This document shows, in pieces, positions 1 through 64,000 of a stretch of 64,000 nt of DNA. How positions within the stretch are numbered: the stretch's first letter is position 1; each line of letters starts with the position of its first letter. Location of the stretch: assembly GCA_030427205.1 (NCBI GenBank), contig JAUHXC010000011.1, positions 44,016 to 108,015 on the forward strand, in the 5' to 3' direction. The stretch comes from a bacterium. Its GTDB lineage: Bacteria > Myxococcota_A > Bradymonadia > UBA7976 > UBA1532. A program made the position numbers and the translations under genes. The notes beneath the pieces were generated by a model. The model was given only the letters and a program-made list of their open reading frames with translations. It had not been told where the DNA came from and ran no database searches.

Positions 1-66
1 CGGCTGAGCATCGCCGAGCGCATCGAGCGCCTCGCCGAGCGCATCGACGACGACCTCGACCTCTGA
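1..66 (+). CDS. 3' end of a truncated upstream gene (C-terminal 21 aa: ...RLSIAERIERLAERIDDDLDL*)
   Basis: Frame 1 reads without stops from the window edge to TGA at 64-66. The GC3-rich codon pattern matches neighbouring genes. The fragment is too short to identify. Confidence 0.35.
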   Translation, partial: RLSIAERIERLAERIDDDLDL

Positions 67-139
67 TCGACGTCTGCTGAGCCCGAGCCGGGCGCCGGGC
101 CCCGGCCACAGACCGGCCGGGCAGCACCGGGGAGGCGCC

Positions 140-1144
140 ATGCGCGAAGAATGGGCCGCGGCGTTCACCCGGACCGCCGAGGCGTTCTGGACCGACGCGC
201 GCACGCGGCAGGTCACCGGCGGCAACCACATGGCGATCCTGCCGCGGGAGGCGCCGGTGCTGCTGCGCTCGATCGGGCTGCTGCACCGCGACGGCTCGAT
301 GCCGCCCAAGCAGGTGCGCAAGTACCGCCAGATCAACCACATGATCGCCGTGCTGGGGCCGTCCCTGCGCGAGCTGCGCGACCGGTTCGAGGTGGTGCAC
401 CTGCTCGACGCGGGGTGTGGCCGCTCCTATCTGACGATGCTGCTGGCGTGGGTGTTCGTGCACACCTACGCCCACCCGGTCAGGATCCTCGGGATCGATC
501 GCAGCGAGGCCCTCATCGATGAGTGCCGGCGGCGCACGGCGCTGACGGGCCTCGACGGCGTGCTCGCATACGCGACGGGCGCGCTGTCCGAGGTGGACGT
601 CGCCGAGGTCTGGCGCCGGGCCTTCGGCGATACCCGGCCGCCCCAGCTGCACGGCGTGATCTCGCTGCACGCGTGCGACACCGCCACCGACGACGCCATC
701 GCGCTGGGCCTGGCCGAGCAGGTCGAGATGCTGGCCGTGGCCCCGTGCTGTCAGGCCGAGCTGGCCGACAAGTGGCTCGGCCTGAACCGGGCGGGCGCCA
801 CCGGCGCCTTCGAGCCGCTGTGGTCCATGCCGCACCTGCGCCGGAAGAGCGCCGCGACGCTGACCGATACCTTCCGCACGCTGCTCATCCGAGCCGCGGG
901 CTACGATACGACCGCGCTGGAGTTCGTGGGCACGGCGCATACGCCCAAGAACACCCTGATCCGAGGTATGCGGCGAGGGCTCGACGGCTCAGCGGCCGCG
1001 CGGCGCTATGTCGCGCTGCGGCGCGCCACCGGCGACGTCGGGATCGCGCTGGAGCAGCGGGTGCCGTCGCCCGCTCGCGACCTGCTGGCGCTGGGCGAGC
1101 AGGGCGCGGCGTCCCGCGCCGAGAAAAAATCGACGCGCCCGTAA
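140..1144 (+). CDS. class I SAM-dependent methyltransferase
   Basis: 334-aa ORF. It contains a Rossmann motif I, 'VVHLLDAGCGRSYLT', then an acidic residue after a beta-strand ('ILGIDRSE'). GGGGAGG lies 5 nt upstream of ATG 140. No overlapping ORF looks comparably protein-like. Confidence 0.7.
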   Translation: MREEWAAAFTRTAEAFWTDARTRQVTGGNHMAILPREAPVLLRSIGLLHRDGSMPPKQVRKYRQINHMIAVLGPSLRELRDRFEVVHLLDAGCGRSYLTMLLAWVFVHTYAHPVRILGIDRSEALIDECRRRTALTGLDGVLAYATGALSEVDVAEVWRRAFGDTRPPQLHGVISLHACDTATDDAIALGLAEQVEMLAVAPCCQAELADKWLGLNRAGATGAFEPLWSMPHLRRKSAATLTDTFRTLLIRAAGYDTTALEFVGTAHTPKNTLIRGMRRGLDGSAAARRYVALRRATGDVGIALEQRVPSPARDLLALGEQGAASRAEKKSTRP

Positions 1145-1220
1145 ACCCGATCCAGGCGACCCGGGTCAGACCCATCGCAACCCCCGAGAGAGACCTCGGG
1201 ACAACCGATGGAGAAGAAAG

Positions 1221-1721
1221 ATGACTTCGCTGACCAAGACCCTCGGCGCCCTCCTGCTCACCCTCGGCCTGGCCGTGCCCGGTATCGCCTTCGCCTGCGG
1301 CGGCGGCCCCGGCGGCAAGATGGGCAAGCGCGGACCCGGACCCGGCAAGATGGTGCGCATGCTCGAGAAGAACGCCGACGCGCTGGGCATCGAGCAGGCC
1401 ACGCTGGACCAGATCAAGGGCGTGCTCGACGCCAACAAGGCCGAGGCAGAGTCGCTGCGGGCAGATGTGAAGGCCGCCCGCCAAGCGCTGCGGGAGGCGA
1501 TGCAGGCCGACAGCCCCGACAAGCAGGCGGTGCTCGCCCTGCAGTCCGAGGTCGGCGCCGCCAAGCAGGCCGCCGCCCAGCACCGGCTCTCGGTGATGCT
1601 CGACGTCAAGGCGCTGCTGACCCCGGAGCAGAAGGCGGCCATCCAGGAGAAGCGGGCCGAGCGCCGCGGTAAGCGCGGCAAGCGCGGCAAGCGCGGCTGG
1701 GGCGGCGGCGAAGAGATCTGA
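1221..1721 (+). CDS. periplasmic Spy/CpxP-family (LTXXQ motif) stress protein
   Basis: In frame with ORF 1008..1721. The internal ATG at 1221 gives a signal peptide, 'MTSLTKTLGALLLTLGLAVPGIAFA'. The protein is helical, Ala/Gln/Lys-rich, and carries 'LTPEQKAAIQEKRAE' (LTXXQ). The C-terminus has the basic repeat GKRGKRGKRG, encoded by a 9-bp x3 tandem repeat. Confidence 0.7.
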   Translation: MTSLTKTLGALLLTLGLAVPGIAFACGGGPGGKMGKRGPGPGKMVRMLEKNADALGIEQATLDQIKGVLDANKAEAESLRADVKAARQALREAMQADSPDKQAVLALQSEVGAAKQAAAQHRLSVMLDVKALLTPEQKAAIQEKRAERRGKRGKRGKRGWGGGEEI

Positions 1722-1793
1722 CCCGCCCGTCCGCATCAACGCCGTCGATGGCCCCGGCCGTCGGCGGCGTTCGTCTTTCGAAGGGGGCCCGGC

Positions 1794-3356
1794 TCAGCGG
1801 CGCGCGGTGGCGCTGGCCTGGGTCTCGCGGATGACCATCACCTTGATCTGCCCCGGATAGATGCACTCGTCTTCGATGCGATAGGCGATGTCGTTGGCCA
1901 GCCGGGCCGCGGCCAGATCGTCCACCCGGCGGGGGTCGACCACCACCCGCACCTCGCGCCCGCCCGAGATCACGTAAGTATTGCGAATGCCCCGCGGCTT
2001 GAAGTCGGCGCAGATGGTCTGCACGTCTTCGACCCGCTGCGAGTACGACTCCACCGTCTCGCGGCGCGCGCCGGGCCGGGCGCCGCTGAGCGCGTCGGCC
2101 GCCGCCACCAGATGGGCCAGCGGCGACGACGGCTTCTCGTCGTTGTGGTGCGCCGCGATGGGGTGCACGATCTCGGGGGCCTCGCCGTGCGCCGTCGCAA
2201 AAGCGGCGCCGCTCACCGCGTGGCTGCCCACCGCCTCGGTCTCGGCCCACAGCACCTTGCCGATGTCGTGCATCAGCGCCGCCCGATGCGCGGTGCGGAT
2301 GTCGAGCCCCATGTCGCTGGCCATCATGCCGCACAGGTGCGCGGTCTCGATGGCGTGCTGCCACTGATTCTGGGTGTAGCTGGTGCGGTAGAGCAGCTTG
2401 CCCACCAGGAACTGGATCTCGCCGTGCACGTTGCGCAGCTTGAGGATCCGGGTGGCCCGCTTGCCGGCGTCGCGGCAGATCTTCTCCAGGTCGACCCGGG
2501 CTTTCTCGACGTACTGCTCGACCAGATCGATCGACGGGTCCTTGCGTCGCGCCAGCCGCTCGTACGCCAGGCGGCCGATCTCCCGGGTGTAGGGGTCGGG
2601 CGCCTGCATGTAGAAGCCGTCCTTGCCCTCCTGGGGCACGAACTCCACCTCGCTGAACTCGGCGATGCCGGCGAGGATCGCCCGACCATCGGCCAGAAAC
2701 CGCTCGCGGGCGGCCTTGTTGCGCGGCAGATCGACCGTCGCGATGAGCCGGTCGGCGGGCTTGGCCACCCCGTAGCGGTACATCGCGAGGTCCATCAGCC
2801 GGCGCGCCTCGACCTCGGCCCGGCTCTGCACCCGCTCCTCGTAGGCCCGGGCGGCCTTCTCGGCGGCGACGCGGGCCTCGCCGGTGAGCGCGTCGCCGAT
2901 GCGCTCGCTCATCGCGTCCCGGCTCTCCCCGGCGACCTCTTCGATGCGCTCGACGATGCGCTGCTCGAGCCCGTCGATCTCGTCGCGCAGCGCGTTGAGG
3001 TGTTGCCGGCGCGTCTTCATCTCGGCGGCCCGCTCGCCCAGCGCCCGATCGCGGGCCTCGGCGCTGTCATTGCGTCGACCGGCCGCGGCCTCCATCTGCT
3101 GAAGGCGGGCCTCGTCTTCGGCGAGCTGCTCGGTCTCGCTCGCGAGCTGGCGCTGCAGCCGATCGCGCAGCCGCTCGGCCCGTTCGAGGGCCGCCTCGCG
3201 GGCCACCTCGGCTTCGCCGCCGATCGCTTCGAGCTCGATCCGACCCTGGCGTCGCGCGCTCGAGACCGCCGCGTCCCGGCGACGGCGCGCGCCGATGGCC
3301 ATGGCCCCGGCGACGGTTCCGGCGGCAGCGACGGCGGTGGCAGCGGCGATGATCAT
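1794..3356 (-). CDS. rny: ribonuclease Y (N-terminal TM, KH domain, HD domain)
   Basis: Start taken at 'MIIAAATAVAAAGTVAGAMAI', an N-terminal membrane anchor. A long coiled-coil region follows, then a KH-like segment and the HD-domain motif 'AALMHDIGK'. The C-terminal region 'IKVMVIRETQ' is typical of RNase Y. The ORF's first 20 codons upstream (to 3416) are probably not translated. Confidence 0.85.
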   Translation of the reverse strand: MIIAAATAVAAAGTVAGAMAIGARRRRDAAVSSARRQGRIELEAIGGEAEVAREAALERAERLRDRLQRQLASETEQLAEDEARLQQMEAAAGRRNDSAEARDRALGERAAEMKTRRQHLNALRDEIDGLEQRIVERIEEVAGESRDAMSERIGDALTGEARVAAEKAARAYEERVQSRAEVEARRLMDLAMYRYGVAKPADRLIATVDLPRNKAARERFLADGRAILAGIAEFSEVEFVPQEGKDGFYMQAPDPYTREIGRLAYERLARRKDPSIDLVEQYVEKARVDLEKICRDAGKRATRILKLRNVHGEIQFLVGKLLYRTSYTQNQWQHAIETAHLCGMMASDMGLDIRTAHRAALMHDIGKVLWAETEAVGSHAVSGAAFATAHGEAPEIVHPIAAHHNDEKPSSPLAHLVAAADALSGARPGARRETVESYSQRVEDVQTICADFKPRGIRNTYVISGGREVRVVVDPRRVDDLAAARLANDIAYRIEDECIYPGQIKVMVIRETQASATARR

Positions 3357-3481
3357 GGATGTCTCCCGGGGCGGGCGCGTATGGCGCGGTTTCGAATGAT
3401 GACCACCTGCTGCCATCGTTTCAAGCGGCGGGCCGATCCCCAGAGCGATCGGGGCCTCTCGCCGCTGACCGGGCAGCCCGC

Positions 3482-4207
3482 TCAGCGGCGACGGCGTCGG
3501 CGTTTGGCCTCGGGCAGCCGGCGCAGGGCCGCCAGATCCTCCAGGCCGGCGAGCGTCGCCCGCAGATAACCCGGCGACAGCGTCTCGACCAGCGCCAGGG
3601 TGCGGGCGGCGAGCGCCTCGGGGTTGTACGGGCCGACGTCGTCGGCGACCCGATCGCTGGCCCGCGCGACGACCAGCGCGCTGCGGGCGTGATCCGCCGC
3701 CTCGCGGAACAGCGCCCGGGCGAGCTGATCGCCCACGGTGCGCAGCTCGGGCAGGTCGGCTGCGGCTTCGGCGGTCGCGGTGGCGGCGTGCACCCGGGCC
3801 CGCAGCGCCGGCTGAAGGGTGAGGCCGCGGCTGCGGGCCTGTCGCGCCAACCGCACCACCCGGGCCCGGGCGGCGTCGGCGTCGTCGGTGCGCGCCCGCC
3901 GCAGCGCCCGCGGGGCCTCGCGGCGCACGAAGCCGTAGTCTCCGCTGGCGAACGCCCGGGCGAAGTCACCGTCGGGATCGGCGTCGGCCGCGTCGAGGGT
4001 GGCCAGGGTCGCCCGCGCCTCCGCCCGGGCCGAGGCGAACGCCGCTTCGAAGCCCGACAGCCGCTCGGCGGCCCGTCGACGCAGGTGGTCGCCGGCCACG
4101 CCGTCGAGCCCCTCGGCCCGCTCGAGCAGCGCCTCGATGAAGCGAAAACCGGGCCCGTCGAAGACCTCCGCTCCACCGGCGCGCAATGTCTCGAGCCTGC
4201 GCTTCAA
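3482..4207 (-). CDS. DUF2894-like Ala/Arg-rich hypothetical protein; third gene of the MotA/MotB-like module
   Basis: In frame with the over-long ORF 3482..4918. There is no ATG. A TTG at 4207-4205 sits 6 nt downstream of AGGAGG and overlaps the TGA stop of the upstream MotB-like gene (TTGA overlap). The 242-aa product 'MKRRLETLRAGGAEVFDGPGFRFIEALLERAEG...' is helical. It resembles DUF2894 proteins found with DUF802 and OmpA genes. Confidence 0.5.
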   Translation of the reverse strand: MKRRLETLRAGGAEVFDGPGFRFIEALLERAEGLDGVAGDHLRRRAAERLSGFEAAFASARAEARATLATLDAADADPDGDFARAFASGDYGFVRREAPRALRRARTDDADAARARVVRLARQARSRGLTLQPALRARVHAATATAEAAADLPELRTVGDQLARALFREAADHARSALVVARASDRVADDVGPYNPEALAARTLALVETLSPGYLRATLAGLEDLAALRRLPEAKRRRRRR

Positions 4208-4893
4208 GGGCTGCCTCCTTGCGTCGGCGGCGGCAGGGTCGGCGCCCGCATGCCGCTCTGGGGCACCGGCACGATCTCCACCCGCCGATTGCGGGCCCGG
4301 CCGGCCTCGTCGGTATTGGGGGCCGCCGGGTGATGCGATCCGAAGCCGGCGGCGAAGAGCCGCTGCGGGGGCACCTCGTGGCTCAACAGCCCGCGGACCA
4401 CCGTCAGCGCCCGCTCGGTGGAGAGCTGCCAGTTGTCGGCGAAGCGTGGCCGATCGCCGTGGATCACCAGATCGTCGGTGAACCCTCCCACCATCACCAT
4501 CTGCTGCTGCTCGGTCAACCACCGGGCCAGCGGCGGGCCGATCTCGGCGAGCAGCGCGGCGCCCTCGGGGCGCAGGTCGGCGGAGTACAGGTCGAAGAGC
4601 ACGCTGCCGGCGATGGCGATGCGGCCGTCTTCCAGAGTGATGCGCCCCGCGGCCAGGGGCGCCGCCAGGGCCGCCTCCAGCGCCGCGAGCCGCTCGTCGG
4701 CCGCCTCGCGGGCCGTCTGCGCCTCGACCCGGGCCTCCTGCTCGGCTTCGAGCGAGGCGGCCAGGTCGACCTGGAACCACACCGCGACGACGAAGAAGAG
4801 CACGAACAGGCCCATCAGCCCGGCCATCAGGTCGCCGAAGACCAGCCAGACATGGCCGGTCTCGCCGGACACCTCGCGCTCGTCGAGCATCAT
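4204..4893 (-). CDS. MotB/ZorB-like stator subunit with OmpA-like peptidoglycan-binding domain
   Basis: 229 aa. A single N-terminal TM carries a conserved Asp, 'HVWLVFGDLMAGLMGLFVLFFVV', compared with MotB 'ADFMTAMMAFFLVMW'. The C-terminal OmpA-like domain ends in 'NRRVEIV'. Its ATG overlaps the upstream gene's TGA (ATGA). Confidence 0.85.
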   Translation of the reverse strand: MMLDEREVSGETGHVWLVFGDLMAGLMGLFVLFFVVAVWFQVDLAASLEAEQEARVEAQTAREAADERLAALEAALAAPLAAGRITLEDGRIAIAGSVLFDLYSADLRPEGAALLAEIGPPLARWLTEQQQMVMVGGFTDDLVIHGDRPRFADNWQLSTERALTVVRGLLSHEVPPQRLFAAGFGSHHPAAPNTDEAGRARNRRVEIVPVPQSGMRAPTLPPPTQGGSP

Positions 4894-7800
4894 CCGGCGA
4901 CCCCCGCCGCGCCCTCACCGCGCAGGGCGCGCAGCTCGGTGAACAGCTCCCGCTGGAAGCGCAGCGCGTCGCCGAAGACCTCGCGGGTCTGGTCGAGGTA
5001 CTCGCCGACGAGGCGCCCCGCCTGCTCCTCGCCGGTATTGCCCAGGCTGCCCTCCAGCTCGGCGAGCGTGGTCATCCAGCGCTCGTTGGCCTCGCGGTAG
5101 CCGTCCACCGCCTCGGCGAGCATCTGGGCCACCGCCGACAGCTCGGCGCCGCCGGCGGTGAGCAGATCGCCGCCCGCGCGCACGCCCAGGCCGACCTCGG
5201 TCAGCCGGGCGGTCAGCGCCTCGACGTGGGTCGACAGCGTGTCGGCCAGGGCGGCGTGGCTCTGGGAGCGGGCCTCGGCCATGCGCCCCTCGAACACCGC
5301 CAGCCGCTCGGTCTGCCGGTCGAGCGCCTCTTCGACCTTGCCCGCCAAGGCCGCGAGCCGGGCGCCGGCGGCCTCCTCGCTGGCCTCGGCGGCGGCGAAG
5401 CGGGCCTCGGTGGCGGCGTCCATGCGCTCGACGGTCTGCGACATGCCGGCGAGCAGCGCGTCGAGGCGCGCGTCGCGGGCCGCGTCAACGGCGGTGCGGG
5501 CCGCGAGCTGCGCCCCGGCCTGCTCGACCAGCTTCGCCGCGGCGGCCGGCGCCTCGGCGGCGGTGCGGGCGACCGCTTCGAGCGGCGCGGTCAGGCGCTC
5601 GCCCATCGCGCCGAGGTGCTCTTCGAGGGCGTGGTCGAGGCGGCCGAGCACCGCGGCGGCTTCGGTGGCCCGGGCGGTCTGCGCGGCGGCGAAGGCCTCG
5701 GCCTGCTCGGCCAGCGCGGCGCCCAGGCGCACGGTGGTCGCCTCGAGCCGCTCGGCGGTCTGCACGTCCAGATCGGCCAGCGCCGCCTGCACCGCCTCGA
5801 AGCGGGCCCCGATGCTCGCCGACTGACGGGCGCCCTCGACCGCCGCCGCCTCCAGGTGCAGGCGGGCGGCGTCGACCGCCTCGCCGAACGCGTGCAGCCG
5901 GGCGGCGTCGGCCTCGGCGGTGCCCAGCAGGCGGGCCTCGACGCGGCCCACCAGATCGTCGAGCCGGGCCGACAGCGCCTCGGCGCGCGCCTGCTCGGCC
6001 TCGGTCAGCCCGGTCACCGCTGTCTGCACGTCAGCCACCAGCGCCGTCAGCGGCGCGCCGATGGCCTGCAGGCCGTCCCGGGTCGCGTCCACGGCCCGAT
6101 CGAGCCGAACCAGCACCCCCTCCAGCCGCGCGTGGGCCGCGGCCTCCAGGCGGCCCGCCAGGGCCTCCAGCGCCGATTCCCGCGCCGCGTCGACCTCGGC
6201 GGCGTGCGCCCGGCGCTGCCCGTCGAGCGCCTCGAACCGCGCCGCGAGCCCTTCGAAGGCCGACCGCTGGCGCTCGGCGAGCGCGTCGGCCTGCGACCGG
6301 CGGGTGCGCTCGCTCTCCGCGAGCTGCTCGGCCAGCGCCGCCAGCGCCGCCCGCTGGGCGTCGACGGCCGCCTGGGTGCGGGACCCGCGCTCGACGTCCA
6401 GCGCTTCGAGCCGCCCGATCAGCGCGTCGAGGGCGTCTCGCTGGGCGCCGTCGGCTTCGGCCGCCGCGGTCGCGATGCGCTCACCCAACGCGGCGAGCGC
6501 AGCGCGATCGTCGGCCGAGAGCTGCGCCTGACGCTCGGCGCGCGCCTGCTCGGCCGCCTCGAGTCGGCTGGCCAGCGCCCCGAGCGCGGCCTGCTGCGCG
6601 TCCACCGCCGCCTCGATGCGCGCCGCCTGCGCCGCGCCGCGGGTATCGGCGGCGGCGCGCCGCTTGTCTTCGGCCTCTATCATGCGCCCGGCGAGCCCCT
6701 CGATCGCCGCCCGCTGGGTCTCGGCGGCCTCGATCAGCGCGTCGGCGCGGCGGGTATCGGCAGCGTCGATGCGCGTCGCCAGCGCTTCGAGCGCCGCGCT
6801 CTGACGGGCGGCCGCGGCCTCGGCCTCGGCCTGACGGCGGGCGTCGGCCTCTTCGACGCGCCGCACGGTCTGCGACCACTCGGCGGCCCGGGACACGGCC
6901 CGCGCCTGCTCGGCGCCTTCGAGCTGTTCGAGCAGCGCCGCGTGGGCCGCCTCGACGTGGGCCCGCAGCGAGGTGTCGGCCTCGGCCTGCCGCCGCACCA
7001 GCCCGTCGAGCCGGTCGAGCAGGTCGGCGTGGCGTCCGTGCGCCGCGGCATCGCGCGCGGTGGCGTGCTCCGCCCGGCGGCTCTCGGCGGCCTCGACGGT
7101 GCTCAGCATCGCCTCGACGTGGGCCACCAGCATGCCGTCGGCTTCGGCCCGCTGGCGGGCGGCGTCGTTGAGCCGGTCGAGCAGGGCGGCGTGGCGCTCG
7201 GCGTCGGCCGCCGCGCGGTCGGCGTCGCGGGCGGCGAGGGCGTCGGTCAGCGCGACGTGGCGTGCGTCCAACGCGGCGATGCGCGACGCCTCGGACGCGG
7301 CCAGCGTATCGGCGAGCCCGCCGATGTGCGCTTCGAGCGCCTCGGCCCGCAGCGCCTCGGCGGCGGCGCGGGTCTCTTCGGATTCGGTCACCGCCGACAG
7401 CACCCGGTCGAAGCCGGCGCCCAGCGCGTCCCGTCGGCGGGCCTCCTCGGCGGTCAGGGCCGCGGTCAGCCGCTGCACCTCCTCGCGGGTCGCCTGCCGG
7501 CCGGCCTCTTCGGCGGCGCGGCGGGCGTCGGCGTCGGCCGACAACATCTCGGTCCACTCGGCGGCGTGGCGCCCCACCGCGGCCTCGGCCCGCTCGGCGG
7601 CCTGCCCGGCCAACGCCGCGACCGCGGTCGACGTCTGCTCGACGCTCGCCGCGAAGCCCGCCGACAGCGCCTCGCGGATGTCGGCCGCAGCCCGGCCGAA
7701 CGCCGCCGCCGCGGCCTCGGCGGCTTTCTCCTGCGCGCCGACGGCCCGCTCGCCGACCGCCGTCTGGGCGTCGACGAGGCTCGACTCGAGCTGCTCGATG

Positions 7801-8504
7801 CGCGCCACGGCCCGGCCGAGCGCCTCGGCGGCGGCAGGCAGCGCCTCGCCCTGGCGCACCAACGCTTCGAGGACCGCCAGCTGACGCCCGGCGGGGGTCG
7901 TGGCCTCCAGGTTCGCGCCGGCCCATGAGGCCAGCCGCCGTCGGGCGCGGCGCTCGGCCCGCCGGACCCAGACCGCCGCCAGCCCCAGGGCCGCCGAGGC
8001 GGCGACGCCGGCGACCGAGGTGCCGAACGCCCGGGTGAGCCCGTCGATGGGGCCGGCCAGCCCCTGGCGCAGCGCGGTGACGTCGGCGGCGCCCAGCATC
8101 GCGCCGCGGGCGCCGGACAGCGTCTCGACCAGCCCGAGGAAGGTGCCGAAGAGCCCCAGCATCACCAACAAGCCCACCAGATAGGGCGTGAAGCCGACCG
8201 GCGCCCCGGGCGGGGTCTGGCCGGCGCGCACGGCGGCCACGAGCGCGCGCACGGCGGGCGAGGCGTCGTCGAGGCGGGTCTCGAAGTCGTCGGCGTCGCG
8301 GGCGGGCAACGTCGGGATCTCGTCGAGCAGCCGGCCGGCGGCGCTGGCCCGACGCCACAGCTCGACCGCGCCGACCCACAGCCCGAGGGTGATGCCGCCG
8401 AGGACCACCAGCGCCAGCGCGTCCTCTCCCCGATAGAACGCCGCGGCTCGGGCGATGAGCGCGGTGCCGAGTACGGTGAGCAGGGCGACGGCCAGACGCG
8501 GCAT
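4890..8504 (-). CDS. MotA/TolQ/ExbB-like proton-channel protein with a ~950-aa cytoplasmic coiled-coil tail (ZorA-like / DUF802-like)
   Basis: Start at ATG 8504, where GGAGGA lies 4-5 nt upstream ('MPRLAVALLTVLG...'). Four predicted TMs. TM3 carries the MotA/TolQ signature 'LVMLGLFGTFLGLVETLSGA'. A roughly 950-aa Ala/Glu/Arg/Asp-rich, internally repetitive alpha-helical region follows. The ORF track extends to 8585, but there is no RBS there. Confidence 0.8.
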   Translation of the reverse strand: MPRLAVALLTVLGTALIARAAAFYRGEDALALVVLGGITLGLWVGAVELWRRASAAGRLLDEIPTLPARDADDFETRLDDASPAVRALVAAVRAGQTPPGAPVGFTPYLVGLLVMLGLFGTFLGLVETLSGARGAMLGAADVTALRQGLAGPIDGLTRAFGTSVAGVAASAALGLAAVWVRRAERRARRRLASWAGANLEATTPAGRQLAVLEALVRQGEALPAAAEALGRAVARIEQLESSLVDAQTAVGERAVGAQEKAAEAAAAAFGRAAADIREALSAGFAASVEQTSTAVAALAGQAAERAEAAVGRHAAEWTEMLSADADARRAAEEAGRQATREEVQRLTAALTAEEARRRDALGAGFDRVLSAVTESEETRAAAEALRAEALEAHIGGLADTLAASEASRIAALDARHVALTDALAARDADRAAADAERHAALLDRLNDAARQRAEADGMLVAHVEAMLSTVEAAESRRAEHATARDAAAHGRHADLLDRLDGLVRRQAEADTSLRAHVEAAHAALLEQLEGAEQARAVSRAAEWSQTVRRVEEADARRQAEAEAAAARQSAALEALATRIDAADTRRADALIEAAETQRAAIEGLAGRMIEAEDKRRAAADTRGAAQAARIEAAVDAQQAALGALASRLEAAEQARAERQAQLSADDRAALAALGERIATAAAEADGAQRDALDALIGRLEALDVERGSRTQAAVDAQRAALAALAEQLAESERTRRSQADALAERQRSAFEGLAARFEALDGQRRAHAAEVDAARESALEALAGRLEAAAHARLEGVLVRLDRAVDATRDGLQAIGAPLTALVADVQTAVTGLTEAEQARAEALSARLDDLVGRVEARLLGTAEADAARLHAFGEAVDAARLHLEAAAVEGARQSASIGARFEAVQAALADLDVQTAERLEATTVRLGAALAEQAEAFAAAQTARATEAAAVLGRLDHALEEHLGAMGERLTAPLEAVARTAAEAPAAAAKLVEQAGAQLAARTAVDAARDARLDALLAGMSQTVERMDAATEARFAAAEASEEAAGARLAALAGKVEEALDRQTERLAVFEGRMAEARSQSHAALADTLSTHVEALTARLTEVGLGVRAGGDLLTAGGAELSAVAQMLAEAVDGYREANERWMTTLAELEGSLGNTGEEQAGRLVGEYLDQTREVFGDALRFQRELFTELRALRGEGAAGVAG

Positions 8505-8630
8505 CCGATCCTCCGGGGGCTGGTGCAGATACGGCAGCCGGTCATCGCCGACCGATCGACCGCTGTCAAGGGTCACGGGGGGCAAAAAACGTCACTGGTC
8601 CGGGCAGATGTATCGGTCGACCATGCGCCG

Positions 8631-10283
8631 ATGCGCTGGAGCCCGATCATCGCTGCGCTGCTGCTGCTCCCGTCGACGGCGGGGGGACACGGCGGTGAGC
8701 CGAGCGTCACCGGCCTGCGGTTTCCGAGCCAGCGCCCGGGCGAGGTCTGGGCGATCACCGACAACCAGGGGCTCTACGCCGCGCGGGGCGATACGACGGC
8801 GTGGCTGTGCGAAGACGCCGTGGCGCCGGCCGCCGGCATCGACGACATCGTGGCGCTGGGCGACGGGCAGCGGTGGCTCATCCTGACCGACGATGGTGTG
8901 TTCACCTCGGACGACGGCGGCTGCACGTTCGGCGGCGCGCCGGTCGCGCTGGCCGATCAACAGGTGGCCGCGCTGTCGGGCCACCCGCTCGACCCGGCCG
9001 AGGCGGTGGCGGTCACCGAGACCTTCGCCGCCGAGAACGACGTCTGGCTCACCGCCGACGGCGGCGGCACATGGCGCGCGGTCGGCCTCGGCCTGCGCGG
9101 GCGATTCACCGGTCTGCTGCGCAGCGAAGCCGACCCCGAGCGGCTGTACGCGCTGCACGATCGCGGCGCCTATACCAGCGGCGACGGCGGCCGCCGCTGG
9201 CAGCCGATCGCGCTCGGGCCGCCCGAGCTCGCGGCCTTGCCCTCGGCGGTGACCCTGCTCGCCGCCCCGCCCGGCGCGCCCGAGCGGATCTATCTGGGCA
9301 TCGAGCGTCCGGCCGGGCTGGTCGTGGTGCGCAGCGACGACGCCGGCCGCACCTGGCGCGAGGCGGTACGGGTCGACGACTTCGAGGCGCAGCTCGTCTT
9401 CGACGGCGACGGCCGCGAGGGTCTGCTGCTGACCGCGTTCGACGGGCTGCGGCGCACCGCGGACGGCGGCGCGACCTGGGGTGATGCCGCGCCGCTGCCG
9501 GTCGAGCGCCTGCAGCGCATCGGCCGGGCGCCCGACGGGCGCTTGTGGGGCAGCACCGGCTTGTTCTTCGGCGGGCCGTTCGCCCTGGGCGTCAGCGATG
9601 ACTTCGGCCGGACGTGGGCCCCGGTTCTGGTGCGGTTCGAAGACGTCGACGCACGCTGGGATTGCCCGCCGCCGAGCCCGGCCCGCACATGCTGCGAGAC
9701 GCTCTGCCCGGGGCAGCCGATCGACGCGATGTGCGTGGGGCAGGTGCCCGACGAGGGCGGCGCGTGCGCGTCGGCGCTGGATCCACCACCCGGGCCGCTG
9801 CCCGGCTTCGAGGTGGATGGCGGGGTGGACGCCGCGCCGCTCGACGGCGGCCCGGCGGACGACGGGGTCGACCGCGGCTCGGATGCCGCAGCCCTGGACG
9901 CTTCAGCGGTGGATGCCACGGCGTCGGACGTCACAGAGCCGGACGCGCTGCCGGACGGGGCGCGTCGCGATCGGGGCCCGTCAGTCGACAGCGAGCCGAC
10001 GGACGCGGGGATGCTCGACGGTCGCGTACCGGACCGCGGATCGCCCGATACGGGCGCCGCGGGTTTGGACTCGACCGTACCGTATCCACCGCCGCCCGAT
10101 GGCGAGCCGCCGATCTACGCGCCCGACGTCACCGTGATCCCGGCGCATCCGGCGAGCGACGGGTGCGCCCAGCGGCCGGGATCGGCGCCGCCGTGGTGGC
10201 TGGCGCTGCTGGTGCTCAGCGCGCGGTGCCGACCTTGGCGTCTTCGACCTCGGCGTCGACCTCGTCGGGGGTCGGCTCGATGA
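8631..10283 (+). CDS. secreted BNR/Asp-box repeat protein with a putative MYXO-CTERM-like sorting tail
   Basis: Signal peptide 'MRWSPIIAALLLLPSTAGG'. At least five S/T-x-D-x-G-x-T-W Asp-box motifs: 'TADGGGTWRAV', 'TSGDGGRRWQPI', 'SDDAGRTWREA', 'TADGGATWGDA', 'SDDFGRTWAPV'. Pro/Asp-rich linker. The C-terminus reads 'GCAQRPG...WWLALLVLSARCR...RRR', which resembles a myxobacterial C-terminal sorting signal. Confidence 0.75.
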   Translation: MRWSPIIAALLLLPSTAGGHGGEPSVTGLRFPSQRPGEVWAITDNQGLYAARGDTTAWLCEDAVAPAAGIDDIVALGDGQRWLILTDDGVFTSDDGGCTFGGAPVALADQQVAALSGHPLDPAEAVAVTETFAAENDVWLTADGGGTWRAVGLGLRGRFTGLLRSEADPERLYALHDRGAYTSGDGGRRWQPIALGPPELAALPSAVTLLAAPPGAPERIYLGIERPAGLVVVRSDDAGRTWREAVRVDDFEAQLVFDGDGREGLLLTAFDGLRRTADGGATWGDAAPLPVERLQRIGRAPDGRLWGSTGLFFGGPFALGVSDDFGRTWAPVLVRFEDVDARWDCPPPSPARTCCETLCPGQPIDAMCVGQVPDEGGACASALDPPPGPLPGFEVDGGVDAAPLDGGPADDGVDRGSDAAALDASAVDATASDVTEPDALPDGARRDRGPSVDSEPTDAGMLDGRVPDRGSPDTGAAGLDSTVPYPPPPDGEPPIYAPDVTVIPAHPASDGCAQRPGSAPPWWLALLVLSARCRPWRLRPRRRPRRGSAR

Positions 10284-10500
10284 GCTGCTGCGGGGCGATC
10301 TCGAGCGCCTCGGCCAGCGCGTTGACCGTGCTCAGCCGCGGATCGCTGGCGCCCTTGTCGTTGACGTCGAGCAGACGCCACATGGTGGTTCGACCGATGC
10401 CGGCATGATCGGCGAGATGAGCCAGGGCCATGCCCTTCTTGCCAGCGAGATGCCGGACCCAGAAGGAGACCCGGCGCGTCAGAGATTCAGGATGCTTCAT
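10216..10500 (-). CDS. XRE-family helix-turn-helix transcriptional regulator
   Basis: 'LAHLADHAGIGRTTMWRLLDVNDKGASDPRLSTVNALAEAL' is a Cro/C1-type HTH. The start is taken at 'MKHPESL' (ATG 10500). The upstream ATG at 10563 is an alternative. The 3' end overlaps the convergent gene by 68 nt. Confidence 0.7.
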   Translation of the reverse strand: MKHPESLTRRVSFWVRHLAGKKGMALAHLADHAGIGRTTMWRLLDVNDKGASDPRLSTVNALAEALEIAPQQLIEPTPDEVDAEVEDAKVGTAR

Positions 10501-10773
10501 GTGAGTGACTCTAACGGCCGACGCAGGGGCCCGAATACCGATTTCGGGATTCGCCCGAAGCACTCCCTGACATCTTCGCAGATTCTGCTTTCGGGTGTCT
10601 GTCCGACGAAACGCCCACTGCGCCTGATGCGGACATCCTGACGGATCTCACCCACAGACGACCCCTGACAAAATGCATCTTGCCTCAAAAAAAGTCGGCT
10701 GCGACCCCGTCAGAGGCAGGGCAGAGACGGTTGGTCCCCCCCGGGTACCCGGAACCGGTGACAATATCGGCGA

Positions 10774-11784
10774 ATGCAGTATCTTCGGATGATGCGGCAT
10801 CTGGCCCTCATCATCGCGACGGCGGCGCTGGCGTCGGGCGGCTGCACGGCCGCGGACAGCGATCGGTCGCCGGACGTGCTCGGCGGTGACGCGCGGCCCG
10901 ACGTCCGGTCGTTGGACGCCACGCCCGATACGCCGCCGGTTGACGCGCGCCCCGATGGCGCGCGCCTGCCGGACGCCGCACCGCGGTCGGATGCCGCCCG
11001 CCCGGACGCCGCCCGCCCGGATGCCGCGGCCCCGCGGGGGCCCGATCACCCGCTGCCAGCGCTCGCCCCGCCGCCGGCCGGCGAGCCCGCGCCGGTGTGG
11101 CAGGTCTCGGTCGTCGAGCGCTTCCCTCACGACCCGCGGGCGTTCACCCAGGGCCTGCTGATGGTCGACGGTACGCTCTACGAGTCGACCGGGCTCAACG
11201 GGCAATCGTCGGTGCGGATCGTCGATCTGGCCACGGGCGCCGTGCAGCGGCGGCGCGATCTGGCGGACCGCTACTTTGGCGAGGGGCTGGTCGCCATCGA
11301 CGATCGGCTCATCCAGCTGACGTGGCGGTCGCAGGTGGCGTTCGTCTACGACCGGGCGACGCTCGAGCCGCGCGGGCAGCACGCCTACGTCGGCGAGGGC
11401 TGGGGCCTGACCGACGACGGCCGGCGGCTGATCCTGTCCGATGGCACCGATCGCCTGCGCTTCTTCGACCGCGAGACGTTCGCCGAGCTGGGCGCGGTCC
11501 GTGTGACCGACGCGGGGCGGGCAATCCGCCAGCTCAACGAGCTGGAGTATATCGACGGCGAGGTGCTGGCCAACGTGTGGCAGACCGATCGCATCGCGCG
11601 CATCGACCCGACGACGGGTCGGGTCATCGGCTGGCTCGATCTGGCGGGCTTGCGGCCACAGGAGGCCAATCGCCAGGGCGACGTGCTCAACGGCATCGCC
11701 TGGGACGCGCCGAATCAGCGGCTGATCGTGACCGGGAAACGCTGGCCGCTGATGTTCGCGATTCGGGCGTTGCACGCGCCCTGA
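10774..11784 (+). CDS. glutaminyl-peptide cyclotransferase (bacterial/plant-type beta-propeller QC), lipoprotein
   Basis: N-terminal 'MMRHLALIIATAALASGGC' is a lipoprotein signal. A Pro/Asp/Ala-rich linker with 15-bp DNA repeats follows. The core contains 'FTQGLLMVDGTLYESTGLNGQSSVR...LTWRSQVAFVYD...GEGWGLTDDG', which is typical of the glutamine cyclotransferase family. Confidence 0.7.
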   Translation: MQYLRMMRHLALIIATAALASGGCTAADSDRSPDVLGGDARPDVRSLDATPDTPPVDARPDGARLPDAAPRSDAARPDAARPDAAAPRGPDHPLPALAPPPAGEPAPVWQVSVVERFPHDPRAFTQGLLMVDGTLYESTGLNGQSSVRIVDLATGAVQRRRDLADRYFGEGLVAIDDRLIQLTWRSQVAFVYDRATLEPRGQHAYVGEGWGLTDDGRRLILSDGTDRLRFFDRETFAELGAVRVTDAGRAIRQLNELEYIDGEVLANVWQTDRIARIDPTTGRVIGWLDLAGLRPQEANRQGDVLNGIAWDAPNQRLIVTGKRWPLMFAIRALHAP

Positions 11785-11810
11785 AAGGCTCGCGAAGAGC
11801 CCCCGGGCCG

Positions 11811-14800
11811 TCAGCCGCGCAGGCCGGCGTCCACCTGCCGCAAGAGCGCCAGCAGCTCGTCGACCTTGGCCCCGATGGCCTGAGCGTCGTTGAGGTTGTC
11901 GGCGCTGGCCCGCACCAGCGGCACCAGCGTGCGCTCGATGAGCTGGACCTGCTGGGCCAGCAGCTCTTCGACCCCCGGCGGCGGCTGGTTGAGCACCTCG
12001 ACCTCGACCTTGGGCTGCTGCATGGTCTGCAGCGCCTTGCTCAGCTCGGTCAGCGCCGTCGACAGCCCCGGATCGGCCGCGCTGGGGATCGGCGGCGGCT
12101 GGCCCGGCTTGCGGCCCAGCGGCGGCAGGTTGCCCAGCGGGCTCGCCGCGAGCTTCTTCGCCGACGCGGCCTGCTCGGCGGCGGCCTCGATGGCCCCCTT
12201 GATGCCGTCGAGTCGCCCGCCGAGCGCGTCGAGCTTCGTGGTGGTCTCCGTGCTCTGCCCCAGCGCGCTGCGCAGCCCGCCCAGGCTCTGGGCGATCGAG
12301 GCCAGCGCCTTCTCGGTGCCCGGCTGCGCGCCGCTCCTGAGCGCCTCGCCGATGGCGTCCAGCCGCCCGCCGAGCCCGGCGATGGCCTGCTCGGTCTGCC
12401 CCGCGCCGGTCAACGCGGCGCGGATGGCCCCCAGCTCTTCGCCCAGCCCGCCCAGCGTGCCGGTGACCCGGGCCACCGGGTCGTCCTCGTCGCCGCCCAT
12501 CGTCTGGATGCGCTTGAAGCTGCGGCAGACCTCGGCGTAGCGCGCCTTCTGCTCGGGGGTCATGCGCCCGCGCAGCTGCGCCAGCTTGAGCAGGTTGTTC
12601 TCCGCGCCGCTCGTCAGCGTCTGCGACTCGCCGGTGTAGTGGTCGTCGATGAGCGACTCCACCTCGTCGGGCGTCATCGCCGCCATGACCTTCTCGGCCA
12701 TCTTGTTCATGTTGCGGTAGCTGCCCTGCAGCTTGAACGACGGCTCGGTGCGAAAAGCGTCGTCGGTCGCGGCGCTGAGGATGTACTGCATGTTGACCCG
12801 CAGCACGACCTCCTGGATCTGGGTCAAACGCTGCAATACGGCGGTGATCTCGCCGATCTCGACCCCCGAGTACCCGTGCTTGAGGTCGGTGGTCGGGATC
12901 TCCTCGCCCCGGCTCATGCGGATGAGCTTGTAGACGTCGTCCTGGCTGCGGGTGGCCAGCGGCGCGAGCACCGGGTTCGAGGTGAGCGCGTTCTCGATGT
13001 ACGACAGCGAGAAGACGTCTTCCTTGCCGTCGAGGATGTCGCCCAGGTTGTAGGTGTCGGCGCGGTTGGCCAGCATGTCGGGGATGACGAACTTGGCCCC
13101 CGTCTCGGTGTACGGGTTGCCGGCCATGATCACGCAGAACTTCTTGCCCCGCATGTCGTAGGTGCGCGTGCGCCCGCGCCAGACGCCCTCGATCTTGCGC
13201 TGCCCGTCACACAGCGAGATGAACTTCTGCAAGAACTCGGGATCGAGGTGCTGCACGTCGTCGAGATAGAGCATGACGTTATTGCCCATCTCGAAGCCCA
13301 GGTTGACCTTCTCGACCTCCTGGCGCGCGGTCGCGTTGGGCGCCTCGCCCGGATCGAGGCTGACGACGCCGTGGCCCAGCGAGGGCCCGTTGACCTTGAC
13401 GAAGACCAGCCCCAGCCGATTGGCGACGTACTCCATCAGGGTCGTCTTGCCGTAACCGGGCGGCGAGATGAGCAGCAACAGGCCCATCAGATCGGTGCGT
13501 TTGTCGTTGCCCGCCGCGCCCATCTGCTTGGCGAGGTTGTCGCCGATGAGGTGCAGGTAGACGTCGTTGATGAGCTTGTTGCGCACGAAGCTGCTCATCA
13601 CCCGCGGCTGGAACTCGTTGAGCCGCAGCCGCCGCTTGCCGTCCTCGATGACCGCGGCCCGCTGCTTGCGATAGGCCCGATAGCCGGGCACCGTCACCTC
13701 GATGAAGCGGGTCAGGCGGTCGAGGAAGGTATCCAGCGCCAGCTGCATGACCTGATCGCTGATGCGCGGGTGCTGCCCCAACAGCCCGCGGACCTCGGTG
13801 CGGGTCACCGCGCTGCTCGTCTCGCGGTCGAGCTTGGGCCCGCCGATGATCACCGCCGCTTCGAGCACCAGCGGGTCTTCGGGGTCGAGGGCGGTGCCCT
13901 CCACCAGCGCCTCGATCCAGGCCCGCGCCACCGCGATGCGCCCGGCCAGGTCGCCGTCGAGCGCGCGCAGGTCGGCCTCGAAGTCGCGCCGGGTATTGGT
14001 CTCGTCGAGGTGCTGCCACAGCCGCTCGGTCAGCTCGACCGCCTCGCGGCTGGTGGTGAAGCGCGGCGGCTCGGCGCCCAGCTCTTCGACCAGATAGCGC
14101 CCCGCGAGCGTCCCGTGCCCCGCCAGCGTCGGCAGGCCGGCCAGCTCGGCGAAGGCGCGGATCTCGCCGGCCAGCTCTTCGGCCAGCGCGCCCATGGCCG
14201 CCGGCGTGCGCCCGAAGCTCTGCCGCAGCCGACCCAGGTTCATGCCTTTACGCTGCCAGCGGCCCTTGGCCTCGCGGTCGCCGTATGACCCCCAGAAGAG
14301 CGCCGCCACCGCCCGCGGGGCCGGCCCGAAGCGCAAGAGCCCGGCCGCGGTGTGCATGTGCAAGAGCTTCTCGAGGATGAGCGCCGCGTCGCTGTCGTGC
14401 AGCCCGCGCTCGTAGCCCTCCTCGTAGCGCTCGCGGGCGATCTCCGAGACCAGCTCGAGCAGCCCGCCGTCCTCCCGCTGAGCGTCGAGCAGGCGTTGAA
14501 TGGACAGCCCGCCGTCGCCGCGCTCGGCGGCGAAGAGCAGCGTCGCAGCCAGATACTCGGCGCGGTAGACCTGCTTGTTCTCCGAGACGACGGTCTGCGA
14601 CCAGTAGGGCTTGCTGGCGAGGAAGCCCTCGTCTTCGACCGGCTCGTAGAAGTCGGTGCCGGTCAGGTGCAGCGCCATGCCCTCGCCGCGGGGCACCATC
14701 GTCAGCTCGAGGGTCTGGGTATTGACGTTGAACAGGTGCCGCCCGAAGCGGATGAGGTCGGCGCCCTCCTCGAAGAGCTCGAGCTTGTCGCGCAGCCCGC

Positions 14801-17339
14801 GCAGGGCGTCCTGGCGGGCCTGCTTGAGCCGCCCGGCCAGCTCGTCGCCGCGCACCCCGTCGCCCAGCTTGGTCAGCTGCTCGGAGAACGCGCGCAGCTT
14901 CTGCACCATGCCGTCGGCGGCGAAGTAGGCGTTGAGCGCGTCTTCGTCCTTGAAGTTGCGGGTGCGCCGGGCGACGCCCTCGAGGATGCGGTCGGCGGCG
15001 CCCATGATGTTCTGCACCCGCCGGTTGCGCTCGTCGAGCAGCGTCTGCTTGCGGGTATTGAACGCCTCGTAGACCTCGTCCCGCTTGGCGGCCAGGTCGC
15101 CGAGGAACTCGTCGAACTCGCTGAAGCGGGCCTCGAGCTCTTCGAGCAGCACCATCAGCCGCGAGAGCTCTTCGTCGCAGCGCTCGGGGCTGTCGCACAT
15201 CGCCAGCGCGCTCTGCACGCTCTGGCCGAAGAGCTTGAACTGCGCCCCGAACTCGGCGCGGCCCTCTCTGCCGAGCAACGACTTGCGCCGCCCTTCGACG
15301 GTGGCCCGCACCCGGTTGAGGTGGCCGAAGACCTCGCCGATGCCCTCCAGGATGGTCGTGCGCTGGGTGGCGTCGTCAATCTGAAGGCCCGCGATGACCT
15401 CGGTCAGCAGATCGAGGCCCTCGCTCAGCTCGACCAGACGGGCGCGCAGCGGCTCGATCTCGGTGACCTTCTCGACCTTGCCCGAGTCGGCGAGCACCTT
15501 CTCCAGGTCGCGCTTGAGCGGCCCGAGCGCCTCGTCGCGCAGCAGGAACTGCACGCAGTCGCGGGTCAGTGAGTCGAACTGCTCGACCGCCTCGGCTTCG
15601 AGGGCGTCGAGCCGGGCCTGGTCGATGAAGCGCACCTCGCGGATCGTGATCAGGTGCCCCCGCTGCTGCCGCAGCGCCGTCATCGCCTTCATGTAGCCGT
15701 CGACCGAGTTGAGCGTATGGCTGCGCACCTCGGTGAGGATCTGCTGCTGGTTGGCCTCGGTCTCGGCCAGCGCGTCGGCCGCCTGCTTGCGCAGGATGAG
15801 CACCTTCTCGAACTCGTCGACGATGAGCTCGGCGGTGCGGGCGAGCGTATCGAGGGCCGCCTTGAAGGCGACCTCGGCGTGGTCGAGCCAGTAGTAGCTG
15901 TCCCGCATGCGGGTGATGGCGGCGATCAGGTCTTCGTAGGTCCGCCGATCGGGCTCGGCGCGGCCGATGAGCCGGTCGATCGAGAAGGCGTCGCTGATGC
16001 CGCGCACCAGCTCGGCGTTGCCCACCTTCGAGAGGAAGGAGCCGTCGGTCGGCGCCGCCGCGGCGAACTCGGCCGAGACGAAGGGCGTGCGCCAGACCTG
16101 CATCGGGTGCACCCGGCTCGGCTCGATGGCGGCCTTGAAGACCACCATGCGCCCGTCTTCGAACAGGCTGTAGCCGTTGCAGGTGATCGGGCTCTGCACC
16201 GCCTTGCGGATGAGGTTGTACGGCAAGAGCACGTACTCCCCCTCCTCGCGGCGGTGGAAGATGTAGAGCACGTCCTCGCCGTTGGGCGACTTGATGACCC
16301 GCTTGAAGCGCAGCCCGTCGAGCGGGGTGTCGAAGACCTTGTAGTCGCCGCTCTCGAGGTAGTAGCCGCCGGGGAAGATGATCCCGTGGTCTTCGGGCAG
16401 CTGCACGCAGGCCCGGCCGATGGCGTCGATGCGCACCACGCTGCGGGTGCGGGTATTGAACACCAGGTAGCGATAGTCGGGCTCGCGATAGGGCTTGATC
16501 CGCAGCAGGATCAGCGGCCCCAGCTCGGCGTAGTGGATCTCGCCGTCGTCGAGGGTCTGGTTGGCGTCCTCGACGGGCTCGCGATAGATGCCCTGCCCGT
16601 CTTCGGTATTGTCTTCGATCTTGACGGTGAGGTCGCCGCCGACGGTCTCGACGAAGACCTTGTCGAGGATGTTGACGTGCGGATGGCGCCCGGCCACCTG
16701 CTGCTCACGGCCGGTCGGGGTCCACTCGAAGTCGTGGCTGGCGGGGAAGGTATGGTCCCGATCGCCGCGGTTGTCGATGTAGGTCAGCCCGCCGCCCGGG
16801 TCGACCCGCCAGCGGCAGACCTTGATGTCGTCGGCGCTCGCGCCGATGCGAAAGACCGACATCAAGCGGGTGTCGGTGCTGCGCAGCAGCATCAGCTCGC
16901 AGTCGCGGTAGTAGCGGAAGAGGTCGCCGAAGTCCTTTCGGAAGTCGGTGTTCTGCAAGAAGCCCACGTCGCCGTCGGGCACCCGGCTGAAGTCGTAGCC
17001 GTCCGCCGCCTCTTCGAAGCGATACAGCCCGAAGACGTCCTCGACCTTGGTCTCCTGCTTGAGCCCCAGCGTCAGCTGATAGCCCACCAGCAGCTGGCCG
17101 CCGACGTTGACCACGTCGCGGGTGACGCAGTTGTGCTCGGTGCGCACCCGGCCGTTGGCCAGCACCGCCAGCTCGGTGCCGCCGAAGGTCTCTTTGCGGC
17201 GCTCGTTGAGGGCCTCGGCCTTCTCGCGCAGGGTCTTGCCCTGCGCCTCGAGCCGGCGGCGGATGACGGCGTAGTTGCCCCCGGCGAGCGCGGCGTCTTC
17301 GCCGGATTCGAGGGCGACGTCCTGTGTCTCTTCGGCCAT
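11811..17339 (-). CDS. giant (1842 aa) AAA+ ATPase-domain protein of unknown function, encoded downstream of nfeD-flotillin
   Basis: ATG 17339 has GGGGGAGAG 7 nt upstream. The N-terminal ~450 aa are beta-rich, followed by long coiled-coil segments. The AAA+ core is near residues 1350-1500: Walker A 'LLLISPPGYGKTTLMEY', Walker B 'VMLYLDDVQHL', sensor-1-like 'FCVIMAGNPYTE' (AAA_5/dynein-like). The C-terminus is coiled-coil/Gly-Leu repeat-rich. It lies 92 nt downstream of the flotillin gene. Confidence 0.85.
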   Translation of the reverse strand: MAEETQDVALESGEDAALAGGNYAVIRRRLEAQGKTLREKAEALNERRKETFGGTELAVLANGRVRTEHNCVTRDVVNVGGQLLVGYQLTLGLKQETKVEDVFGLYRFEEAADGYDFSRVPDGDVGFLQNTDFRKDFGDLFRYYRDCELMLLRSTDTRLMSVFRIGASADDIKVCRWRVDPGGGLTYIDNRGDRDHTFPASHDFEWTPTGREQQVAGRHPHVNILDKVFVETVGGDLTVKIEDNTEDGQGIYREPVEDANQTLDDGEIHYAELGPLILLRIKPYREPDYRYLVFNTRTRSVVRIDAIGRACVQLPEDHGIIFPGGYYLESGDYKVFDTPLDGLRFKRVIKSPNGEDVLYIFHRREEGEYVLLPYNLIRKAVQSPITCNGYSLFEDGRMVVFKAAIEPSRVHPMQVWRTPFVSAEFAAAAPTDGSFLSKVGNAELVRGISDAFSIDRLIGRAEPDRRTYEDLIAAITRMRDSYYWLDHAEVAFKAALDTLARTAELIVDEFEKVLILRKQAADALAETEANQQQILTEVRSHTLNSVDGYMKAMTALRQQRGHLITIREVRFIDQARLDALEAEAVEQFDSLTRDCVQFLLRDEALGPLKRDLEKVLADSGKVEKVTEIEPLRARLVELSEGLDLLTEVIAGLQIDDATQRTTILEGIGEVFGHLNRVRATVEGRRKSLLGREGRAEFGAQFKLFGQSVQSALAMCDSPERCDEELSRLMVLLEELEARFSEFDEFLGDLAAKRDEVYEAFNTRKQTLLDERNRRVQNIMGAADRILEGVARRTRNFKDEDALNAYFAADGMVQKLRAFSEQLTKLGDGVRGDELAGRLKQARQDALRGLRDKLELFEEGADLIRFGRHLFNVNTQTLELTMVPRGEGMALHLTGTDFYEPVEDEGFLASKPYWSQTVVSENKQVYRAEYLAATLLFAAERGDGGLSIQRLLDAQREDGGLLELVSEIARERYEEGYERGLHDSDAALILEKLLHMHTAAGLLRFGPAPRAVAALFWGSYGDREAKGRWQRKGMNLGRLRQSFGRTPAAMGALAEELAGEIRAFAELAGLPTLAGHGTLAGRYLVEELGAEPPRFTTSREAVELTERLWQHLDETNTRRDFEADLRALDGDLAGRIAVARAWIEALVEGTALDPEDPLVLEAAVIIGGPKLDRETSSAVTRTEVRGLLGQHPRISDQVMQLALDTFLDRLTRFIEVTVPGYRAYRKQRAAVIEDGKRRLRLNEFQPRVMSSFVRNKLINDVYLHLIGDNLAKQMGAAGNDKRTDLMGLLLLISPPGYGKTTLMEYVANRLGLVFVKVNGPSLGHGVVSLDPGEAPNATARQEVEKVNLGFEMGNNVMLYLDDVQHLDPEFLQKFISLCDGQRKIEGVWRGRTRTYDMRGKKFCVIMAGNPYTETGAKFVIPDMLANRADTYNLGDILDGKEDVFSLSYIENALTSNPVLAPLATRSQDDVYKLIRMSRGEEIPTTDLKHGYSGVEIGEITAVLQRLTQIQEVVLRVNMQYILSAATDDAFRTEPSFKLQGSYRNMNKMAEKVMAAMTPDEVESLIDDHYTGESQTLTSGAENNLLKLAQLRGRMTPEQKARYAEVCRSFKRIQTMGGDEDDPVARVTGTLGGLGEELGAIRAALTGAGQTEQAIAGLGGRLDAIGEALRSGAQPGTEKALASIAQSLGGLRSALGQSTETTTKLDALGGRLDGIKGAIEAAAEQAASAKKLAASPLGNLPPLGRKPGQPPPIPSAADPGLSTALTELSKALQTMQQPKVEVEVLNQPPPGVEELLAQQVQLIERTLVPLVRASADNLNDAQAIGAKVDELLALLRQVDAGLRG

Positions 17340-17431
17340 CGGGCACTCTCCCCCGGGCGGAGCCGGGCGGGCGGCTGGGGTCGCGGTCGCCCGGGCCCGC
17401 GCGGCGGGTCGGGCCCACTGTCAGGCGGCGA

Positions 17432-19618
17432 TCAGGCCTGCAGCCCCAGCTTGCGGGCCTGAGCGGCGAGCTGCTCGAGCTTCTGCTTCGTCTCGCCGTC
17501 GGCCTCGGTGGCCAGCCGCGCGATGAGGCCGGCGATGCCCAGGTTCTTGACGTTCTCGGCGGTCAGCCGGCCGGCGAGGATGTCCTTGACGTCGTCGGGC
17601 AGGCTGCGCTGACCCGAGAGGTAGGGCTGCATCGTCGTGCTGGCCACGTCCGAGCTCTCCACCAGCCCGTCGAGGCTCTTGCCCAGGCTGACGGCGTTGA
17701 CGAACTTGTCGAAGAACTGCCCGTCGCCGCCGACGATGTTGATGTCGGCCTGCTGGAACGCCGCCGCCAGCACCCGCGCCTGATGCTCGGCGATCTGCAC
17801 CTGCGCGCCCACCTTCTCCAGCGCCACCTGCTTCTGCATCTCAAGCTGCAGGCGGAACTCCTCGTGCTCGCGGCCGACCCCGTCGAGGGCCTTCATCGCC
17901 GCGGCCTTCTCGGCCAGACCCGAGGCCTCGGCGGCCAGCTTCTCCTTGACCGCGGTGGCCTCGGCCAGCCCGCGCTTCTCGATCGCGGCGGCTTCGGCCT
18001 CGCGCACCCGCGCCTGAGCCAGCCCCTTCTCCTCTTCGCCGGCGGCCTCGGCCAGCTTCTTCGACTTGATGACGTCGGCCTCGGCCTGGCCCTCCTGCAG
18101 CGTCGCCTGGGCCATCGCCTGGCGCACCTTGACCTTGGCCAGCCCCTTCTTCTCCTCGCCCTGGGCCTCGGCGGCCATCTTGTCGAGGGTCACCGTCGCG
18201 TGGGCCTTGCCCTGCTTCTCGATCGCGGCGGCCTCGGCCTCCTTGACCCGCACCTGGGCCAGCCCCGAGGCGGCCTCCTCGGCCTGAACGCCCTCGGCCA
18301 TGCGCATCTTGGCCCGGGCCTGCTTGTCGCTGGCCTCCAGGTCGGCCTCGGCGATGGTCAGCTTCTCCCGGGCCTGGAACTTGGCCACCTCTTCCTGGGC
18401 CTCGGCGGCCTTGATGTTCTTGACGAGCGCCTCCTGGGCGTCGGCCTCGGCGGCGACGATCTTGACCTTCTTCTGCCGCTCGGCCTCGGCGTGGGCCCGC
18501 AGATCCTTGATGCGCTCCTCTTCCTCGGCGACCGTCTTCTCCACCGCGATGCGCTGGCGGATGACGTCGGCGATCTCCTTGCGCTGCTTCTCGAGCTCCT
18601 TCTCCTTGTCGATGCGCTGCAGCTCGACCTCACGCTCGCGGCCGATCTCCTCGACGTCGGCGGCCTTCTTGACCCGCACCGACTCGACGGCCACCTCGCG
18701 CTCGCGGGCCTTCATGGCGACCTCGATCGCCCGCAGCTTGCCCTGCTCGCCCTTCGAGACCTCCTCCTCGGCCTTCTGGCGGATGAGCGCGGTCTTCTTC
18801 TCCTCCTCGGCCTGGACCCGCAGAGCCTCGTTGCTCTCGCGGCTCTGGGCCATCGCGATCTCCTTCTCCTTCTTGGCGACCGCGTCGGCCCGCTGCTGGT
18901 CGAAGCGGTAGATCGCCTCGTCGGCCTTGAGGTCCTGCGAGCCCATCTCCATCCGCTCCTTCTGGCGGACTTCGTTGGTCTTGATGTTCTGACCGGCGGT
19001 CAGCTCGGTGATCTTGCGGATACCCTGGGCGTCGAGGATGTTCTGCTTGTCGAGGTGCTCGATGGGCGTCTGCTCGAGGAAGTCGATCGCGGCGTCATCG
19101 AGCACGTAGCCGTTGAGGTCCTTGCCGATGACCTCGATGATCTGATCCTTGAAGTCGTCCCGCTGGGTGTAGAGCTGCTCGAACTCGAGCCGCTTGCCGA
19201 CCGTCTTCAAGGCCTCGGAGAACTTGGCGACGAAGAGCTCTTCGAGCGTCTTCTGGTCGCTGGCGCGGGCGCAGCCGATGCTCTGGGCCACCTTGAGCAC
19301 GTCGTCGGCGGTCTTGTTGACCCGCACGAAGAAGGTCACCTTGATGTCGGCCCGCACGTTGTCTTTGCAGATGAGACCCTCGTGGGCCCGCCGCTCGAGC
19401 TCGATGGTCTTCACCGAGATGTCCATCGTCTCGCAGCGATGGATGATCGGGTAGACGATGCCGCCGGTGAAGGTCACCTCCGGGTCCTGCTTCATCTTGT
19501 TGATGATGAGCGCCTTGCCCTGATCCACCTTGCGGTAGAACTTCGAGATGATGACCAGCACCCCGATGATGAACAGGATGACCAGCGCGGCGACGATGAG
19601 CATCACTTGAAGCGGCAT
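17432..19618 (-). CDS. flotillin-family SPFH/Band-7 protein (FloT/YqiK-like)
   Basis: 728 aa. N-terminal TM 'MPLQVMLIVAALVILFIIGVLVIISKFY' is followed by an SPFH domain. A ~400-aa Ala/Glu/Lys-rich flotillin repeat region ('EAEAAAIEKQGKA...') and a C-terminal domain follow. Confidence 0.9.
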   Translation of the reverse strand: MPLQVMLIVAALVILFIIGVLVIISKFYRKVDQGKALIINKMKQDPEVTFTGGIVYPIIHRCETMDISVKTIELERRAHEGLICKDNVRADIKVTFFVRVNKTADDVLKVAQSIGCARASDQKTLEELFVAKFSEALKTVGKRLEFEQLYTQRDDFKDQIIEVIGKDLNGYVLDDAAIDFLEQTPIEHLDKQNILDAQGIRKITELTAGQNIKTNEVRQKERMEMGSQDLKADEAIYRFDQQRADAVAKKEKEIAMAQSRESNEALRVQAEEEKKTALIRQKAEEEVSKGEQGKLRAIEVAMKAREREVAVESVRVKKAADVEEIGREREVELQRIDKEKELEKQRKEIADVIRQRIAVEKTVAEEEERIKDLRAHAEAERQKKVKIVAAEADAQEALVKNIKAAEAQEEVAKFQAREKLTIAEADLEASDKQARAKMRMAEGVQAEEAASGLAQVRVKEAEAAAIEKQGKAHATVTLDKMAAEAQGEEKKGLAKVKVRQAMAQATLQEGQAEADVIKSKKLAEAAGEEEKGLAQARVREAEAAAIEKRGLAEATAVKEKLAAEASGLAEKAAAMKALDGVGREHEEFRLQLEMQKQVALEKVGAQVQIAEHQARVLAAAFQQADINIVGGDGQFFDKFVNAVSLGKSLDGLVESSDVASTTMQPYLSGQRSLPDDVKDILAGRLTAENVKNLGIAGLIARLATEADGETKQKLEQLAAQARKLGLQA

Positions 19619-19680
19619 CGCGATTTCCCCCTCGGCCGGCGCGCGAGCCGGCCGTCTGCAGTCGGATCTCTACAAACGAA

Positions 19681-20577
19681 TCAAACGTCGAGCGGCTCGA
19701 CCACGTAGGCCTCCCGCTCCCGGTCGAAGTCGATGACCAGCACCGTGTCGCCGCGGCCGATGCCCTTCTCGGGCTTGGCGCGCACCTCGATGCGCAGGAA
19801 GTCGCCGCCCACCTTGCAGTCGGCCAGCCCGAAGCGCTCGGTGACCTTGCCGGTGGTGACCACCGCGGTATTGCCCACCACGTCGGCCCGGGTGCGGCCG
19901 GTGCTGCCCACGAAGACCGGCGCCAGCGGCCGGATGATGATCGAGGTGAACGGCACGGCGACCACGAAGGCGCCCAGGCCCACCAGCGGCACCAGCGCGA
20001 TGTTCGGCAGCGTGCCGCCGAGGTAGTACATGCCCAGCATCGACAGCGCCCAGCCGGTCAGCACGATCGAGCTGATGACCACCGTCATCGGCGCCGAGCG
20101 CAGCTTGAGCGCGCTGAGCAGCTGCGCCAGCCCGCTGCCGCCAGCCAGCTTGCCCGCCAGGCCATCGCCGTCGGCGGCCCCGTCTGCGATGCCATCGGCG
20201 GCCCCATCGGCCAGCCCGTCCGCCGCCCCGTCGGCCAGCCCGTCGGCCGCCCCGTCGAAGGCGCCGTCCAGCGCCTCGGCGGCCCCATCGGCCACGCCGT
20301 CCGCCGCGCCGTCCAGGGCTCCGTCGAGCGCGCCGTCCAGCGCCTCGCCGGCCCCTTCGAAGGCGCCGTCGGCCAACCCCTCGACCGCCCCTTCGGCCAA
20401 GGCCTCGGCGCCGCCCTCGGTGCCGCCCTCCAGCAGCCCGTCGGCGTCGCCGATGTCGAGCATGTCGATGTCGAGGGCGCCGAGCACGACGAACAGCCAG
20501 TACACCACGATCACCACCAGCAGGATGGTGTAGACCACCGTGGGGAAGGCAAGGGCAGCGGCGAGCAGCTCGGGCAT
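19681..20577 (-). CDS. NfeD/YqiJ-like membrane protein with C-terminal OB-fold
   Basis: ATG 20577 ('MPELLAAALAFPTVVYTILLVVIVVYWLF...'). Three or four TMs. An unusual (A/L)DG(A/L) acidic repeat linker is encoded by degenerate 12-bp tandem repeats. The C-terminal beta-barrel 'VVGNTAVVTTGKVTERFGLADCKVGGDFLRIEVRA...GDTVLVIDFD' is an NfeD C-terminal domain. The gene is 62 nt upstream of the flotillin gene on the same strand. Confidence 0.85.
   Translation of the reverse strand: MPELLAAALAFPTVVYTILLVVIVVYWLFVVLGALDIDMLDIGDADGLLEGGTEGGAEALAEGAVEGLADGAFEGAGEALDGALDGALDGAADGVADGAAEALDGAFDGAADGLADGAADGLADGAADGIADGAADGDGLAGKLAGGSGLAQLLSALKLRSAPMTVVISSIVLTGWALSMLGMYYLGGTLPNIALVPLVGLGAFVVAVPFTSIIIRPLAPVFVGSTGRTRADVVGNTAVVTTGKVTERFGLADCKVGGDFLRIEVRAKPEKGIGRGDTVLVIDFDREREAYVVEPLDV
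20150..20420 (-). repeat. degenerate 12-bp tandem repeat encoding the (A/L)DG(A/V) acidic linker of the NfeD-like protein
   Basis: DNA reads 'gccgtcggccagcccgtcggccgccccgtcgaaggcgccgtccag...' with a 12-nt periodicity. The translated repeat is 'DGALDGALDGAADGVADGAAEALDGAFDGAADGLADGAADGLADGAADGIADGAADGDG'. Confidence 0.6.
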
Positions 20578-20703
20578 GGGCTCCGCGGGTATCGTTCGGG
20601 TCGTCGGCGGATCGAGACTGAACCTGTCGGTCACGCACGTCAAGGGGCCGTCTACCCCGCTCGATGTGGTCCCCGCCGAGACGGTGCGCTAGGGTGCGTT
20701 GCG

Positions 20704-21933
20704 GTGGCTGTATCGGCCACGCGGGAGGTCGTGGTGTCCGAGGAAGAGCGCGAAGAGAGCGAGCCGCCGCGGCTCCCGATCTCGCAGATCATGCTGAAGG
20801 ACTTTTTGTCTTATGGGCCGGGCGAGTACACCTTCGACCTGAAGGCGCTCAACGTGCTCATCGGCCCGAATGGGTCGGGCAAGACCAACTTGATCGAGGC
20901 GTTCGAGGTGCTGCGGGCCGTGCCGAAGGACGTGCTGCGGCCGTTTCGGCGCGGCGGGGGGTTCGGCCGATGGGTCTTCAACGGCGCATCCGGTGAGGCT
21001 GTCCCGGCACTCGGTTTGCTCACTGCTGGCGGTACGTCGTCGCTTCGCTATCACATCGAGCTGACCGAGTCCGAGTGGGGGAGCGCGCAGGTTCGCAGCG
21101 AGTCTGTACTGCCCGGCCAGCCCTACTCGACGCCCGACGAGTTCTTCTTGGAGCGCGAGCTGTATGGGCCGGCCAGGATCATGGGCCGGGGGTGGGGCGG
21201 GGACAACGAGCGCGACGTCAAAGTGGACGACGCAACGTCGGTCCTGGCTCAGGTCAAAGACGAAATGGCCTACCCCCAGCTGGCCCGGATCAGCAGACTC
21301 ATGGAGTCGATCCAGATCTTCCGGTCATGGGCGCTGGGTCCCAATGCACCAACCCGCGGCGCTTGCCCGTCCGACGTACGTCAGGACCGGCTGGAGGAAG
21401 ACTTCTCCAACCTGCCGATGCGCCTTCAGGCTCTGCGACGCATGCCTGCCTTGAAACGGCGACTCCAGGCGTTGCTGAGCGATCTGGCACCCGGCTTCGA
21501 CGACTTCGAGGTCTTCCCCGAAGGTGGGACGCTGCACCTCTACCTGACCGAAGGCGACAACAACATCTCGGCCCAGCGGCTCTCCGACGGCACGTTGCGC
21601 TATCTGTGCCTGCTCGCCATCCTGCTCGACCCACCCGAGGGCGGGGTGATCATCATCGAAGAGCCCGAGTTGGGGCTGCATCCCGACATGCTCGGCACCC
21701 TGCGCGATCTGCTCGTCGAGGCCAGCGAGACCGCCCAGATCATCATCACGACCCACTCGACGATGCTGGTCGACGCCTTCACCGAGCACCCCGAGGCCAT
21801 CGTCGTCTGCGAGAAGCCCGAGGGCAGCACCGAGCTGCGGCGTCTGACCCGCGAGGAGGTCGACGCGTGGCGTGAATTCGGCTCGCTGGGTCAGCTCTGG
21901 ATCTCGGGCCAGTTCGGGGGCACGCGCTGGTGA
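20704..21933 (+). CDS. ABC/SMC-like AAA ATPase (AAA_21/OLD-AbiLi-like)
   Basis: Walker A 'LIGPNGSGKTNLIEAF'. Signature/Q-loop-like 'LSDGTLRYLCLLAILL'. Walker B 'GVIIIEEPELGLHPDM'. H-loop 'IIITTHS'. Start uncertain: ATG 20704, or GTG at 20734 after GGGAGG. The stop overlaps the start of the next gene (GTGA). Confidence 0.8.
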   Translation: MAVSATREVVVSEEEREESEPPRLPISQIMLKDFLSYGPGEYTFDLKALNVLIGPNGSGKTNLIEAFEVLRAVPKDVLRPFRRGGGFGRWVFNGASGEAVPALGLLTAGGTSSLRYHIELTESEWGSAQVRSESVLPGQPYSTPDEFFLERELYGPARIMGRGWGGDNERDVKVDDATSVLAQVKDEMAYPQLARISRLMESIQIFRSWALGPNAPTRGACPSDVRQDRLEEDFSNLPMRLQALRRMPALKRRLQALLSDLAPGFDDFEVFPEGGTLHLYLTEGDNNISAQRLSDGTLRYLCLLAILLDPPEGGVIIIEEPELGLHPDMLGTLRDLLVEASETAQIIITTHSTMLVDAFTEHPEAIVVCEKPEGSTELRRLTREEVDAWREFGSLGQLWISGQFGGTRW

Positions 21934-22532
21934 AGCGCCGAAAGAGCAAGCTGTACGTCGAGGGCGGCGGCGACAGGGATCTCGACCGCGCGTGTCGAGA
22001 GGCTTTCGCCAAGCTCTTCCGATCGGCGGGCATCCGCCGTCCACCGGGCGTCGTCCCGTGCGGACCGCGCAGTCTGGCCTTCCGCCGGTTCTGCGTGGCC
22101 CTGACGCGAGGCGACCACGATCCCTGGCTGCTCGTCGACGCGGAGAGCCCGATCGCGGAGGGGGTGACGCCCTGGAGGCACGTCGCCGCCCGCGAGGAAG
22201 ACAAGTGGACCTGCCCCGCGCACGCCACCGATGAGCACCTGCACTTCATGTCGGTCGTCATGGAGACGTGGCTGGTCGCCGATCCCGACGCTCTCGAGAA
22301 GGTATTCGGTGCCGCGCTCGATCGCGGTCGGTTGCCGAAGAACCCGGCGAGCCTCGAAGGGCGCCCCAGAGATCGGGTCGAAGACGATCTGAAGCGAGCC
22401 ACGGCAGGCACGAAGAGCGGCCCTTACGGCAAAGGCACTCACAGCTTCAAGGTGCTGGCCCATGTCGATCCGACCAAGCTCGACGCGCTGCCTTGGGCCC
22501 GCCGATTCCTCGACGCAATGCGCGGCGGCTGA
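21930..22532 (+). CDS. DUF4276/RloB-like TOPRIM-like protein (partner of the ATPase)
   Basis: 200 aa with a GTG start overlapping the ATPase stop. N-terminal 'KLYVEGGGDRDLD' and later 'LLVDAESP' fit the TOPRIM-like Glu plus DxD pattern of DUF4276/RloB proteins that pair with AAA_21 ATPases. Confidence 0.6.
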   Translation: MKRRKSKLYVEGGGDRDLDRACREAFAKLFRSAGIRRPPGVVPCGPRSLAFRRFCVALTRGDHDPWLLVDAESPIAEGVTPWRHVAAREEDKWTCPAHATDEHLHFMSVVMETWLVADPDALEKVFGAALDRGRLPKNPASLEGRPRDRVEDDLKRATAGTKSGPYGKGTHSFKVLAHVDPTKLDALPWARRFLDAMRGG

Positions 22533-22602
22533 CGTCGACCTGCGCCGCATCCTGTCGCCGGCTCGTGTATCCTCTGCCGCCGAGCAACCCCCGGAGCCCG
22601 TG

Positions 22603-23652
22603 ATGTCCCTGCGAAACGCCCTGCAAGCGCGCCTCGACGCCGACGCTGCCGGCCTGTGCCGGCTGGCCGCCGACTTCGTGCTCGACCGCCCCGTGGCCGC
22701 CTTCATCAACCCCGCGCGGGTCGACTTCTGGCTGGACCACGCCTTCGACGAGGGCGCGGCCCACGCCGCCGTCGAGGCCCACGTGCAGGGCTTCGTCGAG
22801 CGGGAGCAGGCCCGAGCCAAAGCCCGCGGCGATACGGTGCGCGACTGGGTCTCCGCCGAAGCCCAGGCCGAGCTGCGGGCGTTCGCCGCGCGGCCGGTGG
22901 TCTTCGAGCGCGAGATGATCAAACGCTGGGTCGATCAGGACGCGGTGCGCTCGATCCTGCAGTCGATCGTGCGCGAGACGCTCGACCGCTTCGTCGACAC
23001 CGTCAAGCCGGGCGGCAGCGGCGGCGGGCTCGTCGGCGCGGTCGGCCGGCGCACGATCGGCTTCGCCAGCCGCGCCGGGCGGGGGCTGCTCGGCGGCCTC
23101 GGCGGGCAGTTCGAAGACCTGCTGCGCGGCGCGGTGAGCAGCTTCGTCGGCGGCTCGATGGGGCTGATGGTCGACCGGATGGTGGACATCCTCATGCAGC
23201 CCGAGACCCAGCGGCAGCTCGGCCGGCTGCGGCTGTCGACCTATGAGCGGGCGATGGCCAGCGAGACGGTGGAGATCTTCGACCGGGCGGCCGACGAGCC
23301 GGCCCTCGAGGATCTGCTCGAGGCGCTGCCCGGGCTCATCGCCCACAACCTCGACCGCCCCGAGGTGCGCGAGATCCTGCGGGCCGAGGTCACCCGCTGG
23401 GTCGCGGCCGAAGGCGAGCGGCCGATCCGCAGCTTCCTGCCCGCCGAGCACGTCGAGGCGCTGCGCGACGAGCTGGCGGCGCTGGTCGAGCCGATGGTGG
23501 TCGCGTTCGTGGCCACCGACAGCTTCGCGCTGTGGGCCGACGGCCTCGAAGGCTGGGCCGAGCAGACGACGTCGTCGTTCGCGGTGCCCGAGGACGACGA
23601 GCCGGACGACGAGCCGGACGAGCCGGACGACGAGCCCGAGCCGGGCGCCTGA
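22603..23652 (+). CDS. hypothetical protein (349 aa), first gene of a coupled three-gene cassette
   Basis: ATG 22603 has GGAG 6 nt upstream ('MSLRNALQARLDADAAG...'). Balanced composition. The acidic C-terminus 'EDDEPDDEPDEPDDEPEPGA' is encoded by short repeats. The gene ends 3 nt before the next gene. The ORF track's 47 upstream codons lack an RBS. Confidence 0.6.
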   Translation: MSLRNALQARLDADAAGLCRLAADFVLDRPVAAFINPARVDFWLDHAFDEGAAHAAVEAHVQGFVEREQARAKARGDTVRDWVSAEAQAELRAFAARPVVFEREMIKRWVDQDAVRSILQSIVRETLDRFVDTVKPGGSGGGLVGAVGRRTIGFASRAGRGLLGGLGGQFEDLLRGAVSSFVGGSMGLMVDRMVDILMQPETQRQLGRLRLSTYERAMASETVEIFDRAADEPALEDLLEALPGLIAHNLDRPEVREILRAEVTRWVAAEGERPIRSFLPAEHVEALRDELAALVEPMVVAFVATDSFALWADGLEGWAEQTTSSFAVPEDDEPDDEPDEPDDEPEPGA

Positions 23653-23655
23653 TCC

Positions 23656-24348
23656 ATGAGCCTGCCCGCCCCCGATCCGACCCCGCTCGCCGGGCGGGGG
23701 CTGTGTCTGGTGCTCGCGCCGGCCGATCGGCAGACGCTCGCGCCGCTGCTCGAGCTGGTGGGCAGCACGCAGGTCGCTCTGCGTATCCTGGCGCCGGGGC
23801 CCGATGACGACTGGCTGGCGCAGGTCTCCGAGCCCATCGACGGGGCCGCGGTGCAGCGGGTGGTGCTGTTCTGGAGCGCCGCCGCCGCCGGCCTGCCGCG
23901 CATCGAGCGCCTGCGGGGCGAGACCGCCTCGCTGACCGGCGATCGGCTGGCGGTGCTGGCCCTCGATCGCACGCCCATCCCGCCGATGCTGGCCGGCGCC
24001 GCTGCGCCGCTGCTCGACCGCTGCCTGCGCGCGCTCTCGGAGCACGTCGCCGCCGAGTCGGTGCCGCACGCGGTGGTCGCCCGGCTGACGTCGCTCGAGC
24101 GCATCCGCCGGATCGGCGCCGTCGCGGCGACGGTCAGCGGGCTGCTGCTGGCGGCGGTCCTGCTGCTGTGGCGGGTGCCGAGCCCGCTGGCCGATCCGAC
24201 CGATCGGCTGGTGATGCGGGTGGTGCTGCTGATCATGATTCCCGGTGTGGCGGGGGTCTTCGCTATGCTGTGGGCCCGGCTCGATCGCCGGTTCCTGGCC
24301 CACCGGGCCGGCAGCTACCTGATCGACCGCGCGTTGGAGGAGCGATGA
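23656..24348 (+). CDS. hypothetical membrane protein (230 aa)
   Basis: Starts 4 nt after the previous stop. Two C-terminal TMs: 'IGAVAATVSGLLLAAVLLLW' and 'VVLLIMIPGVAGVFAMLWA'. The stop overlaps the ATG of the Uma2 gene (ATGA). Confidence 0.6.
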   Translation: MSLPAPDPTPLAGRGLCLVLAPADRQTLAPLLELVGSTQVALRILAPGPDDDWLAQVSEPIDGAAVQRVVLFWSAAAAGLPRIERLRGETASLTGDRLAVLALDRTPIPPMLAGAAAPLLDRCLRALSEHVAAESVPHAVVARLTSLERIRRIGAVAATVSGLLLAAVLLLWRVPSPLADPTDRLVMRVVLLIMIPGVAGVFAMLWARLDRRFLAHRAGSYLIDRALEER

Positions 24349-25016
24349 TCGACGATCGCCAAGGTATTGACACCGAACATTCGAGCAGTCATGGTCCCGG
24401 CATGTTGCACGCCGAATCCCCATCGCAGCCGCCCGCGCCCGTCACCTGGGAAGAGTATATCGCTCTGCCCGAGGACGACCTGCGCGAGCTGATCGACGGG
24501 GTCCTGGTCGAGGTGGAAGTGCCGACGAAGTTGCACGAGTGGATCGTCGCCGAGCTGTTGTTCGCCTTGAAGCTGTGGAGTCGGGACCACGGCGGTATCG
24601 TCTTCGCCTCGGGCTACAAGGTCCGGATCGACCGCAGCCCGGCCCGAGGCAGCGCGTTCATGCCGGACATCCAGCTCTTTCGCTCTCCGGAGACGATCGC
24701 GGGGCCCGAGCACGATCAGGGGCTGTCCGACGGCGCGCCGGATCTGGTGGTGGAGATCATCTCGCCGAGCAGCGGGCGGCACGACCGGGTGACCAAGTTC
24801 AACGGCTACGCCGCGATCGCGTGCCCCGAGTACTGGTTGATCGACCCCGACAGCCGCTTGCTCGAGCAGTTCGTGCTGGAAGACGGGCACTATCGCCTCG
24901 CCGCCCGGCCAGCGGAGGACGCGCTCTTCGAGCCGAAGACATTCCCCGGGCTCTCGATCCCGCTGAAGTCCTTGTGGACCGTTCCGCGGAGCAGCACGCC
25001 GCCTGCCGCGGATTGA
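24345..25016 (+). CDS. Uma2-family (DUF820) PD-(D/E)xK-like endonuclease
   Basis: GGAGG lies 4 nt upstream of ATG 24345. An alternative start at 24402 gives 'MLHAESPSQPPAPVTWEEYIALPED', typical of Uma2 N-termini. Conserved 'PDLVVEIISPSS...D...K' and 'YAAIACPEYWLIDP' motifs are present. Confidence 0.8.
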   Translation: MIDDRQGIDTEHSSSHGPGMLHAESPSQPPAPVTWEEYIALPEDDLRELIDGVLVEVEVPTKLHEWIVAELLFALKLWSRDHGGIVFASGYKVRIDRSPARGSAFMPDIQLFRSPETIAGPEHDQGLSDGAPDLVVEIISPSSGRHDRVTKFNGYAAIACPEYWLIDPDSRLLEQFVLEDGHYRLAARPAEDALFEPKTFPGLSIPLKSLWTVPRSSTPPAAD

Positions 25017-25191
25017 CACCGGGGGCCACTCCGAGCCCCGCCCGGGCCGCCTCGACCGCGGCGGCGCCCACGCCCTCGCCCATTGACGTATCGGCCCGCC
25101 CGCGGCGCTGTAGCGGCCCTGGCGGGCATCCAGACGCCCCTTCGCAGCCCCGATTCGGGTAGATTCCGTCCAGCGCGGCCCCGGAGGTCTC

Positions 25192-33627: not shown

Positions 33628-34947
33628 TCAGGCGGGCGCGACCCGCACCGGCACCGGCTCGGCCGGGCGCAGGGTGATCGAGGGCAGCAGGGCGGGTCGG
33701 CCCGGGCGCAGCAGTTCGAAGCGCGCCCGCTGATACAGCGACGCCAGCACCAGCACCGCCTCCATCAGGGCGAAGTGGTTGCCCACGCAGACCCGCGCGC
33801 CGCCGCCGAACGGCAGGTAGTCCCAGCGGCCGGGTCGGCCGTCGAGCCAGCGCTCGGGCCGGAAGGCCTCGGGCGCGGCGAAGCGCACCGGATCGTGATG
33901 CATCGTGATGATCGGCACCATCACCGTCGTGCCCGCCGGCAGCCGGCAACCGCCCACCTCGACGTCGCGGGTCGGCGACCGCCCGATCAGCCACGCCGGC
34001 GGGAAGACGCGCATGGTCTCCTCGACCACCGCGGTCGTCCAGCGCAGCTCGGGGAAGTCCTCGGCGGTCAGCGGCCGGTCTCCATAAGGCGCCAGCTCCG
34101 CCCGCAGCCGCGCCTCGGCGGCGGGGTGGCGGCCCAGCAGATGCATCGCGAAGGTCAGGGCCAGGGCGGTGGTCTCGTGGCCGGCGAGGAAGAGCGTCAC
34201 CGCCTCGTCGCGCAGCCCGGTCGTATCGAGCCCGGTGCCGTCCTCGTCGCGGGCTTCGAGCAGCCGCCACAGCAGGTCGTCCCCCGCCGGTCGGCTGCGG
34301 CGGATCGCGATCAGCCGGTCGACCTCTTCGGTGACCGTGCGCGCCGCGCGGTCGATGCGCCACTTGGCCGAGTAGGGCACGAACTGCGGCACGAAGCGCT
34401 GCACGCTGCGCTCGACCTGGATATGGGCCGCCATCGCCTCTTCGATCACGTGCCCGATGCGATCGACCCCCTGCACCTCGTCGACGGCGAAGAGCGCCTC
34501 GGCGACGATGCCCAGGGTCAGCTCCATCATCTCGTGGTGCAGATCGTACTCGCCGCCCCGGGCGGCGGCCTGCTCAACCCAGCGGCGGGCGTGGGCCACG
34601 AAGATGTCGGCGTAGTGGCGGATGTGCCCGCGGCGCAGGGTCGGCGCCACCAGCTTGCGCCGCCCGCGCCAGTGGTCGCCTTCGCTGGTCAACAGCCCCT
34701 GCCCCAGCAGGCGCGACAGCTCGGCGGTGAACTCGTCCTTCTGAAAGACCCGCTGCCGGTCGAGCAGCACCTCGGCCACGCCGGCCGCGTCGCGCACCGA
34801 GACCAGCCAGCGGCCGAGCACCTTCAGCGCGAACATGTCGCCGAACTCGGCGTGCCAGCGGGCGAGGCTGCCGATCGGGTCACGGTCGAACGCCATCAGC
34901 CCGCGCAGGCCGCCGCGGGGGCCGGGCAGATCGGCGACCGACGGCAT
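33628..34947 (-). CDS. cytochrome P450
   Basis: Heme-binding loop 'FGGGARVCVGNHFALME'. I-helix 'LFLAGHETTA'. ExxR 'VVEETMRV'. 439 aa. The ATG overlaps the stop of the upstream small membrane protein gene. Confidence 0.9.
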   Translation of the reverse strand: MPSVADLPGPRGGLRGLMAFDRDPIGSLARWHAEFGDMFALKVLGRWLVSVRDAAGVAEVLLDRQRVFQKDEFTAELSRLLGQGLLTSEGDHWRGRRKLVAPTLRRGHIRHYADIFVAHARRWVEQAAARGGEYDLHHEMMELTLGIVAEALFAVDEVQGVDRIGHVIEEAMAAHIQVERSVQRFVPQFVPYSAKWRIDRAARTVTEEVDRLIAIRRSRPAGDDLLWRLLEARDEDGTGLDTTGLRDEAVTLFLAGHETTALALTFAMHLLGRHPAAEARLRAELAPYGDRPLTAEDFPELRWTTAVVEETMRVFPPAWLIGRSPTRDVEVGGCRLPAGTTVMVPIITMHHDPVRFAAPEAFRPERWLDGRPGRWDYLPFGGGARVCVGNHFALMEAVLVLASLYQRARFELLRPGRPALLPSITLRPAEPVPVRVAPA

Positions 34948-35615
34948 CAGATATGGGCCGCGAGGCCGTCGGCGGGGGCGACGAGCAGCGGCACGGCGTG
35001 GTCGACGAGCTTCTCCTGCGGCAGCCGCCGCGGGTCGACCGTCACCCGGGCGATCCAGACGTCGCCGTCGGTCACCGAGGCGGGCAGCTTCACCGGCGGG
35101 CCCTCGTTCTCGAGCCGGTCGACCGCCTCGGCCATGTCGGCCGGCGTCTCGCCCTCGGACGCCGAGCGCACCTTCTTGGCCACGTCGCGCAGATACAGCC
35201 GGTCGAAGCGCTTGTCCTCATCGACGCTGAAGACCACCGTCGCCCACTCCGGCTCGTCGCCCGGCTGATACAGCCGCCCGTGGGCCTTGACCGCGCGCCC
35301 CTCGACCAGGGTCGCCGTCTGCAAGAGCTTCGCGGTGCGCGCCGAGGGCGAGGCCCCGCGGACCATCGCGATGCCGATGCCCATCCAGATCGGCGAGGCC
35401 AGCATCAGCCCCAGCTCGGGGCGCTCTTCGACGGCGATGCACAGCCCGATGGCCGCGCCGAAGACCGCCACCGACATCAAGATCAGCGGGAGGGTGGGAA
35501 ACGGCCGCGCCGGTCCGGATGCCACCCGGGTCAGGGGCAGCAGGCGGGTGTCGATGCGGCGGGGGGTGGAGCCGTACTGCTCACGCAGCTCGTCGAGGGT
35601 CAGCGGGTCGATCAT
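34947..35615 (-). CDS. small membrane protein (222 aa) coupled between the MMPL transporter and P450 genes
   Basis: In frame with the over-long ORF 34947..36254. ATG 35615 overlaps the TGA of the MMPL gene (ATGA). Two TMs: 'LPLILMSVAVFGAAIGLCIAV' and 'LGLMLASPIWMGIGIAMV'. A soluble C-terminal domain follows. Confidence 0.55.
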   Translation of the reverse strand: MIDPLTLDELREQYGSTPRRIDTRLLPLTRVASGPARPFPTLPLILMSVAVFGAAIGLCIAVEERPELGLMLASPIWMGIGIAMVRGASPSARTAKLLQTATLVEGRAVKAHGRLYQPGDEPEWATVVFSVDEDKRFDRLYLRDVAKKVRSASEGETPADMAEAVDRLENEGPPVKLPASVTDGDVWIARVTVDPRRLPQEKLVDHAVPLLVAPADGLAAHI

Positions 35616-37999
35616 CGGGTGGTTTCGCTCTCGGGGTCGGGCGTCCGGCCCGCGTCGCGGCGCAGCAGCAGCGCGGGCAACAGGAACGCGTCGGTGGTCA
35701 GGGCCACGATCAAAATGAAGGCCACCAGCATGCCGAACAGCCGGTTGGGCACGAAGGACGAAAACGCGAAGACGCCGAACGCGATCACCAGGGTCACCGT
35801 GGTGGCCACCAGCGCCGGCATGGTGTGGTCGAAGATGCGGGCCACCGAATCCAGCGGGCTGTGGCCCTGCTTGCGGGACTCGTCGTAGTGCGAGAGGAAG
35901 TGCACCGTATCGTCCACCGCGATGCCCAGACACACGCCGAACGCCACGATGGTGCCGATGTCGAGGTTGTACCCCAGCGCCGCGATGAGCGCCCCGCCGA
36001 ACAGCAGCGGGATCATATTGGGGATCATCGCCATCAGCCCCAGCTTGAGCGAGCGCAGCACGACCATCAGCAGCAGGCTGACGGTGACCATCGCGAGCAG
36101 CACCGAGGTCATGAACGTATCGACCACGTAGGGGTTCATCTGCAGCAGCAGCAGGTTCTTGCCCGTCGAGACCACGTCGAGCCCCAGCCGTTGCCCCTCG
36201 GCTTCGATGCGCTCCAGCTCGGGCAGCACCGACAGCGAGTTGTGCATGCGCCACAGCGACGTCAGCCGGATCGACGACTCGTCGATGCTCACCCGATCGT
36301 TGAGATCCATGCCCTGGGGCAGGTTGAAGGTGTACGTGAGGTAGGTCGCGGCCACCTCCTCGCGGGTATCGGGGATGCGGTACTGCTTGGGATCGTCGGC
36401 GTAGATCGAGCGGTGGGCCGCCTTGATCAGATCAACCACCGAGACCGCGCTCGTGACGTAATCCTGGGTGCGCAGCCAGTCGGCGAAGGTATCGACCCGG
36501 CGCAAGAACTCGGGATCCTTCATCCCGCCCTTCTCGCCGGTCTTGATCACCATCTCCACCGCCAGCCCGCCGCCCACGTCGGTCTCGAGGCGCTGGGTGG
36601 CCACGTTGAGTGGCGCGTCGTCGGCGAAATAGGCGAAGAGGTCGGAGTCGATGCGCAGCTGGGTCGCGATACCGACGGCGCAGACGGTCACCGTCAAGAA
36701 GCCCGCGATGATCCAGCCCTTGCGCCGGGCGATGACCCGGGCCGCGCCGGCGCCCCAGGTCCAGTGGCGGCGGGCGACGCGCCGCGGTTTGAGCGGCAGC
36801 AGCGTCAGCAGGCCGCCGGTGAGCGTATAGGTCAGCGCCCACGAGGCCAGCGTGCCGATGCCCGAGATCACGCCCAGATCGCGCACCGGCACCACCGACG
36901 CGCCCGAGAAGCTGAAGAAGCCGATGGCGGTGGTCACCGCGGTCAGCAGCGTCGGCTGCAGGTTGGCGCGCAGCGAGCGGCGCACCGCGTCGGCCCGCTC
37001 GACGCCCGGCGCGTAGAACTGGTCGAAGCGCTTGAGCACGTGCAGCCCCGTCGCGACGGCGATCGCGATGAGGAACTGCGGGACCGACGCGGTGAGGTTG
37101 TTGATCGGGCGGTCGAGCCAGCCGGCGGCGCCCAGGGTGGCCCCCGCCGTGCCCGCCAGCACCAGCACCGTCATCAACACCCCGCTGACCCGCCGCATGG
37201 CCAGTATCAGGCAGAACAGCACCAGCCCGCCCACGATCGGCAGCAGCGTGCGGGCGTCGCTCTGGGCCGCGGCGCGGAAGCTGTAGGCCACCATCGGCGA
37301 GCCGGTGATGTAGAAGCGGTGGTCGCCGCGCCCGCGGAACTCATCGAGGATCCCGTCGACCCCGTCGATGAGCGCGGTGAAGTCGGCCACCCCGTCCAGC
37401 TTGGGCTGCAGCCGGGCGTAGAGCACCGCCGTCGTCGCCGAGGTGCCCACCAGGTAGCCCGGCACCAGCTCGTGCTCCAGGGCCACCTTCTTGCGGTGGG
37501 CCAGGATCTCCGGGGTCAGCTCGCCCTCGTCGGGGATGAGCGGGTCGACGACGAGCCGTTCGACTTCCTCGTCCTCCTCGTCCTCCTCGTCCTCCTCATC
37601 GTCCTCGTCGTCCTGGACCTTCTCGCTGTGCACCCAGTTGAAGTTGGCCAGGGAGTCGACCCGGATGACGTCCGGCGCGGTCCACATGCGGTCGGTCAGC
37701 TCGCGCAGCAGCGTCGCCGACTCGACGTCGAAGATGCCCGAGGGGCTGTTGACGATCACGATGACCGATTGATCGTTGCCGAAGGTGCGCTCGAAGTCGT
37801 CGAACGCCTGCAGCAGCGGGTCGCCCTCTTCGAACCACACCCGATAGATGAACTCGGCCCGCAGGTGCCCGACCCCCGGACCGAGCGCGGCGACGAGCAG
37901 CAACCCGAACAGGATCGCGATCCACGGCTGGCGGACGATGAACTCGACCCACAGCCGGCCGATCCGGGTGCCGCCTTCGGCCATCTCCACTCCCGTCAC
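35612..37999 (-). CDS. RND-superfamily MMPL-like transporter (12 TM, two periplasmic loops)
   Basis: 795 aa. Two 6-TM bundles, each preceded by a large soluble loop. Typical MMPL/HpnN-like segments: 'GSPMVAYSFRAAAQSD', 'AFGVCLGIAVDDTVHFLSHY'. An acidic insert 'DDEDDEEDEEDEEDEE' is encoded by a (GAGGAGGAC)n repeat. Confidence 0.85.
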   Translation of the reverse strand: MTGVEMAEGGTRIGRLWVEFIVRQPWIAILFGLLLVAALGPGVGHLRAEFIYRVWFEEGDPLLQAFDDFERTFGNDQSVIVIVNSPSGIFDVESATLLRELTDRMWTAPDVIRVDSLANFNWVHSEKVQDDEDDEEDEEDEEDEEVERLVVDPLIPDEGELTPEILAHRKKVALEHELVPGYLVGTSATTAVLYARLQPKLDGVADFTALIDGVDGILDEFRGRGDHRFYITGSPMVAYSFRAAAQSDARTLLPIVGGLVLFCLILAMRRVSGVLMTVLVLAGTAGATLGAAGWLDRPINNLTASVPQFLIAIAVATGLHVLKRFDQFYAPGVERADAVRRSLRANLQPTLLTAVTTAIGFFSFSGASVVPVRDLGVISGIGTLASWALTYTLTGGLLTLLPLKPRRVARRHWTWGAGAARVIARRKGWIIAGFLTVTVCAVGIATQLRIDSDLFAYFADDAPLNVATQRLETDVGGGLAVEMVIKTGEKGGMKDPEFLRRVDTFADWLRTQDYVTSAVSVVDLIKAAHRSIYADDPKQYRIPDTREEVAATYLTYTFNLPQGMDLNDRVSIDESSIRLTSLWRMHNSLSVLPELERIEAEGQRLGLDVVSTGKNLLLLQMNPYVVDTFMTSVLLAMVTVSLLLMVVLRSLKLGLMAMIPNMIPLLFGGALIAALGYNLDIGTIVAFGVCLGIAVDDTVHFLSHYDESRKQGHSPLDSVARIFDHTMPALVATTVTLVIAFGVFAFSSFVPNRLFGMLVAFILIVALTTDAFLLPALLLRRDAGRTPDPESETTR
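37561..37615 (-). repeat. 9-bp tandem repeat (GAGGAGGAC)n encoding a poly-acidic loop in the MMPL transporter
   Basis: The plus strand reads 'ctcgtcctcctcgtcctcctcgtcctcctcatcgtcctcgtcgtcc'. Confidence 0.6.
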
Positions 38000-38087
38000 G
38001 CGTGTGCCGGACCGGTATACCCCGTACCGCCGGGCAAGGAAATACTCGCCGCCCGCGCGCGGCGGAACCGGCCGTCCGGGCGCGGCT

Positions 38088-39407
38088 TCAGAAGAAGCGC
38101 GAGAGCGTCAGGTTGAGCTCGTTGGCGTTGTTCCAGCGCTCGAGGCCCACCGCGATCAGCTCGCCGAGCTCGGGCCCCGCCCCGGCGTCGTCGGGCTCGG
38201 CCATGATCGCCCGCAGGTTGGCCTCCAGCGACCAGACGTCGCCCAGCCGGCGCTCGAAGCGGGCGGCGATCATCCACTCGCTCGGATCTTCGAGGTCGAC
38301 GATGACCCCCGCCTGCAGCCGGGTGCTCGACGTGTCGTTGAAGGCGTGGCGATAGCCCAGCAGCGCGTCGCGCTGATAGGGCCCCAGATCGGGCGTGGCC
38401 AGCTTGGGCTCGTCGTAGGTGATCATCGCCTGACCCTCGAGGATGAGCGTGCCCTCCCCCTGGCCGATGCCCCAGCCGAACTCGAGCCCGGCGGCGATCT
38501 GGGTGTGGTCGAGCATCTCGCGGTGGGTCAGCCGATAGCGCGGGCTGGGGTCGGGATAGCCGAACTCGCGGTGCCCCACCTCGAGCTTGCCCACCACCGG
38601 CCCGAACACCTGCTGCCAGGTGCCGCCGACCTGGGTCACGAAGTGGAACAGCGGCCGGATGTCGCCGGTGAACAGGTCGACCACCTGGGTCGGCTGGCTG
38701 CGGTCGACGTGCTGGAAGACGTGCAGGCTCAGGTCGGCGTCGCCCAGCGTCTGCTCGATGCGCAGCGCCCACTGGTGTTCGAGCCAGTCGTCGCCGATCT
38801 GGCGGTCGCGGCCGCTGAACAGCGGGTCGCCGAGCGGCACGTCGAGCCGCTTGGGGAAGGGTGAGAGCCGCGAGGCGGCCCGGGGCAGGATCGGCGCCCG
38901 GCGCACCGGCATGTAGTACGCCGAGACGTTGCCCTCCCAGAAGCGCACCTGCACCTCGACCATCGGCTCGCCGAGCTTGTCGGGGTTCTCGAGCCGCGAG
39001 TCGTAATTGCGCGCGTTGAGCATGTCGGCGGGGTGGAACGCCTCGGTGGCGCTCCAGTTGAGCAGCTGATAGCCCACCCGCACCCGCACCGGCTTCATCT
39101 TGAAGCCCAGATACAGCTCCTCGATGGCGACCAGGTTGCGGGTATCGTCGAGCGCGTCGACCCGGGAGAACAGCCGCAGCTGCCCGTCGAACGGCTTGTA
39201 GCGAGCGTTGGCCTCGAGCCGGCCGGCAAGCCCCAGGCCGGTATCCTGGGTGCGGTCGATGTCGTCGGGTTGAAAGACCCGCCCTTCGATCGACAGCTGA
39301 CCCTGACTCTTGACCTTGAGCTTCTTGCCCTCGGCGGGCACCGCCAGCAGGCACAGACCCGCCGCAGCCGCCAGCGCCGAACGCCACCCGAGCCACCTGC
39401 CGCTCAT
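38088..39407 (-). CDS. outer-membrane beta-barrel protein (DUF1302-like)
   Basis: Signal peptide 'MSGRWLGWRSALAAAAGLCLLAVPAEG'. Alternating amphipathic beta-strand pattern throughout. C-terminus '...NLTLSRFF' ends in a terminal aromatic residue, as OMPs do. It sits between the LolA-like and MMPL genes on the same strand. Confidence 0.65.
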   Translation of the reverse strand: MSGRWLGWRSALAAAAGLCLLAVPAEGKKLKVKSQGQLSIEGRVFQPDDIDRTQDTGLGLAGRLEANARYKPFDGQLRLFSRVDALDDTRNLVAIEELYLGFKMKPVRVRVGYQLLNWSATEAFHPADMLNARNYDSRLENPDKLGEPMVEVQVRFWEGNVSAYYMPVRRAPILPRAASRLSPFPKRLDVPLGDPLFSGRDRQIGDDWLEHQWALRIEQTLGDADLSLHVFQHVDRSQPTQVVDLFTGDIRPLFHFVTQVGGTWQQVFGPVVGKLEVGHREFGYPDPSPRYRLTHREMLDHTQIAAGLEFGWGIGQGEGTLILEGQAMITYDEPKLATPDLGPYQRDALLGYRHAFNDTSSTRLQAGVIVDLEDPSEWMIAARFERRLGDVWSLEANLRAIMAEPDDAGAGPELGELIAVGLERWNNANELNLTLSRFF

Positions 39408-39459
39408 GCTCCCCCTCGTGTCCGAGTCCCCCCAACCTGCGCGGTCGGGGCCCCGATCG

Positions 39460-40260
39460 TCAATCTTCGAGCGCGTCCTTGTCGAACTCGTCCTCGTCCA
39501 GGTCGGCCTCGAGCTCGCGCTCGGTCCACTCGAGGATCGACTTCTTGTGGGTCTGGTGGTTGACCACCTCGAGGGTCTTGGGGCGCCACCACTTGCCGTG
39601 GCGGGCGAAGCCCTTGGCGGTCAGCGTCTTGAGCAGCGCCTGCTTGCGATCGTAGAAGTCGATGCGCAGCGGCTGCTGATACTCCTTGTCCATCCAGACG
39701 ATCTGCTTGGAGTAGCCCGAGCGGCGGCTGGTCGGCACCCGGGTCAGCTTCCACGCCGCCCGCCCCTCGAGGGTCTCCTCACCGTCGAGGTTCCAGGTGT
39801 ACTTCGACACCTCCTGTCCGCCGAGGTCTTCGAAGGCGAACTCCGAGCCCATGAACGCGCCCGACTGGTTGCGGCTGCTGATGCGCTTCACCCGGCGCAT
39901 GGCCGAGAGGTACAGCCACTGCTTGTCGCTCTTGCCCACCCGCCCGTGGGTGAGCAGCTTGGTGCCCTTGATGTCCGGCGGCCAGAGGAAGGTCAGCATC
40001 GAGCGGTCGCCCTCGTCCTCGACCTCAATGCTCTTCATCGCCAGCTTGCGTTTGACCCGGTCGCCGCTGGCGTTGATCAGCACCATCTCGAGCTCGGCCT
40101 CTTCGCTGCCGAAGCCGCTGTTGGCCGCGTCGCAGCGCTTGGCGATGGCCAGGCCCTCGGCGGCGGAGTCCGCGGCGGCGACGGCGGTGGCGGACAGCAG
40201 GGCGGCGGAGGCGAACAGCAGGATTCGGGGCAGCGACATCATGGACCTCGCGGACGGCAA
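39460..40260 (-). CDS. LolA-like outer-membrane lipoprotein-sorting protein (DUF1329-like)
   Basis: Signal peptide 'MMSLPRILLFASAALLSATAVAAAD'. The body 'LEMVLINASGDRVKRKLAMKSIEV...MLTFLWPPDIKGTKLL...' is characteristic of LolA-fold proteins encoded next to RND/MMPL exporters. Confidence 0.65.
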   Translation of the reverse strand: MPSARSMMSLPRILLFASAALLSATAVAAADSAAEGLAIAKRCDAANSGFGSEEAELEMVLINASGDRVKRKLAMKSIEVEDEGDRSMLTFLWPPDIKGTKLLTHGRVGKSDKQWLYLSAMRRVKRISSRNQSGAFMGSEFAFEDLGGQEVSKYTWNLDGEETLEGRAAWKLTRVPTSRRSGYSKQIVWMDKEYQQPLRIDFYDRKQALLKTLTAKGFARHGKWWRPKTLEVVNHQTHKKSILEWTERELEADLDEDEFDKDALED

Positions 40261-40427
40261 GTGGCGGTATACGCCGAAAGACAGCTTCAGCGTGCTCAGG
40301 GCGGCGATACGCCGTCAAGAGCCGAATGTTCATCACACCGCCGGGCGCTGACACAGTTCGTCACAGGATACCGTCACGGCTGGAAAAGCCCAACCTGATC
40401 GGATTTCCCCGCCTCGGCGGCGGTCGG

Positions 40428-40455
40428 TGTGCCAGATCCTGATCCATCTGGCACA
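40428..40455. promoter_or_regulatory. perfect 10-bp inverted repeat TGTGCCAGAT-N8-ATCTGGCACA in the divergent promoter region between the LolA-like operon and the ACP gene
   Basis: The sequence reads 'tgtgccagatcctgatccatctggcaca'. A third half-site-like copy 'ttggcacaca' lies 12 bp downstream. The surrounding region has lower GC. This is a likely transcription-factor operator. Confidence 0.45.
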
Positions 40456-40637
40456 ACTCGCCCATGTTGGCACACAACGACTCAAACCACCGGCCAGCCT
40501 GCGAAATCGACCCCCGAGTGGGTAGCCAACGATCCCGTGCAGGGGCGGCCCGATCGGCCGGATCGGGCGCCCGTGTCGGGGTTCTGGCACAGGCTTCGCA
40601 TAGCTATCGCAGCGGGAGCAGACTCTGGGGATGACCG

Positions 40638-40913
40638 ATGACCTTCACCGCCGAACGTATCGCCGAGATGCTGGTGACCGAGATCGCCGAGGTCTGCCCG
40701 GAGCTGGGCCGGCCCGACCTCGACGCGTCGATCACCGGTGACCTGGGCCTCGACAGCCTGTGCCTGACCTCGCTCTTCGGCATGGTCAAGACGGAGCTGG
40801 GCCAGGTGGAGCTCTCGGGCTGGTTCATCCGCGCGAGCAATACCGGCACCGATACCATCGGCAGCCTGTCGGCCTACCTCGCCGCTCAGCTCGCGGCCCG
40901 CAAGGCGGCCTGA
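40638..40913 (+). CDS. stand-alone acyl carrier protein (phosphopantetheine attachment site)
   Basis: 91 aa. 'ITGDLGLDSLCLTSLFGMV' contains the DSL phosphopantetheinylation motif of ACP/PCP. GGGGA lies upstream of the ATG. Confidence 0.75.
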   Translation: MTFTAERIAEMLVTEIAEVCPELGRPDLDASITGDLGLDSLCLTSLFGMVKTELGQVELSGWFIRASNTGTDTIGSLSAYLAAQLAARKAA

Positions 40914-41080
40914 GCCCGCCGCGCCGTCCACCCGCGGCCCCTCCGTTCGACCCCCCTTCCAACTTCGTCCGCGCCCGACGACGTCTCGTCGACCAGCGCC
41001 CGCTCGTCGGCGACCCGCACCAAAAATCCTGCAGGCCCCCCGGGTGACCCACTACAGTGCGGTCTCTCGCGGAGGTCGTC

Positions 41081-44000
41081 ATGCCGTCACCCGACCGTCA
41101 TCTCTTGCCCGTGCTGGGGCTGCTGCTGCTCTGCGGCTGTGATCCGGGCGGCGGCGCGTCGCCGGAGACCGACGGCGCCGCGGTCGATCGCGGCGTCGCG
41201 GTGGACGTCGGCGCGGCGGACGCCGGCCCAGCGGACGTCGGCGCAGAGGACATCGGCGCAGAGGACGTCGGCGCAGAGGACGCCGGCACCGAGGACGTGG
41301 GGCCGGAGGACGCTGCGCGCGACATGGCCGGGCCGGACATGACGCCGCTCGACATGGCGCCGCTCGACATGGCGCCGCTCGACATGAGCCCGCCGGACGC
41401 GGCGCCCGCCCCGCGCAGCGCGCCGATCATCTCCGAGTTCATGGCCAGCAACCGCGATACGCTGCTCGACGAGACCGGCGGCAGCCCCGACTGGATCGAG
41501 CTGCACAACCCGGGCAATACGCCCTACGACCTCGACGGCCATCACCTCACCGACGACCTCGACGCGCCCACCCGCTGGCGGTTTCCGGCCGTCGAGCTGC
41601 CGCCGCAGGGTTATCTGATCGTCTTCGCCTCGGGGGACGACCGCCGCGACCCCGACGCCCCGCTGCACACCGACTTCCGCCTGGACGCCGACGGCGAGAC
41701 CGTCGCGCTGACCGGCCCCGCCGGCGATGTGATCCACGCCATCGAGGACTGGCCGGGCCAGGCGACGGGCGTCAGCTATGGCTACCCGATGCGGATCGGC
41801 CGGACGGCGCTGCTCGACACCGGCAGCCCGGCGCGGGCCTGGATCGGGCCCGATCCCGAAGGGGCCGAGCGGCCCGACTTCGACGATGGCGACTGGCTGC
41901 CGGTGACCCAGGGGGCGGGCGTGGTCGCCCGCGGTCCGGGCGAGCCGCGGCCCGCGGGTATCTACGATCTGGGCCCGCAGCTGGGGCTGGCCGACGTCTT
42001 CTGGCTGCGGATTCCGTTCGCGGTGCCCGATGGCGACGACGGCGCCGACCTCGAGCTGGAGCTGACCTACGACGACGGCCTCACCGCGTGGGTCGACGGC
42101 GAGCTGGCCCATCGGGACAACGACGTGCTGGGCGCGACCACCGATCGGCCGGACTCGCGGGCGCTGGGGCGGGTGCGCATCCCGCTGCCCGAGCGGGCGG
42201 CGGGGCCGGGCGCGATCACGCTGCGCGCGGTGGACGCGGCGGCGGCCGACGGGCTGTTCTTCGCCGCGGCCCGGGTGGTGCGGCCGGGCGTCGTCATCGC
42301 CGACGCGGCGCGCCACCTGCCGACGCCGACGCCGGGCGCGCCGAACCTGATCGACGCCCGCGGGCTGGGGCCGATCGTGGTCGACCTCGATCGGCATCAG
42401 CCGCTGCTCGAAGGCCAGCCGCTGCGCATCGGCGCCCGGGTGATCGAGACCGACGCGCCGGTGGCCGCCGTGCGGCTGCATCACCGGGTGATGTTCGGCC
42501 CGGAGCAGACGACCGAGATGCTGCGGGTGGACGACGGGCGCTGGCTGGCCGAGCTGGACACCGCCCGCGTCGCGCCGGGGCAGATGATCCGCTGGCGGGT
42601 CGAGGCGGTCGATCTCGAGGGGCGCACGGCCCGCGAGCCGCCTTTCCTCGATCCGCTCGACAGCGAAGAGTACGTCGGCACGGTGGTGCATCAGCGCATC
42701 GAGACCAACCTGCCGGTCTACCACTGGTTCGTCGAAGATCTGGCGGCGGCGGGCACCGAGGCGGGCACCCGCGGGGTGCTGTGGTACGACGGCGAGCTGT
42801 ACGACAACATCGAGATCGACCTGCACGGGCAGGCGACGACGCGGTTTCCCAAGAAGAGCTACAACTTCGACTTCAATCGCGATCACCGCTTCCGGGTGCG
42901 CGACGACCTCGAGCGGGTCAAGGACTTCGACCTGCTGACCAACTACGCCGACAAGTCGAAGATGCGAAATACCTTGTCGTACGGCATGTTCCGGGACGCG
43001 GGCCACGCGTATCACCTGGTTTTTCCGGTGCGGCTGCACCTCAACGGCGAGTTCTTCGCGGTCTACGAGTTCGTCGAGGATCCCGACGAGCGCTGGCTGC
43101 GGCGCATGGGCTACCCCGAGCCATTGGGCTCGGTCTACAAGTGCTACGATACGCTGGCGAGCGTGAACGGCAGCGAGAAGAAGACCTTCGAGGAGGACGG
43201 CACCGCCGACCTGCAGGCGCTCATCGACGGGCTGGGGCAGCCGGGGGACGCGCGGCGGCGCTTCATCTACGACCACGTCGACCTGGCGGGCATGGCCAAC
43301 TTCGCGGCGATGCTGTTCATCACCTCGGGCCGCGACTGCTGCACCAAGAACTACTACGCCTATCGCGACCACTCGACCGACATGTGGTGGTACCTGCCGT
43401 GGGACATCGACCTGAGCCTGGGGCGCAACTGGACCGGCAGCTACTTCGACGACCGGATGTTCCCCGAGAACCCGCTGTACGAGGGGCAGGAGAACCGGCT
43501 GATCGGGTCGCTCTACGCGCTGCCGGAGTTCCTCGAGATGTACCACCGGCGGGTGCGCACGCTGGCCGACGAGCAGATGCAGAGCAGCGCGACGCCGTAT
43601 GAAGAGCGCTACCTGGAGAACGAGGCCGATCGCTGGCAGGCGATCATCGGCGCCGACGCGGCGCTGGACAACGCGGCGTGGGACACCTGGGGGCAGCCGC
43701 AGACGATGGCCGAGGCGGTCGAGATCATGAAGACCGAGTGGCTGCCCGGCCGGCGGGCCTATATCTACGGGCAGCTCGCGCAGCGGGACGGCGGCGGGCC
43801 GGTGACGACGCTGATCGACGGGGCGACGGGGGCCACCCGCGGGCGCTGGTTCGTGCCGGTGGACGACGGGCTGGGCGAGGCGTGGACCGCGCCGGACTTC
43901 AATGACGGCGGCTGGGACGCGGGGCCCCTGGGCATCGGCTACGAGAACGGCAATGGCTACCAGGCGCTCATCGCCAGCGAGGTGCGGCCGGCGGCGGTGA

Positions 44001-44670
44001 ACCCGGCGGCGACCACCGTGTTGGTGCGGATCGAGTTCGAACTCGACGCGCCGGCCGATCTGCCGGTGCTGCGCATGAAGTACGACGACGGCTACGTGGC
44101 GTACATCGACGGGGTCGAGGTGGCCCGGCGCAACCTGTCCCCGGGGCCGGTGAGCTGGAACGACAGCGCGGCGGTGCACGACGACGGGGCCGCGGTGCGC
44201 TTCGAAGATCTGCCGCTCGACGGGCTGGTGCTCGCGCCGGGCCGGCACGTGCTGGCCATCCGGCTGGTCAACGCGGGCGCCGACTCGAGCGACTTCCTGC
44301 TGCAGCCGGCGCTGGTCGACGGCCTGCCGGCGGTGGGCGACGGGCCGCTGCCGCCAGCGCAACCGGCGGAGGTGGACGTAACGTTCGAAGCGGACGAGGC
44401 GGCCGGCGCCGAGAGCTTCGTGGCGCTGCGCAATAGCGAGGCCTTCGCGGTGGACATCTCGGGCTGGCGGCTCTCGGGGCGCGGCATCGAGCACGTCTTC
44501 CGCGGCGGCACGGTCATCCCGGCGGGCGGGCAGCTGTACGTGGTGGCCGATGTGCCGGCGTTCCGGGCGCGCGCGCAGGGGCCGCGCGGCGGGCAGGGGC
44601 TCTTCCTGCAGGGCAACTGGCGCGGCGAGCTGGTGGAGGGTCCGCTGGACGGGCTCGCGCTGGAGGCGCC

Positions 44671-44674
<4 letters not shown>
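41081..44674 (+). CDS. CotH-family kinase-like protein flanked by two lamin-tail (LTD) domains; lipoprotein
   Basis: GGAGG is 5 nt upstream of ATG 41081. Lipobox 'LLLLCGC'. N-terminal low-complexity region with tandem repeats. LTD 1: 'IISEFMASN...PDWIELHNPGNTPYDLDGHHLTDD...PPQGYLIVFASGD'. CotH core: 'VYHWFVEDLAAAGTEAG...YNFDFNRDHRF...DLLTNYADKSKMRNTLSYGMF...YKCYDTLASVNG...KNYYAYRDHSTDMWWYLPWDID'. LTD 2: 'FVALRNSEAFAVDISGWRLSG...GGQLYVVAD'. Confidence 0.85.
41200..41400 (+). repeat. tandem 18-bp (GAEDxG) and 15-bp (PLDMA) repeats in the 5' end of the CotH gene
   Basis: 'gacgtcggcgcagaggac' units repeat from about 41200 to 41310. 'gacatggcgccgctc' occurs four times from about 41336 to 41395. 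The translations are 'DVGAADAGPADVGAEDIGAEDVGAEDAGTEDVGPED' and 'MTPLDMAPLDMAPLDMSPPD'. Confidence 0.7.
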
Positions 44675-46224
<1,550 letters not shown>

Positions 46225-46243
46225 GCGCGGGTCTCGGCGGACC

Positions 46244-48514
46244 TCACCGCTTCGGCGGCTGGGGCGTGCCCTCGACGACCAGATCGCGGATCCAGGCCGG
46301 TCGCGGCGGGGCGTTGTCCGAGGCCAGCCGCTGCTGCCACTGCTGGTCGGTCAGCCGGTTCGAGACGGGCTCGGTGAAGCTGTAGTAGGTGAAGCTCGGG
46401 CCGACGTGCAGCGCGGTGTCGCCGTCGTTGTCGATGGCGGCGACGACGAAGTGCACGTCGCCGGTGCCCACCTCGAGCGCCCGCCCGGCATCCGGGTCGG
46501 TGTGCACGTCGGCGATGGTCGGCTCCCACTTTGTGGCGTCTTCCACGTCACCGCCGCGGGGGATGTAGATGAGGTCCATGTACCAGCCGTTCCACTGCGG
46601 CGTCGGGTCGTAGCCGCCGACCAGCTTCATCTCGATGGTATTGCGCAAAAAGGCCTCTTCGTCCTTGGAGAACCGCTGGGCCTTCAGCTGCTTGCGGGCC
46701 AGCGTCTCGAGGGTCTGCATGTGCCCGGCGAAGCCGTCGAAGTACTGCGTATGGCGCTGGATCAGCTGCCCGTGCTCGCCGAAGCCGCGCAGCGCGCCGA
46801 GCCGCTGCGAGGCGGCGCGGGCGAAGCGTTCGAGGCGGGCGTAGAACAGCGGGTAGGGCTCGACGTAGCCCGCCGGGTAGAGGCAGCCGACGCTCACCGT
46901 ATAGCTCTGCTTGGCGTAGAGGATGGTGTTGTGCCGCAGCTGCGACCAGCTGGCGAGCTGGGTCTGCAGCATCTTGCGGCCCCAGGCCCCGCGCTTCATG
47001 ACCGCCGGCAGGTGGCCCTCGGGGGTATCGTCGAGGCTGCGCAGCACGTCGAGCCACAGCATGTAGAGGCTGTCGCTCCAGTGGTCGTCGGTGTAGGCCC
47101 CGATGATGTCGCGCAGGGTCGTCATGTTGGCGCCGTACTGCCAGCGGTCGAGCTCGTCCTTCGAGAGCCACAGCGCGAGGTCGTTGCCCAGGGCGGCCAT
47201 CACGTCGAGGCCGGTGGGCATGCGCCGGCGCATCTTCTGCCCCTCGAAGACGATGTCGTCGTAGACCACCTTCGACATCACGAAGCTGTCGATGACGAAG
47301 CGCTGGCCGAAGAGCTGGAACAGCGGCGGCAGCACCGCCTTCTGCGGGCTCTCGGGGTCGGAGACCACCAGCTGGCTGCGGATGCGCTGGGCGCCCATCC
47401 CGCTGGCGGCGAGCTGCTCGGCGAGCGGCGCGAGCGCGGCGTCGGTGGTGAGGTCGGCGGGGGTCAGCTTCATGCGCTGCATGAGCTCGGCGAGCTGGAA
47501 GGGCGTCAGCTCGTCGGAGCGACCGACGAAGAGGTCGATGGCCGACTTGACCTTGCCCAGCGTGGCCAGCGCCCCGCTGGTCCGGGCCGCGTGGCTGATG
47601 AGCGCCGCCGCCCGCAGCTGGCGGGGCCGGGCGGGCTCGAAGCCGGTATCGGCCCGGCCGAGCCACATCATCGCCCGGAAGTAGCGCTGCAGCTCGGGCT
47701 GCCTGGTGTAGTGCCCGCGGGGCTTGAACTGCGACCAGTCGACCGCCCGCGGCGCGCCGTAGATCACCGTGGGGCCCGTGCCGTGCACGCCGGGGTTCTC
47801 CAGCTGCAGCGCGCCGACCTTGCTCAGCAGCTCGAGCACGGTCGCCTCGGCGACCCGCTTCGGCGCGAACCTCAGCCCGGTGGCGCCCGGGTCGGCCTCG
47901 AGCAGGTTGAGGGCCACGGTGAGGTAGAGGTCGACGTCGTCCGCCGCCTCGCCCAGCGCCGGCTCGGTCGCCGCGAGGGCCACCGCGGCGTCGCGGGTCT
48001 GGCTCAAGACCTCGCGGATCATCGGGCTGAAGACCTCGGCCTCGAGCTCGGCGAGCATGCTGTCGAAGCTGCGGTGCATCGCGTCGAGGATGCTGTCGGT
48101 GGTGACGAGCAGCGGCAGGTCGCTGGTGAAGAGCTCCCAGTAGGCGGCGGCCATCGAGTAGCGCCGCGGCGGGTCGACGAGCAGCACCCCGTGCCGGGCG
48201 AGGGTCTTCTGCGCGGCGCGGTCGAGGCTGAGGCCATCGACCACCTCGCGGTAGAACTTCGCCCGCGAGACGTCGAAGGGCAGCCGGCGGGTGGACGGCG
48301 CCTCGACCCCGTGGCGGGCGAAGAGCTGTTGTCGGGTCATGTCGCTGTAGCGGCCGACCCATGACTCGAAGAGCTCGTGCTCGATGGGTTCGGGGCCCGC
48401 GGCGAGGGCCGGCGCGGTGAGCGTGGCCAGGGCGGTGAGCGCGCCGAGGGCGATGGCGCGGGCGGGGGTGAGCAGGCTGCGGATCATCGGTTCCTCCGGC
48501 GGTATCGGACGCAT
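46244..48514 (-). CDS. DUF3160-like secreted protein (756 aa)
   Basis: Signal peptide 'MIRSLLTPARAIALGALTALATLTAPALAAG'; ATG 48487 is an alternative start. Large mixed alpha/beta body with 'RGHYTRQPELQRYFRAMMWLGR', as I recall for DUF3160 proteins. Assigned from memory only. Confidence 0.55.
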   Translation of the reverse strand: MRPIPPEEPMIRSLLTPARAIALGALTALATLTAPALAAGPEPIEHELFESWVGRYSDMTRQQLFARHGVEAPSTRRLPFDVSRAKFYREVVDGLSLDRAAQKTLARHGVLLVDPPRRYSMAAAYWELFTSDLPLLVTTDSILDAMHRSFDSMLAELEAEVFSPMIREVLSQTRDAAVALAATEPALGEAADDVDLYLTVALNLLEADPGATGLRFAPKRVAEATVLELLSKVGALQLENPGVHGTGPTVIYGAPRAVDWSQFKPRGHYTRQPELQRYFRAMMWLGRADTGFEPARPRQLRAAALISHAARTSGALATLGKVKSAIDLFVGRSDELTPFQLAELMQRMKLTPADLTTDAALAPLAEQLAASGMGAQRIRSQLVVSDPESPQKAVLPPLFQLFGQRFVIDSFVMSKVVYDDIVFEGQKMRRRMPTGLDVMAALGNDLALWLSKDELDRWQYGANMTTLRDIIGAYTDDHWSDSLYMLWLDVLRSLDDTPEGHLPAVMKRGAWGRKMLQTQLASWSQLRHNTILYAKQSYTVSVGCLYPAGYVEPYPLFYARLERFARAASQRLGALRGFGEHGQLIQRHTQYFDGFAGHMQTLETLARKQLKAQRFSKDEEAFLRNTIEMKLVGGYDPTPQWNGWYMDLIYIPRGGDVEDATKWEPTIADVHTDPDAGRALEVGTGDVHFVVAAIDNDGDTALHVGPSFTYYSFTEPVSNRLTDQQWQQRLASDNAPPRPAWIRDLVVEGTPQPPKR

Positions 48515-48577
48515 GGTTCGTCCGACCGGCGGTTCCGATCTACGGTTCCCGTTTTTTTGCCCGAGGGCCCGCGGCGT

Positions 48578-49051
48578 TCAGTCCCCGCGGGCGGCCTCGC
48601 CGGCGGCGTCGGCGTCGCCTTCGATCCTGGCGGCCCGGGTGGGCTCGACCCGCTGCACCAGCCGCCACTCCATGCTGTAGTCGCGGCCGCCGCCCGCCGA
48701 GCCGTCCTTGGTCTTGGCCTGGCTGTTGAACCGGACCTGCGCCTTGCCGCCGTCGAGCTCGATGCCCTGCACCAGGTAGCGCACGACGCTGCCGCCCTCG
48801 CTGCGTGACCACTCAGTCTCGAGGGTGGTGCTGCCCTCGCCGGTATCGCGCACCTGATAGCCCGCCTCGAAGAGCAGCGCGCGCGCCTCGGGCCAGATCT
48901 GGTCCAGCGACTTCTCGTAGGTGTAGTTCTGCATCTGCTCGTTGATGTGCGCCTGGCGGGCGCTGGCGGCGCGCAGGGCGCCGCAGCCGAGCATGGTGAG
49001 CGCGCCGAGCGCGAAGAGCAGCAGAGCGGCGGTACGGTATACGGGCTTCAT
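48578..49051 (-). CDS. small lipoprotein of unknown function (157 aa)
   Basis: An internal ATG about 49051 has GGGAGA 5 nt upstream. Signal peptide and lipobox 'MKPVYRTAALLLFALGALTMLGCG'. The ORF's 27 upstream codons lack an RBS. Confidence 0.55.
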   Translation of the reverse strand: MKPVYRTAALLLFALGALTMLGCGALRAASARQAHINEQMQNYTYEKSLDQIWPEARALLFEAGYQVRDTGEGSTTLETEWSRSEGGSVVRYLVQGIELDGGKAQVRFNSQAKTKDGSAGGGRDYSMEWRLVQRVEPTRAARIEGDADAAGEAARGD

Positions 49052-49161
49052 GGGGATCTCCCGGGGTGAATCATGGGTCAGCCGGTCGGCGAGCGACCTA
49101 CCATGCACCCCACGCGCGGACAAGCCACGCATTCACCCGTCGCCCCCGATCGGGCGCGGCC

Positions 49162-50403
49162 TCAGCGCGCCCGCAGCAGCACGTTGGGGCTGCCGGCGTC
49201 GGCCGGGCTGAGGTCGAGGCGGAAGGCGACGCCCTCGTCGACGAGCCGGCCGGCCACCTCACCGGCGGACAACCCCGGCTCGGCGCCGAGCAGCAGCGCC
49301 GCGGCGCCGGCCACGTGAGGCGAGGCCATCGAGGTGCCGCTGAGCGTGGTGACCCCGTCGACGTCGCTGTGATCGGCCGAGACGATGGCGGTGCCGGGCG
49401 CGAAGATGTCGACGCAGACCCCGTGATTGCTGAACGAGGACTCGCGGTCGGCGATGTCGCTCGAGCCCACCGTCAGCGCGGCGGGCGCGCGGGCGGGCGA
49501 GGTGCCGCAGGCGTCGGCGTCGTCGTTGCCCGCGGCGACGACCGGCAGGATGTCGCGGTCGAAGAGGGCCTGGATCGCCGCGTCTTCGGCGTCGCTCGCC
49601 CCGCCGCCGAGGCTCATGTTCACCACGGCCGGATATTGTGCGTTCTCCGCGACCCACTCCATGCCGGCGATGACCCCCGAGGCCGAGCCCGAGCCGCCGC
49701 AGTTGAGCACCCGGATGGCGTGCAGGGTCGCGTTGCGGGCGACGCCGTACTCGGTGCCGGCGGCGGTGCCCGCCACATGGGTGCCGTGGCCGTTGCAGTC
49801 CTGCCAGGCCTCCGGATCGACCTCGCCGTAGCCCAGGATGCCGAAGACATCGAGCGGCAGCATGCCGCCGAGCCCCAGCGGGCCGTCGATCACGAAGTTC
49901 TGCCCGCCGGCGACCCGTCCGCCGAAGTCGACGTGGTCCGGGTTGATGCCGGTGTCGATGATGTAGACGTTGACCCCTTCACCGCCGTGATCGGGCGCGG
50001 TGTAGAACCCGTCGAGCGGCAGGTCATCCTGGTCGATCCGATCGAGGCCCCAGCTGGCCGCCTTCTGCGTGGCGCCGGTGGATACCGGTCGATCGCGCTC
50101 GACGGCGCGCACCCCGGGAAGCCGGGCCAGCGCGGCGGCCTCTGCGGCGGTCAGCGGGGCGGCGAAGCCGGTCAGCACCGTGTCGTACTCGAAGACCGCC
50201 GCCGGCGCACCGACGGCGCCGAGCAGACCGGCGGTGGCCGCCGAGATGCCGCCGCCGGCGAGCAGCGCGGGCTCGACCTGCACGATGTGCATCGCGCGCT
50301 CGGGGGCGTCGAACAGCCCGGCGACGGCCGGCGCGGCGAGGCCGGCGACGACGGAGGTGGTGGTGATCAGGCGCAGGGCGAGACGGATCGGGGTCCGAAG
50401 CAT
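49162..50403 (-). CDS. subtilisin-family S8 serine peptidase with I9 propeptide
   Basis: Catalytic triad motifs 'VYIIDTGI' (Asp), '[11 protein letters not shown]' (His), '[16 protein letters not shown]' (Ser). Propeptide '[34 protein letters not shown]'. Start at '[29 protein letters not shown]' (ATG 50403). Confidence 0.9.
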
Positions 50404-50795
50404 ACGAAGAGCGTCCTCGCGGCGTTGGCCGCAGCTCGGCGCCACGCGGGCGCCGTCGATGGGAGATGTGGGCGATGGTGGCGGGCCCCTGCCGGGCCAG
50501 CCGTGTATCCGGCGCATGTGCCGGGCCCCCGATGAGATTGCGAGCGGCGTGCCAGAGGCCCACATAAGCCGACAAGCTCTCATTCACCCGCATACATGCC
50601 TCGAATACCTCCAGCAGAGATTCTGTTGTTTTTGGATTTCTGCACTCCCCTCGCGGCCGGCTACGCAAAAAGCCCTGCCCAAACGGCGTCCTGCGACGCT
50701 GGCGCGGGTCGATCCCCACGGCCCCGTGGGGTCCATCCCACGGCCCCCGCCGGCGCGGTTGCTTCGGGCCCCGGGCTGGCATATCGTCGGCCGTC

Positions 50796-53300
50796 ATGCC
50801 CGGCTCCTCCCTCGACCTCGGCGCGCTGCCCTCACTCGATGACGTGGAGTTCGTCGAGAAGTTGGGCGAAGGCCTGGGTGCGGGGCGCTTCAAGGCCCGG
50901 CTGGGCGGCGGCGAGACCGTGGCGCTGCTGCTCGAAGACACCTCGCTCATCGATCACGATCGCTTCGCCGCCTGGGGCCGCACCCTGGCCGCGCTCGACC
51001 ATCAGGGCGTGCCGCGGGTGCTGCGGGTCGAAGACGCCCTGCAGCCGGCGTTCGTGGCGTTCACCTACATCGACGGGCCCAACCTCGAGGCGCGGCTGGC
51101 GCTGCGCGGCGAGGGGCTGCCCGAGCTCGACGCGCTGTCGGTGGTGCTGCAGGCCGCCGCGGCGGTCCGCGCGGCCCATCGGGTCGGCGTGGCCCACGGC
51201 GAGATCGACCCCCGCTCGATCGTGCTCGTCGATCGCCCCGGCGGGCTGGACGGCGTCGCGGTGGTCGGCTGGACGCCGCCGCGGGTGGCCCATACGTTCG
51301 AGGAGCTGGCCCGGGCCGACCTCAAGGCCCTCGGCAGCCTGCTCTACGTGGCGCTGACCGGCGTCGCGCCGCCGTCGAGCCAGCGGCTGGAGGTCGACGG
51401 CCTCGAGGGCGGCGGCGGCGCGTTCGACGACATCTTGATGGACTGGGTCGACGTCGAGCGCGACCTCGGCGGGCTGGGGCGGCCGGCGCTGGATGCCCTG
51501 GCCGACAGCGGGCGCTACGCCGACGTGCCCGCGTTCATCGACGCGCTGCTGCCCCATTTCAGAAGCAAGGTCGAGGCCGACCTCGAGCACGCCGCCCGCG
51601 ATCTGGACGCCGATCGGGCCTTCATGTCGGAGGTCGAGCGGCAGCGGGCGCGGCTGCGTGAGCTGGAGGCCCGGCAACGGGCGGTGCGCGAGTGGCTGCA
51701 CGACCACGCGCGGCGCATCGAGCGCTGCGACGCCGAGCTGGACCAGCTGCGGCAGCGGGTGACGGCGCTGCAGAGCCTCGAGACCGAGATGGGCCTGCTC
51801 GCCGGTCAGGCGGCGCGGCCGGCGGCGCGGCTGCCCGACCGCTTCCTCGACTTCGATCCGCGGCGCGGCTGGTCGGCGCCGCCGGCCGGGCTCGACGCCG
51901 ACCCGGCGCCGGTCTTCGAACCGGGCTACGATCGCCGAGGGCTCGACCGGGTCAGTCGCATCGAGCGGGTGGAGCGGCCGTCGGAGCGCATGCCGGCGCT
52001 CGATCGCGACAGCGGCAGCCGCCCGGCCATCGACCCGGAGCCCATCGCGCCGGCGGATACCGCGTCGGCCCCGACGCTCGACGAGCGGGAGCGGGAGGCA
52101 CAGGCGGAGCCGGCGCTCGACGAGCCGCCGATCCGGGCGCCGCTGGACGACGACGCGCCGAGCGGCAGCAGCTCGTTGGTGGGCCCCCTCGCGGTGGCGG
52201 TGATCCTGGGCGTCCTGGGGGCCGCGTGGCTGCTGGCGGGCACCGACGGCCAGACCCCGACCCCCGCCGAGGCGCCGACCGTACAGACGGGCAACGTCGC
52301 GCCCGTGCCCGATACGCCGGTCATCGAGAAGCCCGTCGAGAAGCCCGCAGCCGCCGTCCCCGCGCGGTCGGCGGTCGAGAAGAGCGCGGCGCCGGTCACC
52401 CCGACGCCGCCCGCCGAGGCCAACCCCGCGCCCGCCGGGAGCGAGCCCGCGCCGAACGCAGGGGCCGACGACGGCTGGGATCCGGTCGAGACCTTCGAAC
52501 CGGTGGACGTGCGCGACGGCGCCGAGCCGGGGCCAGCACCCGATGGCATGCTCGCGATCCCCGCCGGCCTGGTGCACCCCGGGCTGTCGGACGCCGCCCG
52601 GTCGACGGCGCGGGCGCAGTGCCTGATCGACCTCGAGGACTATCCCCGCGCGTGGTGCGCCGAGCGGCTGGCCGACGCGGTCGAACCCGCCGGCCCGCCC
52701 CGTCCGGTGGGGCCGCTCTTCGCCGATCGGCTCGAGGTCTCGCAGGCCGAGTATCGCCGCTGCGTCGACGCCGGCGCCTGCGAGGCGCTCAAGCTGCATT
52801 GGGATCTGCCCGAGCAGCCGGCCACGGGGGCCACCCGCGACATGGCCGCCGCCTTCTGCACCTGGCGCGGCGCCCGGCTGCCCACCGCCGACGAGTGGCT
52901 CTACGTGGCCCGCGGCGGCGATGGCCGGCTGTATCCGTGGGGCGACGCGCCCCCGGGGGGCGGGCGCGAGGCGCGGGCCAACTACGGGCGTTTCACGCAC
53001 AAGGGCGGCCTGCCCGATCGGGCCGATCGCAACAAGTACGCCGCGCCGGTCGACGGGATCGAGGGCGGCGAGAGCCCGTTCGGGGCCCGCAACATGGCGG
53101 GCAACGTGCGGGAGTGGACCACCACCGAGGTCGACGGCGAGGGGGTGACCATGGGCGGCGGGTGGCGCGAAGCCCCCTTCGAACTCAGGGTCACCCGCCG
53201 CGAACCGACCGCCCTCGACACCGCGCGCAACGACCTCGGCTTCCGTTGCGTCGCCGATCCGGCCGGGCCGGAGGGCTCCACGGGCGCCGAGCGAAAGTAG
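50796..53300 (+). CDS. Ser/Thr protein kinase-like domain (probable pseudokinase), TM, FGE-sulfatase (SUMF1-like) domain fusion
   Basis: Gly-loop 'LGEGLGAGRFKARL'. The VAIK-like motif is degraded. Catalytic loop reads 'VAHGEIDPRSIVL' where 'HRDLKPxN' is expected. A Pro/Ala-rich linker with one TM ('LVGPLAVAVILGVLGAAWLLAG') follows. C-terminal FGE domain: 'AAAFCTWRGARLPTADEWLYVARGGDGRLYPWGD...GARNMAGNVREWT...GGGW'. Confidence 0.8.
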   Translation: MPGSSLDLGALPSLDDVEFVEKLGEGLGAGRFKARLGGGETVALLLEDTSLIDHDRFAAWGRTLAALDHQGVPRVLRVEDALQPAFVAFTYIDGPNLEARLALRGEGLPELDALSVVLQAAAAVRAAHRVGVAHGEIDPRSIVLVDRPGGLDGVAVVGWTPPRVAHTFEELARADLKALGSLLYVALTGVAPPSSQRLEVDGLEGGGGAFDDILMDWVDVERDLGGLGRPALDALADSGRYADVPAFIDALLPHFRSKVEADLEHAARDLDADRAFMSEVERQRARLRELEARQRAVREWLHDHARRIERCDAELDQLRQRVTALQSLETEMGLLAGQAARPAARLPDRFLDFDPRRGWSAPPAGLDADPAPVFEPGYDRRGLDRVSRIERVERPSERMPALDRDSGSRPAIDPEPIAPADTASAPTLDEREREAQAEPALDEPPIRAPLDDDAPSGSSSLVGPLAVAVILGVLGAAWLLAGTDGQTPTPAEAPTVQTGNVAPVPDTPVIEKPVEKPAAAVPARSAVEKSAAPVTPTPPAEANPAPAGSEPAPNAGADDGWDPVETFEPVDVRDGAEPGPAPDGMLAIPAGLVHPGLSDAARSTARAQCLIDLEDYPRAWCAERLADAVEPAGPPRPVGPLFADRLEVSQAEYRRCVDAGACEALKLHWDLPEQPATGATRDMAAAFCTWRGARLPTADEWLYVARGGDGRLYPWGDAPPGGGREARANYGRFTHKGGLPDRADRNKYAAPVDGIEGGESPFGARNMAGNVREWTTTEVDGEGVTMGGGWREAPFELRVTRREPTALDTARNDLGFRCVADPAGPEGSTGAERK

Positions 53301-53306
53301 AGATCG

Positions 53307-56300
53307 ATGCAGCAGGACAGCCAGATCGACCGCCTGCGCCGGGCGTGGCAGGCGGCCCGTGGGGGCGCGGGCGGCGTGGTGCACCTCGAAGCGCCGGTGG
53401 GCCGGGGCAAGTCGACGATCCTCGGGCACTTCCTCGACGAGGTGGGCGGGCCGAGCGAGCGGGTGGCGGTGGTCTCGGCCCGCTGCGGCGAGCGCGATCG
53501 CCTGCGCCCGGGCGGGCGCGGCGTCGTCGAAGACCTCGTGCTGCGCGTCGCCGAGGGGGTCCGGGCCATCGAGGGGGCGCCGGAGGACGACGACGAGCCG
53601 CAAGAGGAGGTGCCCTGGCTGCTGCCGGGGGCCGACTTCGTCACCGCGGCCACCGAGATCGCGTCGCTGCCGCGGGCCGAAGACGGACCGGCGCCGCCGT
53701 CCCGGGCGGCGATCCACGCCGGGCTGTTGATCGACGTCTCGCGGCTGCGGCCGGTGATGCTGGTGCTCGACGACGTGCACCGCGCCGACGACGAGTCCCG
53801 GGCGCTGGTCGAAGCGCTGACTGACGCCCTGGTGGCCGCGCCCGACGCCCGGCTGCTGCTGGTGATGGCCTCGTCCACGCCGCTGGCCGGCTCGCCGCGC
53901 GGTCCGTGGCGCCCGGCGCCGCAGGCCGTCGTCGAGGTCGAGCGGTTGACGGCCGATGTGCTCGCCGATCTCGTGCGCGGGCGCCTCGCCCGCTACGGCG
54001 AGGTCGACCCGGCCTATCTCGAGCAGGTGCTGGCCGCGGGCGGCGGCAACCCCCTGGTGGTCGACGCGCTGGTGCAGCTCTCCGAGCGAGCCGGCGCGTT
54101 CGCCAAGGGGCGGGCCGCCGACCCCGCGCTGGCCAAACGCCCGGGCTTCGAGGGCCTGCGCAATCTGGCGGCCGGTGAGCTGCCGCCGCTGGCGGCCAAC
54201 GTGCGCGCCGACATGCAGGCCGCAGCCGTCGTCGGCCCGCGGTTCGACACCGCCCTGCTCGCCCGGCTGTGGTCGGTGCCCGAAGACGCCGCCGGGCTGC
54301 GCATCGACGCGCTGTGCCATACCGGGCTGGTGGCCGCCGAAGGCGACCGCTTCAGCTTCGTCTCCGCCGAGCTGGCGGCGCACTTCGCCGATACGCTGCC
54401 GCCGGAGCAGCGGGCGACGATGCACGTGCGGGTCGCGACGCTGCTGCGGGCGATGGCCCGCTCGATGGCCGGCGGACCGGCGGACGGACCGCGGCCCTAC
54501 CTCGACGTCACCGAGACGTGGTCCGAGACCCGCCGCCGAGACCGGCGGGTGCGCGAAGAGTTGGAGTTCCTCGCCGCGGCGGCGGCCCACTTCGGCGCCG
54601 CCGGGCGACACATCGCCGCCGCCGAGGCCGGGGTGACCCTCGTCGAGCGGCTCTTCGAGACCAGCGGCGGCCACCCCTATCTGGCCGGCCGCTTCGGCCG
54701 CCGCGCCGACCGCGAACGGCGCCATCGGATCTACGCCGCGCTGACCGAGGCCTCCGCCCGCCTCGAGCGGGTGCGGCCCGAGCCGGACGGGGCCACCCCC
54801 GATCTGGAGCGGCTGTCGATCCACGTGCGGCTGTCGACGGTGCGGGCCCGCTTCAAGGAGGTGCTCGGCGACTTCGCCGAGGCCCGGCACCACGCCGACG
54901 CCGCGGTCGAGCTGGCCCGGCACCTGCCCGACCCGCGGGTGCGGCTCGAGGCGATGCGGGTGCGGCTCGAGGTGTGCTACGCCGCCGGCGACGCCAACGC
55001 CGCCCGCGAGGTGATGGTGCAGCTGATGGGCGCGCTGTCCCGCGCGCCCAAGGCCGGCGCGGTGCGCATCTACACCTGGCTGGTCGAGGCCCTCGGCCGC
55101 TGGGAGTGGAGCGGGCTGCACGGGCGGCTCTTCCCCTACATCATCGAGCGCCTGCGCGCGCTGGGCGCCCACCGCGAGGCCCTGCGCGCGCGGCTGGAGT
55201 GGATGTCGGCCAACGTCGAAGGCGACGACCCCGAAGGCCCCGAGCGGCTGGCCGAAGAGCTGGTGGCCGAGGCGACGGCGGTCGGCGAGACCCCCTATGT
55301 CGCCGAGCAGCTCGCCCGCTACGCCGCCGAGCTGATCCAGAGCCGGGTCGACGCGCACTTCGACCTGCTCAGCGGCGAGTTCTACCCGCCCGACCTCTTC
55401 GGCGAGGGCCTCGGCCCGGCGGCGCTGACCCTCGGCGAGCGGCTGCAGCGGCCCATCGCGCTGATGCAGGGCGCCGCCGATCTGGTCGGCGAGACCGACA
55501 GCCGCATCAGCCTGCTGCGGGTGATGACGACGACCCTCGGCGTGGTCTACGAGACCCGCGAGCGCTTCGCGCAGCTGCTCGACCGCTGGATGCCGCTGCA
55601 CGGCGAAGACCGCCCGGTGCGCCTGCTGGAGCTGGTCGATGCCCTCGAGCGCGGCTTCTTCTCGGTCGAGCGGGTCGAGGGCCTGACCCGGCGCACCGTC
55701 GAGCTGGCCACCGACCTCGAGCTGCAGCAGGTGGTGGCCGATACGCTCTACGAGGCGCTCGACCGCGACCTGCCGATGGCCCTGCGCCAGAGCGACCGGC
55801 TCTTCCCGCAGGCGCGGGCGGCCTACTCGACGGTGGGCGACGTCTACGGCCTCATCACCCTGGCCCTGGTGCGGGTGCGCCACCTCGAGCGCCGCGGGCT
55901 CGACCCCAGCGAGGCCCTCGACGAAGGGCTGAGCGCCTTCGAGGCCCACGAGGAGCAGCTCAACCCGGAGCAGCGGGCCTTCGTGCACCTGCGCTATGGC
56001 GAGCTCTTCCTCGACCGCACCGGCGAGAGCGACACCGCCATCGGCCACCTCGAGCGGGCCATCCGGCTCTACGACCGGGTCGGCGACGTCGAGCACGTGC
56101 AGGCGGTGGGCGAGATCCTGCGCGAGCTGTACCGCAAGCAGGGCGACTTCGGCCGCTATCGGGCGCTGCGCGAGCGCTTCCGCCCGCTGGAGTTCCGCTC
56201 GCCGGGCGTCGACCCGCTGGGCCTCGAGCTGCGCATCGAGCACCTGCTCAACCTCGCCCGGCAGGAGTCGGACGACGAGCGGGCGATCCACATGGTCGAG

Positions 56301-56852
56301 CGCTGCGTGCAGCTCTTCGGGCGCATGCCCGACGGCACCACCCGCATCGACGAGTGCTTCGTCGAGATCAGCAAGATCTGCCGCCGACGGGCCGACGAAG
56401 CCCAGACCGAGGCCGGCTTCTCCGACTGGCTGCGCCGCTCGCTCGAGGCGGTGCGCATCGCGGCCTCGATCAACCGCGGGCTGGGCAACTTCCACCGGGT
56501 CTTCGAGGAGTATCACGAGCTCTTCGACGACCTGCTGGGCCTCGGCGCGCTCGACGACTACCTGCGCACCCGCGCCGAGAGCCGCGAGCTGGCCTTCGCG
56601 GTGGGGCACGTCGGCGAGCTGCTCTACCTCTTCGAAGAGCACCTGCAATACGACACCGACGGCGGCGGGCGGGTGATCCGGCTGCCCGAGGTGCGCGGCT
56701 TCTACGAGGCGCTGACCCGCTACCTGCTCGGGCTCGGCGCGGTGGAGCACGCGCTGGCGATCCAGAACAGCTTCGTGAACTTCCTCACCGACCTCGACGA
56801 AGGCGAGCTGGCCGAGCACTACCGCGCCCGGCAGCTCGCGCCGTCGGTGTGA
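53307..56852 (+). CDS. STAND/AAA_16-type NTPase with a long helical (TPR-like) C-terminal region
   Basis: Walker A 'LEAPVGRGKSTILGHF'. Walker B 'VMLVLDDVHRADDES'. An ~850-aa helical repeat region follows. It lies immediately downstream of the kinase-FGE gene. Confidence 0.75.
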   Translation: MQQDSQIDRLRRAWQAARGGAGGVVHLEAPVGRGKSTILGHFLDEVGGPSERVAVVSARCGERDRLRPGGRGVVEDLVLRVAEGVRAIEGAPEDDDEPQEEVPWLLPGADFVTAATEIASLPRAEDGPAPPSRAAIHAGLLIDVSRLRPVMLVLDDVHRADDESRALVEALTDALVAAPDARLLLVMASSTPLAGSPRGPWRPAPQAVVEVERLTADVLADLVRGRLARYGEVDPAYLEQVLAAGGGNPLVVDALVQLSERAGAFAKGRAADPALAKRPGFEGLRNLAAGELPPLAANVRADMQAAAVVGPRFDTALLARLWSVPEDAAGLRIDALCHTGLVAAEGDRFSFVSAELAAHFADTLPPEQRATMHVRVATLLRAMARSMAGGPADGPRPYLDVTETWSETRRRDRRVREELEFLAAAAAHFGAAGRHIAAAEAGVTLVERLFETSGGHPYLAGRFGRRADRERRHRIYAALTEASARLERVRPEPDGATPDLERLSIHVRLSTVRARFKEVLGDFAEARHHADAAVELARHLPDPRVRLEAMRVRLEVCYAAGDANAAREVMVQLMGALSRAPKAGAVRIYTWLVEALGRWEWSGLHGRLFPYIIERLRALGAHREALRARLEWMSANVEGDDPEGPERLAEELVAEATAVGETPYVAEQLARYAAELIQSRVDAHFDLLSGEFYPPDLFGEGLGPAALTLGERLQRPIALMQGAADLVGETDSRISLLRVMTTTLGVVYETRERFAQLLDRWMPLHGEDRPVRLLELVDALERGFFSVERVEGLTRRTVELATDLELQQVVADTLYEALDRDLPMALRQSDRLFPQARAAYSTVGDVYGLITLALVRVRHLERRGLDPSEALDEGLSAFEAHEEQLNPEQRAFVHLRYGELFLDRTGESDTAIGHLERAIRLYDRVGDVEHVQAVGEILRELYRKQGDFGRYRALRERFRPLEFRSPGVDPLGLELRIEHLLNLARQESDDERAIHMVERCVQLFGRMPDGTTRIDECFVEISKICRRRADEAQTEAGFSDWLRRSLEAVRIAASINRGLGNFHRVFEEYHELFDDLLGLGALDDYLRTRAESRELAFAVGHVGELLYLFEEHLQYDTDGGGRVIRLPEVRGFYEALTRYLLGLGAVEHALAIQNSFVNFLTDLDEGELAEHYRARQLAPSV

Positions 56853-57940
56853 GGGCGCCGCTGGCGCTGGCGCTGGCCGCGACGCTCGCGCTGAGCGCCT
56901 GCCGCGCCGAGAGACCCGGCCCCGCCGAGCGGCCCACCGAGGCCGCCCGCCCCGCCGAGTCCGCGCCGTCCGAAGCCCCCGCGGCGACCCGCCCCCCGCC
57001 GCACACCTTCCGCGCCGAGCTGATGGGCACCCCCTTCGGCCTGAGCATCGCCGGCGACATCCCGCCGGCGGAGGCCCGGGCCGCGGCCGACGCCGCATTC
57101 GCCGAGGTCGCCCGGGTCGAGGCCTTGCTGAGCGAGTGGCGCCCCGACTCGGAGATCAGCCGCATCAACGCTGCGGCCCCCGCGCCGGTGAAGGTCTCCG
57201 CCGAGACCCGCGCCGTGCTGGGCCACGCGCTGGACCTCGCCCGATCGAGCCAGGGCGCCTTCGACCCCACCTGGGCCGCGCTGCGCGGCATCTGGCGCTT
57301 CGACTGGCGCGACGACGAGCGCCCGCGGCTGCCGCAGAAGAGCGCGCTGATGGCCGCGCTCTCCCGGGTCGACCACCAGAAGGTGCACATCGAAGGCGAG
57401 GCCGTGCGCCTCGGGCAGGCCGATATGGCGCTGGGGCTCGGCGGCATCGCCAAGGGCTACGGCATCGATCGCGCGGCGCAGGTCCTGCGCGCGCGGGGCC
57501 TTCGGCGGTTCATCGTCGACGGCGGCGGCGACCTCTTCGTCGCGGGGCTCAAGGCGCCCGGCACCCCGTGGACGATCGGCATCCGCCACCCGCGGGACGC
57601 CGGCCGGCTGCTGGCCGAGCTGCCGGTGACCGACGCGGCGGTGGTCAGCAGCGGCGACTACGAGCGCTTCTTCGAACTGGGCGGCCGGCGCTACCACCAC
57701 ATCATCGACCTGCGCACCGGCCAGCCCGCCGAGCGCAGCGTCGCGGTGACGGTGCGCGCGCCCGACGCGACCACGGCCGATGCGCTGGCGACGGCGATCT
57801 TCGTGCTCGGCAGCCGGGACGGCCTCGCGCTCGCCGCGCGCCACCCGAAGGTCGAAGCGGCGGTGCTCACCCCCGACGGCGCGGTGCATGCCACCGCCGG
57901 CCTGCGGGCGGCCCTGCCGACGCGCTGGCAACCCAGGTGA
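56849..57940 (+). CDS. apbE: FAD:protein FMN transferase (ApbE family) lipoprotein
   Basis: GTG 56849 overlaps the previous stop (GTGTGA). Lipobox 'LAATLALSAC'. Conserved 'GLGGIAKGYGID' and 'RRYHHIIDLRTGQPA'. In frame with the C-terminal part of spurious ORF 54269..57940. Confidence 0.85.
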   Translation: MRAPLALALAATLALSACRAERPGPAERPTEAARPAESAPSEAPAATRPPPHTFRAELMGTPFGLSIAGDIPPAEARAAADAAFAEVARVEALLSEWRPDSEISRINAAAPAPVKVSAETRAVLGHALDLARSSQGAFDPTWAALRGIWRFDWRDDERPRLPQKSALMAALSRVDHQKVHIEGEAVRLGQADMALGLGGIAKGYGIDRAAQVLRARGLRRFIVDGGGDLFVAGLKAPGTPWTIGIRHPRDAGRLLAELPVTDAAVVSSGDYERFFELGGRRYHHIIDLRTGQPAERSVAVTVRAPDATTADALATAIFVLGSRDGLALAARHPKVEAAVLTPDGAVHATAGLRAALPTRWQPR

Positions 57941-57971
57941 CAGCCCGTCATCGGGATGTTACAGCACACCG

Positions 57972-59987
57972 ATGGAGATCAAGCCGTCCTACCCGGCGCT
58001 CGTCATCGGCTTGCTGCTGATCATCGGGGCCAGCGTCCTGCCCATCGATCGCGGCGCCGTCTTCGACCACCAGGTGGACGGGCTCTTCCCCGAGGTCATC
58101 GCCGAGCTCGAGCCCGCCGACGGCCCCATCGGCCCGGTTCGGCTCTCGTGGTTCGAAACGAATGCGGACACCGCCGCCCGGCTCAACGGCGTCTTGCGCG
58201 CGGCGACCGTCGACACCGCCGCCGGGTCGGTCCCCCGCTTCCAGATCACCGAGAAGGCCGACGCGCCCGTGCTGCACCTGCAGGCGCGGCATACGAGCGG
58301 CAGCCGGCTGGAGGTCTCGGCGAGGTTCACCGACGGCCAGAGCGCGAAACGCACGGCGTACTGGGCCGATTGGACCTCGCTGCTGCCGCCGCTGGTGGCG
58401 CTGGTGCTCGCCGTGGGGCTCAGGCGGGTCGTGCCGGCGCTCTACATCGCCGTCTTCGTCGGGGCGACGCTGCTGCACGGCGGCAACCCGCTGTGGGCCG
58501 CATGGGTCGAGATCCGCGGGCTGTTCGGCGCGCTGGCCGGCGCCTTCGGCATCGGCTCGGCGCCCACCGAGGGCTATCTGGCCGGGGTCGTCGCCGACAG
58601 CTTCAACCTGCAGATCCTCGGCTTCACCTTCGCCCTGGTGGGGCTGGTGGCGGTGGTCAGCCGCATGGGCGGCACCCGGGGGCTGGTCGACGCGCTCGCC
58701 CCGCTCGCCCGCGGCCCGCGCAGCGCGCAGGCGGTGACCGCCAGCATGGGCACCGCGGTCTTCTTCGACGACTACGCCAACACCGTCGTCATCGGCACCA
58801 CCGCCCGCACGCTGACCGACAAGCACCGCCTCAGCCGCGAGAAGCTGGCCTATATCGTCGACTCCACCAGCGCGCCGGTGGCCGGCATCGCCATCGTCTC
58901 GACCTGGATCGGCTACGAGGTCGGCCTCTTCGACGACCTGCTCTCGACCCTCAGCGCCGTGCCCGACATGCCCGGCAGCGGCTACGAGATGTTCTTCGCG
59001 GTGCTGCCGCTGCGCTTCTACTGCCTCTTCGCGCTCGCGCTGGTCTTCATCGGCGCGTTCACCGGCCGCGACCTGGGCCCGATGCTCGCCGCCGAGCGCC
59101 GCGCCCGCAGCGGCGGCCCGCTCGCGCCGGACGGCTCGGTCGAGAAGGAGCCCGTCTCGGTGACCAAGGCCGGAGTGCCCGCCCGAGCGGGCAACGCCAT
59201 CCTGCCCATCGGCGCGGTGCTGCTGGTGACCGTCGGCTTCATCCTCGGCGCCGGCACCGGCCCGATGGCCAGCTTCTCGCCGCTGTCGCTCGGCGACTGG
59301 AAGGTGGTCTTCGACAACGCCGGCGGCGACATCGCGCTGATCCTGCTCGCCGCGGCGCTGGTGGGCTCGGCGGTGGCCTTCACCCTGGCCCTCGGCCAGC
59401 GGCTGCTCTCGGGGCGCGAGGCGGTCTCGGCCTATACCGACGGCATGAAGACGCTCGCCGAGGCCGCTGCCGTGCTCATCGCGGCGTGGGCGATCAAGTC
59501 GGTCTGCGACGGCCTGAGCACCGGCCTGACCATCGTCGCGCTCATCGGCGACGGCCTGCCGCCGCTCTGGATCCCGCTGACGGTCTTCTTGATGTCGGGG
59601 GTCATCGCGTTCAGCACCGGCACCTCGTGGGGCACCATGGCCCTGGTGCTGCCCATCGCCGCCCCGCTGTCGGCGACGTTGTCCGGCGAGCCGCTGATCG
59701 TGCTCGCCAGCCTCGGGGCCGTGCTCGACGGCGCGATCTGGGGTGACCACTGCTCGCCGATCTCCGACACCACCGTGCTCTCGTCGACCGCGTCGGGCTG
59801 TCCGCACCTGGCCCACGTGCGCACCCAGCTGCCCTACGCGACCCTGGCCATGCTCGCAGCCGGGGCCTGGGGCTATCTCGGCGTCGCCGGCGGCCTGCCG
59901 CTGCTCGCCGCCTACGGCCTGGGGCTGGTCACGATGGTCGCGGTGATGCTCATCTTCGGTCGTTCGGCGACTGCCCGGTCCGTCTGA
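57972..59987 (+). CDS. NhaC-family Na+/H+ antiporter-like membrane protein with an N-terminal extracytoplasmic extension
   Basis: ATG 57972 ('MEIKPSYPALVIGLLLIIGASVL'). An ~140-aa soluble segment is followed by about 12 TMs, including 'MGTAVFFDDYANTVVIGTTART' and 'IAFSTGTSWGTMALVLPIA'. The 64 upstream codons in the ORF track are Arg/Cys/Pro junk. Confidence 0.6.
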   Translation: MEIKPSYPALVIGLLLIIGASVLPIDRGAVFDHQVDGLFPEVIAELEPADGPIGPVRLSWFETNADTAARLNGVLRAATVDTAAGSVPRFQITEKADAPVLHLQARHTSGSRLEVSARFTDGQSAKRTAYWADWTSLLPPLVALVLAVGLRRVVPALYIAVFVGATLLHGGNPLWAAWVEIRGLFGALAGAFGIGSAPTEGYLAGVVADSFNLQILGFTFALVGLVAVVSRMGGTRGLVDALAPLARGPRSAQAVTASMGTAVFFDDYANTVVIGTTARTLTDKHRLSREKLAYIVDSTSAPVAGIAIVSTWIGYEVGLFDDLLSTLSAVPDMPGSGYEMFFAVLPLRFYCLFALALVFIGAFTGRDLGPMLAAERRARSGGPLAPDGSVEKEPVSVTKAGVPARAGNAILPIGAVLLVTVGFILGAGTGPMASFSPLSLGDWKVVFDNAGGDIALILLAAALVGSAVAFTLALGQRLLSGREAVSAYTDGMKTLAEAAAVLIAAWAIKSVCDGLSTGLTIVALIGDGLPPLWIPLTVFLMSGVIAFSTGTSWGTMALVLPIAAPLSATLSGEPLIVLASLGAVLDGAIWGDHCSPISDTTVLSSTASGCPHLAHVRTQLPYATLAMLAAGAWGYLGVAGGLPLLAAYGLGLVTMVAVMLIFGRSATARSV

Positions 59988-60048
59988 GAACAGGCCGCTC
60001 GTGCGCCCGTCGGCGCCGCCCCGCTGCAACCGGTTTCGAAAAGAGAAA

Positions 60049-60075
60049 CGCCCGAGCGCAGGCTCGGGCGTCTGG
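60049..60075 (+). terminator. intrinsic terminator-like hairpin downstream of the NhaC-like gene
   Basis: 'CGCCCGAGC-gcag-GCTCGGGCG' is a 9-bp perfect stem with a 4-nt loop. It lies 60 nt after the stop and is followed by 'tctggtggg'. Confidence 0.45.
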
Positions 60076-60094
60076 TGGGCGATTGCGCCCCAAA

Positions 60095-60207
60095 GTCCCC
60101 TGGAGCGGCGTGGATGCTCCAGCTCCGGGGGTGGTCGGAGCATCCGACTCCATCGAAGAACGATGCGGGCGGCATCGTGGGGAGACCTCGTTGGAGCTTC
60201 CAGGGGA
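60095..60207. other. nested hairpin element (candidate small structured RNA or REP-like element)
   Basis: Outer pairing 'cccctggagc' (60096-60106) with 'gcttccagggg' (60196-60207). It encloses hairpin A, 'ggatgctcc-N17-ggagcatcc', and hairpin B, 'cgatgc-gggcg-gcatcg'. Confidence 0.25.
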
Positions 60208-60471
60208 CATTGCGACCCAATCGTCACTCACCCCGCGGTACCTCTCGGCACCGACGTTCACCAATATAGCGGCTGAATTCGAAAACGCAAAATGACGAAA
60301 CCGTCATCCGCAAGATTTACCTTTTGATTTCGAATACTTGAGCGCGAAAAAAAAGTTTGAATAATCCAGATCCGGCCGTCCGGGTCATGGCAGCAGATCG
60401 AACCATCTGTGATCGAACCAGTCGGAGAGCGCAGGTGAAACGCGACGCGACGGGGACGCTTCGGGCGGCGC

Positions 60472-63400
60472 TCAGTCGGCGAGCGGCGCCGGCTCGCGGC
60501 GCTCGTCGAGGCGGCCGAGGCGGGCCAGCGGCTCTTCGAGGCGCTTGACCAGCGCGATGCGCGCCAGCCGCAATTCGGTGGCGGTGTCTTCGACGAATTC
60601 GGCCATGCCGTCGAAGAGCGGGCGCCCCAGGCCGGTGAACTGCGGGCTGCGCGCGTGGTCGAGCCGCAGCCCGTGGCGCCGCAGGTCGGTGACCAGCGCG
60701 TCCGGGTCGAAGAGCCCACCGCGCCCGGCGACCGCCAGCGCCCGGCCGGGCTCGAAGAGCGCCGTCAAGGGCGCCTGGTCGACCCAGCCTTCGAGATAGG
60801 CCCGATGGCGGCCGCACGTCTCTTCGAGCATCAGCAGGCGATAGCCGTCGAGGATGCCCTGCAAGCCCGCGACCCGCGCCGCCTCGGCGCTCTGCTCGAT
60901 GGCGGGGAAGACCCGGTCGAACGCGTCGAAATAGCCCCTGATCAAGCCGTCGAGCCGGGTATCGATCGTGCCCCGAACCCGCTCGACCGCCTCGCCGAGC
61001 GCGGTGCGCAGCTGGTCGCGCAGGGTCGCGACGAGCTGCTCACGGGTGAACGCGCCGCCATGATCCCGATGCAGCGCGGCCACCTCGGCCGCCGCGTGGC
61101 GCATGGCTGCGCCGATGGCCGCCTCGAGGGCCCGGGCGGCGCGCACCTCCTCGGCGCCGCTGAAGGTCTCGCGGTCGTGCTCCACCCGCTCGGCGAGGTC
61201 GGCGATGGCGCGGGCCTGCTCGTCCATGCCGATGAGCCGCTCGGCGACCCGGATCTCGGCCCGGTCGACGATCTCGGCCAGCCGGTGCAGCGTATTGGCC
61301 CGCCGGATCTGACTCGCCTGGGAGAAGAAGGCGTCCTGCATCATGCGGTGCAGGCGGGCGAAGCCGCTGGCCCGCAGCGCCGCCACGTCGCGCTTGCGCA
61401 GGGCCTCGAGGCCGGTCTGCGCGCTCACCGGCACCAGCCCCAGGACCCGCTCGCCGAGGATGTCGCCGGCGGCCTTCAGCCGGGCCTCGACGGTGGACGG
61501 GTCAGCGAGGTCGCAGCGGGTCAGCACGCCCATCGCCGCCATCGGCTGCTCGGCGAGCCAGCGGGCCGCCTCGTGCCAGCGGACCTCGTCTTGATCGGCG
61601 CCCACCAGCCACAGGACGGCGTCGGCCCGGCGGGTCAACCCTTCGTCGGCCGAGGCGTCGAGCGGGTCGGGCGCGTCGAGGATGCTGGCCCGCACCAGCT
61701 CTTCGACCGGCAGCAGGATCTCGACCCAGCGCACGTCGGGCGGGCCGATGCGCCCCTCTTCGAGGCCGGTCCGCAGGGCGGTGAGGCCGCACGCCTCGAC
61801 CCGGCCGTCGCGGTGCACCACCCGCCCCGCGGGGCGGCGGCCGTAGCGCACCAGGTGGGGCAGCGCGGTGTCTTCGGGGATCACCGCCTCGCCGATGAGC
61901 GCGTTGACGAACGCGGTCTTGCCCGCGCCGCGCGGACCGAAGACCGCCAGCAGCAGCGGGCTGTCGTGCCCCTCGATGAGCTCGGTGACCTGACCGAGCA
62001 GGTCGCCCAGGCTCGACTCGGCCCGCAGCAGGTGGCGCAGCCGATGCAGGCGGGTGAGCACCCCGTCGGGGCTCTCGCCGGGCGGGCGGGCGGTATTGGG
62101 GTGGGTATCGGGCGGCTCGTCGAGGTCGACCGGCGGCTCGGCGCTGTGCGGGGCCGTGGTCACCTCATTGCGCCGCGCGGCCTGGGGGTGCGGCTCGAGC
62201 GAGCGCGGCTCGGGCGCGGGCGGCCCGGCGAGCAGCCGATTGACCTCGGCCTGCACCAGCGGCGCGATGGGCCCGGTGAGCGACGGGCGCCGCGAGGGCA
62301 TGCGCTCGTGCGCGTCACCGCTCTCGTCGGGCGGCTCCGGCCGGGCGTCGATCAGCGCCCGCATCGCCGCGGCGCCGTCCATGTCGGGCTCGGCGACCGC
62401 CTCCCACGCCAGCTCGAGCAGCGCCTGCGCCAGGTCGTCGTCGCCGCGCATGCGCAGCGCTTCGGTGAAGTGCCCGGCCGCGGCCTGGGCCCGCCCGGCG
62501 GCCAGCTCGATGCAGCCCAGCGCCCGCTGGGCAGAGGGCGAACTCGCCGGCTCCGCCGCCCGGGCCATCAGCGTGCGGGCGTCGTCGAGCCCGCCGTCGA
62601 GCACCCGCGAGATCGCCGTGGTGGCCAACGCCTCGGCGTCGGTCGGGCGCAGCCGGCGCAGCGCCTCGGCGTGACCCGCAGCCCGCCGCACATGGCCCGC
62701 CCCATGGGCGGCGCGCAGCGCGATGCGCAGGGCGTCTACGCTGTGCGGATCGAGCGTCGACGCGGTGCCCGCGGCGGCCTCGGCCTCGTCGAAGCGGCCC
62801 GCGCGCAGGCCGAGGCGGGCGAGCAGCAGATGCAGCGCCGGGCGGTCGGGCGCGACGGCGACGGCCCGCAGCACATAGCCCTGCGCGTCGGCGAGGCGCC
62901 CCTCCATCTCGAGCGCTTCGGCCATGCCCGCCAGCGCGCCGACCTCGTCGGTGTGGCGGCGCAGCACGGCCTCGAAGTGCGGCCGGGCCTCCGCCGGCCG
63001 GTTGAGCGCCAGCAGCGAGCGCCCCAGCGAGACCCGAATACGGCCGTCGTCCGCCCGCAGCGCGAGCGCCTGCAGCAAGACCGGCGCGGCGTCGGCGTGG
63101 CGCCCCTGCCGCCGCAGGCTGCTGCCGAGCGCCGTCAGCAGCGCCGGGTCGTCGGGGGCGAAGACCAGCCCCCGGCGGGCGACGTTCTCCGCCTCGGTCG
63201 CCGCGCCGCGGGCGTTGTGGCAGTCGGCGAGGGCCGCGATCGCTTCGCTGTTATCCGGCTGCAGGGCCAGGGCCGCCTGCAGGTGCTCGGCCGCCCGATC
63301 GTGCTCCTCGCGCAGCGCTTCGATGCGGCCCAGGCGATACAGCGGGTCGAAGAGCCCCGGATCGGCGTCGGTCACCACGGCGAAGGTATCGGCGGCGCGG

Positions 63401-63591
63401 TAGAGATCGCCGCGCAGCAGGTGGGCGAGCCCCTTGAGGTGCAGGCTGACCGGCGGCAGCGCGCCGACCGCGTCGAGCAGCGTCAGCGCGCCGGCCGGGT
63501 CGCCCTCGAGCAGCGCGTCGCGTGCCGGGCCCGCCTCGGCCGGGATCGGCAGCGCGGCGAGGGTGCGGGCCAGCTCATCGTCGGGGACCAT
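60472..63591 (-). CDS. TPR-repeat protein fused to a dynamin-family GTPase
   Basis: ATG 63591 has GAGG 6 nt upstream. The N-terminal ~400 aa hold multiple TPR-like helical pairs ('AEHLQAALALQPDNSEAIAALADCHNARG'). GTPase G1 'LLLAVFGPRGAGKTAFVNALIG'. G3 region 'ILDAPDP'. G4-like 'VLTRCDLAD'. The C-terminal helical stalk resembles bacterial dynamin-like proteins. Confidence 0.75.
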   Translation of the reverse strand: MVPDDELARTLAALPIPAEAGPARDALLEGDPAGALTLLDAVGALPPVSLHLKGLAHLLRGDLYRAADTFAVVTDADPGLFDPLYRLGRIEALREEHDRAAEHLQAALALQPDNSEAIAALADCHNARGAATEAENVARRGLVFAPDDPALLTALGSSLRRQGRHADAAPVLLQALALRADDGRIRVSLGRSLLALNRPAEARPHFEAVLRRHTDEVGALAGMAEALEMEGRLADAQGYVLRAVAVAPDRPALHLLLARLGLRAGRFDEAEAAAGTASTLDPHSVDALRIALRAAHGAGHVRRAAGHAEALRRLRPTDAEALATTAISRVLDGGLDDARTLMARAAEPASSPSAQRALGCIELAAGRAQAAAGHFTEALRMRGDDDLAQALLELAWEAVAEPDMDGAAAMRALIDARPEPPDESGDAHERMPSRRPSLTGPIAPLVQAEVNRLLAGPPAPEPRSLEPHPQAARRNEVTTAPHSAEPPVDLDEPPDTHPNTARPPGESPDGVLTRLHRLRHLLRAESSLGDLLGQVTELIEGHDSPLLLAVFGPRGAGKTAFVNALIGEAVIPEDTALPHLVRYGRRPAGRVVHRDGRVEACGLTALRTGLEEGRIGPPDVRWVEILLPVEELVRASILDAPDPLDASADEGLTRRADAVLWLVGADQDEVRWHEAARWLAEQPMAAMGVLTRCDLADPSTVEARLKAAGDILGERVLGLVPVSAQTGLEALRKRDVAALRASGFARLHRMMQDAFFSQASQIRRANTLHRLAEIVDRAEIRVAERLIGMDEQARAIADLAERVEHDRETFSGAEEVRAARALEAAIGAAMRHAAAEVAALHRDHGGAFTREQLVATLRDQLRTALGEAVERVRGTIDTRLDGLIRGYFDAFDRVFPAIEQSAEAARVAGLQGILDGYRLLMLEETCGRHRAYLEGWVDQAPLTALFEPGRALAVAGRGGLFDPDALVTDLRRHGLRLDHARSPQFTGLGRPLFDGMAEFVEDTATELRLARIALVKRLEEPLARLGRLDERREPAPLAD

Positions 63592-63830
63592 GCACGACCT
63601 CGGCCGTCGGGGGCTCGGGCCGACGATTCCCCCTGCCGCCGGCTCGGCGCGAGAATCATAGCAGTCCGCGGCGAAAGTACAATCGCCCGTCGGCGGCCGT
63701 CGTGTTCGGCGTCAGCAGCGGGGCGGCTGCGGGGCATCCCGGGGTTGTCGTCGTCGGGCGGTCATGAAAGAATGTTGCCCTGGGCGGTCCCTGTGGCCGC
63801 CTTTTCTCCGTTTCGAATATGGAGGGCTAC

Positions 63831-64000
63831 ATGGCTCATTTCGCGGTCGGCGACATCGCGGTGTACCAGGGACAGGGCATCGGTCGGATCACCGAGATCA
63901 GCACCATGGAGGTCGCCGGATCTTCCCTCGAGTTCTACACCGTGCACATGGACAGCGGCACCATCGTCCGGGTGCCGACCCACAAGGCCGACGACGTCGG
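63831..64000 (+). CDS. cdnL: CarD/CdnL/TRCF-family RNA-polymerase-interacting domain protein, 5' partial
   Basis: GGAGGG lies 4 nt upstream of ATG 63831. 'MAHFAVGDIAVYQGQGIGRITEISTMEVAGSSLEFYTVHMDSGTIVRVP' matches the CarD_CdnL N-terminal fold pattern. The gene runs off the window edge. Confidence 0.65.
   Translation, partial: MAHFAVGDIAVYQGQGIGRITEISTMEVAGSSLEFYTVHMDSGTIVRVPTHKADDV

What the first reader, a model, noticed from the sequence alone, without database searches (positions are those of the whole stretch)
3482..8504. Stator module with a giant coiled-coil tail (ZorAB-like / DUF802-DUF2894-OmpA-like) and no flagellar context
Three minus-strand genes are translationally coupled through ATGA and TTGA overlaps. 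The first is a 4-TM MotA/TolQ/ExbB-like protein of 1204 aa. Its TM3 carries the proton-channel signature 'LGLFGTFLGL'. The second is a MotB-like protein with the conserved TM Asp ('FGDLMAGLMG') and an OmpA peptidoglycan-binding domain. The third is a 242-aa Ala/Arg-rich DUF2894-like protein. No flagellar, Tol-Pal or Ton genes are nearby. MotA homologues with very long cytoplasmic coiled-coil tails define the Zorya anti-phage systems (ZorA/ZorB). Here the tail is ~950 aa, longer than I recall for typical ZorA. ZorC and ZorD are absent and replaced by an uncharacterised third gene. This may be an unusual Zorya-like or DUF802-type envelope-anchored machine of unknown output.
Basis: partly seen in the sequence, partly recalled or inferred. 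Interest (0 to 1): 0.85.

Follow-up and report, generated by a model that had tools for sequence, protein, structure and literature searches.

The report
Zorya type III operon lacking DUF3348
These three genes are a reduced version of the known Zorya type III anti-phage system: a membrane motor with an unusually long cytoplasmic tail and one helical partner, but without the fourth gene that normally defines the type.

Summary
Three intact, overlapping minus-strand genes lie at 3482-8504. They encode a 1204-aa four-TM protein with a roughly 1000-residue helical tail, a 229-aa MotB-like protein (TM Asp21, OmpA domain) and a 241-aa DUF2894 protein.

This gene set already has a name. PADLOC profiles match ZorA3 (3.9e-71), ZorB3 (1.9e-75) and the DUF2894 component (9e-18) of Zorya type III, defined in 2021 and shown there to protect E. 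coli from phages.

Two things differ from the canonical form:
- **No DUF3348 gene.** A 57-sequence profile finds six DUF3348 genes beside zorA in other loci (three built into the profile, three independent, E 5e-32 to 2e-47). It finds nothing in the 64-kb window or in 12 close relatives. Four other relatives keep the gene, so it was lost.
- **A very long tail.** At 1204 aa this ZorA exceeds all 132 nearest representatives of at least 500 aa (median 745, maximum 1016). Close relatives range from 801 to 1204 aa, with conserved head and tip and a variable middle.

The DUF2894 protein is predicted all-helical, with no recognisable enzyme fold. The window holds no flagellar, Tol or Ton genes.

Verdict: a new variant of a known kind. 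Its output mechanism is unknown, as it is for all type III systems. Moderate interest.

The parts
4890..8504 (-). zorA (type III class), 1204 aa: MotA/ExbB/TolQ-like membrane head plus a very long helical tail
   Evidence: PADLOC ZorA3 3.9e-71 and 1.9e-70. phmmer to solved type I ZorA 8vvn_C 1.2e-6. Start supported by a Shine-Dalgarno site and by homologue N-termini.
7944..8504 (-). ZorA head, residues 1-187: four predicted TM helices, with invariant G120-T121-F122 in TM3 and T162-S163 in TM4
   Evidence: Hydropathy. AF2 model with mean pLDDT 84.4. Foldseek top hits are ZorA 8vvn, ExbB, TolQ, ZorA 8qyd and MotA. Invariant columns in a 38-sequence alignment.
5178..7943 (-). ZorA tail shaft, residues 188-1109: Ala/Arg/Glu/Leu-rich, almost uninterrupted helix; variable in sequence and length between relatives
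   Evidence: Only 3 Pro after residue 224. Hydrophobic periodicity of 3.63 residues, power 6.2 against a shuffle maximum of 1.6. 29-69% identity and many indels in relatives.
4893..5177 (-). ZorA conserved tail tip, residues 1110-1204 (motif YLDQTREVFGDALRFQRELFTELRALR)
   Evidence: 44-97% identical to nine relatives (72% or more in five of the seven that lack DUF3348), against 29-69% for the shaft. The same motif ends many family representatives.
4204..4893 (-). zorB (type III class), 229 aa: single TM with Asp21 (codon 4833-4831) and a C-terminal OmpA-like peptidoglycan-binding domain; ATGA overlap with zorA
   Evidence: PADLOC ZorB3 1.9e-75. NCBIfam PRK09040 250.5 bits, above its 194 cut-off. 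Pfam OmpA 1.1e-14. Hit to ZorB 8vvn_B including the TM, 4.3e-6. Overlap read.
3482..4207 (-). DUF2894 gene (ZorF3 in PADLOC-DB v2; called ZorG in the 2021 paper text), 241 aa: all-helical with a polybasic C-terminus; TTG start in a TTGA overlap with zorB
   Evidence: Pfam DUF2894 1.9e-16. PADLOC ZorF3 9e-18. AF2 mean pLDDT 85.5, eleven helices. Alignment of 30 homologues. Start read.
8505..8627 (.). Intergenic region between zorA and a divergent secreted BNR/Sortilin-like gene. This is where a DUF3348 gene sits in canonical type III loci; none is present.
   Evidence: Sequence. Pfam on the divergent ORF. DUF3348 profile search of all six frames.

Best explanation
This is a three-gene derivative of the Zorya type III anti-phage system that has lost its DUF3348 component.

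Inferred assembly (by homology to solved type I and II complexes): ZorA and ZorB form an inner-membrane 5:2 complex. The OmpA-like domain of ZorB anchors it to peptidoglycan. Proton flow past ZorB Asp21 and the conserved Thr/Ser of ZorA TM3 and TM4 can turn the ZorA pentamer.

Inferred tail: the C-terminal ~1015 residues of ZorA form one long helical bundle. It would reach about 140-150 nm into the cytoplasm, roughly twice the E. coli type I tail, and it ends in a conserved tip.

Inferred partner: the DUF2894 protein is an all-helical protein with a polybasic C-terminus. It is the only dedicated cytoplasmic partner and most likely works at the tail tip.

Inferred mechanism, by analogy with type I: phage-induced envelope perturbation releases the motor, and tail movement passes the signal inward. 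The operon encodes no nuclease. The most likely outputs are therefore infection arrest through proton-motive-force drain or membrane effects, or recruitment of a factor encoded elsewhere. Direct DNA degradation by an operon-encoded enzyme is unlikely.

Shown here: gene structure, family membership of all three proteins, absence of DUF3348 from the window, tail anatomy, and conservation of the three-gene form. Inferred: stoichiometry, rotation, trigger, output and the anti-phage role itself.
For: - **Family.** PADLOC ZorA3, ZorB3 and ZorF3 score 3.9e-71, 1.9e-75 and 9e-18. Type I and II profiles score at least about 55 orders of magnitude weaker. NCBIfam PRK09040 is above its cut-off for ZorB.
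- **Motor features.** The ZorA head matches solved ZorA 8vvn_C. Its AF2 model retrieves ZorA, ExbB, TolQ and MotA chains as top folds. Asp21 is kept in all relatives. GTF and TS motifs are invariant in 38 homologues. ZorB carries an OmpA domain.
- **Tail.** Only three prolines follow residue 224. A 3.63-residue hydrophobic period runs through residues 191-1110, far above shuffles. E. coli ZorA makes a roughly 70 nm pentameric tail from about 507 residues (PMC11946911).
- **DUF3348 loss.** A 57-sequence profile scores six DUF3348 genes beside zorA in other loci at 5e-32 to 1.9e-111. Three of them were part of the profile (L084, L085, L086); three are independent (L089, L093, L097; 5e-32 to 2.2e-47). 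It finds nothing better than E 0.05 in the window or in 12 related loci.
- **Selection.** All three ORFs are intact in all but one of the 12 DUF3348-less relatives complete enough to judge (L008 zorA is frameshifted; L001 and L098 are cut at contig ends). ZorB is 65-89% identical to the window's in the seven compared. Gene overlaps are retained.
- **Experimental precedent.** The four-gene Stenotrophomonas nitritireducens type III system reduced plaquing in E. coli and protected cultures at MOI <0.1 (PMC8565338).
- **Context.** A candidate defence pair, HEC-01 (ATPase + DUF4276), lies 12 kb away. The same kind of pair sits beside the Sorangium type III locus.
Against: - No type III system has been dissected, so nobody knows whether a system without DUF3348 can defend. 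In type I every gene is required.
- Only 64 kb of the genome is visible, so a DUF3348 gene could lie elsewhere.
- The block is syntenic with a TIGR02757 gene and a secreted-protein gene across loci at 55-75% identity. That looks more like vertical inheritance than a mobile defence island. No integrase or transposase domain was found in the window ORFs scanned with Pfam.
- Pfam MotA_ExbB does not detect the head, and fold matches are weak (E 4e-3, TM 0.4-0.56).
- The DUF2894 fold search returned only generic helical bundles, so nothing supports any particular output.
Confidence: 0.65

Rival explanations
1. A vertically inherited, non-defence envelope-to-cytoplasm machine. The ZorAB-like motor and its DUF2894 partner would serve a housekeeping or stress-sensing role in this Myxococcota-like lineage. 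The anti-phage label would come only from heterologous over-expression of a distant four-gene relative.
For: The zorABF-TIGR02757-secreted-protein arrangement recurs in at least 8 loci. ZorB and the neighbouring TIGR02757 protein have diverged to similar degrees, 57-73% in most pairs. No mobile-element genes flank the operon in the window. The operon has no nuclease or other recognisable effector.
Against: The module is dispensable or disrupted in some genomes. zorA is interrupted in L088 compared with L087, and a gene is inserted between zorA and zorB in L004. Neighbours differ in the window itself: RNase Y-like downstream, no TIGR02757. Flanks upstream of zorA vary among relatives. A candidate defence pair is nearby, here and in Sorangium. 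The only experiment on this family showed phage protection.
Confidence: 0.2
2. A complete type III system whose DUF3348 gene lies elsewhere in the genome, outside the 64-kb window.
For: Only a fragment of the genome is available. In type I all components are needed, which makes a missing partner suspicious.
Against: Canonical systems keep the DUF3348 gene immediately upstream of zorA, often overlapping it. No DUF3348 gene was found within up to 10 kb either side (as far as each contig reaches) in 12 independent DUF3348-less relatives. Relocation would have to be repeated or ancient.
Confidence: 0.1
3. A decaying, non-functional remnant of a type III system after loss of the DUF3348 gene.
For: A defining component is missing. 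Some relatives show damage: zorA is frameshifted in L008 and interrupted in L088.
Against: The window's three ORFs are intact and translationally coupled with Shine-Dalgarno sites. Asp21, GTF and TS motifs and the tail tip are conserved across relatives diverged to 54-68% ZorB identity. A 3.6-kb ORF would not stay open by chance.
Confidence: 0.05
4. An ordinary flagellar, Tol-Pal, Ton or gliding (Agl) stator paralogue.
For: There is general MotA/MotB-like similarity. NCBIfam MotB, MotD and PomB-type models hit the OmpA domain.
Against: All those NCBIfam hits are far below their cut-offs (for example MotD 93 bits against 283). The best profiles by far are ZorA3 and ZorB3. No Mot, Tol or Exb stator has a 1000-residue tail. 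No flagellar, Tol, Ton or Agl partner genes were found in the window.
Confidence: 0.01

Closest known systems
Zorya type III (DUF3348-ZorA-ZorB-DUF2894), for example the Stenotrophomonas nitritireducens DSM 12575 system tested by Payne et al. 2021 (PMC8565338); canonical examples fetched here are L084, L085 and L097
   Same: ZorA3-, ZorB3- and DUF2894-class proteins in the same A-B-DUF2894 order on one strand with overlapping genes. The tail-tip motif and the polybasic DUF2894 C-terminus are shared.
   Different: There is no DUF3348 gene upstream of zorA or anywhere in the window. ZorA is 1204 aa, against about 660-780 aa in the canonical examples. The host is a 72% GC Myxococcota-like lineage rather than Burkholderia, Xanthomonas or Stenotrophomonas.
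Sorangium cellulosum So ce26 type III locus (L086; the DUF2894 gene is SOCE26_098790)
   Same: A myxobacterial type III system with a long ZorA (1097 aa), ZorB and DUF2894. It lies next to a DUF4276 + AAA_15/21 pair like the one in the window.
   Different: It retains a divergent DUF3348 gene directly upstream of zorA (PADLOC ZorG3 6e-5; 54 Polyangiales homologues, several with PF11828). Identity to the window proteins is only 46-54%.
Zorya type I ZorAB (E. coli 8QYD, Hu et al. 2024; Shewanella 8VVN, Mariano et al. 2025)
   Same: The motor family is the same. Sequence hits reach 8vvn_C and 8vvn_B, and these chains are the top fold hits. Both have the conserved TM Asp, a peptidoglycan-binding ZorB and a long helical ZorA tail that is essential in type I.
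   Different: Type I ZorA has three TM helices. This one has four hydrophobic segments, like MotA. The tail is about 1015 residues against about 507. The effectors ZorC and ZorD (DNA binding, nuclease) are absent, and no nuclease is encoded in the operon.
MotAB, PomAB, ExbBD and TolQR 5:2 ion-driven motors
   Same: Shared features are the fold of the membrane head, the Asp in the B-subunit TM, and the OmpA-like peptidoglycan-binding domain as in MotB and PomB.
   Different: Pfam MotA_ExbB gives no hit. There are no flagellar, Ton or Tol partners. A giant tail replaces a rotor- or TonB/TolA-interacting surface.

Membership tests
Zorya type III (PADLOC) | ZorA of the type III class | tested here: met
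   PDLC00648 3.9e-71 and PDLC00647 1.9e-70. The best type I or II ZorA profile scores 1.6e-12.
Zorya type III (PADLOC) | ZorB of the type III class | tested here: met
   PDLC00651 1.9e-75, covering 10-214 of the 229 aa. NCBIfam PRK09040 scores 250.5 bits, above its 194 cut-off.
Zorya type III (PADLOC) | DUF2894 protein encoded directly after zorB | tested here: met
   Pfam PF11445 scores 61.6 bits, above its cut-off of 25. PADLOC ZorF3 9e-18. TTGA overlap with zorB.
Zorya type III (PADLOC) | DUF3348 protein encoded directly upstream of zorA (canonical four-gene order) | tested here: not met
   Upstream of zorA lies a 123-bp gap and then a divergent BNR-like gene. PADLOC on 28 window ORFs listed no ZorG among the 25 best of 34 matching families; the nine not shown are all weaker than 6.5e-5. 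A 57-sequence DUF3348 profile run on all six frames gave a best window E of 0.54. Six DUF3348 genes beside zorA in other loci, three of them not used to build the profile, scored 5e-32 to 1.9e-111.
Zorya type III (PADLOC) | Protection against phage | not testable with these tools
   This was shown only for the four-gene S. nitritireducens system in E. coli (PMC8565338).
5:2 MotA/ExbB/TolQ-type ion-driven motors | A-subunit recognised by Pfam MotA_ExbB (PF01618) | tested here: not met
   No hit at E<=1. The relationship is supported instead by phmmer to 8vvn_C (1.2e-6) and by fold hits to ZorA, ExbB, TolQ and MotA.
5:2 MotA/ExbB/TolQ-type ion-driven motors | Conserved acidic residue in the B-subunit TM helix, and polar Thr/Ser in the A-subunit channel helices | tested here: met
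   ZorB Asp21 is present in all relatives. ZorA T121 and T162/S163 are invariant in 38 sequences and align to the equivalent TM residues of 8vvn_C.
5:2 MotA/ExbB/TolQ-type ion-driven motors | Peptidoglycan-binding OmpA-like domain on the B subunit (MotB/PomB/ZorB branch) | tested here: met
   Pfam OmpA scores 55 bits, above its 27.2 cut-off. PDB MotB and PomB hits reach 2.8e-16.
5:2 MotA/ExbB/TolQ-type ion-driven motors | A5B2 stoichiometry and rotation | not testable with these tools
   The structure tool takes single chains only. This needs a multimer prediction or cryo-EM.
DUF802 (PF05650) proteins | Match to the Pfam DUF802 repeat | tested here: not met
   There is no hit at E<=1 for the window ZorA. 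Several more distant relatives carry PF05650 (L085).
Zorya types I and II | ZorC + ZorD (type I) or ZorE (type II) next to zorAB | tested here: not met
   The PADLOC family table for 28 window ORFs (best 25 of 34 families shown) lists no ZorC, ZorD or ZorE, and nine ORFs scanned individually gave none. ZorA and ZorB score far lower on type I and II profiles.

The most novel reading that the evidence does not exclude
The three-gene form (ZorA, ZorB and DUF2894 only) could be a self-sufficient, naturally minimised Zorya. The DUF3348 protein would then be dispensable. The output would need no dedicated nuclease, for example controlled proton-motive-force collapse, or tail-tip and DUF2894 action on the nucleoid or membrane. 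The evolvable tail of 800-1200 residues, with fixed head and tip, would act as a tunable reach or ruler. Alternatively, the module may not be immune at all. It could be a vertically inherited mechanotransducer that reports envelope state deep into the cytoplasm of these bacteria.
Probability: 0.25. Interest if true: 0.7.

Novelty: new variant of a known kind. Interest (0 to 1): 0.4.

Why it matters
Zorya type III is common in genome surveys (6,401 systems counted in 2021), but its mechanism is unknown and neither accessory protein has an assigned activity.

A conserved natural form that keeps ZorA, ZorB and the DUF2894 protein but drops the DUF3348 protein offers a ready-made dissection. If it defends, the DUF3348 protein is not essential, and the DUF2894 protein is the minimal partner of the motor.

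The relatives also form a natural tail-length series (801, 817, 850, 976, 1147, 1190, 1198 and 1204 residues) with the same head and tip. This makes the claim from type I work, that tail length and integrity matter, directly testable.

Practically, annotation pipelines that require all four genes will miss or mislabel these loci in Myxococcota-like genomes.

Tried and rejected
- **TIGR02757/DUF2400 as a replacement for the DUF3348 protein.** This gene follows zorF in most relatives and overlaps it in L010. I rejected the idea because L093 has both a DUF3348 gene and TIGR02757, L092 lacks TIGR02757 but keeps the next gene, and the window has neither. The adjacency is inherited synteny.
- **DUF3348 domain fused into the long ZorA.** Rejected. 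Pfam and PADLOC scans of the full protein and the DUF3348 profile on the ORF gave nothing.
- **Massilia and Oxalobacteraceae loci L032, L041, L043 and L080 as canonical type III comparators.** Rejected. They have no ZorA-like gene and look like a different MotAB-type cluster. Most of the other 70 loci match only the OmpA domain.
- **Internal repeats in the tail.** BLASTP self-comparison gave no off-diagonal hits, and Tandem Repeats Finder gave only trivial GC-rich microrepeats. The length differences are therefore not recent tandem duplications.
- **Identifying the source genome.** An exact-sequence look-up of ZorB found nothing on record. The closest locus, L004 (an unclassified MAG), is 89-90% identical in ZorB.
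- **The metagenome scan.** It returned only four loci.
- **Promoter and terminator scan.** It gave no terminator between zorF and the RNase Y-like gene, and only a weak promoter-like site that overlaps that gene's start codon. Operon boundaries stay open.


Full report
**1. What is in the sequence**

The window is about 72% GC. Three co-directional ORFs with strong third-position GC bias lie on the minus strand.

- zorA runs 8504..4890 and encodes 1204 aa. It starts at ATG four bases after GGAGGA.
- zorB runs 4893..4204 and encodes 229 aa. Its ATG overlaps the zorA stop as ATGA.
- The DUF2894 gene runs 4207..3482 and encodes 241 aa. It starts at TTG in a TTGA overlap with the zorB stop, with AAGGAGG seven bases upstream.

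Thirty homologues begin at the position of the TTG. The quoted motifs are present.

Upstream of zorA there is a 123-bp gap and then a divergent gene for a secreted BNR/Sortilin-like protein. Downstream, 65 bp after the DUF2894 stop, lies an RNase Y-like gene. None of the 40 window ORFs scanned with Pfam, the three operon genes included, is a flagellar, Tol-Pal or Ton component.

**2. Family assignment**

Pfam recognises the OmpA domain of ZorB (55 bits) and DUF2894 (61.6 bits). It finds nothing in ZorA, neither MotA_ExbB nor DUF802, even at E<=1.

PADLOC profiles are decisive:

| Protein | Type III profile | Best type I or II profile |
|---|---|---|
| ZorA | ZorA3, 3.9e-71 | 1.6e-12 |
| ZorB | ZorB3, 1.9e-75 | 2.1e-20 |
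| DUF2894 protein | ZorF3, 9e-18 | none |

NCBIfam PRK09040, the ZorB3-type family, is above its cut-off. All MotB, MotD, PomB and TssL models are far below theirs.

The ZorA head also matches the solved type I ZorA of Shewanella (8vvn_C, 1.2e-6) across the two channel-lining helices. ZorB matches 8vvn_B including its TM. An AlphaFold2 model of residues 1-300 (38-sequence alignment, mean pLDDT 84.4) retrieves ZorA 8vvn, ExbB, TolQ, ZorA 8qyd and MotA as its best folds. The scores are weak (E 4e-3, TM 0.4-0.56).

**3. This is a named system**

Zorya type III was defined by Payne et al. 2021 as zorAB flanked by a DUF3348 gene and a DUF2894 gene. They counted 6,401 instances. The Stenotrophomonas nitritireducens system lowered plaquing of at least one of the coliphages tested and protected cultures from phage PVP-SE1 at MOI <0.1 (PMC8565338).

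The canonical order is DUF3348-A-B-DUF2894 (PMC11946911). [quoted passage not shown] The library holds no mechanistic study of type III.

The letters F and G are used inconsistently. The 2021 text calls DUF3348 ZorF, while PADLOC-DB v2 calls DUF2894 ZorF3. I therefore refer to the two proteins by domain.

**4. The missing DUF3348 gene**

Canonical loci fetched as controls carry a DUF3348 gene that abuts or overlaps zorA: L084, L085, Sorangium L086, L089, L093 and L097.

- In the window that position is empty.
- PADLOC on 28 window ORFs listed no ZorG among the 25 best of 34 matching families.
- A three-sequence profile and then a 57-sequence profile were run on all six frames. The larger one combined the three starting sequences (L084, L085, L086) with 54 Polyangiales homologues.
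- The larger profile scored its three member sequences at 1.9e-111 to 2e-58. It scored the three independent upstream genes of L089, L093 and L097 at 5e-32 to 2.2e-47.
- It found nothing better than E 0.05 in the window or in the related loci L001, L004-L010, L087, L090, L096 and L098.

L089 and L097 are among the nearest 50%-identity representatives of the window's ZorA head. The profile is therefore sensitive at the relevant distance.

The count among close relatives is 13 loci without the gene (including the window) and 4 with it. In a ZorB neighbour-joining tree the two kinds are interleaved. This indicates loss from a four-gene ancestor, possibly more than once.

**5. The neighbouring TIGR02757 gene is synteny, not a replacement**

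Most relatives have a TIGR02757/DUF2400 gene and then a gene for a secreted 475-552-aa protein just after the DUF2894 gene. I considered TIGR02757 as a substitute for the DUF3348 protein. L093 carries both, L092 lacks TIGR02757, and the window lacks it too.

ZorB and TIGR02757 have diverged to similar degrees between loci. This points to long co-inheritance of a chromosomal block, which is somewhat atypical for a defence island.

**6. ZorA anatomy**

- **Head.** Four hydrophobic segments lie at 4-22, 29-47, 108-126 and 160-180. That is one more than the three TM helices of E. coli type I ZorA.
- **Tail composition.** After residue 224 there are only three prolines.
- **Tail periodicity.** Large hydrophobic residues recur every 3.63 residues across positions 191-1110. 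The power is 6.2, against 1.05 +/- 0.18 for shuffles (maximum 1.6). Every 154-residue sub-window gives 3.60-3.69. This is not the 3.5 of a left-handed heptad coiled coil. It is close to 11/3, which fits the right-handed pentameric tube modelled for E. coli ZorA.
- **Tail length estimate.** Scaling from E. coli (about 70 nm for about 507 residues) gives about 140-150 nm. This is an inference.
- **Conservation pattern.** The head is 42-84% identical to nine relatives, the last 95 residues 44-97%, and the shaft 29-69% with many indels.
- **Length range.** Close relatives measure 801, 817, 850, 976, 1097, 1147, 1190, 1198 and 1204 aa.
- **Comparison with the wider family.** Among the 150 nearest representatives in a 1.8-billion-protein library, the 132 of at least 500 aa have a median of 745 aa, a 95th percentile of 894 and a maximum of 1016. 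The window's ZorA is longer than all of them.
- **Not a categorical break.** PADLOC already holds a 1063-position ZorA3 profile.

**7. The DUF2894 protein**

Invariant features are an N-terminal FDGPGFRF-like motif, a GPYN motif and a polybasic C-terminus (RRRRRR here). The C-terminus is also basic in the proteobacterial example. Nothing suggests catalysis.

**8. Mechanism**

By homology, ZorA5B2 is a peptidoglycan-anchored, proton-driven motor. Asp21 in ZorB and the invariant T121 and T162/S163 in ZorA are in place. In type I the tail is essential and relays activation to cytoplasmic effectors.

Here the only dedicated partner is the DUF2894 protein, and the conserved tail tip is its most plausible docking site. 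This is an inference.

No nuclease is encoded in the operon, and the tested type III system protected only at low MOI. I therefore favour an arrest or abortive-type output, or recruitment of a factor encoded elsewhere, over direct DNA degradation. This step is the weakest in the model.

**9. Alternatives**

- **A non-defence, vertically inherited role** is the main rival. The synteny supports it. Against it stand natural disruptions (L088, L004), variable upstream flanks, and a neighbouring HEC-01 candidate defence pair both here and beside the Sorangium locus.
- **A DUF3348 gene elsewhere in the genome** cannot be excluded from 64 kb.
- **A decaying remnant** is unlikely, given intact coupled ORFs and conserved functional residues across diverged relatives.
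- **A flagellar, Tol, Ton or gliding paralogue** is excluded.

**10. Verdict**

The new elements are the conserved three-gene form lacking DUF3348 in a Myxococcota-like lineage, and a tail at or beyond the known upper range with a natural length series. This is a new variant of a known kind, of moderate interest (0.4).

Noticed in passing
window 30822-33764 (-), with 26594-30862 (-) alongside: A 981-aa bacterial protein matches eukaryotic major vault protein. Pfam gives MVP_shoulder 3.4e-18 and Vault_3 1.1e-6, and phmmer reaches solved MVP chains at 7e-16 over about 500 residues. It sits next to a 1423-aa ORF with no Pfam or NCBIfam match.
   Followed up: partly
window 11811-20688 (-): This looks like a three-gene operon. 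It encodes a 1842-aa DUF3686 + DUF7902 + AAA ATPase, followed by 745-aa and 335-aa proteins with no Pfam, PADLOC or NCBIfam match. The last has an N-terminal TM and a Gly/Ala/Asp-rich repeat. It resembles an uncharacterised conflict or repair system.
   Followed up: partly
window 20704-21933 (+) and 21930-22532 (+): An ABC-type ATPase (409 aa) overlaps a DUF4276 gene by 4 bp. The DUF4276 protein matches the PADLOC candidate defence component HEC-01B at 3.3e-58. A DUF4276 + AAA_15/21 pair also lies about 3.5 kb from the Sorangium So ce26 type III Zorya locus (L086).
   Followed up: partly
L004 7105-8157: In the closest relative (ZorB 89-90% identical), a 350-aa actin-like gene lies between zorA and zorB. 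It has an N-terminus 'DPIVIDAGSGSVRAGFTSDDAPR' and a partial NCBIfam 'syringactin' match at 8.7e-33. Its GC content differs from that of its neighbours.
   Followed up: no
L088 6497-9336 compared with L087 5893-9336: Two metagenome contigs carry the same locus. In one, zorA is cut down to 403 aa, and a 358-aa minus-strand gene occupies the place of its 5' half. This natural disruption shows the module can be lost.
   Followed up: no
window 1794-3416 (-): The gene 65 bp downstream of the DUF2894 gene is RNase Y-like, with HD and RNase_Y_N domains. It scores 339 bits on TIGR03319, below that model's 454 cut-off. No terminator-like site separates it from the operon. The closest relative, L004, has a TIGR02757 gene here instead, so a rearrangement breakpoint lies directly after the operon.
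   Followed up: partly
L004-L008, L010, L087, L090, L093 downstream of the DUF2894 gene: A TIGR02757/DUF2400 gene and a gene for a secreted 475-552-aa protein with a CxGxDDDCDGxIDE motif are syntenic with the Zorya operon across many relatives. In L010 the TIGR02757 gene overlaps the DUF2894 gene by 4 bp.
   Followed up: yes
literature (PMC8565338, PMC11890865) compared with PADLOC-DB v2: The names ZorF and ZorG are swapped between sources. The papers call DUF3348 ZorF and DUF2894 ZorG, while PADLOC-DB v2 profiles label DUF2894 as ZorF3 and DUF3348 as ZorG3. Hu et al. write both zorFABG and zorGABF.
   Followed up: yes
window 41048-44671 (+) and 53301-56849 (+): Other large genes in the window include a 1208-aa CotH kinase + lamin-tail-domain protein and a 1183-aa AAA_16 + TPR (STAND-type) protein.
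   Followed up: no

What the first reader, a model, noticed from the sequence alone, without database searches (positions are those of the whole stretch)
3482..4207. Third gene of the stator module starts with TTG in a TTGA overlap with the MotB-like stop
The only in-frame initiation codon with a Shine-Dalgarno is a TTG, with AGGAGG 6 nt upstream. Gene callers that require ATG or GTG would miss it. They would either fuse this gene into the 478-aa ORF 3482..4918 or drop it. Because the protein is tightly coupled to the MotAB-like pair, it is the best candidate for the module's unknown effector or adaptor.
Basis: seen in the sequence. Interest (0 to 1): 0.55.

Follow-up and report, generated by a model that had tools for sequence, protein, structure and literature searches.

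The report
TTG-started DUF2894 gene of Zorya III
The flagged stretch is a real 241-codon gene that starts at a TTG overlapping the stop of the MotB-like gene, but it belongs to the already named DUF2894 subunit family of the type III Zorya anti-phage system, so the start codon is ordinary and only the reduced gene set of this locus is mildly unusual.

Summary
On the minus strand, TTG 4207..4205 overlaps the stop of the MotB-like gene (TGA 4206..4204). AGGAGG (4219..4214) lies 6 nt upstream. The frame holds no ATG. Third-position GC switches frame at about 4200.

In 15 of 19 related loci the same junction is an NTGA overlap (ATGA or GTGA). The N is the wobble base of ZorB's last proline codon. 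dN/dS in this frame is 0.07-0.22.

The protein is 241 aa, not 242. It belongs to DUF2894 (Pfam 61.6 bits; PADLOC 'ZorF3' 7.7e-18). The two genes upstream are ZorA3-like (4e-71) and ZorB3-like (1.9e-75).

The module is therefore a type III Zorya-like system (Payne 2021), not an unknown stator module.

The model is all-alpha (pLDDT 88) with no enzyme fold or solved relative, and carries a family-wide polybasic C-terminus. An adaptor role fits better than a catalytic effector role; this step is inferred.

The locus differs from canonical type III in three ways:
- No DUF3348 gene is found in the 64 kb.
- The ZorA tail is about twice the canonical length.
- The DUF2400/TIGR02757 gene that follows DUF2894 in most Myxococcota relatives is absent.

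Interest is low to moderate.

The parts
3482..4207 (-). DUF2894-family gene. It is called ZorG in Payne 2021 and 'ZorF3' in PADLOC-DB. 241 aa, TTG start, TGA stop.
   Evidence: Pfam PF11445: 1.9e-16, 61.6 bits against a cut-off of 25, residues 5-230 on profile positions 1-182. PADLOC PDLC00652: 7.7e-18. GC by codon position 0.84/0.59/0.90. dN/dS 0.07-0.16 against four close relatives. 29 homologues align from residue 1.
4204..4207 (-). TTGA start/stop overlap: TTG of the DUF2894 gene and TGA of zorB.
   Evidence: Read from the sequence. The homologous junction is ATGA or GTGA in 14 other loci.
4214..4219 (-). Shine-Dalgarno AGGAGG, 6 nt upstream of the TTG, inside the 3' end of zorB.
   Evidence: SD-like GAGGAG, AGGAG or AAGGAGG sits at the same place in L001, L002, L014, L015 and L016.
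4204..4893 (-). zorB-like gene, 229 aa. It has a MotB-type transmembrane helix with Asp21 (FGDLM) and an OmpA peptidoglycan-binding domain.
   Evidence: PADLOC ZorB3 1.9e-75. Pfam OmpA 1.1e-14. NCBIfam PRK09040 at 250.5 bits against a cut-off of 194.
4890..8504 (-). zorA-like gene, 1204 aa from ATG 8504. The mechanical ORF runs to TTG 8585. It has a MotA-like membrane head and an acidic helical tail of about 950 aa.
   Evidence: PADLOC ZorA3 4e-71, with matches starting at residues 26-35 of the 1231-aa ORF. GGAGGA lies 4 nt before ATG 8504. Tail net charge -53. No Pfam hit, including no DUF802.
4890..4893 (-). ATGA overlap between the zorA stop and the zorB start.
   Evidence: Read from the sequence.
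3460..3490 (-). G+C-rich stem-loop spanning the DUF2894 stop codon. It is a probable operon-end structure and has no U-tract.
   Evidence: RNA fold of 3395..3490 on the minus strand: -50.6 kcal/mol, z = -2.56. A promoter-like site for the next gene lies at 3424..3396.

Best explanation
Minus-strand 3482..4207 encodes the soluble DUF2894-family subunit of a three-gene Zorya type III-like operon, zorA (4890..8504), zorB (4204..4893) and DUF2894.

Shown here:
- The gene is translated from UUG 4207.
- An AGGAGG lies 6 nt upstream, and the start overlaps the zorB stop by 4 nt. This arrangement couples its translation to zorB, as zorB is coupled to zorA by ATGA.
- The first base of the start codon is the wobble base of ZorB's last proline codon (CCN). 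It therefore drifts among A, G and T in relatives without changing ZorB.

Inferred by homology with type I Zorya (Hu et al. 2024, PMC11946911):
- ZorA5B2 is a proton-driven, peptidoglycan-anchored rotary sensor of envelope breach.
- Its long cytoplasmic tail recruits soluble partners.

Inferred here:
- DUF2894 is a non-catalytic, two-module helical adaptor or regulator that docks on the acidic ZorA tail.
- Its conserved polybasic C-terminus contacts either the tail or nucleic acid.
- It links the motor to variable fourth components: DUF3348 in Proteobacteria, and a DUF2400/TIGR02757 protein in most Myxococcota relatives.
- Both fourth components are missing from this window. This copy either works with DUF2894 alone or uses a partner encoded elsewhere.
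For: Start site:
- Sequence and SD.
- GC3 frame switch at about 4200.
- N-termini of 29 homologues coincide. Residues 8-31 are conserved, with G12, D17 and P19 invariant.
- NTGA overlap in 15 of 19 loci: ATGA in L001, L006, L010, L015, L021 and (unannotated) L020; GTGA in L002, L005, L007, L008, L011, L014, L016/17 and L022.
- dN/dS 0.07-0.22 in this frame.

Family:
- Pfam DUF2894 above the gathering score.
- PADLOC ZorA3, ZorB3 and ZorF3 hits.
- Canonical Ralstonia and Azoarcus loci are annotated DUF3348-DUF802-OmpA-DUF2894, with an overlapping zorB/DUF2894 junction.
- A four-gene type III system gave phage protection in E. coli (PMC8565338).

Adaptor role:
- AF2 model with pLDDT 88 and ten helices.
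- At least 5 K/R in the last 15 residues in 137 of 175 family members.
- DUF2894 net charge is +9 and the ZorA tail is -53.
- DUF2894 is kept in every architecture seen, while DUF3348 and DUF2400 come and go.
Against: - No experimental evidence for the start codon exists here.
- The window's own genome is not in the gene-position index, so no public annotation could be compared.
- TTG occurs only in this locus among the 19 examined.
- The defence role rests on one heterologous test of a four-gene system from Stenotrophomonas. This locus lacks DUF3348, and its flanks look like housekeeping genes: a CpxP-like gene, an RNase Y-like gene, a BNR protein and glutaminyl cyclase.
- The binding of DUF2894 to the ZorA tail and the role of the basic tail were not computed or measured.
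- pTM is only 0.51, so the relative placement of the two halves is uncertain.
Confidence: 0.7

Rival explanations
1. The gene starts elsewhere. Candidates are TTG 4186, GTG 4099, or an upstream GTG (4522 or 4918) giving a long protein that overlaps zorB.
For: All are in-frame NTG codons in an ORF that is open from 4918. A weak GAGG lies about 11 nt before GTG 4099.
Against: The upstream part of the frame has GC3 of 0.50 against 0.93 for zorB. Starts at 4186 or 4099 would delete residues 1-7 or 1-36, including the conserved L8, R9, G12, D17 and P19. Orthologues place ATG or GTG exactly at the homologous position.
Confidence: 0.04
2. The module is not primarily antiviral. ZorA3-ZorB3-DUF2894 would be a chromosomal envelope-linked motor with a housekeeping or stress-sensing role, and DUF2894 its cytoplasmic output subunit.
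For: ZorB3 homologues are present on 135 Ralstonia megaplasmid records, which fits a near-core gene. The flanks in the window and in canonical loci are metabolic or housekeeping genes. The genes are under purifying selection. The only nearby defence-type gene is a HEC-01A ATPase 12 kb away.
Against: A type III system reduced plaquing of several phages in E. coli (PMC8565338). The upstream flanks differ between Myxococcota loci, so the module moves as a unit as defence cassettes do. Accessory-gene turnover is typical of defence systems.
Confidence: 0.2
3. DUF2894 is itself the effector. For example, a DNA- or membrane-binding protein whose poly-Arg tail sequesters incoming DNA or perturbs the membrane once the motor releases or activates it.
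For: It is the only accessory gene left in this locus. The conserved polybasic C-terminus is seen in 137 of 175 members.
Against: There is no catalytic or known DNA-binding fold. In the one tested type III system DUF3348 was also present. Most Myxococcota relatives carry a translationally coupled DUF2400 protein that is weakly HhH-GPD-like, which is a better effector candidate.
Confidence: 0.12
4. The locus is a decaying remnant. After losing DUF3348 and DUF2400, the three remaining genes are non-functional, and the TTG is a weakened start on the way to loss.
For: TTG is the weakest of the three canonical starts and is unique to this locus. Both known fourth genes are absent. A related contig (L015) has lost most of zorB.
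Against: All three ORFs are intact, with GC3 of 0.90-0.95. The lowest dN/dS (0.07) is for the window against its closest relative. The SD here is a perfect AGGAGG, stronger than in relatives. L016/L017 also lack DUF2400 immediately downstream and are intact.
Confidence: 0.08

Closest known systems
DUF2894 subunit of Zorya type III. It is ZorG in Payne et al. 2021 (NAR, PMC8565338) and is labelled ZorF3 in PADLOC-DB v2.
   Same: Pfam PF11445 member. About 240 aa and all-alpha. Encoded directly after zorB on the same strand with an overlapping start. Basic C-terminus.
   Different: No DUF3348 partner in the 64-kb window. The host is a high-GC Myxococcota-like genome rather than Burkholderiales or Xanthomonadales. 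No tblastn match to any plasmid or chromid copy at E <= 1e-3. TTG start.
Canonical type III locus DUF3348-DUF802(ZorA3)-OmpA(ZorB3)-DUF2894, for example Ralstonia wenshanensis p56D2 and Azoarcus sp. KH32C pAZKH.
   Same: Gene order A-B-DUF2894. ZorB about 47-52% identical.
   Different: ZorA here is 1204 aa against 736-768 aa, and has no DUF802 Pfam hit. The first gene, DUF3348, is missing.
Zorya type I soluble partners ZorC and ZorD (Hu et al. 2024, PMC11946911).
   Same: Cytoplasmic proteins encoded downstream of zorAB. The working model of recruitment by the rotating ZorA tail is borrowed from them.
   Different: No sequence or fold similarity was detected. ZorD is a nuclease/helicase, while DUF2894 shows no enzyme fold.
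Translational coupling by 4-nt NTGA start/stop overlaps in bacterial operons (general knowledge).
   Same: The start codon overlaps the upstream stop, and the SD is embedded in the upstream coding sequence.
   Different: Nothing unusual. Only the use of UUG instead of AUG or GUG.

Membership tests
Pfam DUF2894 (PF11445) | Whole-protein score above Pfam's gathering threshold, with near full-length profile coverage. | tested here: met
   61.6 bits against a cut-off of 25. Residues 5-230 lie on profile positions 1-182 of 185.
Zorya type III | ZorA3: a MotA-like membrane head plus a long cytoplasmic helical tail. | tested here: met
   PADLOC ZorA3 models score 4e-71 and 5.8e-71. The tail is about 950 aa and rich in Ala, Glu and Arg.
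Zorya type III | ZorB3: a MotB-like transmembrane helix with a conserved Asp, plus an OmpA-type peptidoglycan-binding domain. | tested here: met
   PADLOC ZorB3 1.9e-75. Pfam OmpA. NCBIfam PRK09040 above its cut-off. Asp21 in FGDLMAG is read from the translation.
Zorya type III | A DUF2894 protein encoded next to zorB. | tested here: met
   There is a 4-nt overlap with zorB.
Zorya type III | A DUF3348 protein flanking zorA (canonical order DUF3348-zorA-zorB-DUF2894). | tested here: not met
   The gene upstream of zorA is a divergent BNR-repeat gene. An HMM was built from two canonical and two Myxococcota DUF3348 proteins. It finds L020 and L022 at 1e-33 to 1e-44, but nothing in the six-frame translation of the window (best E 0.11). 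Pfam and PADLOC scans of mid-size ORFs were negative.
Zorya type III | Protection against phage infection. | not testable with these tools
   Shown only for the four-gene Stenotrophomonas nitritireducens system in E. coli (PMC8565338).
Flagellar/Exb/Tol-type 5:2 stator units | A5B2 stoichiometry and ion-driven rotation. | not testable with these tools
   Inferred from homology to ZorAB types I and II, whose structures are solved (PMC11946911, PMC11890865).

The most novel reading that the evidence does not exclude
Myxococcota carry a distinct Zorya lineage. In it, DUF2894 is the one indispensable soluble partner of an extra-long-tailed ZorAB motor. The usual DUF3348 subunit has been replaced by, or supplemented with, a translationally coupled DUF2400/TIGR02757 protein that is weakly HhH-GPD-like and has four conserved cysteines, acting as a DNA-directed effector. 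This window would represent a minimal three-gene form that still works, which would make DUF2894 both adaptor and output.
Probability: 0.15. Interest if true: 0.55.

Novelty: new variant of a known kind. Interest (0 to 1): 0.3.

Why it matters
For annotation, the result fixes the start and frame of one gene and removes a spurious 478-aa ORF.

For biology, type III is the least understood Zorya type, and no structure or mechanism exists for DUF2894 or DUF3348. A natural locus that keeps only ZorA, ZorB and DUF2894, next to relatives that add DUF2400 or DUF3348, gives a ready-made comparative series. That series can be used to ask which soluble partner is essential and which carries the effector activity.

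The start-codon point itself is routine.

Tried and rejected
- Fused 478-aa ORF 3482..4918: rejected on GC3 (0.50 upstream against 0.93 for zorB) and on homologue lengths.
- Opposite-strand ORF 3359..4333(+) and minus-frame ORF 3421..4176: their codon-position GC patterns are not coding-like, and no homologues support them.
- Exact-protein look-up of the window's DUF2894 and ZorB proteins, to see how public annotation called the start: neither is on record.
- tblastn of DUF2894 against plasmids: no match. Canonical loci were reached through ZorB instead.
- Search for a solved structure or fold relative: only generic helical bundles.
- Search for DUF3348 in the window by PADLOC, Pfam, tblastn and a custom HMM: negative.
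- Search for DUF2400 in the window by tblastn: negative.
- RNase Y-like gene downstream as a possible fourth component: rejected. It matches TIGR03319 over its full length (339 bits, below the cut-off of 454). It is preceded by hairpins and a promoter-like site, and it is not adjacent to DUF2894 in any relative.
- Literature: no paper in the library gives a mechanism for DUF2894, DUF3348 or DUF2400.
- A fused ZorA-tip/DUF2894 AlphaFold run was considered and not attempted.

Full report
**The observation**

The finding lies on the minus strand. Read 5'->3', the junction is GACGCA-AGGAGG-CAGCCC-TTGA-AGCGCAGG.

- TTG occupies 4207..4205.
- The TGA that ends the upstream 229-aa OmpA/MotB-like ORF occupies 4206..4204.
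- AGGAGG occupies 4219..4214, leaving a 6-nt spacer.

The frame contains no ATG at all. The other in-frame GTG/TTG codons are 4186, 4099, 3928 and further downstream, and none has a properly spaced SD. AGGAGG is not enriched in the window: 33 copies against 33.8 expected on both strands. One copy placed 4-10 nt before a given codon therefore has a chance probability of about 2e-3.

**Frame and strand**

The window is 72% G+C, so third-position GC is a sharp frame indicator.

| Stretch and frame | GC by codon position |
|---|---|
| Proposed gene, 3482..4207 | 0.84 / 0.59 / 0.90 |
| Same frame continued upstream, 4208..4918 | third position 0.50 |
| zorB frame over 4208..4918 | third position 0.93 |

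In a sliding plot the switch occurs at about 4200. The mechanical 478-aa ORF 3482..4918 is therefore an open-frame artefact. The competing ORFs on either strand do not have a coding pattern.

**What the gene is**

- The protein matches Pfam DUF2894 at 61.6 bits against a cut-off of 25. Residue 5 aligns to profile position 1.
- It matches the PADLOC models described as 'DUF2894 domain' and labelled ZorF3, at 7.7e-18.
- The two upstream genes match ZorB3 (1.9e-75) and ZorA3 (4e-71).
- The ZorB-like protein also exceeds the NCBIfam PRK09040 cut-off. It carries the MotB-type Asp in FGDLMAG.
- ZorA most likely starts at ATG 8504, behind a GGAGGA. Its stop overlaps the zorB start as ATGA (4893..4890).

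The 'stator module' is therefore a type III Zorya-like operon. Payne et al. defined type III as zorAB flanked by a DUF3348 gene and a DUF2894 gene. They showed that a four-gene system from Stenotrophomonas nitritireducens reduces plaquing in E. coli, and they proposed the two DUF proteins as regulators of ZorAB (PMC8565338).

The letters F and G are used inconsistently. The 2021 text calls DUF2894 ZorG, and PADLOC-DB calls it ZorF3. Hu et al. write both zorFABG and zorGABF.

**Test of the start by comparison**

A database search gave 29 homologues at 41-94% identity. Their predicted N-termini coincide with the TTG position. Residues 8-31 are strongly conserved, and G12, D17 and P19 are invariant.

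I collected related loci with DNA from three sources:
- Thirteen loci from Myxococcota and Bradymonadia genomes, of which twelve include the zorB/DUF2894 junction.
- Seven contig loci found through exact-protein look-ups. L016 and L017 carry the same protein, P0005, so they count as one locus.
- Two canonical betaproteobacterial loci; only the Azoarcus junction (L019) could be scored, because the Ralstonia start (L018) is ambiguous.

With the window these make 19 distinct loci with a scorable junction.

Junctions across the 19 loci:

| Junction type | Loci |
|---|---|
| ATGA overlap | L001, L006, L010, L015, L021, and unannotated in Sorangium L020 |
| GTGA overlap | L002, L005, L007, L008, L011, L014, L016/17, L022 |
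| TTGA overlap | the window only |
| 16-nt overlap | L003 |
| 8-nt overlap | L019 (Azoarcus) |
| 5-8 nt gap | L004, L009 |
| TAATG | L012 |

The NTGA overlap is thus present in 15 of 19 distinct loci.

The four closest relatives (87-94% identical) have GTGA or ATGA, with GAGGAG or AGGAG 6-8 nt upstream. The variable first base is the wobble base of ZorB's final proline codon: CCT here, CCA or CCG elsewhere. It can therefore change freely without altering ZorB.

dN/dS in this frame is 0.07-0.16 between the window and its relatives, and 0.15-0.22 among the relatives.

**The protein**

AlphaFold2 on the 30-sequence alignment gives mean pLDDT 88 and pTM 0.51, with ten helices and no strands.

- Foldseek gives nothing below E = 1.
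- A profile search of PDB sequences gives nothing below E = 0.26.
- A full HMMER scan finds 1590 cluster representatives at E <= 1e-3. Nearly all are stand-alone proteins of about 210-290 aa. Many match as two stretches, roughly profile positions 3-130 and 160-240, split by a variable linker.
- 137 of 175 retrieved members have at least 5 Lys/Arg in their last 15 residues. Here the protein ends KRRRRRR.
- The protein has net charge +9, while the ZorA tail has -53.
- There is no signal peptide or hydrophobic segment, judged by inspecting the sequence.

**Mechanism**

Shown: the three genes are chained by 4-nt overlaps, with SDs embedded in the preceding gene. A stem-loop spans the last stop codon, and a promoter-like site precedes the next gene. 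Together these give a compact, translationally coupled operon.

Inferred from type I work: ZorA5B2 is a proton-driven motor. It anchors to peptidoglycan when the envelope is breached, and the rotating tail recruits soluble partners. Deleting the tail tip abolishes recruitment (PMC11946911).

Inferred here: DUF2894 is the soluble partner that docks on the tail. The conserved last ~150 residues of ZorA are 55-63% identical across loci whose tail middles are unalignable. They are the obvious docking site. With no enzyme-like fold, an adaptor or regulator role is more likely than a catalytic one. The polybasic end could bind the acidic tail or nucleic acid. None of this was tested.

**How this locus differs from canonical type III**

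1. DUF3348 is absent.
   - The gene upstream of zorA is a divergently transcribed BNR-repeat gene.
   - A custom HMM recovers divergent DUF3348-like genes upstream of zorA in L008, L020 and L022, and a displaced copy in L006. It finds nothing in the window's six frames.
2. ZorA is longer. It is 1204 aa against 736-768 aa in Ralstonia and Azoarcus, and it has no DUF802 Pfam hit. Among the Myxococcota loci ZorA ranges from 734 to about 1230 aa.
3. The DUF2400/TIGR02757 gene is absent.
   - In 13 related loci this gene directly follows DUF2894. In seven of them the junction is an ATGA or GTGA overlap.
   - The gene is missing from the whole window. It is also missing immediately downstream in L016/17.
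   - DUF2400 proteins give sub-threshold HhH-GPD hits in 5 of 10 members, best E 0.014. They carry four conserved C-terminal cysteines.
   - This hints at a DNA-glycosylase-like Fe-S protein, but it is only a hint.

DUF2894 is therefore the one accessory gene kept in every architecture seen.

**Caveats and rivals**

- The defence function is borrowed from a four-gene system in another phylum.
- ZorB3 homologues sit on 135 Ralstonia megaplasmid records, and the flanks look like housekeeping genes. A non-defence role therefore cannot be dismissed; I put it at about 0.2.
- Decay of the locus is unlikely, given intact genes, strong purifying selection and a perfect SD.
From my own knowledge, standard callers accept TTG, and the homologous start was called in all related contigs.

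**Verdict**

The module, however, is a known kind, type III Zorya, and the protein belongs to a named family of unknown mechanism. The mildly new element is the reduced, DUF3348-less architecture and its DUF2400-bearing relatives. Interest is 0.3.

Noticed in passing
L001:9700-10560; L003:10720-11586; L006:10708-11487; L008:10717-11574; L021:8852-9700; L022:8744-9634 and others: A DUF2400/TIGR02757 gene directly follows the DUF2894 gene in 13 Myxococcota/Bradymonadia loci. In seven of them the junction is an ATGA or GTGA overlap. It gives weak HhH-GPD hits (5 of 10 members, best E 0.014) and has four conserved C-terminal cysteines. It is absent from this window. It may be an unreported fourth Zorya III-like component.
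   Followed up: partly
L008:5967-6779; L020:2888-3724; L022:3158-4009; L006:2531-3514: Divergent DUF3348-like genes are present in only 4 of the related Myxococcota loci. They are below the Pfam gathering score, and Pfam reports nothing for two of them. They lie upstream of zorA in three loci. In L006 the copy is displaced by 3.8 kb, with an inserted 726-aa gene between.
   Followed up: partly
window 4890-8504 (-): The ZorA-like protein is 1204 aa, with a helical tail of about 950 aa rich in Ala, Glu and Arg (net charge -53) and no DUF802 Pfam hit. Tail length among relatives ranges from 734 to about 1230 aa. The last ~150 residues stay 55-63% identical.
   Followed up: partly
window 20704-21933 (+): An AAA_21/AAA_15 ATPase matches the PADLOC candidate defence protein HEC-01A at 1.4e-120. 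It lies 12 kb from the Zorya-like operon. The neighbouring ORFs 22462-23652 and 23656-24348 have no hits. An AAA_21 gene also lies near the Sorangium locus L020.
   Followed up: no
L020:7740-8010 (Sorangium cellulosum So ce26, CP012673.1): The annotated GTG start of the DUF2894 gene leaves a 243-nt 'gap' after zorB. An ATG overlapping the zorB stop (ATGA) opens the same frame through tandem PPQPG(S/L)(A/V) repeats. The annotated start is therefore probably too late.
   Followed up: partly
L015:1-300 (JGI Ga0104854_10407726): In this 92%-identical relative the zorA 3' end is followed after about 77 nt by the DUF2894 gene. Only a short remnant of zorB is left. This is either a deletion or an assembly artefact.
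   Followed up: no
contig of P0015 (JGI 3300072015; no DNA available): A Ppx-GppA family gene (305 aa) sits between zorB and the DUF2894 gene, with a 4-nt overlap to zorB. DUF2400 follows DUF2894. The P0015 sequence begins with L, suggesting another non-ATG start.
   Followed up: no
window 1794-3356 (-): The gene just downstream on the same strand is RNase Y-like. It matches TIGR03319 over its full length at 339 bits, below the cut-off of 454, and has RNase_Y_N and HD Pfam domains. No relative has it next to DUF2894, so the adjacency looks coincidental.
   Followed up: partly
window 8504-8628: The mechanical ORFs of zorA (TTG 8585) and of the divergent BNR-repeat gene (GTG 8523) overlap. The likely real starts are ATG 8504 with a GGAGGA SD, and about 8628 at a signal-peptide-like MRWSPIIAALLLL. 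These leave a divergent intergenic region of about 120 nt.
   Followed up: partly
literature (PMC8565338, PMC11946911) versus PADLOC-DB v2: The names ZorF and ZorG are swapped between sources. In the 2021 paper DUF2894 is ZorG, while the PADLOC HMMs label it ZorF3. Hu et al. 2024 write both zorFABG and zorGABF.
   Followed up: yes

What the first reader, a model, noticed from the sequence alone, without database searches (positions are those of the whole stretch)
4950..7850. Internally periodic ~950-aa alpha-helical tail; its codon periodicity generates giant fake antisense ORFs
The tail is built from recurring ~45-50-aa units such as 'LLDRLNDAARQRAEADGMLVAHVEA...' and 'LLDRLDGLVRRQAEADTSLRAHVEAAHAAL...'. 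The strongly biased GCC/GAG/CGC codons in these units leave the opposite strand and other frames stop-free for up to 900 codons, including ORFs 5226..7928(+) and 6481..8379(-). A continuous helix this long would span on the order of 100 nm or more. That reach matters if, as proposed for ZorA, tail length sets how far into the cytoplasm the signal travels.
Basis: partly seen in the sequence, partly recalled or inferred. Interest (0 to 1): 0.5.

Follow-up and report, generated by a model that had tools for sequence, protein, structure and literature searches.

The report
Very long Zorya ZorA tail
This gene encodes the membrane-motor subunit (ZorA, type III) of a known anti-phage system, with one of the longest all-helical cytoplasmic tails in its family; the tail grew by duplicating whole-helical-turn modules, and the giant overlapping ORFs are an ordinary high-GC artefact.

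Summary
The real gene is the minus-strand CDS 4890..8504 (1,204 aa, ATG at 8504). It is a type III ZorA (PADLOC ZorA3, E=4e-71). zorB (OmpA/MotB-like) and a DUF2894 gene follow it. The fourth canonical type III gene (DUF3348) is absent from the whole 64-kb window and from its two closest relatives.

The tail (residues ~204-1197) is about 98% helix in an AlphaFold monomer model. Its hydrophobic stripe has a period of 3.61-3.66 residues, with no heptad signal, and its phase drifts smoothly over ~950 residues.

Internal repeats are real but cover only the mid-tail. They are one 54-aa duplication and seven or eight 29-aa units, not 45-50-aa units throughout.

The shadow ORFs exist. Shuffling codon order reproduces them, and across orthologues their length tracks GC3 (rho=0.90). 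They therefore come from codon usage, not periodicity.

Among 191 complete homologues only one protein is longer (1,217 aa). Tail length correlates with internal-repeat content (rho=0.60). Duplication unit lengths are locked to whole helical turns (3.64 residues per turn, R=0.84-0.86).

Verdict: a known family and an extreme but not unique member. The modest new point is that tail length evolves in whole-turn steps.

The parts
4890..8504 (-). zorA (type III ZorA, DUF802-family) CDS of 1,204 aa. The ATG is at 8504 and the stop codon at 4890-4892.
   Evidence: PADLOC ZorA3 models: E=4e-71, 5.8e-71, 1.2e-36 and 2.3e-31. GC by codon position is 0.85/0.56/0.95, which fits the minus strand. GGAGGA lies 7 nt upstream of the ATG. 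920 library homologues have E<=1e-3 to the N-terminal third. Pfam and NCBIfam give no hit.
7905..8504 (-). N-terminal MotA/ExbB/TolQ-like membrane (stator) domain, residues 1-~200.
   Evidence: AF2 pLDDT is mostly 85-97. Foldseek top PDB hits are ExbB 6ye4, ZorA 8vvn and 8qyd, TolQ and MotA, with probabilities up to 1.00 and E values of 2e-3 to 1e-2. Invariant motifs GxxGTFxG and FGTSxAG are present. phmmer against the PDB finds 8vvn_C at E=0.0034.
4914..7895 (-). All-helical cytoplasmic tail, residues 204-1197 (~994 aa).
   Evidence: DSSP on the AF2 model gives helices 204-481, 489-683, 688-812, 819-970, 973-984, 986-1156 and 1159-1197. The hydrophobic period is 3.61-3.66 in every 200-residue window, with no power at 3.5. 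The phase of the stripe drifts smoothly with no abrupt jump.
6873..7196 (-). 54-aa tandem duplication (residues 437-490 and 491-544).
   Evidence: Diagonal score 85 at offset 54, against a shuffle maximum of 66. 23 of 60 positions are identical. The DNA copies are 72% identical over 118 nt with a spacing of 162 nt (family D6).
6117..6824 (-). Array of 29-aa units (8 helical turns each), residues 561-796. There are seven clear copies plus one degenerate 22-residue copy, and one 11-residue spacer.
   Evidence: An HMM built from 5 units finds the two non-seed units at E=1.5e-7 and 1.8e-8. Seven units score E<=6e-7. DNA copies at multiples of 87 nt are 60-76% identical (families D1 and D2).
4893..5387 (-). 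Conserved tail tip (last ~165 aa), including the GG-x-E-L-S-A-V-A and QTREVFGDALRFQRELF motifs.
   Evidence: Homologues align only at the N-terminal ~300-400 aa and the C-terminal ~155-420 aa. Nearly invariant columns are E1121, F1129, V1133, E1175 and Q1184. The tip is nearly identical to that of L010 although the mid-tails are unrelated.
5226..7928 (+). Shadow ORF (900 aa), antisense and in codon register with zorA. It is not a gene.
   Evidence: It ends at the reverse complement of the only TCA codon in zorA. A codon-order shuffle reproduces its length. Shadow-run length tracks GC3 across 38 zorA genes, rho=0.90.
6481..8379 (-). Shadow ORF (632 aa) on the same strand, in the +2 frame. It is not a gene.
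   Evidence: The observed +2-frame stop-free run is 686 codons. The codon-order shuffle mean is 503 (5-95%: 285-867). Only 2.7% of third positions are T.
4204..4893 (-). zorB (MotB/OmpA-like, 229 aa). Its start overlaps the zorA stop.
   Evidence: PADLOC ZorB3 E=1.9e-75. Pfam OmpA E=1.1e-14. NCBIfam PRK09040 scores 250.5 bits, above its cut-off of 194. The TM helix carries Asp21 in FGDLMAGLM.
3482..4207 (-). DUF2894 gene (ZorF in PADLOC-DB naming, ~240 aa). The exact start is uncertain.
   Evidence: Pfam DUF2894 E=1e-15. PADLOC ZorF3 E=8.8e-17. It is 42-70% identical to the same gene in L001, L010 and the Sorangium loci.
8505..8630 (.). Divergent intergenic region between zorA and a plus-strand secreted BNR-repeat gene (ATG at 8631). 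There is no DUF3348 gene here.
   Evidence: The sequence is. The DUF3348 searches were negative.

Best explanation
The region encodes the ZorA subunit of a type III-like Zorya module (zorA-zorB-DUF2894).

Shown here:
- A MotA/ExbB-type membrane domain is followed by about 994 residues of almost uninterrupted alpha-helix.
- That helix carries a single hydrophobic stripe with a period of ~3.63 residues. This is the natural pitch of an alpha-helix, not a heptad.
- The base and the tip of the tail are conserved across the family.
- The middle is a lineage-specific spacer built by tandem duplication of modules that each span a whole number of helical turns. In this gene they are 54 aa (15 turns, two copies) and 29 aa (8 turns, seven or eight copies).

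Inferred by analogy with the solved E. coli and Shewanella ZorA5B2 complexes:
- Five ZorA chains surround two ZorB chains to form a proton-driven, peptidoglycan-anchored stator.
- The five tails bundle into a nearly straight tube that projects roughly 135-150 nm into the cytoplasm.
- The tube carries a mechanical signal (rotation or conformational change) from the envelope to partners that dock at the conserved tip.
- Whole-turn duplications lengthen the tube without breaking the register of the hydrophobic seam between base and tip.

The giant overlapping ORFs are by-products of 95% GC3 codon usage. Antisense stops require TTA, CTA or TCA codons, and this gene uses only one of them.
For: Identity:
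- PADLOC ZorA3 4e-71, ZorB3 1.9e-75 and ZorF3 8.8e-17, in one same-strand operon.
- OmpA and DUF2894 Pfam hits.
- ExbB, ZorA, TolQ and MotA are the top structural matches.
- ZorB has the TM aspartate.

Helix:
- AF2 DSSP gives ~98% helix for residues 204-1197.

Stripe:
- The peak period is 3.62 with power 26, against a shuffle 99th percentile of 8.1.
- The period is 3.61-3.66 in all ten windows, and power at 3.5 is 0.8.
- The phase changes smoothly with no jump.

Modular growth:
- Homologues share only the base and the tip.
- In 191 complete homologues, tail length correlates with residues in significant self-repeats (rho=0.60, p=2e-20). 21 of 22 tails of 650 aa or more carry repeats, against 12 of 63 tails under 450 aa.
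- 25 distinct duplication offsets are phase-locked at 3.635 residues per turn (R=0.86; the null maximum was 0.66 in 5,000 trials).
- This holds after removing multiples and raising the score cut-off (R=0.84, p<=0.002).
- The closest full-length relative, L010 (1,190 aa), has two different 29-aa arrays at other tail positions.

Precedent:
- The E. coli ZorA tail (residues 223-729) is a pentameric right-handed bundle about 70 nm long, and every tested tail truncation abolishes defence (PMC11946911).

Shadow ORFs:
-.
Against: - No multimer model or experiment exists for any type III ZorA.
- The AF2 monomer model has low confidence in the tail (pLDDT 40-78, pTM 0.37). It has short breaks at 482-488, 684-687, 813-818, 971-972, 985 and 1157-1158, with prolines at 818, 974 and 986. 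The chain could therefore fold back on itself and be much shorter than 140 nm.
- The DUF3348 partner that defines canonical type III Zorya is missing from the window and from the two closest relatives.
- The neighbours look like housekeeping genes, not a defence island. Anti-phage function here is an extrapolation.
- The whole-turn quantisation could partly reflect recombination between pre-existing in-phase repeats rather than selection on register.
Confidence: 0.7

Rival explanations
1. The tail is helical but not extended. It folds back at the predicted breaks into an antiparallel multi-helix bundle, like a chemoreceptor hairpin or a spectrin-type bundle. Its reach would then be a fraction of 140 nm, and length in residues would not translate into distance.
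For: The AF2 monomer model breaks the helix at 482-488, 684-687, 813-818, 971-985 and 1157-1158, with pLDDT below 50 around most of these. Prolines lie at 818, 974 and 986, and a Gly-rich stretch at 1105-1120. Hu et al. note HHpred similarity between the E. coli ZorA tail tip and chemoreceptor signalling bundles.
Against: Monomer AF2 is expected to fold a homo-oligomeric helix back on itself. The hydrophobic phase is continuous across all the breaks. Mid-tail insertions of 11 to 247 residues occur on one side only, in tandem, with base and tip conserved. A hairpin would need matched changes in both arms. The E. coli ZorA tail was measured as fully extended, at 70 nm for 507 residues.
Confidence: 0.2
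2. The locus is not an anti-phage system. It would be a Zorya-like stator (ZorAB plus DUF2894) co-opted for another envelope-to-cytoplasm function in this myxobacterial lineage, and the long tail would serve that other role.
For: No DUF3348 gene is found in 64 kb, nor next to zorA in the two closest relatives. There a DksA/TraR zinc-finger gene and a divergent AidB gene lie upstream. Flanking genes are RNase Y-like, a BNR protein, glutamine cyclotransferase and DUF2400, with no known defence genes. The only experimental test of type III used all four genes (PMC8565338).
Against: All three genes score strongly against the type III-specific PADLOC models rather than types I or II. The tip and base motifs are conserved with the canonical four-gene loci. 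A DUF3348 gene could lie elsewhere in the genome.
Confidence: 0.2
3. One of the long overlapping ORFs, 5226..7928(+) or 6481..8379(-), is a genuine or additional coding sequence.
For: Their sheer length: 900 and 632 codons.
Against: The codon-position GC pattern fits only the zorA frame. A codon-order shuffle gives equally long runs. In orthologues with lower GC3 the sense ORF is retained while the shadow run shrinks to 18-30% of the gene (rho=0.90). Other genes in the window have equally long shadows. All homology evidence is for the minus-strand zorA frame.
Confidence: 0.02

Closest known systems
Type III Zorya ZorA (PADLOC ZorA3; Pfam DUF802-containing proteins of Burkholderiales, Xanthomonadales and Myxococcota)
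   Same: The N-terminal stator domain, all-helical tail, conserved tip motif and the downstream zorB and DUF2894 genes are all shared. The hydrophobic period is the same (3.58-3.68) in every homologue tested.
   Different: At 1,204 aa it is far above the median of 730 aa for the 146 newly retrieved best-scoring library representatives, and only one of 191 complete homologues is longer. Pfam DUF802 does not hit it. No DUF3348 gene lies upstream, whereas nearly all of 51 other loci checked have a 240-430-aa ORF there. Its mid-tail repeat arrays are its own.
E. coli type I ZorA5B2 (PDB 8QYD) and Shewanella ZorAB (8VVN)
   Same: The fold of the membrane domain is shared. Both have a long C-terminal helical tail with non-heptad periodicity. 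ZorB has a TM Asp and a peptidoglycan-binding domain.
   Different: Sequence similarity is confined to about 60 residues (E=0.0034). The tail is about 994 aa, against 507 aa. The partners are DUF2894 (with or without DUF3348) instead of ZorC/ZorD or ZorE. A period of ~3.63 implies a nearly straight bundle rather than the modelled right-handed supercoil with a 328-A pitch. This last point is my calculation and the pitch quoted.
ExbB, TolQ and MotA 5:2 stator subunits
   Same: They are the top structural matches for residues 1-~230 and share the GxxGTF-type channel motif.
   Different: None of them has a cytoplasmic tail of hundreds of residues.
Length classes of other long helical bundles (chemoreceptor cytoplasmic domains that differ by whole heptads; 11/22-mer apolipoprotein repeats). 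Recalled from general knowledge, not tested here.
   Same: Length changes come in units that preserve the helical register. Pfam apolipoprotein PF01442 is pre-computed on several ZorA3 homologues.
   Different: The quantum here is the natural alpha-helical turn: 3.63 residues, with units of 11, 18, 29, 36, 54, 87 and more. It is not the 3.5-residue heptad. Insertions are tandem and one-sided, not symmetric in two hairpin arms.

Membership tests
Zorya type III system | ZorA: a MotA/ExbB-like membrane domain plus a long C-terminal helical tail that matches the type III ZorA profiles | tested here: met
   PADLOC ZorA3 E=4e-71, far better than ZorA1 (4.7e-12) or ZorA2 (1.9e-3). Fold matches are and the helical tail.
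Zorya type III system | ZorB: a TM helix with a conserved Asp plus an OmpA-like peptidoglycan-binding domain, encoded immediately downstream of zorA | tested here: met
   PADLOC ZorB3 1.9e-75. Pfam OmpA 1.1e-14. NCBIfam PRK09040 scores 250.5 bits against a cut-off of 194. Asp21 lies in the TM helix. The gene starts at the zorA stop codon.
Zorya type III system | A DUF2894 protein encoded downstream of zorB | tested here: met
   Pfam DUF2894 E=1e-15 (59.2 bits, cut-off 25). PADLOC ZorF3 E=8.8e-17.
Zorya type III system | A DUF3348 protein encoded immediately upstream of zorA (canonical order zorGABF, PMC11946911) | tested here: not met
   Upstream is a divergent plus-strand BNR gene. tblastn with the Limnohabitans and Sorangium proteins finds nothing in the window. 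HMMs built from 50 upstream ORFs find nothing better than E=0.14 in any of 500 six-frame ORFs. The betaproteobacterial HMM does detect the gene in 11 myxobacterial loci, so the test has power. The gene could still lie outside the window.
Zorya type III system | Protection against phage infection | not testable with these tools
   Only the four-gene Stenotrophomonas nitritireducens system has been tested (PMC8565338).
ZorA5B2 5:2 rotary stator with a pentameric tail | 5:2 stoichiometry, with a parallel five-helix tail bundle extending into the cytoplasm | not testable with these tools
   Only monomer AF2 is available. Indirect support comes from the single continuous hydrophobic stripe and the whole-turn quantised insertions.
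Canonical (heptad) coiled coil | 3.5-residue hydrophobic periodicity | tested here: not met
   Power at 3.50 is 0.8 for the whole tail and 2.5 or less in every window. Power at 3.62 is 26. The same holds in 18 homologues.
Pfam DUF802 | A match to PF05650 above its gathering score | tested here: not met
   No Pfam family reaches E<=0.01 for this protein. Homologues L045 and P0304 do match DUF802.

The most novel reading that the evidence does not exclude
ZorA tail length is an evolvable, selected parameter that changes only in whole-turn quanta. Independent lineages have lengthened the mid-tail with different modules (11, 18, 29, 87, 149 or 236-247 aa) while keeping the base and tip in register. 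This would imply that the tail works as one continuous, register-sensitive shaft. This window and its sister L010 reached almost the same extreme length (1,204 and 1,190 aa) by different 29-aa expansions. They belong to a myxobacterial sub-clade that has also lost the DUF3348 partner. That sub-clade would then be a three-gene Zorya variant with a reach of about 140 nm.
Probability: 0.4. Interest if true: 0.55.

Novelty: new variant of a known kind. Interest (0 to 1): 0.38.

Why it matters
The window itself adds little. Its zorA is a very long, poorly annotated member of a known defence-system family, invisible to Pfam and NCBIfam. It is also a clear example of high-GC shadow ORFs that gene callers should ignore.

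The wider pattern is more useful. ZorA3 tails lengthen by tandem duplications whose sizes are locked to about 3.63 residues per turn, while base and tip stay conserved. This is sequence-only evidence that the whole tail is one register-sensitive helix bundle. It also suggests a simple experiment on how Zorya transmits its signal: compare in-phase and out-of-phase deletions or insertions. The natural range of tail lengths (about 350 to 1,000 residues) and the variants that lack DUF3348 provide ready material for testing whether length sets reach.

Tried and rejected
1. I asked whether an RNase gene downstream is part of the system. The window has an RNase Y-like gene and Limnohabitans L045 has an RNB gene. 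tblastn of the window's neighbours against 80 related loci found none of them conserved, and RNB occurs only in close relatives of L045. Rejected.

2. I searched for the DUF3348 gene anywhere in the window or fused into zorA, by tblastn and three HMMs. All were negative.

3. I searched homologues with the window's 29-aa unit HMM. No hit was better than E=0.005, and only one weak hit appeared in sister L010. The arrays are lineage-specific in sequence even where the unit length is shared.

4. Tandem Repeats Finder on the DNA found only short 5-18-nt arrays. The protein repeats are too diverged (60-76% DNA identity) to show as tandem DNA repeats.

5. An exact-match look-up of ZorB in public assemblies found nothing on record. 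The source organism is not identified. The closest relatives are Myxococcales and Polyangiaceae MAGs.

6. My first tail-only alignment (A3) was misaligned onto the membrane domain, so I discarded it and used A4.

7. AF2 monomer geometry cannot decide between an extended and a folded tail. I used only the secondary structure and the membrane-domain fold.

8. My first frame for the BNR control gene was off by one base (8632 instead of 8631), so that single control line should be ignored.

9. I did not run a second structure job on the tail tip. It would not bear on the finding.


Full report
**What is in the sequence**

The region has 76-80% GC. ORF listing shows a 1,231-codon minus-strand ORF at 4890..8585. 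It is overlapped by a 900-aa plus-strand ORF (5226..7928), a 632-aa minus-strand ORF in another frame (6481..8379), and several ORFs of 200-300 aa. GC by codon position is 0.85/0.56/0.95 for the long minus-strand frame. That is the classical high-GC coding signature, and it fits no other frame. The TTG at 8585 is not the start. An ATG at 8504 is preceded by GGAGGA, and the family profiles begin aligning there. The protein therefore has 1,204 aa, and I use this numbering below.

**Identity**

- Pfam and NCBIfam do not recognise the protein.
- The PADLOC type III ZorA models match it strongly (E=4e-71). Type I and II models match only the ~70-residue channel motif.
- The next gene (4204..4893, overlapping the zorA stop) is ZorB3. 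Evidence: PADLOC 1.9e-75, Pfam OmpA 1.1e-14, and NCBIfam PRK09040 above its cut-off. Its TM helix carries the Asp (FGDLMAGLM).
- The gene after that (3482..~4207) is a DUF2894 protein (Pfam 1e-15, PADLOC ZorF3 8.8e-17).
- An AF2 model built on a 48-sequence alignment gives pLDDT of mostly 85-97 for the membrane domain. Foldseek places that domain with ExbB, the solved ZorA structures (8VVN, 8QYD), TolQ and MotA.
- Naming caveat: Payne et al. 2021 and Mariano et al. 2025 call DUF3348 'ZorF' and DUF2894 'ZorG'. PADLOC-DB and Hu et al. 2024 (gene order zorGABF) use the opposite names. I use the domain names.

**A missing partner**

Canonical type III loci have a DUF3348 gene directly upstream of zorA. 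I confirmed this arrangement in Limnohabitans locus L045 (DUF3348 4.5e-55, DUF802, OmpA, DUF2894). Nearly all of 51 related loci checked have a 240-430-aa same-strand ORF at that position.

In the window, the upstream neighbour is a divergent secreted BNR-repeat gene. Its ATG is at 8631, leaving a 126-nt intergenic region. tblastn and three HMM searches find no DUF3348 homologue anywhere in the 64 kb. An HMM built only from betaproteobacterial sequences does detect the gene in 11 myxobacterial loci, so the test has power. It detects nothing in L001 or L010, the two closest relatives of the window (ZorB 66-67% identical). In those loci a DksA/TraR zinc-finger gene and a divergent AidB gene lie upstream.

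This sub-clade therefore carries a three-gene zorA-zorB-DUF2894 module, at least locally. The rest of the window does not look like a defence island.

**The tail**

- Residues 204-1197 are about 98% helix in the AF2 model. The short breaks are at 482-488, 684-687, 813-818, 971-972, 985 and 1157-1158. Confidence in the tail is low (pLDDT 40-78, pTM 0.37), as expected when a homo-oligomeric helix is modelled as a monomer.
- A Fourier analysis of large hydrophobic residues gives one sharp peak at 3.62 residues, with power 26 against a shuffle 99th percentile of 8.1. Every 200-residue window peaks between 3.61 and 3.66. Power at the heptad period of 3.50 is 0.8.
- The phase of this stripe, followed in 58-residue windows, drifts smoothly from base to tip. 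It is essentially constant over residues ~400-800, and no adjacent windows show an abrupt jump.
- Together these describe a single continuous amphipathic seam at the natural pitch of an alpha-helix. That implies a nearly straight bundle rather than a left-handed coiled coil.
- Hu et al. report the E. coli ZorA tail as a pentameric right-handed bundle, about 70 nm for residues 223-729.
- Scaling by that figure (1.38 A per residue), or by the ideal helix rise (1.5 A per residue), the tail here would be about 137-149 nm if extended. This length is an inference, not a result.

**Repeats**

Its score is 85, against 50.3 +/- 4.3 and a maximum of 66 in 100 shuffles. 23 of 60 positions are identical.
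- The main repeat is a 29-aa unit with consensus roughly xxAAxDAQRxALxALAxRLEAxxxxRxxx. There are seven clear copies and one degenerate copy in residues 561-796.
- An HMM built from five copies recovers the others at E=1.5e-7 and 1.8e-8.
- The irregular spacers are 11 and 22 residues long. 54, 29, 22 and 11 residues correspond to 15, 8, 6 and 3 turns at 3.63 residues per turn.
- About 273 of 998 tail residues lie in significant repeats. The DNA copies are only 60-76% identical, so the duplications are old.

**Shadow ORFs**

The 900-aa plus-strand ORF is antisense and in exact codon register with zorA. Its stops can therefore arise only from TTA, CTA or TCA codons in zorA. The gene has 0, 0 and 1 of these, and the single TCA (codon 220 in TTG numbering) lies at 7928, where the ORF ends.

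Shuffling the order of zorA's codons removes every periodicity and repeat. It still gives a mean in-register antisense stop-free run of 924 codons (observed 1,011). In the +2 sense frame the mean is 503 codons (observed 686).

Across 38 zorA genes (the window and 37 orthologues), the longest shadow run as a fraction of gene length tracks GC3 (rho=0.90, p=1e-14). L002 has stronger repeats than the window but a GC3 of 0.74, and its shadow run is only 31% of the gene. The sense ORF is intact in every orthologue. Non-repetitive genes in the window behave the same way. The 1,842-aa DUF3686/AAA gene has an 824-codon stop-free antisense run and a listed 1,063-aa antisense ORF.

**Comparison across orthologues**

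- A full HMMER scan of 1.84 billion representative proteins with the N-terminal 333 aa found 920 relatives. The 146 newly retrieved proteins among the best 150 have a median length of 730 aa and a maximum of 1,016 aa.
- A word-indexed search with the full protein added a 1,217-aa protein from Pigmentiphaga litoralis, so the window's ZorA is not the longest known.
- Genome loci give 1,085-1,107 aa in Sorangium, 1,094 aa in a Polyangiaceae MAG and 1,190 aa in L010.
- Homologues align with the window only over the first ~300-400 residues and the last ~155-420. The middle is lineage-specific.
- In 191 complete, non-redundant homologues, tail length correlates with the number of residues in significant internal repeats (Spearman 0.60, p=2e-20). 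21 of 22 tails of 650 aa or more contain repeats, against 12 of 63 tails under 450 aa.
- The modules differ by lineage: 18/36/54 aa (L002), 236 and 247 aa in three copies (Sorangium), 87 aa in six or more copies (Pigmentiphaga), 149 aa in three copies, and 11/22/44 aa, among others.
- L010 has two perfect-register 29-aa arrays, at residues 417-590 and 910-1054. They are unrelated in sequence to the window's array, yet its tip is almost identical to the window's.
- The 25 distinct primary duplication offsets are phase-locked to a period of 3.635 residues (mean resultant length 0.86, against 0.09 at 3.5). None of 5,000 jittered controls exceeded 0.66.
- After removing integer multiples and raising the score threshold, R stays at 0.84 with p<=0.002.
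- A full-text search found no paper that links ZorA with hendecads, heptads or tandem duplication.

**Interpretation**

The best-supported reading is a ZorA5B2-type stator. Its five tails form one long, nearly straight, register-sensitive helical tube with a conserved docking tip. Its length has been increased by whole-turn tandem duplications.

- The identity, helicity, periodicity and repeat architecture are shown here.
- The pentameric, extended geometry, the ~140-nm reach and the anti-phage role are inferred from type I/II structures and from the one experimental test of a four-gene type III system.
- The main rival is a folded-back tail. The AF2 breaks and three prolines keep it alive. 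One-sided tandem insertions and the continuous phase argue against it.
- A non-defence role cannot be excluded, given the missing DUF3348 gene and the housekeeping surroundings.

**Verdict**

The object is an extreme, poorly annotated member, or a local variant lacking the DUF3348 gene, of a known family. The shadow ORFs are ordinary. The one point of wider interest is the whole-turn quantisation of tail-length evolution, which makes the 'tail as shaft' idea directly testable.

Noticed in passing
window 30822..33764 (-), with neighbour 26594..30862 (-): A 981-aa bacterial protein carries Major Vault Protein shoulder (PF11978, 3.4e-18) and Vault_3 repeat (1.1e-6) domains. It is preceded by a 1,423-aa gene with no Pfam hit. 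Vault-protein-like genes are unusual in bacteria.
   Followed up: no
window 11811..17339 (-), 17435..19669 (-), 19684..20688 (-): An 1,842-aa protein has DUF3686 ('ATPase involved in DNA repair', 1.2e-203), DUF7902 and an AAA domain. It lies in an apparent same-strand cluster with two further genes (~745 and ~335 aa) that have no Pfam or PADLOC hit. None of them is conserved next to zorA in 80 related loci.
   Followed up: partly
window 1794..3416 (-): An RNase Y-like gene (RNase_Y_N plus HD domains) sits directly downstream of the DUF2894 gene. It scores 339.5 bits against TIGR03319, below the 454-bit cut-off. It is not a conserved neighbour of zorA elsewhere.
   Followed up: yes
L010 2392..5964 (+) (MAG JAUHXL010000218.1): This is the closest full-length relative of the window's ZorA (1,190 aa). 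It has two perfect-register 29-aa arrays: six units around GAADAARAEAQAAATKGLAERVEGLAERL and five units of ERLSAAEAGSQERLAGLADAVEGALARQV. They differ from the window's array. The two relatives thus reach nearly equal total length by independent expansions.
   Followed up: partly
L001 9955..13281 (+) (Myxococcales MAG JACKDN010000009.1): The zorA orthologue is split between two reading frames (580-aa and 1,108-aa ORFs). This is either a frameshift or an assembly error in the MAG.
   Followed up: no
window 10648..11775 (-) versus 10762..11781 (+): The 375-aa minus-strand ORF is another shadow ORF. The real gene is the plus-strand glutamine cyclotransferase (PF05096, 3.5e-94).
   Followed up: yes
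literature and PADLOC-DB: The names ZorF and ZorG are used in opposite senses. In the text of Payne 2021 and Mariano 2025, DUF3348 is ZorF and DUF2894 is ZorG. In PADLOC-DB models and in the zorGABF order of Hu 2024, DUF2894 is ZorF.
   Followed up: yes
window 41048..44671 (+) and 53301..56849 (+): A 1,208-aa protein has CotH kinase and lamin-tail domains. A 1,183-aa protein has AAA_16 and TPR domains (STAND-like). Together with the GC content and the closest hits, this context suggests a chromosome of the Polyangia class of Myxococcota.
   Followed up: no

Follow-up and report, generated by a model that had tools for sequence, protein, structure and literature searches.

A stand-alone, accessory HEC-01 gene pair encoding an ABC ATPase and a predicted OLD-type TOPRIM nuclease in an apparently myxobacterial genome

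In OLD-family proteins, the TOPRIM domain cleaves DNA and coordinates two Mg2+ ions by means of a conserved acidic motif, and the ABC ATPase plays a regulatory role (PMC10568477). In PARIS, according to the summary given in PMC12839542, the ATPase AriA detects an anti-restriction protein of the phage and turns on a separate TOPRIM protein, AriB, which cleaves tRNA. Dyads of an OLD-type ABC ATPase and a TOPRIM protein have been reported embedded in the BREX and Hma systems (PMC12839542; bioRxiv 10.1101/2024.01.29.577857), and the Mad4 component of MADS has been reported as a homolog of DUF4276 (PMC12065111). HEC-01, which stands for Hma-embedded candidate 01, was described by Payne et al. (bioRxiv 10.1101/2024.01.29.577857) as a pair in which the ABC ATPase comes first and is followed by a TOPRIM/DUF4276 protein whose metal site resembles that of OLD. 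The representative of the defining study did not protect against any of the phages used (bioRxiv 10.1101/2024.01.29.577857), and another representative, on its own, protected Escherichia coli against one or more of T4, T5 and T7 (bioRxiv 10.1101/2024.09.26.614923).

We analyzed a locus of this kind in a 64,000-nucleotide stretch of DNA, hereafter the window, which has a G+C content of approximately 72% and in which the true reading frames were distinguished by codon-position GC. The closest homologs of its genes and its base composition place it in Myxococcota. Two co-directional frames of the forward strand, A (20704..21933, 409 amino acids) and B (21930..22532, 200 amino acids), share the four nucleotides GTGA at 21930-21933, which contain the stop codon of A and the start codon of B (CGC TGG TGA / GTG AAG). 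Both frames and their overlap agree with what a preliminary description of the locus had proposed. The length of 409 amino acids that it gave for A is correct for the open reading frame, but the real protein probably starts at GTG 20734 and is 399 amino acids long. We favor this start because homology begins only at residue 26 of the 409-residue frame (in 70+ loci), because the sequence GGGAGG sits 5 nucleotides upstream, and because the arrangement GGAGG-N5-GTGTCCGAGG is kept in a related contig (L083). The independent gene call on record for the exact protein, which is also 399 amino acids long, points to the same start. A scan for promoters and terminators returned nothing above the shuffled expectation and found no sigma-70 consensus in the leader, so that we only infer a promoter there. 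All coordinates are collected in Table 1.

The product of gene A is an ABC ATPase that has a head of the Rad50/SMC type, lacks a long coiled coil and is predicted from its motifs to be catalytically competent. The Walker A, Walker B and H-loop sequences that had been read in it (GPNGSGKT, IIIEEPE and TTHS) are all present. The ABC signature LSDGTLR and the D-loop LGLHPD, which the preliminary description does not mention, can be recognized as well. All ABC motifs are invariant across the aligned family, and every catalytic motif is intact in A. The ATPase ends in a GGxRW that is likewise invariant and overlaps the start codon of B. When compared to Pfam, A matches AAA_21 (5e-36), together with AAA_15 and an SMC_N-type N-terminus. 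In PADLOC it matches HEC-01A (PDLC04177) with an E-value of 1.4e-120 and 400.9 bits over model positions 5-393 of 393, and the matches to the AriA, AbiLi, mad3, Old and PtuA-like models are partial and far weaker (7.5e-28 for AbiLi). No NCBIfam model matches A at its cut-off.

Gene B is predicted, on the basis of a structural model, to encode an OLD-type TOPRIM metal-dependent nuclease with an acidic site, DxE, that departs from the usual DxD. In Pfam it covers the full model of DUF4276 (2.8e-14) and in PADLOC positions 3-197 of the 202 of HEC-01B (PDLC04201, 1.8e-58); these are its only matches at E <= 1 in the two collections. Both Pfam families anticipated for the pair, AAA_21 and DUF4276, are thus present, and the suggested likeness of B to RloB found no match. 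The two motifs that had been read as a Glu/DxD TOPRIM-like pattern, YVEGGGD and LLVDAE, are there, but the second of them is not a canonical DxD: all 39 aligned homologs invariably have D-[A/S]-E here (D70-A-E72 in B). The other invariant residues of the family are E11, G12, R23, G45, F54, L67-L68-V69 directly before D70, W82, D91, W93, M107, E112, W114, E143 and K168. The predicted structure of B (pLDDT 95.6) shows a three-layer alpha/beta fold with a four-stranded parallel core, as in the TOPRIM superfamily. The only significant structural neighbors of this model are OLD-family TOPRIM nucleases from defense systems, and the best match, with the helical part included, is a DNA-cleaving class 2 OLD domain. 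When the PDB was searched by sequence with the profile of B, only two insignificant matches were obtained (E > 0.3), and the TOPRIM assignment therefore comes from fold comparison only. To our knowledge, there is no solved structure for HEC-01.

Table 1. Features of the HEC-01 locus, in window coordinates (residues of A follow the 409-amino-acid frame)
Feature	Position	Strand	Details
Whole accessory cassette	20650..22543	+	1,894 bp; leader, A, B and 11 nt past the stop of B; absent in L082
Cassette-specific leader, presumed promoter region	20650..20733	+	Inside the indel; Shine-Dalgarno-like GGGAGG at 20723-20728
Gene A, HEC-01A-type ABC ATPase	20734..21933	+	399 aa; frame open from GTG 20704 (409 aa)
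Walker A, GPNGSGKT	20863..20886	+	aa 54-61
ABC signature, LSDGTLR	21580..21600	+	aa 293-299; L-S-D-G-x-L-R invariant
Walker B, IIIEEPE, then D-loop, LGLHPD	21649..21687	+	Walker B aa 316-322; E-E-P-E-L-G-L-H-P-D invariant
H-loop, TTHS	21748..21759	+	aa 349-352
GTGA stop/start overlap, translational coupling of A and B	21930..21933	+	Similar overlap in 75/79 related loci
Gene B, HEC-01B/DUF4276 OLD-type TOPRIM nuclease (predicted activity)	21930..22532	+	200 aa
TOPRIM motif 1, YVEGGGD	21954..21974	+	aa 9-15; invariant E11 ends strand 1
TOPRIM motif 2, LLVDAE	22128..22145	+	aa 67-72; invariant D70 and E72 after strand 3; DxE variant of DxD
METW, candidate additional metal ligand	22260..22271	+	Invariant E112 and W114 after strand 4; putative role
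YGKGTHSF, C-terminal helical part	22425..22448	+	Invariant K168; putative role

Both proteins match the HEC-01 profiles essentially end to end and with scores far beyond chance, and we have hardly any doubt that they belong to this catalogued PADLOC candidate family. The match supports the earlier proposal of a candidate defense module, with a putative anti-phage activity. The order of the genes is also that of HEC-01, with the ABC ATPase followed by the TOPRIM/DUF4276 protein, but the pair described here lies outside Hma, BREX or restriction-modification loci, between unrelated chromosomal genes. Embedding in Hma, the context in which HEC-01 was discovered, is not required for its detection. 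The HEC-01 label sits within the broad group in which an OLD-like ABC ATPase is paired with a TOPRIM nuclease. At this level the previous comparison with OLD, AbiL and Septu holds, and it does not extend to OLD in the strict sense, to AbiL or to Septu.

The comparison with the individual systems shows where the pair differs from each of them. As in PARIS (AriA/AriB, the 'class 4' OLD-like system), the ATPase and the TOPRIM protein are separate polypeptides, but B is a DUF4276 rather than a DUF4435 protein, is approximately 100 amino acids shorter than AriB and has no match to the AriB profile, and we found no phage or satellite carriage for its relatives. The nuclease fold of B is shared with class 1 and class 2 OLD proteins and with GajA of Gabija, whereas in these proteins ATPase and TOPRIM are fused and the motif is DxD instead of DxE. 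In addition, GajA works with the helicase GajB, and there is no helicase here. MADS is likewise split, and its Mad3 is a related ATPase with weak matches to A, but A reaches 82.9 bits against the 420 of the MAD3 model (NF047739), B has no mad4 match and the other mad genes are absent from the neighborhood. AbiL (AbiLi/AbiLii) is also a split pair, but its partner is RloB, and B matches neither RloB nor AbiLii. The partner in Septu (PtuA/PtuB) is an HNH protein whereas B is a TOPRIM protein, and A scores 56.9 bits against the PtuA cut-off of 500 (NF041760). Since the pair lacks the defining features of each, we rejected the assignment of the pair to AbiL, Septu, PARIS, MADS or the fused OLD nucleases. 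MANTIS was also discarded as a related system because it has no TOPRIM component.

Relatives of B are widespread and patchy. By scanning one genome per species we found at least 582 of them over more than ten phyla, including Myxococcota, Alpha- and Gammaproteobacteria, Planctomycetota, Chloroflexota, Acidobacteriota, Chlorobi, Cyanobacteria, Latescibacterota, Deferribacteres and others. An exhaustive profile search returned 2,468 clusters at 50% identity, nearly all composed of stand-alone proteins of approximately 200 amino acids. The pairing of A and B is obligate: in 79 of the best 80 related loci a homolog of A lies directly upstream of the homolog of B on the same strand, and the split into two polypeptides is kept in 79 of the 80. 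The stop codon of A and the start codon of B overlap by 4 or 7 nucleotides in 75 of these 79 loci, in the form (A/G)TGGT(A/G)A, and this conserved overlap fixes the final Trp of A and the Met-Val of B. The identities of the A and B homologs to the window proteins co-vary across loci (Spearman 0.55, p = 1e-7).

The surroundings of the pair are not conserved. Across the 80 related loci, any given flanking family is found at 7 loci at most, and the contexts differ at nearly every locus. The 103 immediate neighbors of these loci include BREX PglX (6) and BrxC/PglY (3-5), and the remainder are unrelated housekeeping genes. Most of the 80 loci are stand-alone and a minority of the pairs is embedded in BREX, in agreement with the published dyads that are embedded in BREX or Hma and also occur alone.

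At the site itself, the pair is an accessory, self-contained unit of 1.9 kb. A related contig (L082) is 91% identical to positions 16629-20649 of the window, 84% to 22544-24348 and 88.6% to 25148-26580, and carries 45 unrelated bp in place of positions 20650-22543, which comprise exactly the leader, A and B. The pair is also missing from three other contigs (L084-L086), with a flank 85% identical to the window, and is present at the same junctions in L083, with a flank 86% identical. The fillers of the empty sites of L082 and L084 align poorly with each other. The composition of the two genes also sets them apart, with a GC3 of 0.855 in A and 0.821 in B compared to 0.930 +/- 0.036 in the other genes of the window (2-3 standard deviations lower). 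Both genes are under purifying selection, as measured between the window and L083 (dN/dS of 0.36 for A and 0.26 for B). In the same comparison, dS is higher in the pair (0.77 in A and 1.08 in B) than in the flanking genes (0.29-0.42). This excess is compatible with exchange of the cassette at a shared site, and the stronger codon bias of the flanking genes could explain part of the difference.

At the junctions of the cassette we found no direct or inverted repeats, target-site duplication or integrase, and near it no tRNA and no match to Rfam. A retron non-coding RNA or a tRNA integration site is therefore excluded at the thresholds used. Searches of plasmids, phages and IMG/VR contigs returned no relatives of B, and thus identified no vehicle for the mobility of the pair.

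Upstream of the cassette lies a divergent operon encoding a DUF1449-family membrane protein, a 728-amino-acid protein that looks like an SPFH/flotillin and a giant DUF3686-AAA protein. Downstream are genes for two proteins without family assignment, a Uma2 gene and a gene resembling Cu-monooxygenases. PADLOC matched none of these flanking genes except Uma2 (PDC-S03), no methylase or helicase is found among them, and the remaining genes of the window have ordinary functions; the pair is therefore stand-alone and outside any defense island. We considered a functional link of the pair to the operon of DUF3686, flotillin-looking and DUF1449 proteins and rejected it, as relatives keep this operon whether or not they carry the pair and no flanking family recurs across HEC-01 loci. 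The lack of a defense island in the window, where Uma2 is the only other candidate nearby, is a point against a defense reading of the locus.

Taken with the comparison to related systems, these data suggest that the pair is probably a stand-alone, horizontally mobile two-gene anti-phage module in which an ATPase gates a TOPRIM nuclease, and we regard a role in defense as likely. By analogy with PARIS, Gabija and OLD, A would oligomerize through its ABC heads and keep B inactive. An infection cue, which could be a phage protein or an abnormal nucleic-acid structure, would alter the ATP-bound state of A, and B would be released or activated. Its acidic site, composed of E11, D70, E72 and E112, would bind Mg2+ and cut nucleic acid, and phage replication would be halted, possibly at the cost of the cell. 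These specific steps are put forward as a tentative scheme, for which we would give slightly less than even chances, as we infer the complex between A and B, the trigger and the substrate alike. We slightly favor DNA as the target of B, since the class 2 OLD domain that its model resembles best, helical part included, is one that cleaves DNA; tRNA would be the main alternative.

A mechanism closer to that of PARIS would have A sense a phage anti-restriction protein, such as a DNA mimic of the Ocr type, and free B to cleave host tRNA, leading to abortive infection. We consider this scheme unlikely. The pair might also be a selfish addiction cassette resembling toxin-antitoxin systems, or an inert orphan of BREX, Hma or MADS whose required partners are missing from this genome. 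In Pfam, AAA_21 carries the label 'putative AbiEii toxin', the founding phage test of HEC-01 was negative, some relatives sit inside BREX and no methyltransferase or helicase is found near the pair. However, the majority of the 80 related loci are likewise stand-alone, A and B are both intact, their catalytic residues are invariant and their dN/dS is far below 1, and another representative was active alone, which makes both versions improbable. Finally, a housekeeping DNA-repair pair like RecF (ABC ATPase) and RecR (TOPRIM), or like SbcC/Rad50 and a nuclease, is rejected as highly improbable given that the pair is missing at this locus in the closest relative, is patchily distributed in unrelated contexts and adjoins a DUF3686 operon conserved with or without it, that A reaches 32.6 bits against the RecF cut-off of 172 (TIGR00611), and that the structural neighbors of B are defense nucleases and not RecR. 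The conserved housekeeping operon that the preliminary description had named as the finding that would contradict it is thus not what we observed, since the contexts differ at nearly all 80 loci and the exact site is empty in a near relative.

The pair is another example of a known and catalogued candidate family, real but ordinary, and leaves the current understanding of defense systems unchanged. It adds a clean natural example to HEC-01, which is catalogued but mechanistically unsolved, and the comparison of occupied and empty sites indicates that A and B travel together in a self-contained unit of 1.9 kb. This clean empty-site comparison, the invariant DxE variant and the conserved overlapping-code junction are the points of modest interest. 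The constraints that hold across the family (E11, D70-x-E72, E112, K168, GGxRW and the obligate translational coupling) are useful for the design of experiments. As the phage tests of HEC-01 consist of one negative and one positive result, it would be reasonable to clone this myxobacterial pair, whose minimal cassette is defined.

Beyond the reading as an anti-phage module, stand-alone HEC-01 pairs may form a mechanistically distinct class of split OLD systems, or the site may be a local hotspot for defense cassettes, although we find either doubtful. A distinct class would combine a minimal TOPRIM protein of 200 amino acids, a DxE metal site and an ABC sensor devoid of a coiled coil, with a trigger or substrate unlike those of PARIS, Gabija and P2 Old. 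As for the site, defense cassettes may recurrently occupy the interval from the DUF1449-family gene to the downstream operon in this myxobacterial lineage, since both the HEC-01 pair and Uma2 vary there.

The divergent three-gene DUF3686 operon upstream of the HEC-01 pair, which consists of an ABC-type ATPase (gene A) and a DUF4276 TOPRIM protein (gene B), is conserved independently of the presence or absence of the pair. In four related contigs that lack the pair at this locus, L082 and L084-L086, its DNA is 85-91% identical to that of the window. PADLOC profiles returned zero matches to the operon, and its 728-aa protein had no Pfam match. Within the membrane-protein gene lies a 12-nt periodic repeat of at least 12 copies (window 20171-20430), encoding (A/L)DGA-type tetrapeptide repeats. 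Since homologues of this membrane protein range from 250 to 350 aa, the copy number of the repeat is likely to vary among them.

On the other side of the pair, comparison with L082, L084 and the pair-bearing contig L083 showed that the mechanically called ORF at window 22462-23652 (+) is over-extended at its start. The comparison places the true start near ATG 22604, with a predicted product of ~349 aa, so that the downstream gene does not overlap gene B. A TGTATCCTC element, conserved in three genomes, is found ~45 nt 5' of this ATG. Further downstream, the region of the Uma2 gene (window 24349-25147) is replaced by 207 bp in L082 and is thus a second presence/absence indel between the window and that contig. 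The likely ATG start of the Uma2 gene overlaps the stop of the preceding gene in an ATGA, and its GC3 (0.866) is low for the window, as is that of the HEC-01 pair.

Features surrounding the HEC-01 pair in the window
Feature	Window position	Strand	Matches or composition
Three-gene operon	11811-20643	-	
Operon member, DUF3686 + DUF7902 + AAA protein, 1842 aa	within 11811-20643	-	
Operon member, 728-aa protein	within 11811-20643	-	N-terminus SPFH/flotillin-looking
Operon member, DUF1449/'glycine zipper' membrane protein, 320 aa	within 11811-20643	-	
Uma2-family putative restriction endonuclease gene	24345-25016	+	Pfam 5.6e-33; PADLOC candidate PDC-S03, 1.4e-27
Repetitive Cys- and Gly-rich protein, 1370 aa	26591-30703	-	repeated 'C..GF.D.G.G.C.P' units
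MVP-like protein, 915 aa	30819-33566	-	MVP_shoulder 3e-18; Vault_3 8.7e-07

Judged by its predicted domains, which are those of the eukaryotic major vault protein, the 915-aa ORF is a bacterial MVP-like protein; the neighboring Cys/Gly-rich protein had no Pfam match. A 91-nt tRNA-Val(CAC) called by ARAGORN at window 42187-42277 (+), inside a CotH/LTD-domain ORF (41057-44674), is probably a false positive because Rfam gave no tRNA match there at the gathering threshold.

Homologous ATPase-DUF4276 pairs occupy other surroundings elsewhere. In several Methylococcaceae genomes (L021, L024, L028, L066 and L067), the pair lies at about 8.8-10.6 kb of each locus, flanked on the same strand by PAPS-reductase-type (cysD-like) and GTP_EFTU (cysN-like) genes, and appears to be inserted into a sulfate-activation operon. 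In Sorangium (L009, L010 and L020), the pair is directly 3' of a gene (for example, L010 4552-8814) for a 1420-aa multidomain protein, in which two protein-kinase domains occur together with a NERD nuclease-related domain and one resembling the RNA-polymerase alpha-CTD.

Follow-up and report, generated by a model that had tools for sequence, protein, structure and literature searches.

A cytochrome P450 and a hairpin membrane protein as lineage-specific additions to a conserved LolA-like, outer membrane barrel, and RND permease triad in Myxococcota

What might a cytochrome P450, a small membrane protein, an RND permease, an outer membrane protein (OMP), a LolA-like protein, and a divergently transcribed acyl carrier protein (ACP) do side by side in one genome? 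The initial annotation of this locus took them for a lipid-export triad extended by a P450 and, together with the ACP, for a single unit that makes, oxidizes, and exports an acylated or lipidic molecule. Analysis of the whole 64-kb stretch of DNA that contains the locus (the window) confirmed that all six genes are real and lie where they had been placed, five of them co-directional on the minus strand and the ACP gene alone on the plus strand. The genes and two of their neighbors are as follows:

39460-40242, minus strand, LolA-like protein, 260 aa from the ATG at 40242 (the open reading frame reaches a TTG at 40260)
38088-39407, minus strand, OMP barrel, 439 aa
35612-37984, minus strand, RND permease, 790 aa from the ATG at 37984, with GGAG before the ATG
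34947-35615, minus strand, small hairpin membrane protein, 222 aa
33628-34947, minus strand, cytochrome P450, 439 aa
40638-40913, plus strand, stand-alone ACP, 91 aa
33393-33620, plus strand, conserved small gene, about 75 aa, convergent with the P450 gene
30819-33182, minus strand, MVP gene, coding for a bacterial homolog of the major vault protein

The core of the locus is formed by the LolA-like protein, the barrel, and the RND permease. The LolA-like protein scores best against PF17131 in Pfam (E 7e-54; 182.7 bits against a GA of 30) and also matches DUF1329, PF07044 (E 4e-11; 43.1 bits against a GA of 23.1). It has a Sec signal peptide without a lipobox cysteine and shows clear sequence homology to the solved structures of the PF17131 (LolA_like/TP_0789-like) type, namely, 3BK5 (E 1e-64), 9TP6 (E 4e-39), and 4Z48 (E 3e-23); judged from its sequence, it is a periplasmic carrier with a LolA fold. 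Structure 9TP6 is LolA3 of P. gingivalis, a protein with a 13-strand sheet and a hydrophobic groove for which LolB is not a partner, so that a role outside lipoprotein sorting is thought likely (PMC13103446). The OMP has a signal peptide and a C terminus ending in SRFF, and its fold was confirmed as an 18-strand beta-barrel. It had no match in Pfam or NCBIfam, with DUF1302 (PF06980) absent even at E <= 1, and a direct assignment to DUF1302 was dropped because the window protein lacks an HMM match. PF06980 was matched by 3 of 44 OMP homologs (39 to 45% identical to the window OMP; best E 6e-13), and by this transitive homology, together with the fold, the OMP is a distant relative of DUF1302. 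Thus, when the two family calls on which the initial annotation depended were checked by HMM, the LolA-like protein passed (PF17131) and the OMP failed, if only formally. The RND protein matches MMPL (PF03176; E 1e-19; 70.9 bits against a GA of 20.5) and TIGR00921 (HAE3; E 2e-47; 161.6 bits, under the subfamily cut-off of 351.9), and its first periplasmic loop carries an acidic D/E run; it is an inner-membrane permease of the HAE3/MMPL type.

The arrangement of these three genes is conserved well beyond the window. Among related loci, the LolA-like gene is directly upstream from the OMP gene in 68 of 72, the RND gene is downstream from the OMP gene in 49 of 66, and 44 of the 60 loci that could be assessed had the complete triad in the order LolA-OMP-RND; the order is kept in Myxococcota, Bdellovibrionota, Acidobacteriota, Gemmatimonadota, Elusimicrobiota, and Leptospiraceae. 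These counts, along with the HMM matches of the LolA-like and RND proteins, support the view that the three genes are a real conserved envelope triad, kin to DUF1302/DUF1329/RND systems; this part of the initial annotation stands, with the reservation that the OMP has no DUF1302 match of its own. The triad itself is a known, widespread, and poorly understood system, and the locus described here is a modest variant of it with lineage-specific additions.

The best-described systems of this kind point to hydrophobic compounds. AmeABCD of Castellaniella defragrans consists of DUF1302, DUF1329, COG4447, and HAE3 RND proteins, and its deletion lowers tolerance to monoterpenes (PMC6394551); in Shewanella and Pseudomonas, genes for DUF1302, DUF1329, BNR, and RND proteins show cofitness (10.1101/072470). 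These clusters share with the window an HAE3-type RND protein, a LolA-superfamily protein, and an outer membrane barrel, which is of the DUF1302 type in the clusters and distantly related to it in the window; the link to hydrophobic compounds is a further common trait. They differ from it in several respects: AmeABCD has a COG4447/BNR fourth subunit, whereas the window cassette (33.6 to 40.9 kb) and those of its relatives have none; the gene order is OMP-LolA-BNR-RND rather than LolA-OMP-RND; the LolA-like protein has 451 aa, compared with 260 aa for the short PF17131 type in the window; the barrel has 605 aa, compared with 439 aa and no DUF1302 HMM match; and only the window adds a hairpin protein and a P450. 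A BNR/sortilin-like gene is located at 8523-10283, 28 kb away and unlinked to the cassette. HpnN and BstA follow the same logic, in which an inner-membrane RND protein, a periplasmic shuttle, and an outer-membrane acceptor serve an isoprenoid lipid, but the window RND protein is far under the equivalog cut-offs (TIGR03480 HpnN, E 4e-36, 124 bits against 752; BstA, E only 1e-3), and the HpnM/HpnS and BstB/BstC partners have folds (MlaC/MlaA-like and lipocalin) different from those of the partners in the window.

The first addition is the hairpin membrane protein. Its two gene junctions were read directly from the sequence: CGATGATCGA, shared with the RND gene, is a 4-nt ATGA overlap, and ATCTGATG, shared with the P450 gene, is a 1-nt overlap (TGATG). 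Both had been described in the initial annotation, and the same overlap junctions were seen in the related loci L001, L004, and L006; this recurrence argues that they are not due to chance. In the clade loci, the hairpin gene always lies 3' of the RND gene with the 4-nt overlap. Homologs of the protein form just 13 clusters among 5.8 billion sequences (56 to 100% identity; mean column identity, 81%), and HMM searches found it nowhere outside one narrow Myxococcota clade, including at none of 79 other triad loci. Two helices (residues 41 to 61 and 66 to 86) are followed by a C-terminal domain of about 135 aa, which is predicted to be cytoplasmic from the orientation given by the positive-inside rule. 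The AF2 model is of moderate quality (pLDDT 68); the protein had no family in Pfam or NCBIfam and no significant fold or PDB match, even in a profile search. Its probable role is that of an accessory or adaptor of the pump, in which it recalls the MmpS-MmpL pairs, where a small membrane protein is likewise encoded beside an MMPL-family RND protein and presumably cooperates with it. However, the hairpin protein has no Pfam match to MmpS (PF05423), its gene is downstream from the pump gene whereas the MmpS gene is upstream, and the single helix and periplasmic domain of MmpS contrast with its two helices and a domain that is predicted to be cytoplasmic. A more ambitious proposal, which we consider rather doubtful, is that it represents a new RND accessory subunit whose cytoplasmic domain would dock the P450, and perhaps acyl-ACP, onto the HAE3 pump, coupling the last lipid-tailoring step directly to trans-envelope export as a membrane metabolon.

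The second addition is, by its sequence signatures, a soluble cytochrome P450: it matches PF00067 (E 4e-66; 224 bits), and its translation shows AGHETT in the I-helix, EETMR as the ExxR motif, and FGGGARVCVG in the heme-thiolate loop. The closest solved structures are 7WZL (E 3e-50), CYP97A3/C1, CYP46A1, CYP170A1, CYP175A1, and CYP102, relatives that hydroxylate lipids and isoprenoids (carotenoids, sterols, sesquiterpenes, and fatty acids). None of the NCBIfam equivalog cut-offs was reached (CYP170A1 albaflavenone monooxygenase, 208 bits against 700; ApyO, 192 against 525; PtlI, 179 against 800). The protein belongs to a large family of stand-alone myxobacterial P450s, and an attempt to read its substrate from the context of the nearest outside homologs failed, since these are stand-alone genes in unrelated neighborhoods. 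A possible carotenoid lead was also discarded: the amine-oxidase fragment upstream from the RND gene in L006 is a protoporphyrinogen oxidase and not CrtI. No ferredoxin or reductase gene is present in the cluster. Orthologs of at least 67% identity are confined to part of the same clade, and the gene is absent from the close relatives L001 to L003 and L008; loci with and loci without it differ at precisely the same junction, with convergent stop codons 7 nt apart in both states. The proposed check of P450 co-occurrence with triads gave 0 of 79 loci outside the close clade, and the P450 was ruled out as a general triad partner. The extension of the triad by a P450 thus holds for this genome, where the gene is translationally coupled, but does not describe a regular partnership. 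Its absence from sister lineages and from the other triad loci indicates that the P450 is dispensable for the triad module, and it could act on something unrelated to the transporter.

We judge it somewhat better than an even chance (roughly 0.55) that the locus encodes a trans-envelope transporter for a hydrophobic compound or lipid, with a tailoring P450 recruited to it. HpnN (hopanoids), AmeABCD (monoterpenes), and BstABC (sterols) suggest, by analogy, how it would work: the RND pump, driven by protons, would take a hydrophobic or lipidic molecule from the inner membrane; the soluble LolA-like protein, with its hydrophobic groove, would ferry this cargo through the periplasm; and the barrel would insert it into the outer membrane or let it pass through. 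Within a single narrow lineage of Myxococcota, the gene for the 222-aa hairpin protein would have joined the RND gene, translationally coupled to it, and in a sublineage including this genome, the soluble P450 would then have been added, coupled to the hairpin gene. Most likely, the P450 would oxidize the transported molecule from the cytoplasmic side, prior to its export.

The same parts might instead serve uptake and catabolism, with the barrel and the LolA-like protein importing a terpene, alkane, fatty ester, or sterol, the RND protein assisting or protecting against toxicity, and the P450 carrying out the first degradative hydroxylation. Growth of P. putida on Tween 20 and butyl stearate depends on DUF1302, DUF1329, BNR, and RND genes, a requirement that could reflect uptake or processing of fatty esters rather than export; clusters for the degradation of phenanthrene, p-cresol, and steroids contain DUF1329 and DUF1302 genes; and the window P450 is akin to hydrocarbon and isoprenoid hydroxylases. 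RND permeases, however, are proton-driven exporters, no downstream catabolic genes (dehydrogenases or beta-oxidation) were found in the window, and sister lineages keep the whole transporter without the P450. AmeABCD can be read both ways: its genes belong to a monoterpene catabolic island, and growth on monoterpenes suffers when ameB is disrupted by an insertion (PMC6394551), but it behaves as an efflux/tolerance system. On balance, uptake seems fairly unlikely, and we favor the transporter with a recruited tailoring P450.

The five minus-strand genes are probably not one obligatory operon. The LolA-like and OMP genes are separated by 52 bp and the OMP and RND genes by about 100 bp, and it is between the latter two that relatives break the cluster, with the ACP gene divergent from LolA-OMP in L011 and RND-hairpin-P450 on its own in L006. 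Three elements in the spacers bear on transcription:

38047-38064, minus strand, terminator-like hairpin, a GC-rich stem and then a T-rich tail, in the OMP-RND spacer
38012-38023, minus strand, GGGGTATACCGG element with the palindrome GGTATACC, about 30 nt upstream from the RND start codon
40288-40332, minus strand, promoter-like block (TGAACA-N15-CGTA; CTTGACG ... CACGCTG), upstream from the LolA-like gene

The terminator-like hairpin is only suggestive, since the 4 such sites found in the region are not above chance (2.2 +/- 1.4 expected). The GGGGTATACCGG element is invariant in a spacer alignment of the window, L004, L001, and L008; it occurs once in the window (0.05 expected) and once per clade locus, and it also precedes the RND gene in L006, the split locus, in which a different gene lies upstream. 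We regard it as a candidate operator or internal promoter. The promoter-like block is conserved in the window, L004, L001, L008, and L011, and it may resemble ECF-type promoters; a scan for the sigma-70 consensus found no sites in the region. No riboswitch or known RNA was detected with Rfam in the 395-bp spacer between the divergent ACP and LolA-like genes or anywhere else in the window. The natural split, the terminator-like hairpin, and the conserved palindrome, an upstream element specific to the RND gene, together argue against the single operon that had been assumed initially.

These observations also bear on the ACP. Its PP-binding match (PF00550) is 1 bit short of the cut-off (19.8 against 20.8 bits), the serine motif GDLGLDSL is invariant in its orthologs (68 to 92% identity), and an exhaustive phmmer search gave 76 matches, including tandem-ACP synthases (E 5e-9); 8 of 10 matches tested were PP-binding by Pfam. 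Sequence comparison therefore supports the initial view of a lone ACP that is a true carrier-protein relative. If this ACP carried the acyl chain of the cargo, then ACP, P450, and transporter could be one unit making, oxidizing, and exporting an acylated envelope or signaling lipid, much as mycobacterial MmpL pumps are coupled to lipid synthases. The two nearest nonorthologous ACP relatives (51 to 52% identity) are encoded directly upstream of a type III polyketide synthase (PKS), one of them also with an AMP-binding enzyme, and loci combining a type III PKS and an AMP-ligase make phenolic lipids. By the gene context of its relatives, the ACP thus resembles the FtpC-type ACPs of type III PKS/fatty acyl-AMP ligase loci (alkylresorcinol and alkylquinone lipids; Myxococcus xanthus Ftp), and its divergent position beside the LolA-like gene is kept in L001 to L004, L008, and L011, that is, in all clade members seen. 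Neither a type III PKS nor a ligase, however, is near the window ACP or its orthologs. More generally, Pfam searches of all major ORFs in the 64-kb window found no synthase, ketosynthase, acyltransferase, AMP-ligase/FAAL, PPTase, thioesterase, PKS, NRPS, or terpene synthase, the window is without hopanoid or sterol genes, and the 10-kb flanks in the relatives contain no core biosynthetic enzyme either, nor an acyltransferase, AMP-ligase, PPTase, or thioesterase. In the split loci, the ACP gene accompanies LolA-OMP rather than RND-hairpin-P450. It is confined to the one Myxococcota clade, and at the 79 other triad loci even an HMM search at E <= 1 did not find it; as the clade is narrow, its synteny may simply be inherited. 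Synthesis, oxidation, and export by one unit is therefore improbable, and the locus is not a full biosynthetic cluster. With nothing nearby able to load the ACP, its tie to the transporter is unproven.

A last proposal concerns the MVP gene, which the initial annotation had placed immediately downstream. It is a near neighbor but not strictly the next gene, since the small plus-strand gene lies between it and the P450 gene. This small gene is conserved in L001, L004, L006, and L008 (67 to 79% identity), and its product, which has no match in Pfam or NCBIfam, contains the invariant sequence YWDFxGGQAAGTAEHFRRH...LHHAAWC; it is probably a neighbor and not part of the system. All clade members seen, the split locus L006 among them, have the order RND-hairpin-(P450)-small ORF-MVP-large protein, and one could imagine RND-hairpin-P450 working with the MVP homolog and its 1370-aa neighbor, for example, by modifying or supplying lipid used in an assembly that is vault-like or membrane associated. 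We consider this most improbable. Scanning metagenomes with an alignment of MVP yielded 66 more distant loci of this gene (36 to 57% identity), none of which has a homolog of the LolA-like protein, OMP, hairpin protein, P450, ACP, or 1370-aa protein within 10 kb; a single one has a nearby RND gene, which is unrelated (26% identical). Conversely, none of the 79 other triad loci has an MVP gene, and the opposite-strand gene divides the two units. A functional MVP link was rejected on the basis of the 66 loci, and the adjacency, as judged by these sequence comparisons, is lineage-specific synteny only.

Our combined results thereby remove two over-readings of this locus, one making it a complete biosynthetic cluster and the other tying it functionally to the vault-protein homolog. 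Ready-made comparisons are offered by close relatives that have or lack the P450 or in which the cluster is naturally split. A pump gene translationally chained to a P450 gene provides a chemical handle on the cargo of the triad, and the P450 substrate, once identified, would probably reveal the class of molecule that the triad moves.

Gene calling by third-codon-position G+C in the window (G+C, ~72%) recovered the gene list of the initial annotation: five co-directional genes and a divergent gene for an acyl carrier protein (ACP), the latter separated by a 395-bp spacer from the gene for a LolA-like protein. The cluster and its flank, which encodes a homolog of the major vault protein (MVP), comprise the following features.

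26591-30703 (-), 1370-aa protein downstream of MVP; no Pfam or NCBIfam match
30819-33182 (-), MVP homolog; MVP_shoulder E 2e-18, Vault_3
33393-33620 (+), conserved small ORF (~75 aa) between P450 and MVP
33628-34947 (-), P450; PF00067 E 4e-66
34947-35615 (-), 222-aa small membrane protein (hairpin protein); no family match
35612-37984 (-), RND pump; MMPL E 1e-19, HAE3 TIGR00921 E 2e-47, HpnN E 4e-36
38088-39407 (-), outer-membrane barrel (OMP); no family match
39460-40242 (-), LolA-like protein; PF17131 E 7e-54, DUF1329 E 4e-11
40638-40913 (+), ACP, 91 aa; PP-binding 19.8 bits, one bit below cut-off

The two coupled junctions of the initial annotation were both read as overlaps, CGATGATCGA between the RND and hairpin genes and ATCTGATG between the hairpin and P450 genes, and both recur in relatives. 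Its LolA-like call was upheld by the PF17131 match, whereas the OMP call drew no match in HMM searches; overall, the observation was confirmed, and its interpretation as a unit for synthesis, oxidation, and export was partly supported. Elsewhere in the window, positions 11811-21933 hold a single 1842-aa protein with DUF3686 ATPase, DUF7902, and AAA assignments, adjoining a 728-aa protein without a family; an AAA_21/AAA_15 (AbiEii-like) ATPase lies near the 1842-aa protein, and the region is possibly a defense-type locus.

Scanning the OMP alignment against one genome per species gave 80 loci, distributed over Myxococcota, Bdellovibrionota, Acidobacteriota, Gemmatimonadota, Elusimicrobiota, Leptospiraceae, and others. 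LolA lay directly upstream of the OMP at 68 of 72 assessable loci and RND directly downstream at 49 of 66; at 44 of 60, all three genes occurred in the order LolA-OMP-RND (the triad). By tblastn, the 79 loci beyond the close clade (the narrow Myxococcota group encoding the hairpin protein) all lacked P450, the hairpin protein, ACP, and MVP, and HMM searches at E <= 1 likewise found neither ACP nor the hairpin protein there. These distributions indicate that the triad is an old, widespread unit, that the hairpin protein and ACP are clade specific, and that the P450 is confined to a sub-clade. The LolA-like/OMP pair seems to hold together more tightly than the triad does. At L057, L062, L066, L074, L076, L080, L087, and L089 (loci of Bdellovibrionota and relatives), the pair occurs with no RND detected downstream; at L076 and L087, the two for which ORFs were listed, the gene after the pair is convergent.

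Within the clade, whose layout was defined from hairpin-encoding loci, the usual order is Peptidase_S10, ACP (divergent), LolA-OMP-RND-hairpin, P450 or nothing, the small ORF (opposite strand), MVP, and the ~1370-aa protein. The window and the related loci L004/L005 and L006/L007 have the P450; L001-L003 and L008 lack it. The convergent stop codons are exactly 7 nt apart in both states, so a single ORF was cleanly gained or lost. P450 orthologs with at least 67% identity occur in this clade only; the next is a single homolog at 55%, and beyond it, at a plateau of 41 to 48% identity, Myxococcota and Bradymonadia contribute thousands of stand-alone P450s, whose contexts are unrelated.

In two relatives, the cluster is divided, both times between OMP and RND. 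L011 (OMP 80% identical) carries Peptidase_S10 and ACP|LolA-OMP at 8567-11311, then a Ser/Thr kinase and SpoVR/DUF444/PrkA, with no RND gene within 10 kb, and L006 (1394-5720) carries protoporphyrinogen oxidase, a response regulator, RND-hairpin-P450, the small ORF, and MVP, with LolA and OMP absent from the locus. The OMP-RND spacer of the window contains a terminator-like hairpin and an invariant element, GGGGTATACCGG. The palindrome GGTATACC, present once in the 64-kb window against 0.05 copies expected, occurs once per clade locus, ~30 to 45 nt before the RND start, including at the split locus L006; a separate conserved block (TGAAC-N16-CGTA, CTTGACG, CACGCTG) lies upstream of the LolA-like gene. 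Given the splits and the spacer elements, the five genes are best regarded as a pair of linked modules, LolA-OMP and RND-hairpin-P450, the latter with its own candidate regulatory site. This goes part of the way toward the separable operons that the initial annotation had named as a refutation; the modules are nevertheless not unrelated, because most species keep them together.

The LolA-like protein matched solved PF17131 members (3BK5, E 1e-64; 9TP6, Porphyromonas gingivalis LolA3, E 4e-39; 4Z48, E 3e-23) and is, judged by these alignments, their close relative. LolA3, which has a hydrophobic groove and does not bind LolB, has been proposed to function in a process other than lipoprotein sorting (PMC13103446). 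The hairpin protein is highly conserved (mean column identity, 81%) and rare, with only 13 sequence clusters among 5.8 billion. In its model (pLDDT 68), two helices (41-61, 66-86) form a hairpin, after which comes a mixed alpha/beta domain, for which structure and sequence searches returned no significant relative; Arg/Lys at both hairpin ends and an acidic connecting loop are seen, and by the positive-inside rule both termini would be cytoplasmic. The RND pump carries a run of ~20 Asp/Glu (DDEDDEEDEEDEEDEE; window ~37560-37620, minus strand) in its first periplasmic loop. The P450 has intact AGHETT, ExxR, and FGGGARVCVG motifs and reached no NCBIfam equivalog cut-off. Its nearest solved relatives, 7WZL, CYP97A3 and CYP97C1 (carotene hydroxylases), CYP46A1 (cholesterol 24-hydroxylase), CYP170A1, CYP175A1, and CYP102, are hydroxylases of isoprenoid or fatty-acyl lipids.

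The closest characterized system is AmeABCD of Castellaniella defragrans, which comprises a DUF1302 barrel, a DUF1329 LolA-like protein, a COG4447 propeller, and an HAE3 RND pump and whose deletion lowers monoterpene tolerance (PMC6394551). HpnN with HpnM/HpnS (hopanoids) and BstABC (sterols) share the same pump-shuttle-acceptor logic. Unlike AmeABCD, the window cassette lacks the propeller subunit and has a different gene order; its carrier is of the short PF17131 type, its barrel is smaller, and the hairpin protein and the P450 are additions. It is therefore classed as working like these systems but as a distinct variant rather than a member of the AmeABCD subfamily. AmeABCD-related genes are cofit in Shewanella and Pseudomonas, where export of an envelope component was proposed (10.1101/072470), and in Pseudomonas putida they are required for growth on fatty esters (10.1101/2020.07.04.188060). 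A role of the cassette in uptake and catabolism seems unlikely to us. We favor, with a probability of roughly 55%, a mechanism in which a hydrophobic lipid would be pulled from the inner membrane in a proton-driven step and handed on to the barrel by the LolA-like carrier and in which, in the P450-bearing sub-lineage, the P450 would hydroxylate it in the cytoplasm before transport.

The GDLGLDSL motif is invariant among ACP orthologs, exhaustive phmmer searches gave 76 relatives, tandem-ACP synthases among them, and 8 of 10 relatives tested with Pfam were PP-binding; on sequence grounds, the 91-aa protein is a real carrier protein. The two nearest nonorthologous relatives (51 to 52% identity; L162, 3640-6977, and L160, 431-1625) immediately precede a type III PKS gene, at L162 also near an AMP-binding enzyme, in the Ftp-like layout used for alkylresorcinol/alkylquinone lipids, which hints that the family carries long acyl chains. 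The window ACP is an orphan copy. Pfam scans covered all sizeable window ORFs and turned up no ketosynthase, acyltransferase, adenylating enzyme, thioesterase, terpene synthase, or PPTase, nor did any lie in the flanks of relatives, so that the proposed synthesis arm is not supported; a full synthesis-oxidation-export unit including the ACP is quite improbable. The putative tie of the ACP to the transporter comes only from narrow-clade synteny and from its staying with LolA-OMP at the split. Just downstream of the ACP gene on the same strand (41057-44674) lies a gene for a 1205-aa secreted CotH-kinase-like protein that has lamin-tail domains and, close to the N terminus, short acidic peptide repeats; relatives have the Peptidase_S10 gene there.

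The MVP gene, which had been placed immediately downstream of the cluster, is indeed nearby but does not adjoin the P450, as the small ORF intervenes. This ORF, which converges on the P450 gene and diverges from that of MVP, is present at every clade locus, with or without the P450, and has the invariant signature YWDFxGGQAAGTAEHFRRH...LHHAAWC; it matched no family in Pfam or NCBIfam. The 1370-aa protein is conserved beside MVP only within the close clade (38 to 62% identity in L005, L006, and L008). A metagenome scan with the MVP alignment gave 66 loci (36 to 57% identity), none with cluster genes within 10 kb, and one with an unrelated RND gene (26% identity); a link of the transporter to MVP is therefore highly improbable, and the adjacency is inherited synteny. 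These metagenomic relatives have a conserved N terminus (MDNRRERE / LVLAPNEY) and share no neighbors with the window MVP.

The triad-type system itself is known but poorly understood, and the cassette described here is a variant of it. Its main value lies in the coupled P450, through which the cargo of the widespread transporter triad could be approached.
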